From Marsupella aquatica (lineage: Eukaryota; Plantae; Marchantiophyta), in assembly GCA_973895155.1 (NCBI GenBank), contig OZ316899.1, positions 1,511,573 through 1,575,572 of the forward strand: a stretch of DNA of 64,000 bases. Direction: 5' to 3'. Position numbers and translations under genes: made by a program. Below are positions 1-64,000 of the stretch, piece after piece. Under the pieces are notes generated by a model that saw nothing but the letters and a program-made list of their open reading frames with translations, searched no databases and had not been told where the DNA came from. Positions within the stretch are counted from its first letter, which is position 1. The number at the start of each line of letters is the position of its first letter.

Positions 1-59
1 TGCCCGAGAATACAGTTGCAGAATCGCTGGCCCAAGATAATTCTGTCGATCTTTCACAA

Positions 60-2696
60 TTGGATAATCCAGAACCACTGAGTGAAGCCGGTGGTTCGTC
101 TTCTAGTGAGACAAGCAGCAGTTCAGGCTTGGGCAGCCCAAACCCATTTGCTACCCGATCAGCTCTTCCTTTCGTTACCCTCCTAGCTCCAACCACGATG
201 GCTCGAAATAATGTGAGGTACGACCGGTTCTTCGGTACTTCCAAGGAGGATGCAGAGGTGTATTTGAAAGAATTTGAAGCTGCAGCTGCATCCAATGGAC
301 AGAGTCAAGACGCTGAAAAAGCCAATCTGTTTGGTGGTCTAATGAAAAAGGGTGCTCAGAAATGGTATGACCGTTTTCCGGACAAGCAGGATTGGGGGAA
401 ATTGAAGGCTGCTTTCTTGGCCAAATATAAAGAAGAAGGAGCAGCTGCGCGTGCCTTTGCCCGAATCTCACATCTGCACATGAAGAAACATGGGTCTGTG
501 AGGAAATATGCCGACAAATTATTGGATTTGGTAGATCAATATAATCCAGCTACCTCGAAATCTACTATCAAGGACTGGTTTATTAACGGTTTACCCTCCA
601 GGATTGCTCGTTACGTGAGACGAGAAGGTGGCACCACTTTGGAAGAAGTACAAGAGGCAGCCCAGAAGTACGTAGACTCGGAGATTTCAGAGAGAAAACG
701 AGTTAAGAAGGACCTGAAGAAAGACAAAAGAAAGAAGAAGAAAACGTCCAGGTCTAAATCTGACTCGGAGACGGAATCAAGTGAAAGTAGCACTAGTGAG
801 GAGGACGAGAGTACAAATTCGAGCACTAGTGATAGTTCAAGCTCAAGTTCCGACTCAGAATCCGTTGCTCCTAAAAAGAAGAAATCCTCTGTAAAAGGGA
901 ATAATAAAGTTCCCAACCAGAAGAAGATGGATCGCATGATGGAAGAACTCTCTGGCCAATTGTCCAAGTTGAATGTCAATATCGCCGCGGTAAAACCAGT
1001 ACGAAGGTTGCCTGCTCCCATGAGAATGAACGTATGGTGCACCCGATGCAGTCAGCAGGGCCATTACCCGAACGAGTGCCCCACATTACGAACCCCGGTG
1101 AATTATGTAGATGGTCAAGAAGAGGCTGAGGAGTATGAGTACGATCCCACGTATACCGTCCAAACAGCACCCCCTGGACAGTATTTCCCACCACCTCCTG
1201 CTTCCAGACCGACTTGGGGACCACCTAAGCCCACTTTCAATAAACCAACGTCAAGACCACCCATGGGACCCCCGGGAGGATACCCACCACGAGGAATGCC
1301 GCGTCAAAAAGGGGCTTGTTGGAATTGTGGCCAACCTGATCATTATTCACCCCAGTGCCCTTATCCCAAACAGGAGGTGGGGTATACACCTGTCTGTGGG
1401 AACTGTGGAAAAGAAGGACACTTACCGGTGGAATGCCCGAATCCGGCTAAGCCTAGGCTGATGGTTCGATTTGCTCAAGAGCCAGTTAAAGAAGCAAGTC
1501 GACCTGAAGCCAAGATTCGGATGGTTTATTCTGAAGAGATGGAGCAATGCAGCTTCATTCAACATATGGATGTAAATCGGGTGGAATTAAAGCCAGATTC
1601 ACTTTTTCATCAACCAGTATCCGGGGTGGTGCCTGATGTCTTGGTAAGTCATTTAGTGAAACCTGAAGTAGTTGGTATGCCGAATGATCGAGTTCAGAAT
1701 CGGGATAAAGTTCTGACTAATATTTACGCAACTACTCGTTCGAAGAAAAAGGAGACCAAGAAGCACGAGCATCAGAAGGTCGCGAAAGCTCCCAAGGATG
1801 AAGGGCGCAAGCCATGTAAGGAAGGCCTCGACAAAGAAGACGACCCTGCTTATGACCGATATGACCCAAAATACTTCTTGCCCGACATCTCTTTGGAAGT
1901 GAAAGACCATCTGGAAGAGCTAGTTAAGGAGCAAGTGCAATCTCCTAACCCACCAGTAGTAGTCAAAGCTAAAGAGCCACTGAAAAATCCAGGTTATGAT
2001 ATTGTTGAAGATGTCAAGAATCATCCTGCACATATCACCATTGGGGAATTATTACAGGACAATCCGGTTTATAGGCGACAGCTGAGGAGCCTCCTTGCAG
2101 GAAAACGGAGGAAGAAGAAGTTACCTTCTGTGGATGTGCTATGAACAGAGTGGGAGGACAAAGGACCGATGGAAATTGAGGTTCAAATCCAGGGGTGTGT
2201 CATTCGGAGAGTTCCTGTGGATGGAGGAGCCAGCGTTAATCTGATTACACAGTCAGCAGCATTTAATTTGGGTTTCACTAAGTTTGAGCCCACTCCCAAG
2301 ATTTTGCGCATGGCGGATCAGTCTCGTGTGGTACCCATAGGGAAACTGACCAAAGTAGAAACTTTGATTGCTGGTGTCCCTTTTCTGTTGGATTATGTGG
2401 TTATTAATCCGGAAATACCATCCAGCTTTCCTGTTTTGTTAGGCCGACCATGGTTGTATAAGGCTCAAGTTCAGGTTAATTGGCAATCTCAAGAGCTTTC
2501 ATTTGGGAAGCCTAAGGTGACTGTTAGTTGGGTTCCGGAACCACATTTTGGAGAAACACAAACAGATGATGGGTACACCTCGGATTTTTCGACCTCTTCG
2601 CTAGTCCTGCAGCCATTGGAATTTGAACTGGAGGAAGTTCGTTACTTGGAAGTTTATCTGTCTGATGCTCCCATAAAACCAACTAGGCCCTCCTGA
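60..2696 (+). pseudogene. gag: A1 gag-protease (starts before window; premature TGA at 2142-2144)
   Basis: Retrotransposon gag domain, three CCHC knuckles (CTRCSQQGHYPNEC, CWNCGQPDHYSPQC, CGNCGKEGHLPVEC) and protease VPVDGGASVN...LLGRPWL. A2 has CGA at the position of the stop. Confidence 0.9.
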
Positions 2697-5669
2697 CAAT
2701 TAACTTCATCATCGGAAGTGGGCCCAGCAGCAGACGAACCTCCTAATACTGAGGCTAATAGGGATTTACACCATGATATGGGAGTGTCAGCTACCCTTGA
2801 GCCATTTGCACCAGAAGTATCCAAACTTGGACTTCAGCCGGCAAACCTCACGGATGGAATTGTGGATCCAAAAGCTTGTCAGAAAATCGAAATTGAGCCA
2901 GGCAAGTTTTTGAATATTGGTAAGCATATCGAAGGAGAGCTACGGGAACAGTATATCAGTTTATTAACCCAGTATAAAGATGTCTTTGCCTGGAGTCATT
3001 CTGATTTAAAAGGTATCCATCCACATTTGGGCGAACATCGTATTGACCTTATGGAAGGAGCAGTACCTGTCCGACAGAGACAGTACCGTTTGAATCCCAA
3101 ATATTCCATCCTGGTTAAAGACGAGTTGGACAAGCTCACGACTGCTGGATTTATCTACCCGGTCTTGAGTAGTGAATGGGTCTCACCAATTGTCATTGTC
3201 CCCAAAAAGCCGGGACCCGATGGTAAAACGAAAATTTGCGTTTGTCAAGACTTCCGGAAGTTGAATGCTGCCACTCGGAAAGATCATTATCCTTTGCCAT
3301 TTATTGATCTGGTACTTGATTCAGTGGCCTTGCATGAGTTATACAGTTTTTTAGATGGGTACTCTGGTTATAACCAGGTGTCCATTCGGAAGGAGGATCG
3401 CGACAAGACTACGTTCACCACCGACTGGGGTACATATGCATTTACCATGATGCCTTTTGGGCTGTGTAATGCCCCGGGTACTTTTCAGCGCATTATGATG
3501 ATTATTTTTCAAGAATATTTGCGGCATTTCATGGAGATTTTTATTGACGACTTTTGTGTTTACGGGTCAGCGGCTGAACACCTCGTCCATTTGGAGAAGA
3601 CATTTCAGAAGTGTAGAGAGGCTCAGTTGTGTCTTCATCCAGAAAAGTGCTTTATTGGTATGAAGGAGGGAATTTTGTTAGGCCATGTTATTTCACAACG
3701 CGGCATTGAGGTTGATACAGAGAAGGTTAGAGTAATTATGGAGTTGCAACCACCGACCGATTTAAAGCAGCTTCGTGCTTTTCTGGGACATGTGGGGTAT
3801 TATCGTCGGTTCATTTATAAACATGCTAATATTGCCTTACCCTTAACCCAACTGTTAAAAAGTGATGTGGAATATACATGGAATGAGGAGCGGCAGCAAG
3901 CATTCCAGTTGCTCAAGGATCGGTTAATCTCTGCACCTATTTTGTCACCCCCAGATTGGACTAAGAAGTTTCATGTCTTCATTGACTCTTCTGCGTTCTG
4001 CATTGGAGCTAATCTCAGTCAGAAGGATGTGGAAAACCGTGACCATCCAATTTACTATGCCAGCCGCCAAATGAGTGCAGCCGAGAAAAACTACTCCGTC
4101 ACTGAACGGGAAGCTTTGGCCATCGTCTTTGCGTGTAAGAAATTTCGTCACTATTTGTTGGGGTATCAGGTTACTTTTCACACTGATCATAATTCCTTAA
4201 AATATTTGGTTAACCAAGTGGATCTCTCAGGACGAGTAGCCCGCTGGGTTTTACTACTCCAAGAATTTGATTATGAAGTTCATGTCCGACCTGGCAAACA
4301 TCATGAGAATGCAGACTTCCTATCTCGGTTACCTGGTCCGGAGAATTAGCATAATCTCTCCGATGAATTTCCTGACGAGCATTTGTGGCACATTGAAGGG
4401 GAGTCTTCTCGATATTTTAATATTGTGCACATGCTGCTTCATGGAACGTTCCCTGAAGGCTTTAATGCGGAAGAACGAGCTGTCTTTGCTCATAAGGTGG
4501 GTCCCTATACCATTATTCGGGGCACTTTGTTTAAACAAGGTCCTGATCAACAATTGCGACGTTGTCTAGAGGATAGGGAACTTCCCCAAGTAATTGAAGC
4601 TTTACATTCAGGAGAAACCGGTGGGCATTATGCTGTGAATACCACAGTTAAGAAAATTTTGGATGCTGGATACTGGTGGCCTACTATGCATCGAGATACT
4701 TACAATTTTATTAAGACCTGTGATCCCTGTCAAAGGATCGGGAAGCCCACTGCTAGTTCCAAATGGCCTCTTACGCCTATCCTTCCGTTGGCACCATTTG
4801 AGAAATGGGGGATTGATTTTATTGGCCCAATTTCTCCAGCAGCTCGGAAAAGCCGAAGCAAATATATTATTCTGGCCACTGATTATGCCACCAAATGGGT
4901 AGAGGCGAAAGCTACTCGCAAGAATGATGCTATAACCGCAGCTGCATTTCTCTTTGAGCACATTATCACCCGGTTTGGTTGTCCTTTGGAGTTGGTAAGC
5001 GATAGGGGTTTGCATTTTCTTAACTCAACTATTGAGTTAATCACTGACCTTTATCTTATCAAGCATCGCAAAACTACTCCTTACAACCCCCGAGCTAATG
5101 GCTTAACCGAGAGAGCTAATGGCATTATGGGCAAGATTCTGAATAAAATGGTAGAATCTCACAAGACAGATTGGGATGTGAAGCTCCATTCTGCATTATG
5201 GGCTTACCGCACCGCTGAGAAGATTACAACTCTTCACACCCCCTTCTATCTGACCTATGGCCTGAATAGTATTATTCCAATAGAATTTTCGTTACCAACG
5301 GAACGTATCTTGGTACCACACCGACTCTCTCCTTCAGATAGTCTCTCACATCGGTTTTCCAATATTGTTAAATTAGAAGAAGTTAGACTTTTAGCATTAG
5401 ACCATACAGTCACCATTCAGAACCAGCGTAAACTTGCTTATGATAAGAAGCTGCGCGTAGTGCAGTTAGATGTTGGTGATTTAGCATTAGTCTTTGATTC
5501 TCGTTATATGCTATTTCCTGGGAAACTTCATACTCATTGGATTGGTCCTTACCGAGTTACACACATCTGGGATAATGGTTCAGTTTCATTGACTACCTTA
5601 GATGGTCACCCACTTAACACTAGAATCAATGGGTTTAGGATTAAACGGTACTATGAGTCTTCCATTTAG
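2697..5669 (+). pseudogene. pol: A1 RT-RNase H-integrase (premature TAG at 4347-4349)
   Basis: RT QDFRKLNAATRKDHYPLPFID and FIDD; RNase H IDSSAFCIGANL; integrase HHCC, WGIDFIGP, SDRGLHF and GPY/F. A2 has CAG at the stop. Confidence 0.95.
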
Positions 5670-5691
5670 AATTCCACCTGGGACAGGTTGC

Positions 5692-5707
5692 AATTTAAGT
5701 GGAGGGC
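5692..5707 (+). promoter_or_regulatory. Internal polypurine-tract-like motif after integrase (A1)
   Basis: AATTTAAGTGGAGGGC, identical to the PPT at 9175-9190; near-identical copy in A2 at about 30245. Confidence 0.7.
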
Positions 5708-6052
5708 GGTAGTTATACTTAGTTAGAATTAGTGACCCTCCCTAGTAAGTATTCGGCATATTTTTTTAATTTTTTTTAGTTACTTTCAGTTTTTACATTG
5801 GACGCTGTGAAAAGCGTCCATTGTAACTCGACGCTGGGGAAGCGTCCACTTAGTTTACAAAGGACGTTGTGCAGAGGTCCGCTTTTGTATTAGTTCAGTT
5901 GCATGAGACGCTGTGAGCCGATGACTAGGCATCTTGTACAATGGCGGATTGCGACAGCTCAACGGGACGCTGAGGAGTAAGCAGTCGCGCTTCGCCCTAG
6001 TTCACTATGGAACACGATTCTCACTGAGCTTACGGAGCTAACAAGTCACGCG

Positions 6053-8626
6053 ATGGCGGAGACTGAGCTGACGACGCGACCAATACTCGCAGACATTCCA
6101 TCGAATGCAGTGCATAGGCGGCAGTTGAAGACGGCTCTGGCAAAAATGGGCTTGAAGAAGCTGCTTCAACTTCCTTGGAAGATTTGCGAATTCAGCCTTA
6201 TCGATCAAGGTGTCTGGGACGCTGAAGAAAGGATTGGTGTGCGCTCGCGTCCCAGTGTTTGGACTGAAGCGCTCATAGCGAAGGTCTATTCGACGCCGAT
6301 GGAGGGCGAGGATTTACAGAGGGTTGATTGTGAGCCTCGGGTTTATGTAGAATCCTTCTTCGCTCCAGGATCTTTCAAGAGGCGGAATGGATGGCTAGCG
6401 GCGGACTGCTTAGATAATTCTCTGCAGCGTCTATTTCGATTTCTGGCACCAATTTTCTACCCAGAAAGCCAGACGCGCATCACTCTTTCGTTCGCTGCAA
6501 CGGTGATCTGTTCATTAGAACAGACGCAGTCTATCAATTGGACGAAGGTTTTGCACCGAGTAATTCATACTCAGGTCAAAAATTTTCGTAGCAGGCTGAA
6601 AACGGGGAAAATAAGGTGTACCTACTTGGCCCCTTATTTAGCTCACATTTACCATAAGTATGACTGTCTGCTTGTCTTGGAAAAAGATTTTTATCGCAAC
6701 AATCAGAGAGCATCTACCGGTGAAGCAAATTATATGCCTGAAGTACGAGAAGTCCGAGCCAATTCCACAGTGGTAGAGCTATGTGCAATACTCGACTGTG
6801 AGGAACCTGAACTGGTGGGTGAAGTTCGGAAATTGAAAGAGACAAGAGCATCAGCTGAAGGGAGTGACGATCCGATTCTTCACCAACCAAGAGAGGCTCA
6901 AGTTGCCGAAGATGTTCCTTCAGCAATGCCAACAGGGTTGGAGCATTCTATGTCACCTCGACTCTCGTGTTCACCTTGTGCTGCCGAGCCTATTTATGAT
7001 GTTGATCAGGATAATTCTGCTTCTCGGATGAATGTTGAAGATGAGGTGAGGGTGGATGAAGAAGGTTTTTCAGGGGAACCTCTTCAACATTCTACTGCTG
7101 AGGACGAGTATGATGGATTTACTTCTACCCCTGTTTTGGTTCCCATAGAGGCAAATAGTGATGCTTTGCAGGCTTTACAGGAGTATGATTCGTCCGACTC
7201 TCTTAGTTCTAGCCCAAATATAGGTGAAATCCCTCTGGTCCAGGAGTCAGAAATATTAAGCTCAGAAATTGTGAAGCTGGTTAAAGTTGATTCGGAGGAT
7301 GCAATTGTGGATATAGACGAAGTAGGTGAACCAGTGACTTCTCCCCAATCTGTCGCAAGATACCCTGCCTGGTCTACACCTGGTTCACTCATATCGATTC
7401 CTTTGGATATAACTAAGGAATTAGATGAGGCAATAGCCGCGATAGGAGCTCCTTCATTTCCGCCTGTAAAATGGGTTTCTCCTGAAGATGAGTTGATTGA
7501 AGGAGGCTCTGCTGGTTTTCCGAGTCGCAATCAGGTATCTGGTAATATGGGTATATCTGTACCCATATTGGTACCCGAGACACCCGCTTCGACAACCAGC
7601 TCAGCACCAGTTTCATTGGCTACAAACGAGGATAAAAACATTCGGGAGGAGTTTTCAGTGACGTATACTCGAAAATCTTGGAAACGGTTGCGCCATGCTA
7701 TCAGTCGACAGATCTTTCCTGAAGCATCTTCCCAGGATTTTGAACAGGGAGAAGCACCTATCGGAACAGACGAGCTACCCCTTCCTGTACTTTTGACAGA
7801 TCGAACTAACCAGGAAGTCTCTTTACCTAGCGATAATTTTAAAGAAGAACTTCCTGTTTTAGTACCAATGCATCCCATTGCAGATCAACCAGCTACTGTT
7901 GCAAGAGAAGAATTTGAACCACTGGAGCCCGAACCTTCTGCTCCTTCGTCTCCTGTTACATTGCCAATTCGACCAGTTAAGGAGTCAGTGATTCCTTCCG
8001 CTATGCCAGATGTAATTTTCCGTTGGATAGGAGCACCAAGTGATGGAGAAGAAGACGAAGACCCTCGCATTATCAGAGTACCTCCTCGACTTCGGCATAC
8101 AGTGGATTTGCCACCCCGAAATCCTATCCCTAATTTGGCTTCAATTCACAGGTGGGAGAAGAAACATTTTCGAGTAGCTTTTCGACATCTGGAGATGGAG
8201 AGCATTTTGCAGCAGCAGCAGATTTTGCCAATGACATCCCATCCGAGGATTCGTAGTTTGATTCGCACATATGAACCTGGGAAGGCGGTTCCTCCCATTG
8301 ATAAGGACAGACGACATAAGTTTTCGGAGTTCGAAATTTGGTGTTGGGTGTATATGCTTCGACGAGCTCAAGCTCCATTTCCGCCCCTTGTGCCGGAAAT
8401 TCCATGGCCCTATCCATACTATGTTTGGGTTTGTCCTGGTGGGTTTGCTATTCCAATTAAATATGAGAAGAAGCTTGTTAAGCTAAGGGAGCAGTTGATT
8501 ACAAAACAATGTATGCTACCGGCTTCCCAAGGGTTCAAGTCGCTTAGGTGTTTAGCGTTCCTACCTATTATTCCTTCTTATCCGGATGTGATTATTCAAG
8601 GTGTTTTATCTAGGACACAGATTTGA
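6053..8626 (+). CDS. A1 extra 3' ORF (ORF3, env position), 857 aa, unknown function
   Basis: Open 857 aa ORF between INT and the 3' LTR, conserved in A2. Structured N-terminal part, acidic Ser/Pro-rich middle and aromatic-rich C-terminal part. Confidence 0.85.
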   Translation: MAETELTTRPILADIPSNAVHRRQLKTALAKMGLKKLLQLPWKICEFSLIDQGVWDAEERIGVRSRPSVWTEALIAKVYSTPMEGEDLQRVDCEPRVYVESFFAPGSFKRRNGWLAADCLDNSLQRLFRFLAPIFYPESQTRITLSFAATVICSLEQTQSINWTKVLHRVIHTQVKNFRSRLKTGKIRCTYLAPYLAHIYHKYDCLLVLEKDFYRNNQRASTGEANYMPEVREVRANSTVVELCAILDCEEPELVGEVRKLKETRASAEGSDDPILHQPREAQVAEDVPSAMPTGLEHSMSPRLSCSPCAAEPIYDVDQDNSASRMNVEDEVRVDEEGFSGEPLQHSTAEDEYDGFTSTPVLVPIEANSDALQALQEYDSSDSLSSSPNIGEIPLVQESEILSSEIVKLVKVDSEDAIVDIDEVGEPVTSPQSVARYPAWSTPGSLISIPLDITKELDEAIAAIGAPSFPPVKWVSPEDELIEGGSAGFPSRNQVSGNMGISVPILVPETPASTTSSAPVSLATNEDKNIREEFSVTYTRKSWKRLRHAISRQIFPEASSQDFEQGEAPIGTDELPLPVLLTDRTNQEVSLPSDNFKEELPVLVPMHPIADQPATVAREEFEPLEPEPSAPSSPVTLPIRPVKESVIPSAMPDVIFRWIGAPSDGEEDEDPRIIRVPPRLRHTVDLPPRNPIPNLASIHRWEKKHFRVAFRHLEMESILQQQQILPMTSHPRIRSLIRTYEPGKAVPPIDKDRRHKFSEFEIWCWVYMLRRAQAPFPPLVPEIPWPYPYYVWVCPGGFAIPIKYEKKLVKLREQLITKQCMLPASQGFKSLRCLAFLPIIPSYPDVIIQGVLSRTQI

Positions 8627-8638
8627 AGGACACCATTT

Positions 8639-9115
8639 ATGAGAGATATCAAACGGTGTTGTCATTTATATGTATATAAGCCGTTACTTTTGCAGCATCC
8701 TGCAATTGTTTCCTTCTTTCTCCTTCGAATTGATATTTATCTGCTCATGTGGGACATCAAAGCTACTATGGATTGTTGGAATTCTTTACCCCGTGCTTTC
8801 CAACATTCCTTTGAAGGCAAGATCAAACTGGGAGGACATGCTATTCAACACTTTGTTATTGATCCAGGCTCTCGAATTAATTTCCTCTCCCACAGACTGT
8901 GCCAGCAATTTGTTCATCAAGAAGTACAACCGATATCTGCTCAGATATCAATCGATGGACGAATCATTAATCTTTGGGGAAGAGTTAAAGGAGTCCCAAT
9001 ACAGATCGGAGAAGAATTCCATGACCTCGATTTTTATATTCTGGATTCGGATATCTCCCAACTCCCGTCAATGATTTTGAGCACTACTTGGATTATTAAG
9101 CCAGAATATTATTAA
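8639..9115 (+). CDS. A1 ORF4, second retropepsin-like (aspartic protease fold) ORF, 158 aa
   Basis: IKLGGHAIQHFVIDPGSRINFL...VPIQIGEEFHDLDFYIL...ILSTTWI parallels the retropepsin pattern hhDxGS...ILGxxWL. In frame with ORF3. Confidence 0.65.
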   Translation: MRDIKRCCHLYVYKPLLLQHPAIVSFFLLRIDIYLLMWDIKATMDCWNSLPRAFQHSFEGKIKLGGHAIQHFVIDPGSRINFLSHRLCQQFVHQEVQPISAQISIDGRIINLWGRVKGVPIQIGEEFHDLDFYILDSDISQLPSMILSTTWIIKPEYY

Positions 9116-9174
9116 TGAAGAACATGTCACTCGCTTCTTATTCAATTCGGTCATGTCTTGTGGGGACACGGCGA

Positions 9175-9190
9175 AATTTAAGTGGAGGGC
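9175..9190 (+). promoter_or_regulatory. Polypurine tract of A1
   Basis: AATTTAAGTGGAGGGC ends 2 nt before the TG of the LTR. Confidence 0.85.
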
Positions 9191-9192
9191 TA

Positions 9193-10582
9193 TGTGGTAT
9201 GGGTGTCCCTGCAATTTTTTCTGGAAACTTGTTTATTTTTAGCATATCACAAGATTTACTTACACTTTAGACACCTTCCGGCCAACATTTACTTGTTCTG
9301 GACACTTATAGAAATATTTGACATCTCCGGCTTTCCTGACGATTCCTAGTGTACTTTGCCCGACGCTGTGACCAGCGCCCGTTTCTTTTACTCAAGACGC
9401 TGCGGAAGCGTCCAACCTCCTCATGACGCTTTTGGCAGTGCCCGACCGCCACCAAGACTCTATGAGGATTTCGACCGACGCTGTGGAAAGCGTCAGCTTC
9501 AACACACGACGCTGTGAGCAGCGTCCACCCTAGTATTGACGCTGTGAGCAGTGTGAGCAGCGTCCGTTGGTTTTACTTAAGACGCTTCTAGCAGCGTCCA
9601 GATTCTCCCGACGCTTCTAGCAGCGTCCGCTCAACACTTAGTTTTTGAAGTAGATTACTAGTAAAGTAGTATTCTACCACCCTTGTTGAAGTACTTATGC
9701 TGTGCTTCTCCCTTGTTTAGTTTTAAGCTTGGAAAGGCACGACTGTTCTTACCTCCTCCATTTTAGGATTCCAGCACTTATAAGACAGAGTAGAATGCTC
9801 ATTTGAAGTAGAGAGAAATAGAGTTAATACTGTATTCAGAATTGAGTCTTCTGAATAGTTTTCTCCTCCTTCCATTGTAACAAGGCATGCTGTGAGTGTT
9901 TTGTATGGAAGTAAAGCTATATTGATTGAAGTTAAGATTGAATTCAAGAGATTCCTGTGGTGATTGAATTCAGTTGCAGATTTCTGAAACTCGTATTGAA
10001 TTCACTGCTAGGCTTGCTTGCAGAGTCGGGATTCGCTAGCCAATTCAAGAATAGTTAATGATAAATGAGAAGTAAATTCTGATTCTCAGAGTAGTTAGTA
10101 CTGTTGCTTTGATTCTGGAATATGGTTTAGAGTTTGACTGAATTGCGTATCGCTGATGTCAAACCATGTTGACGGCATTTTAAATCATATCATTCATTTG
10201 CAATCAGAAAGCTTCTGCTTCATCAGATTGAGAATTCCATTATCATTAACCTTTGTGTTTTGAAGAGTGAGATGGATGAATTATGAGATAGATTTCATGT
10301 CTATACTGAGCCCAAATCCTTTCTGAAGGAGTGGCAGTAGCAGTTTGTAGTCTCTAAATCCTTACTCATTTCTTCTCTAATTCATAAATCAGAAGTTCAG
10401 TTACTTTGTTGTTTGTTTATTCGATTTTTTTATTGAGAAGTGAAGTCAACATAGAGCTCAAGACTCTAAATCACTCGGAGTGATAAAAGTTATACAATTC
10501 ATTCTGAAATCTGTTCTTAAAGGGATCGAAACCCTGGTTTTAGGTGAGGAGAGTCACTTTTGATACTTAGCACTATACGACA
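9193..10582 (+). repeat. 3' LTR of A1 (1390 bp)
   Basis: TG...CA ends with 7/8 inverted match. Homologous to the LTRs at 21655-22950 and 33755-35049; longer because of extra palindrome units. Confidence 0.93.
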
Positions 10583-11576
10583 AGGACCAGGGGAACAGAG
10601 GGGGAAGCCGGGAGTCCAAGCAGTGAAGGAGGCGGTGGAGGACTACAGCAATGATAACTCCGGCTATGGGTCGGATCATCATGTTCCAGGAGTAAGGACC
10701 TGTGGCCGGTTTATCCCTACCCAGCAGAGTAGCCCCGAGTCTCCCCCACCAGAGGTTGCTCCCCCGAGCTTTGACAGCATAAAGCAGACGGCACAAGATT
10801 TTCAGGAGTGACTTAGGGAGGAAGAGAAAGCAGACCTGGCTAGGGAGGAAGATTTACCAGGAGGAGATTGGTCGGAGGACATCAGGCGGCTTGCCGGAAA
10901 AAGAAGCAACCCTCTTGCCACCGTAGAAGAAATCCGCAAGGCGGCTTGGGAACAGAGGCCGAGGTGGTTGATGCCGATGACTTCTACTTACTCCACCTAT
11001 GCTAAAGATAGAGCCATGGAGTACGGGGAGATGTGTGGGGACCTGGCGCTCAGCATCTTTGGGGAGGAGTTGGAGCAAGGACCTTTTTTCCAGAGAGAGA
11101 TGTTGGAGAAGCACCGATTAGAAGAAGCGGTGGCTTTGGAGAGAAGCAAGAAGGACGAGGTCATCCGGCGGCTTAGGGAGATGGAAGCCGAGGTGGAAGA
11201 CCTGCAGGCGGCCAAGAAAGCCCAAGATGAGCTGCGGATTAAGCGGCATGAGCTAAACATCATGCAAGGACAATTGGATGCCGCTCAGTCTGGCAATCAG
11301 ATTATCAAAGATAAACTGACTCTGACTCAAGGAGAGTTGGCCGACGCGGTCAAGGACAAGGAAAAGTGGAAGCAGGAGCTGAGGGACCCAGAGGAGGCCC
11401 ACATAACCACCAACAACCGGGCCATGGCGAAGACTCAGAGAAAGGAGAGGGCGTTGAAAGGAGAGCTCAAGGATATCCGTGGAGCCCTTGAGCAGGAGGC
11501 CGAGTTAGGAAAATCCTATCAAGGGATTATTGCGTTGCAGCAGGAGCTTGCATCCCTGACGGCTAGCTTCAAGGCC

Positions 11577-11919
11577 TGTTGAGCATAGACAACATTCGTA
11601 ACAGCAAGCCCATGAACCATCCAACGCACAATAGTCGACACAGAGAGATACGTGGTTCACCTCCACATGAGGTTACGTCCATGGGAACACACAAGAGCTT
11701 TACTGCACTCTAGGCCGACCGGCCATACCAAGCATCCACAGCACAAGCTCTCCTATCTCTCAACTAGCTCCGTAACAATGAGCCTAAGTTCCACCAGGGT
11801 CTGGCATCAGCCCTGGCTATATACACAACAGCACTATCGCTAACATTAGCTAAGTCCTAACCAGAGTTAGACTAGCTGTGGTTAGCTCATGAGTCACAAG
11901 ACTAGAGCAATATCTAACA
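11577..11919 (-). repeat. Copia 3' LTR
   Basis: 343 bp direct repeat of 13222-13564, with about 10 differences by eye. Confidence 0.93.
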
Positions 11920-12137
11920 AACTCCCCCTTGACTCTTGTCTTGGGGACTAGACTAAATGCTACCATATGGAATCCTCAGCGGGAAGTTCTAGACAATCAC
12001 CAAACCAGGTCTCCCCCTAAAAACCACAAGGGTTAACTAAGGGTTAACTAAGGGTTAACTAGAACTAAGCCGTAGCCTAATAGGAATGAGTAATCCATAT
12101 ACAAATAGTCACACATTGCTAAATAACTCTACTTGCA

Positions 12138-13221
12138 CTACAACTGCAAAACCTGCAAAGTAGCACGGTGTCTTGAAAAACTCTCCAAATGAATCACTTT
12201 GGTAAAAGCATCAGCAGGATTGAGCTTTCCATCAATCTTGACTAGCTCAAAAGTTTTATTAGACACTGCTTACTTGATAAAATGGTACCTGATATCAATG
12301 TGCTTCACCCTGCTATCCATCACCTGGTTAGCAGCCAAGTGAAGAGCACTCTGACTATCACAGTTTAGAGTCATTTTTCCATGCTCTAAACCCATCTCCG
12401 CGATCAACTTATCCAACCAAATTGCTTCCTTTGCTGCTTCTGCTGCTGCAACATACTCTGCTTCTGTAGTAGACTGAGATATACACTTCTGCAAGGTAGA
12501 TTCCCAACTAATATATTCTCCTCCAAGAGTGTATACAAACAAATTCTTAGCCATCAGACCTTTCTCCACAGCATTCGTAGGAGAGAAAGTCAATGATAAC
12601 TTGAAATGTGAAGCTAAAGGAATACTCACTGGCTTACAGTTCTCCATGTTGAATCGTGCAAGTACTTTCCTCGCATACTGGCCTTGACTCAAGCACAACT
12701 ATCCAGTCTCAGAGTTCCTAAAAATCTCCATCCCTAAGATCCTTTTGGCCTTACCAAGATCCTTCATCATGAATTCAGCACTCAATTTTGCCTTGAGACT
12801 GTCAACCTCAGATTGATCTTTAGCCACAATCAGCATGTCATCCACATAGATCACCAAAATGATGAAACCAAATACATCATTCTTGACTGATTTCGTATAC
12901 ACACAAGGATCCTACACCATCCTTGTAAAACCTTGAGCAAGCATGAAATCATCAAACCGCTTGTTCCACTGTCTGGGAGACTGCTTCAATCCATACAAGG
13001 ACTTGAGCAATCTGCAAACTAAGTTCTCTTGGTCCTTCTTCAAAAAGCCTAGTGGCTGTCTCATGAAGATCATCTCTTCCAAGTTGCCATAGAGAAAAGC
13101 AGTAACAACATCCATCTGATCCATCACCACACCAAAAAACACAACAAGCTGACACAAGATCTGAATTGTGGAATACTTAGCCACCGGTGAAAAGACCTCA
13201 TTGTAATCCACTCCTTTCACT
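12138..13221 (-). pseudogene. pol: Copia RT and RNase H remnant
   Basis: GVDYNEVFSPVAK, QMDVVTAFLYG, LYGLKQSPRQW, YVDDML, STTEAEYVAA, KHIDIRYHF; contains stops and an internal deletion. Confidence 0.9.
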
Positions 13222-13564
13222 TGTTGAGCATAGACGATATTTGTAACAGCAAGCCCATGAACCATCCAATGCACAATAGTCGACACAGAGAGATACGTGG
13301 TTCACCTCCACATGAGGCTACGTCCACGGGAACACACAAGAGCTTTACTGCACTCTAGGCCGACCGGCCATACCAAGCATCCACAACACAAGCTCTCCTA
13401 TCTCTCAACTAGCTCCGTAACAATGAGCCTAAGTTCCACCAGGGTCTGGCATCAGCCCTGGCTATATACACAACAGCACTACCGCTAACATTAGCTAAGT
13501 CCTAACCAGAGTTAGACTAACTGTGGTTAGCTCATGAGTCACAAGACTACAGCAATATCTAACA
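13222..13564 (-). repeat. Copia 5' LTR
   Basis: Direct repeat of 11577-11919. Confidence 0.93.
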
Positions 13565-14417
13565 AGGCCGACCTGCGTGACAAGGATGACCAGCTCGACC
13601 AGACTTATGCCAAGATGAATAAGATGGAGTCAGAGGTCGTAGCGGAGCTCGACAAGGAGCTAAAAGCAACCCAGGAGGAGAGGGCTACCTTAAAATTGGA
13701 ATTGGAGGAAGCCAGAGAGGAGCTGCAGGAGGGACGGAAGGACCTGGAGGAAGCCCAAGAGGAGTTGGAGAAAACCACCAGGAAGATGGAGAACTTACAA
13801 CGGCGGGCCGACAACCAAACGGAGCGGCTGAAGAAATAGGCTGCAGTATTTAAGTGCTTAGCTTCATCTGGTCCAACTCCAATTGTGGGAACTCCGTTAC
13901 CAGGAGGGGTACTGGCCGAAAGACAAGCCAAGACACACGCCCCAGTGCCGGAGGTAGGTAGCAAGGGGAAGGGACCAGCTACCCAAACAGGGAAGAAGAA
14001 GAAGCGGAAACCTTCTGGGTCTGGGAGTTATACGGCTTACCAAGCCGTTGTGACCCAGGAGGTAAACCCGGCACCAACCTCCGGCATGGTCACGACAGTA
14101 GATCCACCTGTTGAAGAAGGTGGGGATGGCAAGGCCGAGGCCGGGACAGCTATTGATGAAGCCGAGGTACCGGATCCTCCACTAGAACATGACGGGGAGG
14201 CTGAAGCCGTATCGAAGGCCGTGACCGATGCTGAGGCCAAAGCCGAGGGTGGACCCAGTCAAGCCGATGAAGAGTTGACTCGGTCCGGGGCAGGTAATCT
14301 GTCAGAGGACGGACTGACGGCAGTGGCTGTGGGGGAAGCATTGGGGGCATCCATTGAGGATCCGCCACTGGTGTCGTGACGGTGCAAGGGTGCCGTTCCT
14401 TTAAGGAAGGGCGGACG

Positions 14418-15281
14418 TGGAGGTAGGAGGCGTGAGTGGGCAGGGCGGGCTCAGATCTCCAAGTTTAGGATTAGGATCAAGACCAGGAGACGGCCCTGAC
14501 ACTTAGATTAGTGGGATGGTAGATCCACTGGTAGGAGCAACACTTGTGCTCCTGCCTCGCTGTACAGTTAGGTAGATTACAGGTAGGATAGATTAAGCTT
14601 ACGCAGCGAAGTTTTGGACAGATCCGCTGCCAGGATAAATACCTGGGCAGCGGGGAGTCCAGGGCCTCTTCTTTAGCAAGTTTTTAGTTGCACCAGCAGG
14701 GCTGGGATCAAGTAATAAGAGAAGCTCTCGGTTAGTTATACAGTGACCCTTGTGTATATTCATGTTTCCTCATGCCTAAGAACTGAATAGAGTTGGCCTC
14801 ACGGCTTAGTTTGCAGAGCTTGTGTATGAGATGTACTGTTTGTATGGCAAGTGCATGGTATAACTCAGTCAGAAGGAGTCATTTTGCTATTTGTGTGTCG
14901 CATTAACTTGTGTGAAGAGTGCCCACATCAATGAAGGGAAGTAGCAAGGGAGTGAGAGTTGGATGTGTCGAGCTGAGAGAGGTCTTAGCGGCTTAACCAA
15001 GCCAATTGGGGATCATTCCGGCGGCGGAATCCAAACATATCTAATGGAAGACCAGGAGAGGAATACAAGGGAAGGCCTAGAATAGACCGGCTAAGTATCT
15101 CATGACCCAATGAAGGATCTGTCCAGTATATGTGTGTAAAATGTTAATAGTAGTAGAAGGAGGATTAGCAGCGTCCCATGCCGCTAAGCCGCGGAAACGG
15201 CCTCGCCGAGGACGAAACCTGCAAGAATCGGCTTGAGCAAGGGGGTTTTCTTGGGTTTGGGGAGCCATGGGATGCACCACA
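14418..15281 (+). repeat. Probable family B LTR (3' end firm, 5' end uncertain)
   Basis: Ends CACCACA just before the PBS and is repeated at about 38756-39617. The 5' boundary is guessed from PPT-like TTTAAGGAAGGGCGG at about 14399-14414; 14964 and 21560 are alternative starts. Confidence 0.5.
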
Positions 15282-15285
15282 TTTT

Positions 15286-15303
15286 TGGCGCTAGATGGAG
15301 GGG
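15286..15303 (+). promoter_or_regulatory. Family B primer-binding site, tRNA-Asn-like
   Basis: TGGCGCTAGATGGAGGGG; one mismatch to the complement of the plant tRNA-Asn(GUU) 3' end as recalled. Repeated at 39622. Confidence 0.75.
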
Positions 15304-15542
15304 GCATTTCTTAAGCCGTGAGATATGAAGTTAGGAAGGAAGCGTGGGTAATGACTAAACCTACGCCGAGAGAGGAAAGAGTGATTCAACGGGAGAGAGC
15401 TCGTCTGCAGCAGCTCGCCGGGTGGCATGATACACAGCGACTGAGAGGGGCATAAAGAGCTAGTAGCTCCGAAACTGAAAGTGGCATCGAAGAAGACATA
15501 CCAGAAGAAGGGTCGGTAAGGAGAAGTGAGTCTCGAACCGAC

Positions 15543-18500
15543 ATGGGGGAACCAGAGGCACGGCCAGACAAGAGGCCGGGGACCAAATTGAGCCAACGGT
15601 CGCGTATTCATTACAAGGCCTTTCATGGAAGAGGAGATGAGGATCCGGACAAATGGTTGGATGACTTCGAAGGAACCGCTGCAGCAAATGGAGAATCGGC
15701 CATCAAGATGCAAATTCTTCCCGGCCTGTTCAAGGGTGAGGCTAGGCCTTGGTACAGAGCATTGGACGTGGAAGATCAAGCCATTTGGAATACTTTCAGA
15801 TCACTATTTGTCAAGGAGTTTTGACCCATTGGAACTTCAGAGTTAGCAGTGCTGAAGTTGGGACGACTTTGGTTCAAGGAGAACAAATCCTTCAGGAAGT
15901 TCCTGCAACGCTTCCAAAAGCTGGTAAGACGTACAAAGACCAATGCATCTGAAGGTATGCAACTTCAATGGTTAGTGAATGCTTTGCCACAGAAGATGAG
16001 TTTTGCAATTAGGAAGGAGAATCCAAAGACTTTAGCCGAGGCAATTAGAGATATTCAATTATACATTAATGCAGATATCACAAGCGGAAGAAACAGCTTA
16101 AGTCTGAGAGTTCCTCATCGGAGGAAGGATCAACCCATAAGAAAAATGATAAGAAAAAGAAATATTCTAAGAAGTCAAGAAGTGATAACTCAAGCTCGGA
16201 CAGTGGAGGTAGCAAGAGTGAGTCATCTTCTAGTTCTGAAGAAGAAAAAACTAGGAAAAGGAAGGGCAAAAGGAGGGGAAAGATGAAAGTCAAGCTAGAG
16301 GCTAAAACACCAGATAACATCGTAGCCCTTACCGAGCAGCTTAAGGCTATAATAGCAAAGGTAAAACCGAAGAAGAAGGTAGTACAAGAGGATAGCTCTG
16401 TATGGTGTGCCTTATGTTATAAAACCGGACACCATAAAGATGCGTGTCCTAAACTTAATACTAGTCATGTTTGGCATGTGGCTGAGGTCAGACCATGTCA
16501 GGGAGAAGTAGAGTACTTTTTAGGGGATGCTGCTAATAGTGTTTTCGGCATCAGTGAGACTGGAGCACGAGACCTATCCAACAGACCTGCATCTCTCTAG
16601 TCAGGATTAAGGAACAATCCGGGAGAAATGTATCCTCGGATTATTCAAAATCCGTCAGTACCTCCTAGGCCGAATGTGCAAAGATTTGCGGCATGCTATA
16701 ATTGTGGTCAACCTGGTCATTTTGCTAGAGAATGCCCGAATGCACGCAAACAAGGTGATGGACAACCAGCTCAGCTATGTATGGGATGCCGACAGGAGGG
16801 CCACCTGCTAGGACAATGTCCTACGTGGTTGGCAGGCATGGCCGCAAACCATAAGCTCTTGCCAGTCAAGGTCTTGCCACCAGGTACTACCCCCGGAGGA
16901 GTTCAAATCAACCACATTGAACTCGGATGGCAAACGGATGCCAAGGCAGAGTTCGGACCATCTGATGATGAGGCCGAGGCCCTATCAACCTTCTCAGAGG
17001 AGGATTTGGATCATGATTGCTACCGGGTCTCTACTCGATCTACCAGAAGGAAGGAAAGGTAGGATGGGCTGGCCAAAAATAAAGGGAAGGATAAGGAAGA
17101 AAGAATCGACTATTTGTCAACATCAACAGAAGGGGAAGGAAAGGCGCCGGCAACACAGGTAAGCCATGAGCCCACCAGTGAGCCCAATCCTTCACAGGAC
17201 AGCGACTTCAATCGAGATCACCCTAAGTTGTTCTACCCCTCTATTACGGCTAGTGTTAAGGAACAATTGCGAGAATTAGAAACCCTAGAGAATACCAAAG
17301 CCATAGCCAAGGATGTGAAATGAGCAAAAGCGTTGTTTGCTTTGGAGGATCCAATGGCTGTGGAAACTAGCGTGGAAAAATAGGCCGAAGCCAAGAGGAC
17401 ACCGCCAGAAGAGAAGCCGATAGTTTCCTATGACCTGGCTAAAGATGTGCTAGAATCTAGAGTCTCGGCAACCGTAGGTCAACTATTGAAAAATAGCCCG
17501 TACTTCCGAAAGCAGTTAAGGAAGGCGATTTTTGGCAAGCCGAGATTACCCAAGGTAGCAACCAAATCCAATGTGCTGATGATAGAAGAAGATCAAGGAG
17601 CCCCAACATTACCATTAATGATTCAAGGAGAAATATTATTGTGAGTACCCATTGATGGAGGATCAGGGGTATGTATTATGATTGATTCAACAGCAAAAGG
17701 ATGGGGTCTAACGCCAGAGATGACTGGAAGAGTGTTAAACATGGCCAATGGGTATCAAGTCATTCCCACGGGAGTGTTAACCGGCATCAAAACGGAGATA
17801 GGAGGTATCTTCTTTAGCATTAACTATGTAGTAATGAAGCTGGTAAACCCTACGTCGTTCCGGCTTTTAATTGGCAGGTCATGGCTGTACCTAGCCAAGG
17901 TAATAGAGGATTGGGGTAAGAAGGAGTTCACCTTTGGGGCCCCATCTATCACGGTATCTTGGGACACCAAGGATGACCGCAGGAAAAGCACCAGGGAGAT
18001 AGATGGGTACGACAGTGGACTGGAATCCGCCGATAAGGTACGTTGGCTAGAATGCCTCACTGACCTAACCAAAGAAAGTGTCTTTGGACCAGAGGTACCC
18101 CCCAGCGGATTATGGCAAGAACCTATGGAAGGTGACTTGGAGGAAGGTGAAGAAGAGGTCGAGGACTGCTTTACCATAGAATCCACCTTTTTAGCTTCAA
18201 TCCCAGAGGAAGCACCAAAGGTGGACCAGTTGGGTGAAACGGTTAAGTGGAGAGCTACAGCAGGGACCGTGGATTTTCCTCAGGCGTTGTGGCAGAGCCG
18301 ACAGGATCCACAACGCCGTCTATCCCCGGCAACAAATTAAATACAAGGGGATGGTCTTACAAGCCGATCTCAAGGGCAGAGCAAATTGAGGCCCTACTAG
18401 AAGCTGGAAGAGCACGATGGCCTGACCCTCAGGAAGCAGGAATAGATGACATGTACGGGAAGAATCCAAAACCGAGTCAGGAAGGGAAGCCGACAACTAA

Positions 18501-21500
18501 ATCAAAACCGAGCAGAACGGCAGGGGAACAGTCTGTTGAGAACTAGGGAGAAATTAAGTCAACAAACTCGGCTAGTACTGCCAAGATTCCAGTCTATGGA
18601 GGTATGAGACTGGAAAGGCTGGAAGCCAAGCTGGACCCGAATTTGAAGAAGCAGATTAATATGATCCAAGCACGGCAATACCAGAAGCTCGACTTAGGAG
18701 AAGGAAGGGAACTGAACTTAGGGAGGGACCTAACACCTGAGCTCGAGAAGGAGATCAGTGAATTACTAATTGAATTTCAGGATGTGTTTGCATGGAGTCA
18801 CCAAGATCTGAAGGGAGTAGACCCAAAACTAGGAGAACACCGAATCGATCTCATGTTAGGGGCCAAATCATTTCGACAACCGATTCGACGGATGAACCCT
18901 AAGTATTCTTTGATGGTAAAAACTGAAATTGACAAGCTAGTAGAAGCCGGATTCATCACTCTAGTCCTACACTCAGACTGGGTATCTCCAATTGTGATAG
19001 TTCCCAAGAAAGCTCGACCCGATGGTAAGCCAAAGATCCGGGTTTGTCAGGATTATAGGAAGTTGAATAAGGCTACGTTAAAAGACCATTTTCCTTTACC
19101 CTTTATTGATATGGTACTAGACATGGTAGCCAGTCATGAACTATACTCATTCATGGATGGATACTCTGGTTATAACCAAATCAGGATTAGGCAGGAGGAC
19201 CAAATCAAGACGGCCTTCATCATAGAATGGGGGATCTATGTCTTCAATCGTATGCCGTTTGGACTCTGTAACGCACCAGCAATGTTCCAACGATTAATGG
19301 TGAACATTTTCCACGACTACTTGAGAAAATTCATGGAAATCTTCATTGATGACTTTGCAGTGTTTGGGAAGGCATCAAAACATGCTAAATGCCTAAGGAA
19401 AACCTTCATGAGATGCAGAGAGGTAGGTCTCAAGTTACACCCCGATAAATGTTTCTTTGGAGTAACAGAGGGTGTGCTACTAGGTCACAAGGTATCAAAG
19501 AAGGGCATTGAGATTGATAAGGGTAAGCTAGCAGTATGGCTAGATATCATGCAACCTAAGAACATAAAGGATGTGAGATCCTTCTTGGGGTGCATTGGCT
19601 ATTATCGCCGGTTCATCAAGGACTTTGCCAAACTAGCTTTACCATTAACCAACATGCTCAAAGCAGGTGCAGACTTTGAGCCCACACTAGAACGAGTAAC
19701 AGCAGTAGTAGAATTGAAGCAAATGTTAGTAGAGGCCCCAGTCATGATAGCACCAGACTGGAACAAGGATTTTCATGTCTTTGTAGATGTCTCAGGCTTT
19801 TGTATCGGCTCAGTACTAAGTCAGTTGGATGCGAAAGGAAGGGACCATCCCATATACTTTGCAAGCCGCCAACTTGCCGATGCCAAACGCAATTACTCCA
19901 CCACAGAAAGAGAAGCATTAGGAGTCATTTATTCCTGTAAAAGTTTAGGCATTATTTACTGGGGTACAAAGTAATCTTTCATACCGATCATGAAAGTTTG
20001 AAGTACCTAGTAAATAAGCCGGACCTTACAGGTAGGGTAGCAAGATGGATTTTGCTATTACAGGAGTTTGACTACGAGCTAAAAATCAAGCCAGGAAAGC
20101 TACACGCCAATGCCGACTTCTTTTCAAGGATCACTGGTGAACCTGCCACGGATTGCATCGATGATCGATTTCCCGACGAGGAGCTATTCGTTGTGGAAAT
20201 AGCTGATACATGGTACCCTGAGATTTTACAATTTCTCAGCACATCCAGATTATAGCCAGGGCTAAACAGAGAGCAAGCCGCAATCTTTCTGCGGAAGGTC
20301 AGACAGTATCAGTGCATTAAGGGTATCCTACACAGGTATGGAATCAGCGGCACGATTCAAAGGTGTTTGGAAAAAGGAGAGGTAAAACGAGTCCTATGGG
20401 CTATGCATGGGGAGGAAGCCAGAGGACATTTTTCTCCAGCAACCACATCTAAAAAGATATTAAATGTCGGTTACTGGTGGCCCACCTTGCACAAGGATGT
20501 CTATCAGTTTATCAAACAATGCGACCCTTGTCAGCGAGCGGGAGGACCAAGGGCGTCCACAAGACATCCACTACACCCTATTCTACCTCTGGCACCATTT
20601 GAGAAATGGGGTATTGACTACTTGGGACCTCTGAAACCATTGACCCATCCTCAAAAAAACAAGTACATAATCCTGGCCACGGATTATGCAACCAAGTGGG
20701 TAGAGGCCAGGCCGACAACGAAGGATGATGCAATTACTACGACTCAATTCATGTATGAGCAGATCTTCACCAGGTATGGCGCACCCCTAGAATTAGTTAG
20801 TGATAGAGGAACCCATTTTTGAATGATATAATTAGTCGTTTAAATGAGCAGTATTTAGTTAGACATAGGCCTACTACTCCCTACCACCCAAAGGCAAATG
20901 GGTTGACAAAACGAGCAAATGGAATTATAGGAAAGATATTGAACAAAACCGTAGCCTAGAAGAAACTCGATTGGGATGATAAATTGTTTGCTGTTGTTTT
21001 TGCTTACAATTTAGCCTATAAATCCACTACCGGTCATACACCTTTTTTCTTAACCTTTGGACAGGAAGCCCTGGTACCCATGCAACTTGAGATTCCTACA
21101 TTTCAAGTTACAATTGAGGAGAGAACCTCAGAGGAGGAAAGCCTAAAGGAGCGAGAATATAGGTTAGAAGCTTTAGAGGAGGCAAGAATGATTTCAGCCG
21201 AGAGAGTAGAATATAGACAGAATACCATGAAGCAGCAGTATGATAAAAGGTTGAAACTAGTTAGTATTCACACTGGAGATCTTGTATTACTTTATGACAG
21301 TAGGTATAGTAGGTTTCCGGGGAAACTTTACACTCACTGGTTAGGACCTTTCAGGGTATCAATGAAGTTCTCTAATGGCTCTGTGCAATTGGCCAACATT
21401 ACTGGAGAGGTGTACCCAGTTTGCATCCATTACGACCGCCTCAAGAAATACTATATGGACGAAGATGAAGTTGTTCGCGAGGACGCTTCACAATTAGATG

Positions 21501-21520
21501 GGGAGCTATGTGATGCCTAG
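15543..21520 (+). pseudogene. gag-pol: Family B gag-PR-RT-RH-INT, degenerate
   Basis: Gag (EDPDKWLDDFE), three CCHC knuckles, protease PIDGGSG...LIGRSWL, RT QDYRKLNKATLKDHFPLPFID and FIDD, RNase H, integrase WGIDYLGP and SDRGTHF. Many stops and frameshifts. Confidence 0.92.
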
Positions 21521-21654
21521 CCAGGAATCACTAGGCCAGTTAAGTGGGGAAAACGGAGGTGTACCCTATAAACACATTAGTATAGTAACAAAAACAAGGA
21601 AAATATAAAAATTAAGTGTGACTATGGAACCCGGGCCGAGGCCGGAGGTAAGGA

Positions 21655-22950
21655 TGTGGTATGGGTGTCCCTGCAATTTTTTCTGGAAACTTGTTTATTT
21701 TTAGCATATCTCAAGATTTACTTACACTTTAGACGCCTCCGGCCAACATTTACTTGTTCTGGACACTTATAGAAATATTTGACATCTCCGGCTTTCCTGA
21801 CGATTCCTAGTGTACTTTGCCCGACGTTGTGACCAGCGTCCGTTTCTTTTACTCATGACGCTTTTGGCAGCGCCCGACCGCCACCAAGACTCTATGAGGA
21901 TTTCACACGACGTTGTGAGCAGCGTCCACCCTAGTATTGACGCTGTGAGCAGCGTCCGTTGGTTTTACTTCAGACGTTTTCTAGCAGCGTCCGCTCGTCA
22001 CTTAGACTTAGTTTTTGAAGTAGATTACTAGTAGAGTAGTATTTTGCCACCCTGGAAGTACTTATGTTGTACTTCTCCCTTGTTTAGTTTTAAGCTTGGA
22101 AAGGCACGACTGTTCTTGCCTCCTCCATTTTTGGATTCCAGCACTTATAAGACAGAGTAGAGTGATCATTTGAAGTAGAGAGAAATAGACTTAATACTGT
22201 ATTCAGAATTGAGTCTTCTGAATAGTTTCCTCCTCCTTCCATTGTAACAAGGCATGTTGTGAGTGTTTTGTATGGAAGTAAAGCTGTATTGATTGAAGTT
22301 GAGATTGAATTCAAGAGATTCCTGTGGTGATTGAATTTAGTTACAGATTTTTGAAAGTCGTATTGAATTCACTGCTAGGCTTGCTTGCAGAGTCGGGATT
22401 CGCTAGCCAATTCAAGAATAGTTAATGATAAATGAGAAGTAAATTCTGATTCTCAGAGTAGTCAGTACCGTTGCTTTGATTCTGGAATATGGTTTAGAGT
22501 TTGACTGAATTGCGCATCGCTGACGTCAAACCATGTTGACGGCATTTTAAATCATATCATTCATTTGCAACCAGAAAGCTTCTAGTTCATCAGATTGAGA
22601 ATTCCATTATCATTAACCTTTGTGTTTTGAAGCGTGAGATTGATGAATTGTGAGGCAGATTTCATGTCTATACTAAGCCCAAATCCTTTTTGAAGGAGTG
22701 GCATTAGCAGCTTGTAGTCTCTAAATCCTTACTCATTTCTTCTTTGATTCATAAATCAAAAGTTCAGTTACTTGGTTGTTTGTTTATTTGATTTTTTTGT
22801 TGAAAAGTGAAGTCAGCATAGAGCTCAGGGCTCTAAATCACTCAGAGTGATAAAAGTTATACAATTCATTCTGAAATCTATTCTTAAAGGGATCGAAACC
22901 CTGGTTTTAGGTGAGAAGAGTCACTTTTGATACTTTAGCACTATACGACA
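21655..22950 (+). repeat. 5' LTR of A2 (1296 bp)
   Basis: About 10 substitutions and 1 indel versus 33755-35049, by eye. Confidence 0.95.
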
Positions 22951-22956
22951 TCTTTT

Positions 22957-22974
22957 TGGCGCCGCTGCCGGGGA
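22957..22974 (+). promoter_or_regulatory. PBS of A2, tRNA-Asp type
   Basis: TGGCGCCGCTGCCGGGGA, one mismatch to the Athila-type tRNA-Asp PBS TGGCGCCGTTGCCGGGGA. Confidence 0.88.
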
Positions 22975-24169
22975 ACGAATTTAAGATTGAATTGACGTAC
23001 AGGCAGTGTATGCCAGAAGGAGCTAGACGGGAGAGGAATTCACGTTCTACTATAATTGTGAAGGTGCGTCATCACTGCAGTTAAAAAGATGAAGAGCTTC
23101 CATTTCGAGGTGATGCTGTACTCTATCCAAAGCGCCCCGGAAGCTCTCTTAAGAGTATTGGAAAAATTTGTGGTGCCAAACTTAAGAGAAGAAACCCCTC
23201 TCCCACCAGAAAAGGCCTCACAGAGAGGAGCTGTTGCTCGTCAAGTTGCTTTGGAGACAATCGAAGACACCAAAGACACTTTGAGTGACAAGTGAAGTTA
23301 TCATAACTTTGCTCGGGATGTATGATTTGTAAAATTGTCCAACCATCCTGGTTCGTGTGACCGATGCCACCTATCCAATCTTTGGGAACATTAAGAATTA
23401 GGAATTTGAGGAATCGTTATGTTAATTCTTGGGTTCTGAGCCTGAGAGGGAGGAATGGCATACATTGGTTAACTATCACCTGGTGGGAAGATGAAAGTTT
23501 GCATTTAGTAATATTAAGGCTGAATGGTAGGATCACATAGGAGAGATATTTAGTCATTTCCATTCGGGAGTTAGCGGAAGGAATCATGCACCAGGAATTG
23601 CGTAGAAGATTAGGAAGGAGATAGACGCCTGATTGGCCTAGTGTAGCGTACCATGTGGTAAAGAAATTTCAGGGTGTAGGAAGTCGGAGATTATGGGGAA
23701 CGCCCGGTTCCATTAATCGCCACCGTAAGGACGAGATAAGGAAGGACGCTGCGAAGAGCATCCAATGCGATTCGTCCCAGAAGACTCCACAAGTCAAGAC
23801 GCTTCCAGTAGCGTCCGATCCCAGTGGACGCTGTGAGCAGCGTCCGGCGGAATCTGTGATGAACCAACGTGCGCGACGCTTCTGGTGTGCCTTTCCGCGT
23901 CTCAACCCCGAGGGACGCACCAGGGAAAACGAGGTTTTAGAATCTCGACTGGTCACTGAAGGGAAGTATTAGCTATGGGAACGGGATAGCAAGGGGGAGG
24001 AATCATGCAAGGGATGTTGAACGACGCTACGGGAAGTCACTTTGAGGAAGCAGGTTCATATCTCCCGGAGTGGGGTGATAACGTCGCACCTAAATAATGA
24101 CTCCTTACATAAAGACTCCTGAGGAGCGGGTCGGGTGTCTCAAAATCACCCGTGCTTGGAGAATGAGGG

Positions 24170-27100
24170 ATGTCTGAGGGAGATCCACCAAATAAAAGAA
24201 AACCTACCAAGACCTCCAGTAATTCGGATGCCGAAAAATCAGTAGTGACCCCTCGAACATTATTACCCGAATTCCAGTCACCAGGAGCACCTGCACCGGG
24301 TAGTGTGTGGAAACAAGTGAGATCTATTCAAGAGGCAAGTGGCTCTGTGGAAAGGCCCACGTCGACCCGAACCCTATTTGTAAATCTTCGTTCAGGTCCA
24401 AAACTGATTGGTTCTCAAAAGATCAAGCTCCGCCACCAGACAGTACATTCGGTGAACCAAATTGACTCTGGTGTGGATAGTGCCACTGAGAGGGCCTTAT
24501 CTCATACTGAAGGAAGAAATTTGGGTTTGCCCGAGAACACAGTTGCAGAACCGCTGGCCCAAGATAATTCTGTCGATCTTTTACAATTGGATAATCCAGA
24601 ACCACTGAGCGAAGCCGGTGGTTCGTCCTCTAGTGAGACAAGCAGTAGTTCTGGTAGCAGCAGCCAATCCGGCAGTTCAGGCTTGGGCAGCCCAAACCCA
24701 TTTGCTACCCGATCAGCTCTTCCTTTTGTTACCCTCCTAGCTCCAACCACGATGGCTCGAAATAATGTGAGGTACGACCGGTTCTTTGGTACTTCCAAGG
24801 AGGATGCAGAGGTGTATTTGAAAGAATTTGAAGCTGCAGCTGCATCCAATGGACAGAGTCAAGACGCTGAAAAAGCCAATCTGTTTGGTGGTCTAATGAA
24901 AAAGGGTGCTCAGAAATGGTATGACCGTTTCCCGGACAAGCAGGATTGGGGGAAATTGAAGGCTGCTTTCTTGGCCAAATATAAAGAAGAAGGAGCAGCT
25001 GCGCGTGCCTTTGCCCGAATCTCACATCTGCACATGAAGAAACATGGGTCTGTAAGGAAATATGCCGACAAATTATTGGATTTGGTAGATCAATATAATC
25101 CAGCTACCTCGAAATCTACTATCAAGGACTGGTTTATTAACGGTTTACCCTCCAGGATTGCTCGTTACGTGAGACGAGAAGGTGGCACCACTTTGGAAGA
25201 AGTACAAGAGGCAGCCCAGAAGTACGTGGACTCGGAAATTTCAGAGAGAAAACGAGTTAAGAAAGACCTGAAGAAAGACAAAAGAAAGAAGAAGAAAATG
25301 TCCAGGTCTAAATCTGACTCGGAGGCGGAATCAAGTGAAAGTAGCACTAGTGAGGAGGACGAGAGTACAAATTCGAGCACTAGTGATAGTTCAAGCTCAA
25401 GTTCCGACTCAGAATCTGTTGCTCCTAAAAAGAAGAAATCCTCTGTAAAAGGGAATAATAAAGTTCCCAACCAGAAGAAGATGGATCGCATGATGGAAGA
25501 ACTCTCTGGTCAATTGTCCAAGTTGAATGTCAATATTACCGCGGTAAAACCAGTGCGAAGGTTGCCTGCTCCCATGAGAATGAACGTATGGTGCACCCGA
25601 TGCAGTCAGCAGGGCCATTACCCAAACGAGTGCCCCACATTACGAACTCCGGTGATTATGTAGATGGTCAAGAAGAGGCTAAGGAGTATGAGTACGACCT
25701 CGCGTATACCGTCCAAACAGCACCCCCTGGACAGTATTTCCCACCACCTCCTGCTTCCAGGCCGACTTGGGGACCACCTAAGCCCACTTTCAATAAACCA
25801 ACGTCAAGACCACCCATGGGACCCCCGGGAGGATATCCACCACGAGGAATACCACGTCAAAAAGGGGCTTGTTGGAATTGTGGCCAACCTGATCATTATT
25901 CACCCCAGTGCCCTTATCCCAAACAGGAGGTGGGGTATACACCTGTCTGTGGAAACTGTGGAAAAGAAGGACACTTACCGGTGGAATGCCCGAATCCGGC
26001 TAAGCCTAGGCTGATGGTTCGATTTGCTCAAGAACCAGTTAAAGAAGCCAGTCGACCTGAAGCCAAGATTCGGATGGTTTATTCTGAAGAGATGGAGCAA
26101 TGCAGCTTCATTCAACATATGGATGTAAATCGGGTGGAATTAAAGCCAGATTCACTTTTTCATCAACCAGTATTCGGGGTGGTGCCTGATGTCTTGGTAA
26201 GTCATTTAGTGAAACCGGAAGTAGTTGGTATGCCAAATGATCGAGTTCAGAATCGGGATAAAGTTCTGACTAATATTTACGCAACTACTCGTTCGAAGAA
26301 AAAGGAGACCAAGAAGCACGAGCATCAGAAGGTCGCGAAAGCTCCCAAGGATGAAGGGCGCAAGCCATGTGAGGAAGGCCTAGACAAAGAAGACGACCCT
26401 GCTTATGACCGATATGACCCAAAATACTTCTTGCCCGACATCTCTTTGGAAGTGAAAGACCATCTGGAAGAGCTAGTTAAGGAGCAAGTGCAATCTCCTA
26501 ACCCACCAGTAGTAGTCAAAGCTAAAGAACCACTGAAAAATCCAGGTTATGATATTGTTGAAGATGTCAAGAATCATCCTGCACATATCACCATTGGGGA
26601 ATTATTACAGGACAATCCCGTTTATAGGCGACAGCTGAGGAGCCTCCTTGCAGGAAAACGGAGGAAGAAGAAGTTACCTTCTGTGGATGTGCTACGAACA
26701 GAGTGGGAGGACAAAGGACCAATGGAAATTGAGGTTCAAATCCAGGGGTGTGTCATTCGGAGAGTTCCTGTGGATGGAGGAGCCAGCGTTAATCTGATTA
26801 CACAGTCAACAGCATTTAATTTGGGTTTCACTAAGTTTGAGCCCACTCCCAAGATTTTGTGCATGGCGGATCAGTCTCGTGTGGTACCCATAGGAAAGTT
26901 GACCAAAGTAGAAACTTTGATTGCTGGTGTCCCTTTTCTGTTGGATTATGTGGTTATTAATCCGGAAATACCATCCAACTTTCCTGTTTTGTTAGGCCGA
27001 CCATGGTTGTATAAGGCTCAAGTTCAGGTTAATTGGCAATCTCAAGAGCTTTCATTTGGGAAACCTAAGGTGACTGTTAGTTGGGTTCCGGAACCACATT

Positions 27101-27249
27101 TTGGAGAAACACAAACAGATGATGGGTACACCTCGGATTTTTTGACCTCTTCGCTAGTCCTGTAGCCATTGGAATTTGAACTGGAGGAAGTTTGTTACTT
27201 GGAAGTTTATTTGTCTGATGCTCCCATAAAACCAACTAGGCCCTCCTGA
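24170..27249 (+). pseudogene. gag: A2 gag-protease (1 bp deletion near 25654, premature TAG at 27163-27165)
   Basis: ORFs 24170-25663 and 25588-27165, colinear with A1. Confidence 0.9.
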
Positions 27250-30221
27250 CAATTAATTTCATCATCGGAAGTGGGCCCAGCAGCAGACAAACCTCCTAAT
27301 ACTGAGTCTACTGGGGATTTACACCATGATATGGGAGTGTCAGCTACCCTTGAGCCAGTTACACCAGAAGTATCCGAACTTGGACTTCAGCCGGCAAACC
27401 TCACGGATGGAATTGTGGATCCAAAAGCTTGCCAAAAAATCGAAATTGAGCCAAGCAAGTTTTTGAATATTGGTAAGCATATCGAAGGGGAGCTACGGGA
27501 ACAGTATATCAGTTTATTAACCCAATATAAAGATGTTTTTGCCAGGAGTCATTCTGATTTAAAAGGTATCCATCCACATTTGGGCGAACATCGTATTGAC
27601 CTTATGGAAGGAGCAGTACCTGTCCGACAGAGACAGTACCGTTTGAACCCCAAATATTCCATCCTGGTTAAAGACGAGTTCGACAAGCTCACGGCTGCTG
27701 GATTTATCTACCCGGTCTTGAGTAGTGAATGGGTCTCACCAATTGTCATTGTCCCCAAAAAGCCGGGACCCGATGGTAAAACAAAAATTCGCGTTTGTCA
27801 AGACTTCCGGAAGTTGAATGCTGCCACTCGGAAAGATCATTATCCTTTGCCATTTATTGATCTGGTACTTGATTCAGTGGCCTTGCATGAGTTATACAGT
27901 TTTTTAGATGGGTACTCTGGTTATAACCAGGTGTCCATTCAGAAGGAGGATCGCGACAAGACTACGTTCACCACCGACTGGGGTACGTATGCATTTACCA
28001 TGATGCCTTTTGGGCTGTGTAATGCCCCAGGTACTTTTCAGCGCATTATGATGATCATCTTTCAAGAATATTTGCGGCATTTCATGGAGATTTTTATTGA
28101 CGACTTTTGTGTTTACGGGTCAGCGGCTGAACACCTCGTCCATTTGGAGAAGACATTTCAGAAGTGTAGAGAGGCTCAATTGTGTCTTCATCCAAAAAAG
28201 TGCTTTATTGGTATGAAGGAGGGAATTTTGTTAGGCCATGTTATTTCACAACGCGGCATTGAGGTTGATACGGAGAAGGTTAGAGTAATTGTGGAGTTGC
28301 AACCACCGACCGATTTAAAGCAGCTTCGTGCTTTTCTGGGACATGTGGGGTATTATCGTCGGTTCATTTATAAACATGCTAATATTGCCTTACCCTTAAC
28401 CCAACTGTTAAAAAGTGATGTGGAAGATACATGGAATGAGGAGCGGCAGCAAGCATTCCAGTTGCTCAAGGATCGGTTAATCTCTGCACCTATTTTGTCA
28501 CCCCCAGATTGGACTAAGAAGTTTCATGTCTTCATTGACTCTTCTGCGTTCTGCATTGGAGCTAATCTTAGTCAGAAGGATGTGGAAAACCGTGACCATC
28601 CAATTTACTATGCCAGCCGCCAAATGAGTGCAGCCGAGAAAAACTACTCTATCACTGAACGGGAAGCTTTGGCCATCGTCTTTGCGTGTAAGAAATTTTG
28701 TCACTATTTGTTGGGGTATCAGGTTATTTTTCACACTGATCATAATTCCTTAAAATATTTGGTTAACCAAGGGGATCTCTCAGGACGAGTAGCCCGGTGG
28801 GTTTTACTACTCCAAGAATTTGATTATGAAGTTCATGTCCGACCTGGCAAACATCATGAGAATGCAGACTTCCTATCTCGGTTACCTGGTCCAGAGAATC
28901 AGCATAATCTCTCCGATGAATTTCTTGACGAGCATTTGTGGCATATTGAAGGGGAGTCTTCTCGATATTTTAATATTGTGCACATGCTGCTTCATGGAAC
29001 ATTTCCTGGAGGCTTTAATTCGGAAGAACGAGCTGTCTTTGCTCATAAGGTGGGTCCCTATACCATTATTCGGGGCACTTTGTTTAAACAAGGTCCTGAT
29101 CAACAATTGCGACGTTGTCTAGAGGATAGGGAACTTCCCCAAGTAATTGAAGCTTTACATTCAGGAGAGACCGGTGGGCATTATGCTGTGAATACCACAG
29201 TTAAGAAAATTTTGGATGCTGGATACTGGTGGCCTACTATGCATCGGGATACTTACAATTTTATTAAGACCTGTGATCCCTGTCAAAGGATCGGGAAACC
29301 CACTGCTAGTTCCAAATGGCCTCTTACGCCTATCCTTCCGTTGGCACCATTTGAGAAATGGGGGATTGATTTTATTGGCCCAATTTCTCCAGCAGCTCGG
29401 AAAAGCCGAAGCAAATATATTATTCTGGCCATTGATTATGCCACCAAATGGGTAGAGGCGAAAGCTACTCGCAAGAATGATGCTATAACCGCAGCTGCAT
29501 TTCTCTTTGAGCACATTATCACCCGGTTTGGTTGTCCTTTGGAGTTGGTAAGCGATAGGGGTTTGCATTTTCTTAACTCAACTATTGAATTAATCACTGA
29601 CCTTTATCTTATCAAGCATCGCAAAACTACTCCTTACAACCCCCGAGCTAATGGCTTAACCGAGAGAGCTAATGGCATTATGGGCAAGATTCTGAATAAA
29701 ATGGTAGAATCTCACAAGGAAGATTGGGATGTGAAGCTCCATTCTGCATTATGGGCTTACCGCACCGCTGAGAAGATTACAACTCTTCACACCCCCTTCT
29801 ATCTGACCTATGGCCTGAATAGTATTATTCCTATAGAATTTTTGTTACCAACGGAACGTATCTTGGTACCAACCGACTCTCCCCTTCAGATAGTCTCTCA
29901 CATCGGTTTTCCAATATTGTTAAATTAGAAGAAGTTAGACTTTTAGCATTAGACCATACAGTCACCATTCAGAACCAGCGTAAACTTGCTTATGATAAGA
30001 AGCTACGCGTAGTGCAGTTAGATGTTGGTGATTTAGCATTAGTCTTTGATTCTCGTTCTATGCTATTTCCTGGGAAACTTCATACTCATTGGATTGGTCC
30101 TTACCAAGTGTCACACATCTGGGATAATGGTTCAGTTTCATTGACTACCTTAGATGGTCACCCACTTAACACTAGAATCAATGGGTTTAGGATTAAACGG
30201 TACTATGAGTCTTCCATTTAG
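27250..30221 (+). pseudogene. pol: A2 RT-RNase H-integrase (frameshift near 29869)
   Basis: 885 aa ORF 27271-29928 plus the GPY/F tail at 30012-30221, colinear with A1. Confidence 0.93.
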
Positions 30222-30602
30222 AATTCCACCTGGGACAGGTTGCAGTTTAAGTGGAGGGCGGTAGTTGTACTTAGTTAGAATTAGTGACCCTCCCTAGTAA
30301 GTATTCGGAATTTTTTAATTTTTTTTAGTTACTTTCAGTTTTTACATTGGACGCTGTGAGCAGCGTCCATTGTAACTCGACGCTGGGGAAGCGTCCACTT
30401 AGTTTACAAAGGACGCCGTGCGCAGCGTCCGCTTTTGTATTAGTTCAGTTGCATGAGATGCTGTGAGCCGATGACTAGGCGTCTTGTACGACGGCGGATT
30501 GCGATAGCTCAACGGGACGCTAAGGAGTAAGCAGTCACGCTTCGATCTAGTTCACTATGGAACACGATTCTCATTGAGCTTACGGAGCTAACGAGTCACG
30601 CG

Positions 30603-33188
30603 ATGGCGGAGACTGAGCTGACGACGCGACCAATACCCGCAGACATTCCATCGAATGCAGTGCATAGGCGGCAGTTGAAGATGGCTCTGGCAAAAATGGG
30701 CTTGAAGAAGCTGCTTCAACTTCCTTGGAAGATTTGCGAATTCAGCCTTATCGATCAAGGTGTCTGGGATGCTGAAGAAAGGATTGGTGTGCGCTTGCGT
30801 CCCAGTGTTTGGACTGAAGCGCTCATAGCGGAGGTCTATTCGACGCCGATGGAGGGCAAGGATTTACAGAAGGTTGACTGTGAGCCTCGGGTTTATGTAG
30901 AATCCTTCTTCGCTCCAGGATCTTTCAAGAGGCAGAATGGATGGCTAGCGGCGGACTGCTTAGATAATTCTCTGCAGCGTCTATTTCAATTTCTGGCACC
31001 AATTTTCTACCCAGAAAGCCAGACGCGCATTACTCTTTCGTTCGCTGCAACGGTGATTTGTTCATTAGAACAGACGCAATCTATCAATTGGACGAAGGTT
31101 TTGCACCGAGTAAGTCATACTCAGGTCAAATTTTTTTGTAGCAGGCTGAAAACGGGGAAAATAAGGTGTACCTACTTGGCCCCTTATTTAGCTCACATTT
31201 ACCATAAGTATGACTGTCTGCTTGCCTTGGAAAAAGATTTTTATCGCAACAATCAGAGAGCATCTACCGGTGAAGCAAATGATATGCCTGAAGTACGAGA
31301 AGTCCAAGCCAATTCCACAGTGGTAGAGCTATATGCAATACTCGACTGTGAGGAACCTGAACTGGTGGGTGAAGTTCGGAAATTGAAAGAGACAAGAGCA
31401 TCAGCTGAAGGGAGTGACGATCCGATTCTTCACCAACCAAGAGAGGCTCAAGTTGCCGAAGATGTTCCTTCAGCAATACCAACAGGGTTGGAGAATTCTA
31501 TGTCACCTCGACTCTCGCCTTCACCTTGTGCTGCCAAGCCTATTTATGATTTTGATCAGGATAATTCTGCTTCTCGGAAGAATGTTGAAGATGAGGTGAG
31601 GGTGGATGAAGAAGGGTTTTCAGGGGAACCTCTTCAACATTCTACTGCTGAGGACGAGTATGATGGATTTACTTCTACCCCTGTTTTGGTTCCCATAGAG
31701 GCAAATAGTGATGCTTTGTAGGCTTTACAGGAGTATGATTCGTCCGACTCTCTTAGTTCTAGCCCAAGTATAGGTGAAATCCCTTTGGTCCGGGAGTCAG
31801 TAGAACCTTTGGCAATATTAAGCTCAGAGATTGTGAAGCTGGTTAAAGTTGATTCGGAGGATGCAATTGTAGATATAGACGAAGTAGGTGATCCAGTGAC
31901 TTCTCCCCAATCTGTCGCAAGATCCCCTGCCTGGCCTACACCTGGTTCACTCATATCGATTCCTTTGGATATAACTAAAGAATTAGATGAGGCAATAGCC
32001 GAGATAGGAGCTCCTTCATTTCCACCTGTAAAATGGGTTTCTCCTGAAGATGAGTTGATTGAAGGAGGCTCTGCTGGTTTTCCGAGTCGCAATCAGGTAT
32101 CTGGGAATATGGGTATATCTGTACCCATATTGGTACCCGAGACACCCGTTTCGACAACCAGCTCAGCACCAGTTTCGTTGGCTACAAACGAGGGTAAACA
32201 CATTCGGGAGGAGTTTTCAGTGACGTATACTCGAAAACTTTGGAAACGGTTGCGCCATGCTATCAGTCGACAGATCTTTCCTGAAGCATCTTCCCAGGAT
32301 TTTGAACAGGGAGAGACACCTATCGGGACAGACGAGCTACCCCTTCCTGTACTTTTGGCAGATCGAACTAACCAGGAAGTCTCTTTACCTAGTGATAATT
32401 TTGAAGAAGAACTTCCTGTTTTAGTACCAATGCATCCCACTGCAGATCAACCAGCTGCTGTTGCAAGAGAAGATTTTGAACCACTGGAGCCAGAACCTTC
32501 TGCTCCTTCGTCTCCTGTTACATTGCCAATTCGGCCAGTTAAGGAGTCAGTGATCCCTTCCGCTATGCCAGATGTAATTTTCCGTTGGATAGGAGCACCA
32601 AGTGATGGGGAAGAAGACGAAGACCCTCGCATTATCAGAGTACCTCCTCGACTTCGGCATACAGTGGATTTATCACCTCGAAATCCTATCCCTAACTTGG
32701 CTTCAATTCACAGGTGGGAGAAGAAACATTTTCGGGTAGCTTTTCGACATCTGGAGATGGAGAGCATTTTGCAGCAGCAGCAGATTTTGCCAATAACAGC
32801 CCATCCGAGGATTCGTAGTTTGATTCGCACATATAAACCTGGAAAGGCGGTTCCTCCCATTGATAAGGACAGACGACATAAATTTTCGGAGTTCAAAATT
32901 TGGTGCTGGGTGTATATGCTTCGACGAGCTCAAGCTCCATTTCCGCCCATTGTGCCGGAAATTCCATGGCCCTATCCATACTATGTTTGGGTTTGTCCTG
33001 ATGGGTTTGCTATTCCAATTAAATATGAGAAGGAGCTTGTTAAGCTAAGGGAACAGTTGATTACAAAACAATGTATGCTACCGACTTCCCAAGGGTTCAA
33101 GTCGCTTAGGTGTTTAGCGTTCCTACCTATTATTCCTTCTTATCCGGATGTGATTATTCAAGGTATTTTGTCTAGGACACATATTTGA
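30603..33188 (+). pseudogene. A2 ORF3 (premature TAG at 31719-31721)
   Basis: Colinear with A1 6053-8626. Confidence 0.85.
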
Positions 33189-33200
33189 AGGACACCATTT

Positions 33201-33677
33201 ATGAGAGATATCAAACGGTGTTGTCATTTATATGTATATAAGCCGTTACTTTTGCAGCATCCTGCATTTGTTTCCTTCTTTCTCCTTCGAATTGATATTT
33301 ATCTGCTCATGTGGAACATCAAAGCTACTATGGATTGTTGGAGTTCTTTACCCCGTGCTTTCCAACATTCCTTTGAAGGCAAGATCAAGCTGGGAGGACA
33401 TGCTATTCAACACTTTGTTATTGATCCAGGCTCTTGAATTAATTTCCTCTCCCATAGACTGTGCCAGCAATTTGTTCATCAAGAAGTACAGCCCATATCT
33501 GCTCAGATATCAATCGATGGACGAATCATTAATCTTTGGGGGAGAGTTAAAGGAATCCCAATACAGATCGGAGAAGAATTCCATGACCTCGATTTTTATA
33601 TTCTGGATCCGGATATCCCCCAACTCCCGTCAATGATTTTGAACACTACTTGGATTATTAAGCCAGAAGATTATTAA
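33201..33677 (+). pseudogene. A2 ORF4, retropepsin-like (CGA to TGA at 33435-33437)
   Basis: Colinear with A1 8639-9115. Confidence 0.65.
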
Positions 33678-33754
33678 TGAAGAACATGTCACTCGCTTCT
33701 GATTCAATTCGGTCATGTCTTGTGGGGACACGGCAAAATTTAAGTGGAGGGCTA

Positions 33755-35049
33755 TGTGGTATGGGTGTCCCTGCAATTTTTTCTGGAAACTTGTTTATTT
33801 TTAGCATATCTCAAGATTTACTTACACTTTAGACGCCTCCGGCCAACATTTACTTGTTCTGGACACTTATAGAAATATTTGACATCTCCGGCTTTCCTGA
33901 TGATTCCTAGTGTACTTTGCCCGACGTTGTGACCAGCGTCCGTTTCTTTTACTCATGACGCTTTTGGCAGCGCCCGACCGCCACCAAGACTCTATGAGGA
34001 TTTCACACGACGCTGTGAGCAGCGTCCACCCTAGTATTGACGTTGTGAGCAGCGTCCGTTGGTTTTACTTCAGACGTTTTCTAGCAGCGTCCGCTCGTCA
34101 CTTAGACTTAGTTTTTGAAGTAGATTACTAGTAGAGTAGTATTTTGCCACCCTGGAAGTACTTATGTTGTACTTCTCCCTTGTTTAGTTTTAAGCTTGGA
34201 AAGGCACGACTGTTCTTGCCTCCTCCATTTTTGGATTCCAGCACTTATAAGACAGAGTAGAGTGATCATTTGAAGTAGAGAGAAATAGACTTAATACTGT
34301 ATTCAGAATTGAGTCTTCTGAATAGTTTCCTCCTCCTTCCATTGTAACAAGGCATGTTGTGAGTGTTTTGTATGGAAGTAAAGCTGTATTGATTGAAGTT
34401 GAGATTGAATTCAAGAGATTCCTGTGGTGATTGAATTTAGTTACAGATTTTTGAAAGTCGTATTGAATTCACTGCTAGGCTTGCTTGCAGAGTCGGGATT
34501 CGCTAGCCAATTCAAGAATAGTTAATGATAAATGAGAAGTAAATTCTGATTCTCAGAGTAGTCAGTACCGTTGCTTTGATTCTGGAATATGGTTTAGAGT
34601 TTGACTGAATTGCGCATCGCTGATGTCAAACCATGTTGACGGCATTTTAAATCATATCATTCATTTGCAACCAGAAAGCTTCTAGTTCATCAGATTGAGA
34701 ATTCCATTATCATTAACCTTTGTGTTTTGAAGCGTGAGATTGATGAATTATGAGGCAGATTTCATGTCTATACTGAGCCCAAATCCTTTTTGAAGGAGTG
34801 GCAGTAGCAGCTTGTAGTCTCTAAATCCTTACTCATTTCTTCTTTGATTCATAAATCAGAAGTTCAGTTACTTGGTTGTTTGTTTATTTGATTTTTTCGT
34901 TGAAAAGTGAAGTCAGCATAGAGCTCAGGGCTCTAAATCACTCAGAGTGATAAAAGTTATACAATTCATTCTGAAATCTGTTCTTAAAGGGATCGAAACC
35001 CTGGTTTTAGGTGAGAAGAGTCACTTTTGATACTTAGCACTATACGACA
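33755..35049 (+). repeat. 3' LTR of A2 (1295 bp)
   Basis: Preceded by PPT AATTTAAGTGGAGGGC; TG...CA ends. Confidence 0.95.
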
Positions 35050-35389
35050 AAGAACGCCAGGGGAGAGAACACGATTAGGGTTAGGGCGCGCTAAGCATCG
35101 GCAGCTAGGGGTAACCAACGGGAGGAAAGACCAAAGGAGGAGAGGGGTAAGGACCGCTCGCAAGGAATGGTGGCTCAATTGCAAGCACAAATTGGGCAGA
35201 CGACTACGGAAGGCCAACTACTGTCAGCTGCTTAGGCAAGCACTCTGGGCGGGAGCAGATACCAACGATCGAGTCAAGGAGGGTATGAGCAACGTCAATC
35301 AAGCGGCACATTTTTGGGGATGCCTGTTCGAACGGGCAACTGAGTACATTAGGACTTACAAGAACAAAGAATCGGAGAGAGCAGCTTGA

Positions 35390-38300
35390 GAATGGCAGGA
35401 GCTCGCTCGACTGTGGGAGCTGCAGAAGTCTGCCTTCTTAGGAGGAGAACTCATCAAGGCCGAGTTCTTGTGGACTCCTACTGCCAATCAGCTCGATGAC
35501 CTTCTGTTTTGCGAAGATAGAATCGTCAGCATTCGGGAAGCCATCAACCGCTGCAACGACGCGCATTGGGAGTTGAAGGGTAGCATGGAGGAGTGGACAA
35601 AGGCAACTGTGCTAGGAGAAACATCCACGGCAGCCGAGATGAAGAGGAAAGGAAACAACAACAAAGAGGCCATCCCGGCAAAAAGAACGAGGTCGGCGGC
35701 ACCAAGGAAGCCAGCAGAGCAGCAGAACAGGAGGCAGGGAGAAGCCGAAGAGGAGGAGGTCAATCCCATCAATGCCATTCCAACAAAGGATGACACCTGG
35801 AAAGGCTGGGCGGCGACCCTACCAGAGGAAGTGCAATTACATTTTGCACAGGAGGAGGATGCATGCTTTACGGCCATGCAAACCAAGAAGTACCAGGGCT
35901 TCATGGCCGGATCCGGCTTGGAAGCCTTCGTAAGATTACCATGGCTGATGCCGAAGGTGCCGGACTCAGACTTATTAGAATTTGTGGGATCATGGGAACC
36001 CAAGACCAATTCCACGAGGGTGTATGGGAAGGATTTCTATCTCACTCCCCGGGTGATTGCCAAGGTGTTTGGCTTGCCGATGGGTAATAAGACCAAGGTT
36101 GATACCAGGAAGACCTTACTTGACAAGGAGTCCGGTCGTTCCCAGGACCATCAACGAAGAATGGCTTCTTCCGGAACACCTGCACCAACCCGCACATCGG
36201 AGAGATGATCAATTTCTTGCGGATGACCATGCATTGTAACTTGCCGAGGGCAGAGATCGGCAAGGCTCAGGTCTACCTGGCAGAAAGGCCAGATCCAAGC
36301 TGGGATTACAACGGGTACCTCCTCAACCAACTGAAGAAGATCTTGAAGGAGGAACAGTAGGTGATCGGCGTGGGAAGCGTGTCCCGGCTTGGCTATCACA
36401 TGCCGCTGTTGTGCCGGTATGCCAGAAGTCAAATCTTTGCCCCAGTACTTCCCCTATTGGCAAGGGCACCGGAGGAGGTTCCGGAGCAGAGGCCGGCAAC
36501 AGAAGATCCCAACCAGCCTGCCAGTCCTACGATCGAGCAAGTGTTTCTGCCAAGGAAAGAAGACTTGCCGATGCAACAATCAGGCATGAAGAATCTGCTG
36601 AAATTGCTGGAGAAGGAGAGAACGGCAACGGCAACGGCACCGGTACAGGACACTGCCCCAGAGGCCGGCTTAAGTCAACTTAGGAGGGAAAACCCCTTTA
36701 CCGGAGCCAACGAGAGAAGGAGGCCGGAACACAAGCCGGGAGTTCAAATGTATGTGGGAGCCTCAAGCCCCAAATTGGAGGCAGAGCAGCCTAAGGCTCC
36801 TTCCCGCGGAAAACAGAGGGAGAGGATAGCCTGGAAACCAGAGGAGGAACAAGAGCCCGTGATCTGTGAGGCCATTTTCACGGCAGGACCAGGGGAACAA
36901 AGGGGGAAGCCGGGAGTCCAAGCAGTGGAGGAGGCGGTGGAGGACTACAGCAATGATAACTCTGGCTATGGGTCGGATCATCATGTTCCAGGAGTAAGGA
37001 CCTGTGGCCGGTTTATCCCCATGCTTCCAAGAGTAGTTCAAGGGGACCCCACCCAGCAGAGTAGCCCCGAGTCTCCCCCACCAGAGGTTGCTCCCCCGAG
37101 CTTTGACGGCATAAAGCAGACGGCACAAGATTTTCAGGAGCGACTTAGGGAGGAAGAGAAAGCAGCCCTGGCTAGGGAGAAAGATTTACCAGGAGGAGAT
37201 TGGCCGGAGGACATCAAGCGGCTTGCCGGAAAAAGAAGCAACCCTCTTGCCACCGTAGAAGAAATCCGCAAGGCGGCTTGGGAACAGAGGCCGAGGTGGT
37301 TGATGCCGATGACTTCTACTTACTCCACCTATGCTAAAGATAGAGTCATGGAGTACGGGGAGATGTGTGGGGACCTGGCGCTCAGCATCTTTGGGGAGGA
37401 GTTGGAGTAGGGACCTTTTTTCCAGAGGGAGATGTTGGAGAAGCACCGATTAGAAGAAGCGGTGGCTTTGGAGAGAAGCAAGAAGGACGAGGTCATCCGG
37501 CGGCTTAGGGAGATGGAAGCCAAGGTGGAAGACCTGCAGGCGGCCAAGAAAGCCCAAGATGAGCTGCGGATTAAGCGGCATGAGCTAAACATCATGCAAG
37601 GACAATTGGATGTCGCTCAGTCTGGCAATCAGATTATCAAAGATAAACTGACTCGGACTCAAGGAGAGTTGGCCGGCGGGTCAAGGACAGGGAAAAGTGG
37701 AAGCAGGAGCTGAGGGACGCAGAGGAGGCCCACATAACCGCCAACAACCGGGCCATGGCAGAGACTCAAAGAAAGGAGAGGGCGTTGAAAGGAGAGCTCG
37801 AGGATATCCGTGGAGCCCTTGAGCAGGAGGCCGGGTTAGGAAAATCCTATCAAGGGATTATTGCGGTGCAGTACGAGCTTGCGTCCCTGACGACCAGCTT
37901 CAAGGCCGACCTGCGTGAGAAGGACGACCAGCTTGACCAGACTTATGCCAAGATGAATAAGATGGAGTCTGAGGTTGTAGCGGAGCTTGACAAGGAGCTA
38001 AGAGCAACCCAGGAGGAGAGGGCTACCTTAAAATTGGAATTGGAGGAAGCCAAAAAGGAGCTGTAGGAGGGACGGAAGGACCTGGAGGAAGTCTAGGAGG
38101 AGTTGGAGGAAACCACCAGGAAGATGGAGAACTTACAACGGCGGGCCAACAACCAAATAGAGCGGCTGAAGAAATAGACCGCAGTATTTAAGTGCTTAGC
38201 TTCATCTGGTCCAACTCCAATTGTGGGAACTCCGTTACCAGGAGGGGTACTGGCCGAAAGACAAGCCAAGACACACGCCCCGGTGTCGGAGGTAGGTAGC

Positions 38301-38717
38301 AAGGGGGAGGGACCAGCTACCGAAACAGGGAAGAAGAAGAAGCGGAAACCTTCTGGGTCTGGGAGTTATACTGCTTACCAAGCCGTTGTGACCCAGGAGG
38401 TCAACCCGGCACCAACCTCCGGCATGGTCACGACAGTAGATCCACCTGTTGAAGAAGGTGGGGATGGCAAGGCCGAGGCCGGGACAGCTATTGATGAAGT
38501 CGAGGTACCGGATCCTCCACTAGAACATGACGGGGAGGCCGAAGCCGTATCGAAGGCCATGACCAATGCTGAGGCCGAAGCCAAGGGTGGACCCAGTCAA
38601 GCCGATGAAGAGTTTACTCGGTCCGGGGTAGGTAATCTGTCAGAGGACGGACCGACGGCAGTGGCTGTGGGGGAAGCGTTGGGGGCGTCCATTGAGGATC
38701 CGCCACCGGTGTCGTGA
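35390..38717 (+). pseudogene. Family B extra ORF (full-length but degenerate)
   Basis: Fragments 35468-36208, 36361-37410, 37432-37713, 37755-38066 and 38223-38717. N-terminal part resembles A ORF3, followed by a long coiled-coil. Start is approximate. Confidence 0.72.
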
Positions 38718-38755
38718 CGGTGCAAGGGCGTCGTTCCTTTAAGGAAGGGCGGACA

Positions 38756-39617
38756 TGGAGGTAGGAGGCGTGAGTGGGCAAGGCGGGCTCAGATCTCCAA
38801 GTTTAGGATTAGGATCAAGACCAGGAGACGGCCCTGACACTTAGATTAGTGGGATGGCGGATCCACTGGTAGGAGCAACACTTGTGCTCCTGCCTCACTG
38901 TACAGTTAGGTAGATTACAGGTAGGATAGATTAAGCTTACGCAGCGAAGTTCTGAACAGATCCGCTGCCAGGATAAATACCTGGGTAGCGGGGAGTCCAG
39001 GGCCTCTTCTTTAGCAAGTTTTTAGTTGCACCAGCAAGGCTGGGATCAAGTAGTAAGAGAAGCTCTCGGTTAGTTATACAGTGATCCTTGTGTATATTCA
39101 TGTTTCCTCATGCCTAAGAACTGAATAGATTGGCCTCACGGCTTAGTTCGCAGAGCTTGTGTATGAGATGTACTGTTTGTATGGCAAGTGCATGGTATAA
39201 CTCAGTCAGAAGGAGTTATTTTGCTATCTGTGTGTTGCATTAACTTGTGTGAAGAGTGCCCACATCAATGAAGGGAAGTAGCAAGGGAGTGAGAGTTGGA
39301 TGTGTCGAGCTGAGAGAGGTCTTAGCGGCTTAACCAAGCCAATTGGGGATCATTCCGGCGGCGGAATCCAAACATACCTAATGGAAGACCAGGAGAGGAA
39401 TACAAGGGAAGGCCTAGAATAGGCCGGCTAAGTATCTCATGACACGATGAAGGATCTGTCCAGTATATGTGTGTAAAATGTTAATAGTAGTAGAAGGAGG
39501 ATTAACAGCGTCCCATGCCGCTAAGCCGCGGAAACGGCCTCGCCAAGGACAAAACCTGTGGGAATCAGCTTGAGCAAGGGGTTTTCTTGGGTTTGGGGAG
39601 CCATGGGATGCACCACA
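38756..39617 (+). repeat. Probable family B LTR, second copy (5' end uncertain)
   Basis: Homologous to 14418-15281 and followed by the PBS at 39622-39639. Confidence 0.5.
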
Positions 39618-39878
39618 TTTTTGGCGCTAGATGGAGGGGGCATTTCTTAAGCCGTGAGATATGAAGTTAGGAAGGAAGCATGGGTAATGACTAAACCTAC
39701 GTCGAGAGAGGAAAGAGCGATTCAACGGGAGAGAGCTCGTCTGCAGCAACTCGCCGGGTGGCATGATACATAGCAATTGAGAGGGGCAGAAAGAGCTAGT
39801 AGCTCTGTAACTGAAAGTGGCATCAAAGAAGACATACCAGAAGAAGGGTCGGTAAGGAGAAGTGAGTCTCGAACCGAC

Positions 39879-40141
39879 ATGGGGGAACCAGAGGCACGGC
39901 CAGACGAGAGGCCAGGGACCAGACTGAGCCAACGGTCGCGTATTCATTACAAGGCCTTTCATGGAAGAGGAGATGAGGATCCGGACGAATGGTTGGATGA
40001 CTTCGAAGGAACCGCTGCAGCAAATGGAGAATCGGCCATCAAGATGCAAATTCTTCCTGGTCTGTTCAAGGGTGAGGCTAGGCCTTGGTACAAAGCATTG
40101 GACGTAGAAGATCAAGCCATCTGGAATACTTTCAGATCACT
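39879..40141 (+). pseudogene. gag: Truncated gag of a further family B unit
   Basis: MGEPEARPDERP...IWNTFRSL matches 15543 onward; homology stops abruptly at 40141. Confidence 0.85.
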
Positions 40142-40517
40142 CCCTTGAGCTCAGCTGGGTCTGGGGGAGCCGTGGGTTCTCGTGGTTTGCGGGTGTTAGC
40201 TCGCCCGCTTGCCAAATCCTGCAGAACAACAGCCAAGCTGCGTTCAGTCTCCCAAGGGAGCTTGCGTTGGGGAGGCAAGACCAAGTAGGTGTGGAGGCTG
40301 AGTTCCACGGGTGCTCGGCCCCTAGACCACCAGTGGGGCGAACCAGGAGCTGGTGCTAGAGTCGGGGCCATTCTGGTCCCGGCGTGTTGGGACAAGCTAC
40401 GCTACTTGGGCCATGAGCATGTCCTGGGGTCAGGGCGGTCAGTTGGTGATGGATAGGTACGAGGGGGAACCCGGGCTACGCCCAAGGAAGGAGCTGTTTT
40501 GGACGAACAATGGGCGT

Positions 40518-41358
40518 TGTCGCGAGGACTTAAAGTTAGGGGCTCCTTGGGCAAACTGCGCGTTTCTGGCTACAACTGGGACAGGCGACAAGCACTTTTT
40601 GGAGCGAACTCTCACTCCTTTATATTTTTTACTTTTCTCACAAAGGTTACAATAGGTGCCCTTGAGTAAGCTTGCCCACAAGAGTCTAGTAGCTGGCCCT
40701 ACGGCGGGCCGCTACCTCTAACTTGTTGAGTAGAACTCCTCGAGTGACTAACTACTCAAAATCTGATGGAAAAACTATCCTCCTTAGCTCACAAAACCAA
40801 AACTCGACTAGCTACTCCACTAGTCTAAAACAGCTCAAACGGAACTCGGGCCTGGACCAACGAGGCTCTAAACTTGAGAAATCCCCGCCTGGATTGACGA
40901 GGCTCCAAACTTGAGAAATCCCCGCCTGGATCAACGAGACTCCAAACTTGAGAAATCCCCGCCTGGATCGAAAACTCCACACCTAGATCCAACACTTGCT
41001 CAGAACTCCAAAACCGTCGCACAACAGTCGAGTTCCACAGAACGGAGCGAAACTCACAGAACGCAACTCAACAGATCTCAATAGACAACCGCCAACCTCA
41101 ATGAGCCGAGGCTCAAGTCTTAAGTAGCATCGGAAACCCAACCATCCAGCCTGAGCCAGTTGCCATCAGCGAGGCTCATCCAAACTCCAAGCCTGGTGAC
41201 TCACCCAAACACCAAACCTGGTGACGACGAGTCACCCAATCACCAAACCTCAATCAATCCAACCAAGCAGCCCCTCCGAGTCAGCATGCACGCAACCCAA
41301 CCAGGAGGCCTCATCCCCTATAAAAGCCATTCCTGAGCCAAAATTTTTTGGCACGACA
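40518..41358 (-). repeat. 3' LTR of C (841 bp) containing about 3 copies of a 37 bp tandem unit at 40850-40970
   Basis: Direct repeat of 47267-48113. The unit CCTGGAYYRACGAGRCTCYAAACTTGAGAAATCCCCG has period 37. Confidence 0.92.
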
Positions 41359-41403
41359 TCCTCCCCCAGTAAACCTGAGAAGCCTCCGGTCTGCTCCAAT
41401 CCA

Positions 41404-44400
41404 TCAGATTTCCTCTAAGTCTGAGTCCGAACTTGAGCCATGCGCCTGGACCACTTCCTCCCCAAGAAACTCAAACCCAAAGCCTTCAGACTCGGCCTTA
41501 GGCACTCCACTTTCCAGAAACTCAAAGTCCAACTCATCCAAATCAGAACCAGTCAAGCCACTTTCAAAACTCAAGTCCAACGGATGCGCCTGGACCAGTG
41601 CCTTGTCTTCAAATTCACTCAAGTCGGAACTTGAGTCCATTCCCTTCTCGGTCCTCCTCTTGAAGATCTTCACCCTTTTCCCTACGTAAGGTACTTGGTG
41701 AACTGTTCCATCCAACTCCCGAATAGTATAGGTCGCATTCGCATGAACAGCAACCACCACATACGGACCTTGCCACCTCCGAGCAAACTTGTTTCGGCTC
41801 AAGTGTTGCTCGTCCAACTTACTTTCATAAACTAGAACCCAATCCCCTTCCTTAACCAAGACAGGCCTCAACCGATGAGTCCTGTTGAACCTGCCCTTGT
41901 TCCTTAACCTCACCATCTTCAATTGCTTCCGAGCCACCTCAATCTTCACGGGTAACAAGTTGAAGTGTTCGATCCTTCGAGCCAGCACCTCCTCTCTTGA
42001 AACTTCATCTTTCCATCCAATCAGTCGCCAGCTGCAAACATCTTCCTCGAGTGGCATCATCGGCAAGTGCCCAGTAAGTAGCTCGGCCGGAATGTATCCG
42101 GTCACTGAGCTACAAGTCATTCGATCCGCTAACGAAGCTAGTGGAAGGAGACTCGACCACCTGCCCAAGTCCCCATCACAAGCCTTAGCCAAAGCGCTCA
42201 CAATCTGGATGTGCCCCCTTTCAGATTTCCCATTGCCTTCCGGATTGTAACTCAAAGTCAACTTCAGTTTGATGCGGTATTGGTCAAAAAACTCTTGTGC
42301 TTCCTTGTAGCTGAGCTCCCCCCTATCAGCTCTGATCCTTGTAAAGCACCCATGTCTTGCAATGATATCCTCAAGTATGAACTGGCAAACGGCAGCAGTA
42401 GTGTTCGAAACCAACGCTCTCCCTTCCACATAAGAAGACAAGTCTTCTCTCGCCAAAACCAAGTATCTCGCCCCATTGCTCTCTCTCGGCATGTACACTA
42501 CATCAACAGCCCATTGAAAGTGTAGAGCCATGGGGTAAGTCGGAACGAATCCATCCCTATGTCGGATCCTCGAGTAAAACTGGCAAATCTCGCAAGTCTC
42601 GACATAGTCTCGAACGGCCAAGTATAAACCTGGCCACCAGTACAGCTTCCGAACCCTCTCATAAGTCGAATGCACCCCTTTGTGCCCAGCCATGTCAGCA
42701 TCATGGCACTCTTTGAGAATTTGGTCTTTCTCATCCTTAGTATCCACAACCCTCTGCAACAACTGACTTTGGTCCTTATGCCTTCGCCACAAGTAGCCCT
42801 CCCTCAATAGGAACTTGTAAGATTTCTTCCGGATCTTGACGAACTCCTGGTAACTCCACTCTGGTTGCTTCTCCAAAGTGCTAATGTAACACCCGATATC
42901 CAGCAACTCTCCCGAGTAGAGTTCTTCCTTGAACTCTAGACTTCCAACACTTTCGGTTCTGGTCACCTCGCCAACTCTCGTTGCTACCTCATTTCCAAAT
43001 CTCACCCTTGACAGCATGTCGGCAACCGGATTATCCTTTCCCGCAATGTGACTTAGCTCAGGGTTGAACATCCGAATGAAAGCAATCCACCTGAGCATTG
43101 CTATGTCAGGCGTGTCACAATTCGCAATCATCCCCAACAGCGATTGGCAATCAGTCTCAACCACCACCGGCGCCCCAATCAAATAGTTCCTCTCCTGATG
43201 GAGTGCCACTTTGGCACCCCAAAGCTCCCTCTTAACTTGGGCATATCTCCTTTGCCTTTCCGTAAATTTTTTTGCCCCAAATCTGATCGCATACCTTTCC
43301 CCATTCTCGTCATCTTGCCCAACAGCCCACCCGGCTGCAAACGGACTCGCATCAACAGTCATGATCAGTGGTTGCCCGCTCTCATAGTCCACAGCTTCGA
43401 GAACTGGCGGGCTCATGAGAGCGCTCTTAAGCTTAGCCATTGCTTCACTATGCTTGGGTCGCCATCTCCACTTAACCTTTTTCCTCAACAGCTCATAGAG
43501 CGGGTCCGCCAGGTGCGAGAAGTGAGGGATCCAGATCTTGTAAAAGACACAAGCACCCAGAAACCTCCGAACTTCCGGCACCAATTCGCAATCCTTCATC
43601 TCGCTAATAGCTCTCACCTTATCCATGTTCGGCTTCCTTCCATAAGATCCGCACATTTGCCCAACGACTTTCACCTCTTTCATCCCAAATTCAGACTTCT
43701 CCCCCAAAAGAGTGACTCCCACATCAATCAGCTTCTCGAGAACTGCCTTAACATCAACAATGTGATCCCACACAAACTGTCGGATCCCATCACTCCTCAA
43801 GGTCTCATCCTTCCCTTCATGCAAGCACCCCTTTATCGGGACATCATCAATGAACGGTCTTGCTTTTTCCAGAATGAACGGCTCCAAGATTTTACTCATC
43901 GCATTTTGCATGTGCGCTACTGAGTTTGTCGTCCCTTGAGGAAGAGTGCACATCCTCAAGAGGCCCAGCGGGGTCCTCATAATCGTAATGTCTTGGCTCT
44001 CTTGCGCCAACTGGAACTGGTCGTAACTCAAAAACAAATCACCCATGGAGTAGATCGCCCTCCCAGCGAACTCCTCCGCAAACTCATCCACGAGTGGCCC
44101 AACTTTCACATTCCTGATGGTCACCTTGTTTGGAGGTTGCATATCCTGAATGAACCTCAAGCTTCCATTCTTCTTTCTCACTGTAAACCATCTGTTTGAG
44201 TAGGGAGCATCGGACCTCTCGAGAATCCTAGCACTCAGCTTCTCCTTAAGCAGTTTTGCAAGCTTCGGAGCTAAAGCCCGCGGAACCAAAATTGGTTTCA
44301 GATCCCACGGAACATGAGGGACAGTAAAGATGACCATTGGTGTCACCTTACTCTGATCCGCACAACCAATCTCCTCAATCAAAAACAAGAATGCCTTGCC

Positions 44401-44823
44401 ATGCTCCATTATCATCTTTCAAAATGCCACTTGCTCCACCTCCGTAAGTAACCCATCCGAACCAATCTTAAGCTTTGCCAAACTTTCTTGAGTAAACTTA
44501 TGCCCTATCTGATCACTTGGCCTCAGCCTTGGTTCCAATCTCGCTCGATCCATAACCTCCATCGCATCGTCCGGCAAAGGTATCGCCGCCGGCCTCACCT
44601 TCTTGTCGACCATCTTGTATTTGGTACTCGAGTATACAAGCACAGCCATAGACGAGTACTGCCTTTCCAACTCCTTCTCCAGCTTGTCCCTTCCCAAGTT
44701 AGACTCTGCACATTTGAGTGGCTCTTCCTCTCCATTATCCATCGTGTTTTCCCCTTCACAAGGAGCTAAGGAACGAGCACTCCGCCGATCCACTCTTTTC
44801 AGCGAAGTGCCAAGTCGTTTTCC
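41404..44823 (-). pseudogene. pol: C pol: RT-RNase H-integrase (one premature TGA at 44419-44421)
   Basis: 1003 aa ORF with RFIQDMQPPN, LPQGTTNS, FIDD, TVDASPFAAG, H/C zinc finger, WAVDVVYM and ADRGE; no chromodomain. Confidence 0.93.
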
Positions 44824-47225
44824 GGACCTGGACCAGAGTCGGCACTCTCAGTCCTCAACCCTTTCCTATTCCTCTTGTTTCCAGGTAAAACAACCGGAAA
44901 TTGAACCACCTCTTTCCCATCTTTGCTCCAAACCTTCACCATGAAGGTAGTATCATCCAGAACCTTTGTCTCCATCCTCCATTCAGTGATGAACGGCATG
45001 CCCAGTATGACCAAAAATGACAAGTGCTCATGAACAAAAATGTTACAAGCCTGCTTGACATTCCCGAACTTCACCATCACATTCGGACATCCGCCCCAAA
45101 GATAGTCCTTCATTGAACTCATCGAGTTCACACTCCAAAGCAACTCATTATCCACCGGCCAATTCCCCTTTTGAAACACCTTTGGATCCATCAAGTTGAT
45201 CTCCGAGCCAGTATCAATGAGCGTCCGCACCTTGCCTTCCATTCCTTCCAACTGGCACTCACTCTCCGGACTTGCTCGAGCCCAGTATCCATCTGGGTAA
45301 GCATAACCGTTTCCTTTCATTGAGCCCATGACATGAATGGTCCTTGACTGCACGGTAATGCCTTCTCGCTCTTTCCCTTCAGTCGGGTCCCTGTTTGCCA
45401 CAGACTCAGCTTCGCTTCTGGTTCCCATGAGCTCCTCTTCCGCATCGAAGAACTCATCGTCCAAGTCCATGAACTCCTCTTCAAGGGACTTGACCCTCTT
45501 CGGTTTCCCCAAGTTTGACTCTTCGGGGCCAGCAAGCTTACTACCTGAACCCATGGACACCCCAACAGTGTAAGTTCGGAAACTCCCAATTCCCGTCTCA
45601 CCAGCCTCCCCCATCAAGGTGTGAGGGCCCTCTTTGTAAATCTGTTTCCTCTTGGATCTCTCCAAGATCGCTTCCTGGATCTCCTGCCTCATACTACCAA
45701 AGAACTCGGCATTGGTAAACCCTTGAGCTTGTTGGCTCCAGAACTTCTTAGCTACAACCTTCGGGTACATGGCCTGGTCCACATCCCTGCCAAGCACCCA
45801 GCCCGGGTCCTTCTTGATCGGTTTCCCTTTCTCCGGCTCTTTCTCGCTCATTTCCTCTTCTTTGAACCTAACCCTTCTTTCCTTGTCTTGAGTATCCCGC
45901 CTCTCTCGTTCCCCTGATTGAGACGGAATGTCATCCTTGTCGGTTTTCTTCCTTTTTGACTTGATCGAGGCATCCCAACTAGCCCCAACCTCAACCGTCA
46001 TCGCATTGATCAGCACCGGGTCACTCCATCCGGATCTCTCTCGCACCAGATCCGCCAAGCGCTTGTAAAACTTGTCCGTTTCCGTCAAGGGGCCATCCAA
46101 CTCCACATTGTAAACATTTGCTTCCAAGTGCAAAGAGGACGCCTCTTCAACTCGCTTCCCAGCTTGCTTCTCAGTCAAAGCCTTCATGCCTCCCTTGTTG
46201 GAGTTGAATGGAATCGGCTCTTCAGTATCGGCAAACAATATCTTTTTCTGACCAACTTCATCGATGAACTTGATCAGCCCTTTATCCGCAGCTTCCCTCA
46301 AGTCCAGGCACTCTCGTTTGTCATGCTCTTTGCTGTCGCACCACATGCATGGCCAACTCTGCATCTCTGGCTTCCTCTCAGGAGCACTTGCAACCCTCGG
46401 TTTTGGATTCTCGACCGCATGTGCCGCCAAGATCTTCAGGTTCTGCATCATTTCCGCGAGATCATCCATCAATGGTTTGATCTCATCCTTCGCTGGTTCT
46501 CGCTTCCCTTTCCTCAATATCGGTTCCGACAGCCTTAGGTTGAGGATGATAGCCTCCTTGTCTAGCTCTCGCCGCCGGTGTCGATTGCTCACTTTTGACA
46601 CCGCTTTCTCAACTTGGTTCCAGTCGTTAGACAAGGTAACTCTCGAAGGTTCCAGCAGCTCCATCGCGTTCTCAAGCTCCTCTTGAAGGTCCTCATCGGC
46701 TGCCCTCAAGAAGAGCGTTGAGCGCTGCAACTCGATGATTCCCACATCCCGCTTTGGTAACTGAGATACCCTTCTCTTGAACTCCCTTAGGAGCTCTTGC
46801 GGCCCCTTCAACTTCTTGTTCCTGTCATTCACCCAATCCAAGAAGGTAGCCTGCGTGACCCGATCAGCATCCTCCGCTTGGAACTCCTCTTTCATCTTCT
46901 GGTCAAAGTCATCCCAGCCCTTAGCTGACTCAACAATGGTCCGCACCATCAAACTCAACTCCTTCTCAACCAGCACCATGAACTCTTTCACCGCTGTCCC
47001 TTCATCCAACTTGTAGACAATTGCTTCTGTCAAGTAAGACTTAAGGTAGCTTGTCACATTTCTCCCATCAAACTGCCCATTCTCCTTCAGAACCTCTTGG
47101 AGACACCGAGTAGTTCTATTTGCTTCCCTGTTTGCCCTTTCCGCCTCAAGCTCTTCCTTCCTTATGGTTCTCATCATCGACATGACGATGCTTGAGATCC
47201 AATCAACTTTGTCATAGTCACCCAT
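44799..47225 (-). CDS. gag: C gag-protease
   Basis: Open ORF with FDGRNVTSYL, CMWCDSKEHDKREC knuckle and protease LIDTGSEINL...ILGMPF. First ATG after the PBS is at 47225. Confidence 0.88.
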   Translation of the reverse strand: MGDYDKVDWISSIVMSMMRTIRKEELEAERANREANRTTRCLQEVLKENGQFDGRNVTSYLKSYLTEAIVYKLDEGTAVKEFMVLVEKELSLMVRTIVESAKGWDDFDQKMKEEFQAEDADRVTQATFLDWVNDRNKKLKGPQELLREFKRRVSQLPKRDVGIIELQRSTLFLRAADEDLQEELENAMELLEPSRVTLSNDWNQVEKAVSKVSNRHRRRELDKEAIILNLRLSEPILRKGKREPAKDEIKPLMDDLAEMMQNLKILAAHAVENPKPRVASAPERKPEMQSWPCMWCDSKEHDKRECLDLREAADKGLIKFIDEVGQKKILFADTEEPIPFNSNKGGMKALTEKQAGKRVEEASSLHLEANVYNVELDGPLTETDKFYKRLADLVRERSGWSDPVLINAMTVEVGASWDASIKSKRKKTDKDDIPSQSGERERRDTQDKERRVRFKEEEMSEKEPEKGKPIKKDPGWVLGRDVDQAMYPKVVAKKFWSQQAQGFTNAEFFGSMRQEIQEAILERSKRKQIYKEGPHTLMGEAGETGIGSFRTYTVGVSMGSGSKLAGPEESNLGKPKRVKSLEEEFMDLDDEFFDAEEELMGTRSEAESVANRDPTEGKEREGITVQSRTIHVMGSMKGNGYAYPDGYWARASPESECQLEGMEGKVRTLIDTGSEINLMDPKVFQKGNWPVDNELLWSVNSMSSMKDYLWGGCPNVMVKFGNVKQACNIFVHEHLSFLVILGMPFITEWRMETKVLDDTTFMVKVWSKDGKEVVQFPVVLPGNKRNRKGLRTESADSGPGPENDLALR

Positions 47226-47247
47226 CTCATCCAATCGCCCCAAGAAA

Positions 47248-47265
47248 TCCCCAGTATGGTCGCCA
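47248..47265 (-). promoter_or_regulatory. PBS of C, probably tRNA-Arg
   Basis: TGGCGACCATACTGGGGA directly after the 5' LTR; similar to the Arg-type PBS TGGCGACTCCACTGGGGA. The tRNA assignment is inferred. Confidence 0.7.
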
Positions 47266-47266
47266 A

Positions 47267-48113
47267 TGTTGCGAGGACTTAAAGTTAGGGGTTCCTCGGG
47301 CAAATTGCGCATTTTTGGCTGCGATTGGGACAGGCGACAAGCACTTTTTGGAGCGAACTCTCACTCCTTTATATTTTTTACTTTTCTCACAAAGGTTACA
47401 ATAGGTGCCCTCGAGTAAGCTTGCCCGCAAGAGTCTGGTAGTTGGCCCTACGGCGGGCCGCTACCTCTAACTTGTTGAGTAGAACTCCTCGAGTGACTAA
47501 CTACTCAAAATTTGATGGAAAAACTATCCTCCTTAGCTCACAAAACCAAAACTCGACTAGCTACTCCACTAGTCTAAAACAGCTCACACGGAACTTGGGC
47601 CTGGACCAACGAGGCTCCAAACTCGAGAAATCCCCGTCTGGATTGACGAGGCTCCAAACTTGAGAAATCCCCGCCTAGATTGACGAGACTCCAAACTTGA
47701 GAAATCCACGCTTGGATCAAAAACTCCACACCTAGATCCAACACTTGCTCAGAACTCCAAAACCGCCGCACAAAGTTGAGTTCCGCAGAACGGAGCGAAA
47801 CTCACAGAACGCAACTCAACAGATCTCAATAGACAACCGCCAACCTCAATGAGCCAAGGCTCAAGTCTTAAGTAGCATCGGAAACCCAACCATCCAGCCT
47901 GAGCCAGTTGCCATCAGCGAGGCTCATCCAACCTCCAAGCCTGGTGACTCACCCAAACACCAAACCTGGTGACGACGAGTCACCCAATCACCAAACCTCA
48001 ATCCATCCAACCAAGCAGCCCCTCCGAGTCAGCATGCACGCAACCCAACCATGAGGCCTCGCCCATCATCCCCTATAAAAGCCATTCCTGAGCCAAAATC
48101 TTTCAGCACAACA
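47267..48113 (-). repeat. 5' LTR of C (847 bp)
   Basis: Direct repeat of 40518-41358, visibly more diverged than the A2 LTR pair. Confidence 0.92.
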
Positions 48114-48446
48114 ACGTGGGTTCTAGTTCCGGCTTATGGCGTCGGGAGGACCTATCACTGACCTATTTACCAACGTCTGTTGAGCTTGAGTTAGAATGCT
48201 AGACTTGGCAAGTTCTAGATCTTGAGGGGTTACTTACCAAGGTGCTTGGTTGCTTGTCCAGGCAGTGAGGATCGTTGAGTAGCGATTGTGTAGGTGAGCA
48301 AGTGCGGCTTCGTATGGGAGGGGCCGTTGGTGGTGCAAGAGGCACTTGGGTGCTTGCTCGAGGTATTTCGTGGAGGCGTTCAGGCACCAAGGGCACTTAG
48401 GCGCAAGTGCTGGGATTGGTGAGGGCGCTGGGTGGCGAGGTCCACC

Positions 48447-49592
48447 ACTGTGCTTCAAAGCAGAAGCATGAGTGGAATGCAACAATGCAAAGCGAGTTGC
48501 AATCTTTGAGTGACAACAAGACATGGGAGCTGGTGGAGCTTCCAAGAGGTCAACAAGTGGTGGACAGTAAGTGGATTTACAAGTGGATTTACAAGTTGAA
48601 GGACAGTCCTTCAGAGGGTGGAGATAAGATCTACAAGGCATGGCTTGTTGCCAAGGGATTCACTCAGGAGAAAGGAGTGGATTACAATGAGGTCTTTTCA
48701 CCGGTGGCTAAGTATTCCACAATTTGGATCTTGTGTCAGCTTGTTGTGTTTTTTAATCTGGTGATGGATCAGATGGATGTTGTTACTGCTTTTCTCTATG
48801 GCAACTTGGAAGAGATGATCTTCATGAGACAGCCACTAGGCTTTATGAAGAAGGGCCAAGAGAACTTAGTTTGCAGATTGCTCAAGTCCTTGTATGGATT
48901 GAAACAATCTCCCAGACAGTGGAACAAGCGGTTTGATGATTTCATGCTTGCTCAAGATTTTACTAGGATGGTGTATGATCCTTGTGTATATACAAAATCA
49001 GTCAAGAATGATGTGTTTGGTTTCATCATTCTGGTTATTTATGTGGATGACATGCTGATTGTGGCTAAAGATCAATCTGAGGTTGACAGTCTCAAGGCGA
49101 AATTGAGTGCTGAATTCATGATGAAGGATCTTGGTAAGGCCAAGAGGATCTTAGGGATGGAGATTTTTAGGAACTTTGATACTGGATAGTTGTGCTTGAG
49201 TCAAGGCTAGTATTCAAGGAAAGTACTTGCACGATTCAACATGGAAAAATGTAAGCCAGTCAGTATTCCTTTAGCTTCACATTTCAAGTTATCATCAGCT
49301 TTCTCTCCTACGGATGCTGTGGAGAAAGGTTTGATGGCTAAGATTCCTTATGAGAAGGCAGTAGGCAGTTTGATGTATTTGATGACTTGTACTAGGTCTG
49401 ACTTGGCCCTAGCAATGGGCAAGGTTAGCAGATTCATGTCAAATCTAGGGAAGGTACATTGGGAAGCTGTGAAATGGATTCTCAGGTATCTCAAGGGTAC
49501 ACAGGACTATGGATTACTATTTGATAACAGATCAGATAGAACGTTAGTTGGCTATGTAGATTCTGACTATGGAGGCTATCTGGATACAAGGA
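48447..49592 (+). pseudogene. pol: Ty1/copia RT fragment, same family as 11577-13564
   Basis: MQSELQSL, KWIYK, AWLVAKGFTQ, YVDDML, YEKAVGSLMYL, GYVDSDYGG. Ends at the CACTA motif; start is approximate. Confidence 0.9.
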
Positions 49593-50000
49593 CACTAGAA
49601 GGAAATTGGGTTTTTACAACTATGTCCTTTTTTACTCCTGGTCGGAAACAACTCTTAAGCAATCCCAACAACTGTGTTTTCAAAGAGTGGTATCTGGCTT
49701 GTAAAAGCAACTAAGTTAGGATAGTTGGTTTTTAAGCAAAGATGAGCTTTACCACTGCAATAGAAAGAATAACTCATTTGTTTTATTTGAGTGACTAAGG
49801 ACAATTTAAAAAACTACTCTAATTAGAGATGAAGAGGATTCTAGTTGTTTAAGGTAGTTTTGTAGTTGTTTGGGTGACGGTGGCTAATGACTATGACACA
49901 TAGAGTTATATGGGACAACGGTGAGAAAGGACTGGCCCAACAGAAACCTTGAGACATCAGTGTTTTCCATTAAAAGACTTGGTCAGGAACATATAGTTGT
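49593..50000. repeat. CACTA terminus and subterminal repeats
   Basis: About 8 CAACT/AGTTG-type motifs in both orientations, including the inverted pair CAACTA-agttagga-TAGTTG near 49709-49728. Confidence 0.65.
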
Positions 50001-50384
50001 ACACTACTATCTTGAGCAGCTGCTATATATTTGCTGAACAAATATATGTTGGACCATTTGTAGTTTGATTTGGCCTACAAATCATTTCTTAGTAGCAACC
50101 AGGGTAGCAAGCTCTTTACGCAGTTAAATGTGGATTTGCATGGGCCAGTTGGTAATGAGCACGGAACTACTACAATGCAAGCTCTGCGGGTGGGAGTATA
50201 AATATTCTGGTGGAAATACAATCTTGCAAAGGATCGCAAGAGAGTTTGCTGGTTACTCAACCATAAGTAGACTTCATCTTGTACAACGTGTGAGTACAAA
50301 TAAACATTGAAATTGTTTTAATTTTACAAAATGTATTACAATGTGCAGTGCAACAACACTGCCAAGTTAGATCCTCAAAAGTTC

Positions 50385-51134
50385 TTATAAATTCCTATGT
50401 AGACCTTCTATCGGCACATGACCCAGTAACCAGTTCTCTGCTTCTTCTATAAGCCTAAAAGACTTGTGTTTATTGCCACTAAAACCTGAGACTTCGCGCT
50501 CTGCTTCTTCCCAACATTCATAGATACCAGGATTCCGGCCTTTCCCCACTGCATACCACCGTTTCCTACTATGCAAGGAGGGATGATTGCATCTAAAATA
50601 TAATACATCAAAGCTTGGATCAATCTGATGCTGGCCATGCCCTGAAACTTGAGCTGCCTGCCCATGCTCATACAGTAGACGTTGCTCTCTCACTATCGGT
50701 TGCTGAGCTGGAATTTGAGCTGGCTGGCTATGGTGCTCATATACAGGATGCATCCATTGCTGCTCTCCATGCTCATCTTTTGGATTCTTAGCAGGATGAG
50801 GGCTGGAACTATGTCCTTCTGGTTGAGGACGAGCAACAGTAGTGAGATTCTCAACAGGCTGGGGGCTGAAATCAGGACCTTCTGGTTGAGGACGAGCAAC
50901 AACAGTGAGATTACCAACAGACTGAGGGCTGAAATCAGGAACTTCTGGTTGAGGACGAGCAACAGCAATGAGACGCTCAAGCAGCTCATGCAAAAAGCGG
51001 AAAAACTCGCTCAGTAGTCCAAGGCAAGACCAAAACAGGCCGTCACAAACTAAGGCCACAGCTGACCACAAAATTGCACCAAAAGCTTGCCTACAGGTGC
51101 TCCATGCATCCTCCAACTTTGCCTCTATTGTCAT
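50385..51134 (-). CDS. 249 aa protein: hydrophobic N-terminus, three 21 aa repeats, C-terminal RNase H1 N-terminal (Cauli_VI / hybrid-binding) domain
   Basis: WYAVGKGRNPGIYECWEEAEREVSGFSGNKHKSFRLIEEAENWL fits the YAVxxGRxPGIYxxWxEA...VxGF...HKSF..EEA consensus. 63 bp tandem repeats at about 50810-50975; candidate 80 nt intron 51215-51136 just before the ATG. Confidence 0.75.
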   Translation of the reverse strand: MTIEAKLEDAWSTCRQAFGAILWSAVALVCDGLFWSCLGLLSEFFRFLHELLERLIAVARPQPEVPDFSPQSVGNLTVVARPQPEGPDFSPQPVENLTTVARPQPEGHSSSPHPAKNPKDEHGEQQWMHPVYEHHSQPAQIPAQQPIVREQRLLYEHGQAAQVSGHGQHQIDPSFDVLYFRCNHPSLHSRKRWYAVGKGRNPGIYECWEEAEREVSGFSGNKHKSFRLIEEAENWLLGHVPIEGLHRNL

Positions 51135-53505
51135 ACTGCAAGCGGACTCAGTTACTAGCTTAGTCTCCCGTTTGCTTGCAAAGGATCGATGATGTACCCT
51201 AGCGAGGAAACTTACCTGAGAAAGCCACAAAAATATTGTGAATTAGTTGTGACTCAATGTATAACAATCAGCCCTAAGGGATATAGAAGAATACAAAGTG
51301 ACTCTGAAAGCACGTGGACCCCTCAACGACAAGCATGATCTTAATTTGACAAAACCTTGTTGCAGATTTCTTTGTGGTGAAGACATCAACAACATCAATG
51401 AACGGCTCAAAGCAGCTTTTCTTAAATTGTTGCAATTGGTCATTATTTTCTTAATCAAATGAGAAGCTGCAAACTTTGCAATGCAGTCCGATCGGGCTTT
51501 GATCAGCAACATACTACCATGCCGGGCGTGCTGAAATAACAATTGAAGAATAACATTTGTGACCAACTAATTAATAAAAGTAGAGTCTAATGGCTGATTG
51601 CCCTCGACAAATCACTGCAATCTTCTTGTTGACAGTGCAATGGGGTTCTCCCCAACTCAATTGCAAACTCTGGATAGTAACGGACACAGGTGCTACGAGA
51701 TATTACAATGCATATGAAGTAGCTAGGTTGAGTCGCCAAGGAACGAAAGGCAAAACTGACAAACTGAACGCTTGTCTGAGTAAGCAGACAATAGATCCAA
51801 TTAATTATAGGTGAACAAATAATGAGACTTACCGGAGAGATAGTATTAAGTAGATAGTCCAGCCACTCGCCACCACACTTTCTTCCAAAACCGTGCAATG
51901 TATGAGAGACCACCAAGCTAGTCTAACCAGGAACACAAAGAGCTAGTAGATGATGACAGATACAAAGATAGGGAATACAAAGTCTTCCTGTCGCTTTCCT
52001 CTCCATGGAAGCGGACGAAAGTTGGATGTCGGCCTCAACAATTCCAGCAGCTTGAATCAAACTTTTTGTTCCTCTCTGCTATCCTAATGGCCTCCTGCCT
52101 GCCCTCCACCAGGTTTCCCAGCAATCGTCTTAACCTCACACTCATCCCCTTACGTAGCCTACCTATAGCCTACCTGTGCGCGACCAAATTAAATTCCTCC
52201 TTCGTAAGAAACAACACTTGTAAAAATATTCCAAATTTCCAGACTGTCAACCCTATGACCTGGCCTCACATTGTATATGCAAGAGAAATCACCCTGTGAC
52301 CCGTCCCTCCCAATTGCAACCATCCCATACAGCCATGAAATTATTCCATCTGCAAACCCTAAACTGTCTTAGCTAAGGTGCAATTCGCATCTAATGAAGG
52401 TCATCACTTCTCAGTGGCTTCCTATTGCGATTGCCCGCCTTCTTGAAATGAGAAATGTAGTGACAGCATTCAAGAGAAGAGCTGATGATGATGGTTGTGG
52501 GCGTGGCGAACTAGGAAGTTGACGGCCTCGCAGCTCGCGAGGGCGGTGAGTGATTGACCTTTTGTCAAGAAACTGAGCCCTCCATTTGTGCCAAGCCAGA
52601 GTGATCACTAAGATTTGAAAGAATTGCTTCGAGTAAGCTTGACGTCAATCCGTCCTTCGTATTGCTTCGAGTAAGAATTGCTTCGAGTAAGCATTGATCC
52701 GTGCCAAAGAAAACTGCCGCTTGCGCCTTGACGGAACTCTTGAAGTCAGATTTTCTTTCCCCCTCCCTTCCTTGCTTCCCTTCCACCTCCCTTCCTCTCG
52801 CGTGCTCACTCACTAATGCCGATGAACCGCTATAGGAAATCCGCTATGCTACAAAACTGTACTCGATTTCAACAAGAGTCCTATGGCAGCAGCTTGCGCT
52901 TGTGGTTTACAGCTTGCGGGTGTGTGTCGTCCCCTCTGCTCGCGTTTCAGGATTCACTCAAAAGGAATGCAAGGGGAGTGCATTCTGGAAAACTGGCAAA
53001 GGAGTGCATTCTGGCAAAGTCTTCTCGTAGCGAGAATTCCTCTTCTTGAACTAAACTTAACGCGCAGCACCAGTGACTACACCAATGCTAGAAGCAGACA
53101 ATGTATGTTTAAACTGCTTAACTGGCACACAAACTTACGTTGATCCAAAGGTTCTTACCTTAGACTAGGGACATAGAAGCATATACACCCAAAGTAAATA
53201 TTTCTCAATTAATCTCTACAGAACAAATCTGAATAAAAAGAATGTAGTTTGATACGGTGGTTGGACATTGCTACCTCCCAACTCTACCACAAATTAATTA
53301 ATTTAAATGTTATCCGTTTGGCACTTAGTCTTGCGCGAGACAATCTTTAGTTCTTGCTTAAAATGAATTAATTTAATATCACTAAGGGGCTGACGTGGAG
53401 GAGTGAAGAAGCATGCAGCTGTTAGTTATAACCAAAAAACTTGCACACATACACTATTTGCATCTCATCTACTCAAATTAGATTGTCAAAATAATATGTC
53501 ACACG

Positions 53506-54562
53506 TCTTAGCTTGGGTCTTTGCAACTCGAAGAACCCACTTAGAATCAGGTGCTTTGAGATGACAAGAATTAAAGCACTGCTTTATACCACTCTCATTG
53601 CAGTGGTGCGAGCCATGTTTTATAAAACCACTAAGAGGTCTGAGTGGTTTCACCAGTGGTACATGGTAGGGTCACCCACTAACTCTATTTCTCCAATTCC
53701 ACAAACTCTTGGAGTGATGTTGCTAAAGGTGGTGGAAGGAGTTGCTCAACGTCTATGTGCCCCAAAACTTAGCACCTTTTGATTTCTTGTGTGATGGGGT
53801 GGGTGGTTTTGCTCAAACTGGGAGGCCATTGTGTTAGAGCTGTCCTTCAGGAGCAATGTGACGGAGCTAAGTTGGAGGAATGAGGAAGGCTACAACCAAA
53901 AATCATGAGCCTACCATTGGCACCCCATGTTCTAAAATTATAAATACAATGTGCCAGCCCTCTTAGCCTGGGTCTTTGCAACTTGAAGAACCCACTCAGA
54001 ATCCACTCATAATCAGGTGCTTTGAGATGACAAGAATTAAAGCACTGCTTATACCACTCTCATTGCAGTGGTGCGAGCCATGTTTTATAAAACCACTAAG
54101 AGGTCTGAGTGGTTTCACCAGTGGTACATGGTAGGGTCACCCACTAACTCTATTTCTCCAATTCCACAAACTCTTGGAGTGATGTTGCTAAAGGTGGTGG
54201 AAGGAGTTGCTCAACTTCTATGTGCCCCAAAACTTAGCACCTTTTGATTTCTTGTGTGATGGGGTGGGTGGTTTTGCTCAAACTGGGAGGCCATTGTGTT
54301 AGAGCTGTCCTTCAGGAGCAATGTGACGGAGCTAAGTTGGAGGAATGAGGAAGGCTACAACCAAAAATCATGAGCCTACCATTGGCACCCCATGTTCTAA
54401 AATTATAAATACAATGTGCCAGCCCTCTTAGCCTGGGTCTTTGCAACTTGAAGAACCCACTCAGAATCCACTCATAATCAGGTGCTTTGAGATGACAAGA
54501 ATTAAAGCACTGCTTATACCACTCTCATTGCAGTGGTGCGAGCCGTGTTTTATAAAACCACT
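53506..54562. repeat. Tandem repeat, about 2.3 copies of a 455-465 bp unit
   Basis: CTTAGCyTGGGTCTTTGCAAC recurs at 53507, 53962 and 54427 with near-identical units. Confidence 0.93.
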
Positions 54563-56315
54563 GAATCACCCAAGTGGTTTGAGACTGGTGGGTGCTGAAT
54601 GGTGTTTGACCGTAAATTTCAGAATCCCCAGGCCAGGCTAAAATTCAGTACCTAGTCAATACTAATTATTTTAATCTATCTGACCCTTTCTTAAGACCGG
54701 GGCACTTTACAAAAAGGGGTGGACGAAAAGAGAGGTAGCTTGCGTTCTAACATACTTGATCCACAGGTCAATTTGGACTATCGTCTGACCGGCCAGAAAG
54801 GTAGTGCATTTAATATTGTACCATCTTCACCCTATACTTTCCATTTTTGAATCTGGCTATAATATCCAACAAAAGAGTGTTAGCTTTGTCACACTTTTCT
54901 AGCTAAGATGTTGCCAGTAGTTTGGCCAAAATGGGTATGGGTATGGTTAATTGACATCAAATTATTACATGATAGATGGCCCTTTTGACTTTGGAAGAAG
55001 CTTTGGAAATGAGTTATGTAAAACACTCAAAGGGTTAATTTTGATAGTGGAGTTTAGTTGTAGACTTTGTAGGGGACTACTTAAGGAGTAGGGGTTCACT
55101 TTCTAGTGAATAAATATCTTAGGATATAGAGGGAATTTATTATGAATTTGAGGTAAGAGTGAAGGACCTCCACTAATATTGTTGTCTTAGGGTAATGTCA
55201 ATGGTAATTAAATGAGAAGTTGATTTATTGGGAGGGCGGGTCCCACTCTGCAGTAAGATCTCTACTCCCGCCCGGCTCCGCGCGGCACAGAGTCTTTACA
55301 TTTGTTTGCATCATTTTGGTTTCAGTTTCTCGACTCTTTGCCTTAGGCTCATTCTTGCATTCTTAGTTTGATCTGTAGTGCCCGTCGCAAGTCTCACCCT
55401 GAACCGCCTCACGTCTTGGCTTAATCGTTGGTGAACTCATTCTTCAAATGTTGGACGGATTTGCATGATAGAATCAAAGTTTGGAGTGGGACAGACAAGG
55501 TGATCATACCGCCCGCTTTGGAAGTTGTAAACTCGGTGATTTCCAGGACCTCAGCAAGAAAGGAAATCGAGGTTGCCATCTATTTGAATTGTTGTGGTGC
55601 TGAAGTAGAGTCAGCAGACGAATCAGTGACTTGCAGCAAGACTGCAGGAGCAACAACTTATTCATTGCTCAGGTTTTTAGTCGCAACCCTGTTAACTTCA
55701 CCGCCCTCGCAGTCGCAACCCTGTTAACTTCTGTTGTCGCTTGGTCAATGCGTGTCAAGTTTCTTTAACTTCTTGTTGTGGTCTATTCGCGTGTAAGTCT
55801 GTCATCCTGGACTCGAAGCAGAGTTAGATGGAGTAGTACTGCTTTGGACCATGGCTGATGGATGTCATTTCATGCTGTCTGTCCGTGACCTTGAAGGTGT
55901 GAGGGGTTTACGATGCAAGCTCCTTGGTTTGAAGACTTCAAGATTCTCCTCGACTCAGCAGGTATCAACGCCTTTGGTTTCTTTTTATTGCATGTGATGC
56001 CATGGATTTAAATTCTGTATCATCTCCTAGAAGTGGTTCAATCACTGCCAGTTACACGAGAAGGTTAGCATGAAGTGAGAATGTGACAATGAATATAATC
56101 GTGAGTACGTGCTACTCTCCATATACAGCGAAAATGATGAGAGGGAATGAAACACTATGTTCAAATTTGAACTTGGCAATGTGCAGTCCCACTTACATGA
56201 TCAAATTGAAGCAAAAATTCAGTAGCTTCGTCGCGCTGATTCAACTTTGAGGTGTGTTGTACTGCATGTCATTGTGGTCCGGTAAGGTGAGAGTCTTTTA
56301 AGTTTATTGGCAAAG

Positions 56316-59300
56316 ATGAGTGCCAATCGTGTAGGCTTTGGACAGTCTCGGCTATTCATAGACTTCCGAAGGAGTGATCTTCAGTTGCATATTAGGGATG
56401 ACAAATTATGGCGTCGACAACTGGCTGCTTGTAGGTCTACAAGTATAGGGAAGATAAAGTGCCCTTGCACCATTTGCAACTATAGGGGTAACCGTGTGAG
56501 TGTTCACACAGTCAAGAAGCACCTGTTACTGTACTCCCGACATCCATCTCAGCGACATTGGTGGGGGGATGAATGTGACACATCAGATGAGGAGTGGAAT
56601 GAACACTTATGCGAGGTCAATCCTCCATCAGAGGGTAGCAATATAGATACTGGAGCTATAGGAGGGTCTGTCATTGATGTAACCTGTGATATGGAAATTC
56701 CCCGATTGTTGGAGGATTTGGCATTGCCAGTGGAAAACCATCCAAGTGATCCTGTAGATGAAAGTCCTTCGAGGGAAAATCCAGAGAGAAGTGGGGAAGA
56801 GATGTTTAATATGGATGAGCTCTTGGAGTCCACAACTTCCACACCTCAGGAGCAGACTAGTCGAGAGGAGTGTTGGGATCAAGAGTCAGAAGAAAGAATG
56901 ATGAATGCCTTTACAGAGGCATGTGCGCCTCTATATGAGGGGTGCAATACTTCCCAGCTGTCCTTTGTATTGACCTTTCTGAACACCTGCCATAACAACG
57001 GGTTTACTAACTCAGGTGTTGATGAGCTTCTTTCCTTGATGGCAAAACACACTATGCCATCAAAGCATTTGCTTCCTAAGAATCTGTACGCATGTAAGAA
57101 GCTCATTGGTCATCTTGGATTAGATTATGTCAAAATCCATGCTTGTGAGGATGGGTGTGTTTTGTTCAGAAAGGATTTATTAGAGTGCGATCACTGTCCA
57201 ACCTGCAAAAAACCTAGGTACAAGCAGGTTGGGCAGTCAAAGCAGGCAGTCAAAGTTCTCCGTCACTTTCCCCTCATACCAAGACTGAGACGCATGTATA
57301 GATGTAAAGCCATTTCGGAGCTCATGACCTGGCATGCAGACAATAAGAGCAAGGATGGAAAGGTCCGTCACGTAGCAGATTCAAGGGCTTGGGCAGAAAT
57401 TGAAGCTAATATAGATGATACTTTTGAGAGTGAGCCACGGAATGTTCATCTTGGATTAGCCTTGGATGGTGTAAACCCGTTTGGTGAGAACAATCTAAAG
57501 CATTCCACATGGCCCGTAATGTTATTAAATTACAATTTACCTCCCTGGTTGTCTACTAAGAAGTTTTTTATTATGCTGTCTTTACTGATTCCTGGACCTG
57601 AATCTGTAACTGATCGTAACATAGATATCTACATGGCCCCACTAATAGAAGAGCTTTCAGAGCTCTGGAAAGGAGTCAAGTGCTTTGATGCACTAGATAG
57701 GCCGGGTAAACAAAAGTGGTTTACACTGAGGGCCATTCTATTATGGACAGTGAATGACTATCCAGCTTTGGGCCTCATTTCTGGTCAAGTGACCAAAGGA
57801 TACCATGGTTGTGTAGTGTGTGGACCCAATGTCACTTGTAGAAGGTCCCAGTCTCTATCAAAAAATGTGTTCCCTGGAAGCCGTAGATGGCTGGAGGCCA
57901 ATCACAAGTATCGTACTCCTGACTATGCTGCAAAGTTTGATGGAAAGATAGAGTCACGAGGCCCTCCCCCCAGGATGACATGCGAGCTAAAGCTGGCTTA
58001 TGCTGCTGAAGTTGAAGAGTTTCTGAAAAAAGAAGGGGCCAAGCAAGGAAGCAAGCACTGCCCATCAAAGCTCCATGGAGTCAAGAGGAAACAGGGTCTT
58101 GCCGTGCTGCCATATTGGACTGTGAGTTATCACTTTACCTTTTCTTATCTCTCTTATTTAAACTAGTTATCTACAAGACTCTTTCGTGTGGAAGTTTGAA
58201 TTGAACAGCTATTCATCAGTTTTGCTCGAGCACATTCTTGGTCTTTGTGAGGGAACAGGCCCACAGTGTTTAATTACAGTGTGTAATGTGCTAAGTCGCA
58301 TAGATGTTTGGCAATCTCTTAGCTGGCAAGCAGTCTGGCTCTTGGATTGATTGTGGGGGCTGCGAGGACAGGCATCTGTAGAATTGGGTCTTTGCCTAGT
58401 CGGCTCTTCAGTTAGTTCTCCAAGGGTCTCTTACCCCTGCTTTGATGACCTGGTACTTTTTGGGTTTTTAGTATTTGTTTTTGTGTAGGCATGTGCAAAT
58501 GAATGAATCAAACGATTAGAATATATTGTTTTGTTTTAAGATTGTAGTATGCGTAAATTAATGTTTGAACTAGCGAGATATGATTAATAATGCTTTGTAG
58601 TAGTTCTCGATGCTACCTACAACCGTTTGAAGGACTGCCTGCAAAACTTTAGAATCTAAATTAAAATCTAATTCATTCTGATAAGCAGTAAGGGCCTGTC
58701 GTATGATTCCTCCTTTCCTGGTCATCATAGTGCCCTTTCTATTTCTTGTGGTGCCGTCCAAGGCCAGGAACCACGATGTAGAGTCGCTTATCTTACGGGT
58801 CATGTTGCCTCAATCTGCTATCACTACCTGTCCACTTCACTTCCTTGGAAAGACTAAGATAACTTTAAAAACCCATAGAGTTTGCTCAAAACCCTACAAT
58901 TTTGTTACTAACAGAACTGTTTCTTCATTAGTATTCTAAATTGTATTCTAAATTAGTCGACTCTGGCCACTGCAATTGGGACGGGAAAATTTTGGGAAGA
59001 GCCCACTACCAATCGTTGTTTTTTTATTATGGCAGGGGAGCCACAATGGCCAGAGTCAGTTTATTTTTCTTTGTATCCGTCGCCTATGCATTTCGAAGGT
59101 AGATGAATCTATTTGGCCACAAGAAATGACTGGTCAAGACTTTGCTCTCATGTTTATAACTTGTTACTCATGTTCTATTATATCTGGCGCGCAGAAACTT
59201 CTGATCAATCATGTCCTTGATCCAATGCACACGGAGAAAAACATTGCGCATAATCTTATCCACACAACTTCTGGGAAGAAGGACACTGCTGCTGTCCGGA

Positions 59301-61152
59301 ATGATATGCAAGCTGAAGGTGTTCATGAGCAATTGTGGATGAAGCCTCATCCAAACCAGAAAAAAGATCACTTTGTGAAACCCAAGGCACCATATGTCAT
59401 GAGCAAATCAGAGCTCACACAATTTCTGGGAACCTTGAAGTGTCTGAAAGTTCCCACAGACTTTGGCAGCTCATTAGCTAAGTGTGTGCGGCCTAGCAAT
59501 AAGCTGGCAGGTATGAAATCTCACGATTATCATTGCCTAATGCAGCAGATCCTTCCATTGGCATTGAGGAATTTGATGGACAAGGGACCCCGATTGGCCA
59601 TTGTGAGTGTGTGCAGAGTTTGGCGTAAGATTTGCTGTAAAGTTTGGGACCCTACAACAAAGGATGCGTTGATGAAAGATGTAGCACAAACACTCTGTGC
59701 TTTGGAAATGCATTTCCCTTCGTCCTTTTTTGATGTTATGACTCATCTCATGGTGCATATAGTGGAAGAGTTGGACATTTGTGGGCCTGTATCACAAAGA
59801 TGGATGTATCCAGTTGAGCGATACCTCAAGAATCTGAAGGGTTTTGTACGGAACAAGGCACGACCAGAGGCATCAATGGCAGAAGGATACATTCTCGAAG
59901 AGGCTTTAGGATTTGTGACAGAGTATATGGTAGACTGCCAATCTACAAGGAGGCGTGTTTGGGATGCTGAAGAGGAGGAAGGAGTTAAAGGGGTGGTGTT
60001 GGAAGGGGCCTCATGCAAAGTCACTCTGACTGTGGTAGATCGAGATGCTGCTCATACATACTACCTACAGAATAATTTGTTGGTAACACCATGGTTGAGG
60101 TAAATTGTTACTTGCGCAACTATTATTTATGACACTTTGTAACTTGCTGATAATTATTCAGATATTGTAATTAGTGGTTGATATTGTACGTTTTTGGATT
60201 GGTTTGCAGGCTCTATGAGAATGCAGAGGAAGAGAGAAGAAGACAGAGGGAAGCTTTTGTCCAACAAAATAACCAGACACGGCCTCCACACAGTCGTAGA
60301 GCAGCAACTTATCCTCAAGAATTGGAGGGAATTCCCTTTGGGGTTTGGTTTAGGAATGAGATTTCCGAAGCTAACCTTGATGATGATGGAAACAAGTTGT
60401 TGTTGATGGCTATTTCCTTTCCCCCAAGCCAGCATGGTTTGACGTATACTTCAATGAAGGCTTATGGAAATCATTACAGGGTAATGCGCTGTAAAGGAAG
60501 GGATGGTAGTTGGCGTGAGCTATCCCATCTTAGGGACACAGATTGTCAAGGGTACGCTACATTTGACAGTGGGTTGGCCACCACTTTCCACGAGCAGAGA
60601 AGGGATCAGTCAGGAGTTGCTTTGGCTAAGCAAACCTACGTTGGGGTTCTCACCCAGATTCTTAAACTTGACTATGGACCACTATTGCGTTTAGAACCAG
60701 CCATTATCCTCAAGGCAAAATGGGTCCGGTCAAAGTGGGGACCAGACAATACTGGTCCATCTATGAAACATGATGAAACTGGTCTCTGGCTGGCCAACTT
60801 TAACATGCCTTATCCTGCAGCCGAGAAGTTAGACTATGTCTTGCCTGGTCAAGTTGAGCAAGTTTTCTTCTATCCTAACGAGGCTAGAACCTCATGGAGG
60901 CATGTCCTTCATAAGGAGGGAAGGTCTCGTAGAGTTGTTGAGGGTATCTATGATGTTGAATACAATGATCTTGTAGACCATCACGAGGTAGTTGAAGCGG
61001 AGCTTGTTGCAGCTGCTAACCGAGCTGTGCCATTGGAGGAAGGAGAGAGCTTAGTCGCTCAGCAAACAGTTGCAAGGGTGACAGATGAATCAGTTGAAGA
61101 GATAATACAGGATGATGTTTGGGAAGATGAGGAAGATTCTGAGGAAGAGTAA
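56316..61152 (+). CDS. tnpD: CACTA transposase (TnpD-like), 3 exons: 56316-58121, 59195-60099, 60210-61152, about 1217 aa
   Basis: Transposase_21-type motifs (KIHACEDGC, RHFPLIPRLRRMY, RNVHLGLALDGVNPF, STWPVMLLNYNLPPW, VNDYPA), then LDPMHTEKNI, KSHDYHCLMQQILP, RWMYPVER and YVGVLTQIL. GT-AG junctions keep the frame and rebuild LPYW-x-LL..H.LD.MH. Confidence 0.9.
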
Positions 61153-61179
61153 CCGTGTGGCTATGTTGGTAGTGTGTGG

Positions 61180-63749
61180 ATGCAGAACTCAAGTGATTCG
61201 GTCTTGGATTCGGCTGATGAGTCCCCAGAAGAGTCAAATGCTGAACTCACGGCCTATGAGTTGGAGAGATTGAGGAACATAAAAGCAAACAACGCCTTCA
61301 TTGCAGCTGTGATTGGAAAATCTGCGGCAGATTTGAACAGGTCTTGAATATATAGTCCCTCCCAACTTTGGTAGTCCACCTTATGTCAATCTTTATATGA
61401 TTAACATTAGAGTAGAATTTGAATGCGTCCAGTGGCCTGGGAATTGCTATTGGCATTGTTAAATAATGTGGCCTTTGAAAATTTGCATGAATGACATTAA
61501 TTAACATTAGTTTGGGTTGATGAAAGGCAGTTCAGAAGGTGTGGGAAGAAGCAAAACGAAACGTGTTTATAGAAAGAAACCAGCGCAATTGCAGGTACCT
61601 TCTCTACCAACAAGGAAGAGTGCAAGGCAGCAAGCGATGAATATACCAACTATGGCAGACAACGGCTCAGATATTGAGGGCAGTGAGTGGTCAGAAGGTA
61701 CACCTTACAGTGACTCTGGGAATGAGGGAGGCGCCGACTGGGGGAATTGTGACGACGAGATAACCGTTGGGGACAAACAACGCGCAGGGGTACGTGTCTA
61801 ATTAATTTTTCATTTTTTTGCTGTGCTGTGAAGGACACCAATTATGGTGCTATATCTTACTAATATATGAAATATGTCCGCAACTTATAAGAATATTGAA
61901 GATATTTAGTAAATGTACTGATTGTTGACTGTATATTGTTTCAGGCTATCTCACACACCTCTGCTAAGTATTATAAAGATCCCATCACGGGAGTTGTCAG
62001 CTTGCGTAAGTTTCCACCTATACTAGCTTCTTTACATTAGCTATGTATGAATTTGAATATGACACAGCCTATGATTGTGATTGAATGTAAAATATGATGG
62101 GATGACCATGGCTGTTAATTACTTGTCAATGTACGTTGCAAGGCTTAATGCCAAGTTCAAGTCAGGGTTCAAGTATATTGGTGGCAAATTCTAAGTCTGA
62201 ACTAAGATGTAAATCTTTGATATTGTAGTGACCCCTATCCCTCAGGGAAGTGCTATGATGGCCAGTGCAAGTGGACCGTCCCAACAGTCAATTATGCAGC
62301 AGATGTCTCGAGCTGCAAAGAAACATTGGGTGGATCACACAGCTGAGCGAAGTAAAATGGGCATGAAGAAAGCAAGTATTCAGGTATCATGCCAACTTTA
62401 ATTCAAACTCTTCTAGCAGATCAACATAGGATCAAAATAGGATGCTTGCCAATTTTTAAATAGAAGTTGGAAACAGCCCCGACCTTTATCCTACTGACAG
62501 CATCGGTTAGTTTGAATCAATCACAATCGACAATGATGTCTCGTGTGCAGATTTGGAATGACGATATTGATGCAAGTGACCAGTTCCGGGGACGTTGGGC
62601 AGACGACCTTCGTGCAGCTTGTGTTGGCAGACTCGACCCTTCCGTGCGTAACATTGCTAAGCAAGACAAGGACATTATTATCCATTTGTATGATGTGATG
62701 GCTACTAATTGGCAGTATGTAGGGGGGACTTTGTCTGAGAAGAAGTTCAGGTCCCACTTGTCAAAAATAATGAAGGCTCAACGTGCAAAACTTCACAAGC
62801 ATTTTCAAGCAATTGGGAAGCGCTTGGACAAGAAGCCTCCTGAAAATGTCAAGCCTGAGCAATGGAAAACACTTTGTGAGTGGCGGTTGTCCCCAGAAGG
62901 ACTAACCAACATTCAGAAAATGACTAGAGCGAGAGCAGAAGTGAAGAATCCATCTAAAGTTGGACGAGGTGGCTATCGTGGGAGGGAGGCAATTTATGTG
63001 AGTGTGCTAACCCTTATGACATGATCATCTTTCAGTTTGTGCCATACATTCTCTGAGTGTGCTGATAAATGTTTGATTGCATTATTGTGCTGATAGTTGT
63101 TCCTGCCTTTTTCAGAAGAGGCAGAGAGGTCATAGCCCAGGTCTATCAGACCTTCGACCTAATCCTTTTGATGACAAAGCAAATGGTTTGGGTTGGAGGT
63201 CAGATGTAAGCCCATCCTTGGCAAGTACTAATTCCATCCTTGGTACACCTACTCACCAGCTAGGGAGGAACTCAATCGTGAGTTTCTTTCTCTTCCTTTC
63301 CATATTGTAAGTACACCTGTCTCGGGTAATATTTTAAGAGGACACAAAGTGGCTGTATATGGCTAATTTTTTTACTCACTGTGGTTTTCCAGACACCTGT
63401 ATCCAACCTTGTAGTTGAGCGAAATGATGAAGTGATTTGTGAGAAAATAACCAGTTCTATCAATACTACTTTAGCTGCTGGGTTGGCACTGGTGGCTAAG
63501 ACAATTGCAGAGAGCTTGGGAAATTACCAGCAACATATGAGTGTTTTGCATCAGAAGGAGACATCTCATGTAGGAGGGGTAGGTATCAATATTGAAGCTT
63601 CCCAAGAGGGGGGTGGTGGACCTGGAGCACTTGGTACGTCAAGCCTACCCACTTCCACAATTAAGGCTGCATCGGGCACTTCAGCACCAAAGAGTTCTGC
63701 AATGAAGTTGAATTTTGTGGATCTGTCCAAAGAGGGTATGTCTGTCTAA
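61180..63749 (+). CDS. tnpA: CACTA second gene (TnpA / Transposase_24-like), multi-exon, boundaries partly uncertain
   Basis: Exon 61180-61340 (ELTAYELERLRNIKANN) splices in frame to 61531. Exon near 62551-62999 has PPENVKPEQWKTLCEW...KMTRARAEVKNPSKVGRGG, which is Ptta/En/Spm-like. Confidence 0.65.
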
Positions 63750-64000
63750 TTTGTACTCTAAGCTAGGTCATGACCATTTGCTCTGGGTGATCAAAAATTA
63801 AGAGCTTAATTTTGTAAAATCATTGTAATGCAAATGATTTGTAAAAGCATTTCGATCATCTGAAAAATTGAATAATATATGTCCATGTCGGTGAGGAAGG
63901 TGCGGAGCAGAAAGACCTGATGGACGATGCGGAGTATAGTCACTCTGTGACTATAAAGCAGGAGGTCTTAGATGATCCCACAAAGGTCCTTATCTCCAGT

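Follow-up and report, generated by a model that had tools for sequence, protein, structure and literature searches.

Arrays of a CG-containing palindrome in the non-coding regions of a Ty3/gypsy retrotransposon of Marsupella aquatica, and their suggested association with a third open reading frame

The stretch of DNA analysed here, called the window throughout, comprises 64,000 nt of the Marsupella aquatica assembly GCA_973895155.1 (contig OZ316899.1, positions 1,511,573-1,575,572, forward strand). It is a nest of plant transposons, with a CACTA transposase, a copia reverse transcriptase fragment, and several Ty3/gypsy elements. Family A is represented by two copies, A1 and A2, whose features are collected in Table 1. 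Its order of Pfam domains (Retrotrans_gag, zf-CCHC, RVT_1, RT_RNaseH, Integrase_H2C2, and rve), together with its LTRs, primer-binding site, polypurine tracts, and target-site duplication, makes it a Ty3/gypsy LTR retrotransposon (Metaviridae); no Pfam match to a chromodomain was found in family A. The target-site duplication of A2 is 5 bp long with one mismatch (AAGGA / AAGAA), and its primer-binding site is identical in two relatives described below, L003 and L126. Downstream of pol, each copy carries an additional gene, ORF3. The polypurine tract preceding the A1 3' LTR recurs as an exact copy in the spacer between pol and ORF3, and this 16-mer has 4 matches where 0.09 are expected.

Table 1. 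Features of family A copies A1 and A2, in window coordinates.
Feature	Position	Strand	Remarks
Copy A1	1-10582	+	5' end cut by window
A1 gag-pol	1..5669	+	Pfam, tblastn map; 3 internal stop codons
A1 internal polypurine-tract copy	5692..5707	+	16 nt, just past pol stop
A1 spacer array	5795..5980	+	exact 5801-5818, 5830-5846; degenerate near 5863; half-sites 5907, 5966
A1 ORF3	6053..8626	+	intact, 857 aa
A1 3' polypurine tract	9175..9190	+	
A1 3' LTR	9193..10582	+	TG...CA ends
A1 U3 array	9362..9627	+	9 units, 5 exact palindromes
Copy A2	21655-35049	+	LTRs 99.2% identical
A2 5' LTR	21655..22950	+	
A2 5' LTR U3 array	21823..21991	+	5 units
A2 primer-binding site	22957..22974	+	18 nt, starts 6 nt past LTR end
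A2 leader array	23745..23880	+	23745 (1 mismatch), exact 23798 and 23827, half-site 23875
A2 gag-pol	24170..29928	+	1 frameshift, 2 internal stops
A2 internal polypurine-tract copy	30244..30259	+	1 mismatch
A2 spacer array	30350..30429	+	units 30350, 30379, 30412
A2 ORF3	30603..33188	+	1 internal stop
A2 3' polypurine tract	33737-33752	+	
A2 3' LTR	33755..35049	+	U3 array 33923-34091
Exact palindrome starts, copy A1	5801, 5830, 9396, 9477, 9508, 9581, 9610		
Exact palindrome starts, copy A2	21939, 23798, 23827, 30350, 30379, 34009		

Where dinucleotide-preserving shuffles predict 0.01 matches, the palindrome GACGCT-N4..7-AGCGTC is found exactly 13 times in the whole window. These 13 sites, together with a roughly equal number of degenerate copies, all fall within three non-coding regions of family A: the U3 part of the LTR, the 5' leader, and the spacer between pol and ORF3. 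Degenerate units, defined by up to 2 mismatches, are found in the same clusters as the exact ones. Outside the arrays, the only low-stringency matches are a site in pol (4110, with its A2 counterpart at 28663) and one in another Ty3/gypsy element, element B (38716); with 2 mismatches each, they are at chance level. Counted over both strands of the window, the hexamer GACGCT appears 55 times where 14 occurrences are expected, and a search of the whole window for other repeated short hairpins with 6-bp arms found none. The feature is real and non-random. The original prediction had described fixed 6-bp arms at 5801 and 5830, six spacers, degenerate copies to about 5970, further clusters in the LTR (9362-9627) and 5' leader, and a near-absence from gag-pol. 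We recovered all of this: the six spacers are present, lone half-sites carry the spacer cluster to 5971, arrays lie at the LTR and leader coordinates that had been given, and gag-pol contains only the one chance-level site per copy.

The palindrome is the conserved core of a repeat unit of about 30 bp, and successive units are mostly spaced 29-34 bp apart. It combines dyad symmetry and intervening bases with a core of ACGCT/AGCGT, and CpGs are present in each motif. The arms are nearly invariant, the loops, which range from 5 to 7 nt, are moderately conserved, and the inter-unit sequence and flanks are almost uninformative; the arms thus surpass the spacers in conservation, a comparison that could have refuted the original prediction, with the caveat that the contrast is partly inflated because units were picked by their arms. 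The symmetry does not extend beyond the arms. Directly 3' of the second arm, 10 of 12 non-redundant units have a C, and the next base is a purine in all 12, whereas a G precedes the 5' arm in only 4 of the 12, leaving the C after the 3' arm without a mirror image.

How did one motif come to occupy three regions of the same element? The three arrays have in common only their 18-21-nt units and, for two of them, the 16-nt polypurine tract, while inter-unit sequence is unrelated from array to array. Since the arrays are alike only in motif and polypurine tract, it is the motif that was kept and not a duplicated block. The A1 and A2 LTRs are distinguished by three indels, which measure 29, 31, and 28 nt and each correspond to one whole unit with one palindrome, and the U3 array of A2 is shorter than that of A1 by exactly these three units. 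Copy number that differs in this way between copies is what neutral tandem repeats would produce if they arose by slippage, were copied between regions, and had no function, and the T-rich stretch before the 5' arm does look inherited from a common unit. Such repeats would not be expected to share nothing but the motif among three arrays, to keep their arms in a relative whose flanking non-coding sequence is largely dissimilar, or to be matched by CG motifs at corresponding places in distant relatives (both described below). We therefore consider a neutral origin very improbable.

The arrays are CpG-island-like. Their CpG observed/expected ratio is 1.14-1.40 and their GC content 0.51-0.58, compared with CpG ratios of 0.37-0.82 in the surrounding AT-rich sequence. 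Individual ratios are 1.14 for the A1 spacer, 1.17 for the A1 U3, 1.31 for the A2 5' U3, 1.24 for the A2 leader, and 1.40 for the A2 spacer. In most regions, 16-36% of the CpG columns differ between A1 and A2, nearly always through a change to TG/CA, against 2-3% of all sites; from this excess we conclude that the copies decayed as methylated DNA. In the A1/A2 comparison, CpG decay in the arrays resembles that in the rest of the element and the arrays are not clearly spared, which says little about active copies because both copies are old and broken.

What might the arrays do? The U3 array starts about 170 bp into the LTR and stops some 150 bp short of a TATA-like box, a hexamer near 9781 in the A1 LTR for which a conserved counterpart was not found in the relatives L003 or L004. 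The leader array lies 290-425 nt upstream of the gag ATG, and the spacer array 80-250 nt upstream of the ORF3 ATG; no TATA box upstream of ORF3 is evident in the pol-ORF3 spacer sequence. Judging from these placements and from the comparisons below, we give roughly even odds to the view that the arrays are dyad-symmetric protein-binding sites on double-stranded DNA that form cis-regulatory modules. The U3 array would then serve as an LTR enhancer, the leader array as a leader element ahead of gag, and the spacer array, situated between the internal polypurine-tract copy and the ORF3 start, as a control region for ORF3, with all arrays growing and shrinking by whole units. The leading candidate for the binder would be the ORF3 product, and a host transcription factor is the alternative. 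Within this scheme, we infer that a protein binds the arrays, that they act as DNA, that their role is regulatory, and that ORF3 is their partner. The original prediction had offered a dimeric DNA-binding site or serial RNA hairpins at each probable promoter region. As a structural reading of the motif this is sound, and the arrays do lie in non-coding control regions of one family.

The ORF3 protein consists of a basic N-domain (about aa 5-240, pI 9.3), an acidic disordered middle with a net charge of -49, and a basic C-domain (about aa 627-857, pI 9.6). The middle is highly variable between relatives and the end domains are conserved. Considered by charge alone, this layout is compatible with a nucleic-acid-binding regulator. 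Neither ORF3 nor any of 27 scanned relatives has a meaningful Pfam match, DUF1985 and DUF287 included, and none of the 10 ORF3 relatives that were looked up is named in its source. Public data contain more than 200 representative relatives of the N-domain, here taken as about aa 5-220, and a handful of the C-domain. The N-domain is confidently modelled as an all-alpha structure (pLDDT 83, pTM 0.76), for which no structural match was found in the PDB or BFVD, and a profile search with ORF3 found no sequence relative in the PDB; the model of the C-domain is poor (pLDDT 45). An N-domain unlike any known DNA-binding fold counts against arrays read as DNA sites. Two identities considered for ORF3 were rejected. 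It lacks the signal peptide and transmembrane anchor of an env protein and has no Pfam env match, and its highest 19-residue hydropathy, 1.48, is at the extreme C-terminus. It is not a VANC homologue, given the lack of a DUF1985 or DUF287 match and an N-domain fold without a known relative.

Relatives of family A were also compared for motif and ORF3. Two Logan contigs (L001 and L002) encode a protein 55% identical to ORF3 over both domains and open with the same palindrome, which has another loop and stands about 180 nt ahead of the ORF3 start codon. The two arms are kept, as is the C that follows them, although the upstream non-coding sequence otherwise aligns poorly with that of family A, except for one conserved 12-mer at 5955-5966. 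In L004, whose ORF3 homologue is about 40% identical, direct GGACGCT copies with at most a degenerate inverted partner stand immediately before and after the gene. L003, a 10.9-kb metagenome contig with gag, pol, an ORF3 homologue, an LTR, and the identical primer-binding site, contains units based on AGCGCT, which form arrays in U3, the leader, and the region just ahead of ORF3, as well as in two variable coding stretches, with 14 AGCGCT sites in place of the 0.5 expected. A further lineage (L057, L064, L008, L082, and L126) contains TCCGGA at 5-14 times expectation, dispersed throughout the element without restriction to one of the three codon phases; those members that extend to the post-pol region (L057, L082, and L126) carry the ORF3 N-domain. 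L125, a 36% ORF3 relative, lacks such a motif and carries a different 62-bp repeat in its upstream region.

A metagenome scan with the primer-binding site, which is common to unrelated lineages, returned 120 loci, 7 with a related gag and 4 with an ORF3 domain. Of the 81 loci that have this primer-binding site and span at least 3 kb, only those with ORF3 contain an enriched CG palindrome; the 77 others have none, and they belong mostly to unrelated lineages whose ORF3 status was checkable in a minority. Two CpG-poor loci with a weakly related gag (L103 and L024) have no motif. Element B, which has 57% pol identity to family A and its own post-pol ORFs, is without both the ORF3 domain and the motif. 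The original prediction would have been undermined by a motif equally common in unrelated repeats, and within the window, as element B illustrates, it is not. Hexamers enriched in element B were considered as a motif array and rejected, as they form a Glu/Ala-rich coding stretch.

Taken across the relatives that could be checked, these results suggest that enrichment of a CG palindrome or its half-site accompanies ORF3. The suggested link is one of co-occurrence in a small set of relatives, some of which are not independent of one another. Comparison among them points to selection. ORF3 is the leading candidate for the binder because of the CG-palindrome enrichment in checkable ORF3-bearing relatives, the lineage-specific motifs, and the basic ends around an acidic middle. 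Moreover, palindromes as short as AGCGCT and TCCGGA cannot form hairpins and point to symmetric recognition of duplex DNA, which is how dyad symmetry in three lineages with three motifs is most simply read.

Could the arrays act in RNA instead? They would then be serial 6-bp hairpins in the genomic and ORF3 transcripts, read by ORF3 or Gag, and would constitute a response element for export, translation, packaging, or dimerisation, similar to those that complex retroviruses have near the 3' end of their RNAs. A precedent for an element-encoded RNA export protein is the Cer1 retrotransposon, in which such a protein is reported to be needed for export of the genomic RNA (PMC10309623). All three arrays lie within the predicted genomic RNA in one orientation, and this single orientation, as for an RNA element, counts against recognition as DNA. 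Loop length varies from 5 to 7 nt while the arms are fixed, and the C after the 3' arm makes the motif asymmetric; such loops and an unmirrored C fit hairpins, or descent from a common unit, at least as well as they fit a rigid symmetric dimer. The array regions also fold much better than shuffled sequence (z -5.4, -3.05, and -2.7). These arguments are offset by several others. There is no covariation, the arms being identical in family A and the 55% relative, although there is none to count because the arms never vary. L004 keeps the half-site without the inverted arrangement, and the 6-bp palindromes of L003 and the TCCGGA lineage cannot fold. Since any arm can pair with any other, the U3 fold predicted as best joins units that lie far apart and not the two arms of one hairpin, and in mutated units pairing is broken about as often as a wobble pair is kept. 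Finally, Rfam covariance models gave no match at gathering score anywhere in the window. Overall, we think it unlikely that the arrays work as RNA hairpins.

The closest precedent for the arrays is the palindromic repeated-motif (RM) boxes of Sireviruses, in which a CpG core and intervening bases are likewise combined with dyad symmetry (Bousios et al. 2010, PMC2829016). RM boxes are present in many copies in the upstream half of the LTR, before the TATA box, and form CpG islands; more of them lie 5' of the env-like gene, in elements that also have multiple polypurine tracts, and a regulatory role has been proposed only (PMC2829016). Family A has the same combination of dyad motifs, CpG islands, boxes 5' of an extra gene, and extra polypurine tracts, and its U3 array lies upstream of a putative TATA box. 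Family A is nevertheless not a Sirevirus. Sireviruses are Ty1/copia elements with a CGG-CCG core, whereas family A is Ty3/gypsy with a GACGCT/AGCGTC core and, unlike Sireviruses, adds an array in the 5' leader as a third site. In Sireviruses the extra gene is env-like, while ORF3 belongs to an unrelated uncharacterised family and has no transmembrane segment. Furthermore, the boxes also occur in Sireviruses that lack the extra gene, whereas the family A motif was seen only in ORF3-bearing relatives.

In maize Sireviruses, the palindromes lie in a region that can form hairpins, from which small RNAs have been proposed to arise, and in which small-RNA matches and sequence evolution are concentrated (Bousios et al. 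2016, PMC4728375). This raises the prospect that the palindromes of family A are mainly triggers or targets of host silencing through hairpin-derived small RNAs, conserved by that conflict or by a linked promoter function independently of ORF3. The array regions are able to form hairpins, and CpG decay indicates that the copies were methylated. A 6-bp stem is short for a Dicer substrate, however, and a silencing trigger would hardly be kept at three places and across 55% ORF3 relatives unless the motif also served the element. As the 6-bp palindromes of distant relatives would also be left unexplained, we judge this quite improbable.

A different comparison, with VANDAL transposons and their VANC proteins, was drawn in the original prediction, in which ORF3 and the motif would form a sequence-specific system. 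In Arabidopsis VANDAL elements, VANC binding and hypomethylation have been shown, and VANC21 has as its motif a 9-mer rich in AT (Hosaka et al. 2017, PMC5735166). VANC target motifs are family-enriched, non-coding, in one orientation, and at high density, in tandem repeats gained and lost between copies; they differ between related families, and VANC proteins consist of conserved domains and a variable region (PMC5735166). Each of these traits of the motif has a parallel in family A, whose motif, within this window, is enriched in its own family and rare elsewhere, mostly non-coding, in one orientation, and dense; it is also gained and lost by whole units and lineage-specific. CpGs are present in every motif, and ORF3 has conserved domains around a highly variable middle, as VANC proteins do. 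By analogy, ORF3 could be a sequence-specific binder of the arrays that leads to methylation loss across its own family, which is a special case of the DNA-site reading preferred here. Against this, VANDALs are Mutator-like DNA transposons and family A is a retrotransposon with a CG palindrome in place of an AT-rich 9-mer; ORF3 has neither a DUF1985 or DUF287 match nor a known fold; and, in A1 and A2, which are old broken copies, CpGs in and around the arrays show the same TG/CA decay as the rest of the element. A VANC-like pair is thus doubtful. In choosing VANDAL as the parallel, the original prediction passed over the nearer Sirevirus precedent (PMC2829016). The parallel breaks down for protein homology and class of element, but the VANDAL-like array dynamics are borne out, and comparison ties the CG-palindrome enrichment to the ORF3 lineage.

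Family A also resembles the plant Tat/Retand elements, which carry tandem repeats and extra ORFs between pol and the 3' LTR whose function is not known (PMC11963269). Both are non-chromovirus Ty3/gypsy elements having a long post-pol region with extra ORFs and family-specific repeat arrays. The Retand ORFs are mostly antisense with a Transposase_28 domain (PMC11963269), whereas ORF3 is in sense orientation and has no Pfam match; and the Retand arrays are described as internal tandem repeats (PMC11963269), whereas the family A palindromes are common to LTR, leader, and spacer.

Returning to the arrays as sites on duplex DNA, who would read them? One answer, which we put forward tentatively and consider unlikely to be correct, is that ORF3 founds a family of retrotransposon-encoded, sequence-specific nucleic-acid-binding proteins that act as an independently arisen counterpart of VANC, either as transactivator or in anti-silencing. 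Each lineage would have its own CG palindrome, seeded through the element that encodes the protein and co-evolving with it: family A has GACGCT-N6-AGCGTC, L003 has AGCGCT, and the L057 lineage has TCCGGA. To our knowledge, the only well-studied transposon self-recognition system of this sort is found in DNA transposons. If the binder is indeed encoded by the element, family A would exemplify a self-recognition system in a plant LTR retrotransposon, and one protein family with three motif types would become available for studying the ways in which retroelements label and regulate copies of themselves. Should the binder instead be a host protein, the Sirevirus pattern would extend to Ty3/gypsy elements, implying convergent solutions for the expression of an extra gene. 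Either way, the motif provides a sharp diagnostic for annotating family A.

Window 1-40141 is built of a tandemly repeated unit, about 24.4 kb long, in which element B, the neighbouring Ty3/gypsy element, is combined with family A, whose copies A1 and A2 carry ORF3. How did this arrangement arise? Family A occupies an identical position in two consecutive B units, about 135 bp past the stop codon of B pol, and the flanks are homologous. The coding regions of A1 and A2 diverge by 2-3%, the B units diverge from each other by about 4%, and the LTRs of A1 and A2 diverge by about 8% as measured from BLAST hits, while the two LTRs of A2 differ by just 0.8%. No single simple history fits these divergences. 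Segmental duplication followed by conversion is a possible cause, as is repeated insertion at the same site.

Other sequences interrupt or adjoin the B units (see table). About 1.3 kb flanked by direct repeats is inserted in the first B unit, and the repeats with the sequence between them are probably a small LTR element. The second B unit is split by element C, a third Ty3/gypsy element on the minus strand (40518-48113), whose 837-aa ORF has no Pfam match. The post-pol ORFs of element B likewise gave no Pfam match and contain no ORF3 N-domain. Further transposon remains occupy window 48407-61152.

Positions of features in the window and in related loci
Feature	Sequence	Position	Remark
Polypurine tracts, A1	window	5692-5707 and 9175-9190	
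Polypurine-tract-like sequences	L003 (10.9-kb metagenome contig)	~3745-3775 and ~6540-6575	
Polypurine-tract-like sequence	L057 (TCCGGA lineage)	~6130-6150	
Polypurine-tract-like sequence	L126 (TCCGGA lineage)	~322-345	
12-mer CAGCTCAACGGG	window	5955-5966 (A1); 30505-30516 (A2)	
12-mer CAGCTCAACGGG	L001 (55% relative)	78-89	
344-bp direct repeats	window	11577-11920 and 13222-13565	pair, 97% identical
Element B post-pol ORFs	window	35468-36208 and 36361-37410	within 35167-39000
Element B Glu/Ala-rich coding-like stretch	window	38340-38640	3' of B post-pol ORFs, 5' of next gag
Element C LTRs	window	40518-41358 and 47267-48113	
37-bp tandem repeat	window	40850-40969 and 47609-47711	within element C LTRs
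Element C 837-aa ORF	window	44799-47312	
copia RT fragment	window	48407-49189	
ORF with RNase H1 N-terminal (Cauli_VI) domain and 63-bp tandem repeat	window	50385-51230	ORF on minus strand
465-bp tandem repeat	window	53532-54562	
CACTA transposase with DUF4218	window	56307-60103	

More than 120 metagenome contigs (L005-L124) contain the same 20-nt primer-binding-site string as family A. These belong mostly to unrelated LTR retrotransposon lineages, and the primer-binding site is therefore not diagnostic of the family A clade.

Relatives of family A carry motifs of their own. TCCGGA is 5-14 times over-represented across the whole loci of one lineage (L057, L064, L008, L082 and L126); one example has 56 sites in 7.5 kb where 4.3 would be expected. 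The sites are spread evenly over coding and non-coding sequence, with all three codon phases represented, and the excess may be a trait of either the element itself or its host. Arrays of AGCGCT-type units in L003 also lie within coding sequence, one ending the gag-protease ORF (637-700) and the other within the variable central part of its ORF3 homologue (5068-5130); at both places they translate into short repeated peptides. L004, with about 40% ORF3 identity, opens with a polypurine tract and LTR-start-like sequence (1-210) that precede its ORF3 homologue, and motif copies with LTR-like sequence follow immediately 3' of it (2030-2595). This homologue appears to be embedded in surroundings that resemble U3; recombination or chimeric assembly may have produced the contig.

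The 12-mer CAGCTCAACGGG, about 90 nt 5' of the ORF3 ATG, is kept in family A and in the 55% relative while its surroundings are not. Candidate roles for it are those of a start site, a splice acceptor or a factor site. In family A, a second polypurine-tract-like sequence lies directly 3' of pol, before ORF3. Its recurrence in distant relatives makes it probable that this post-pol copy truly serves as an internal plus-strand primer site and did not arise as a chance repeat.
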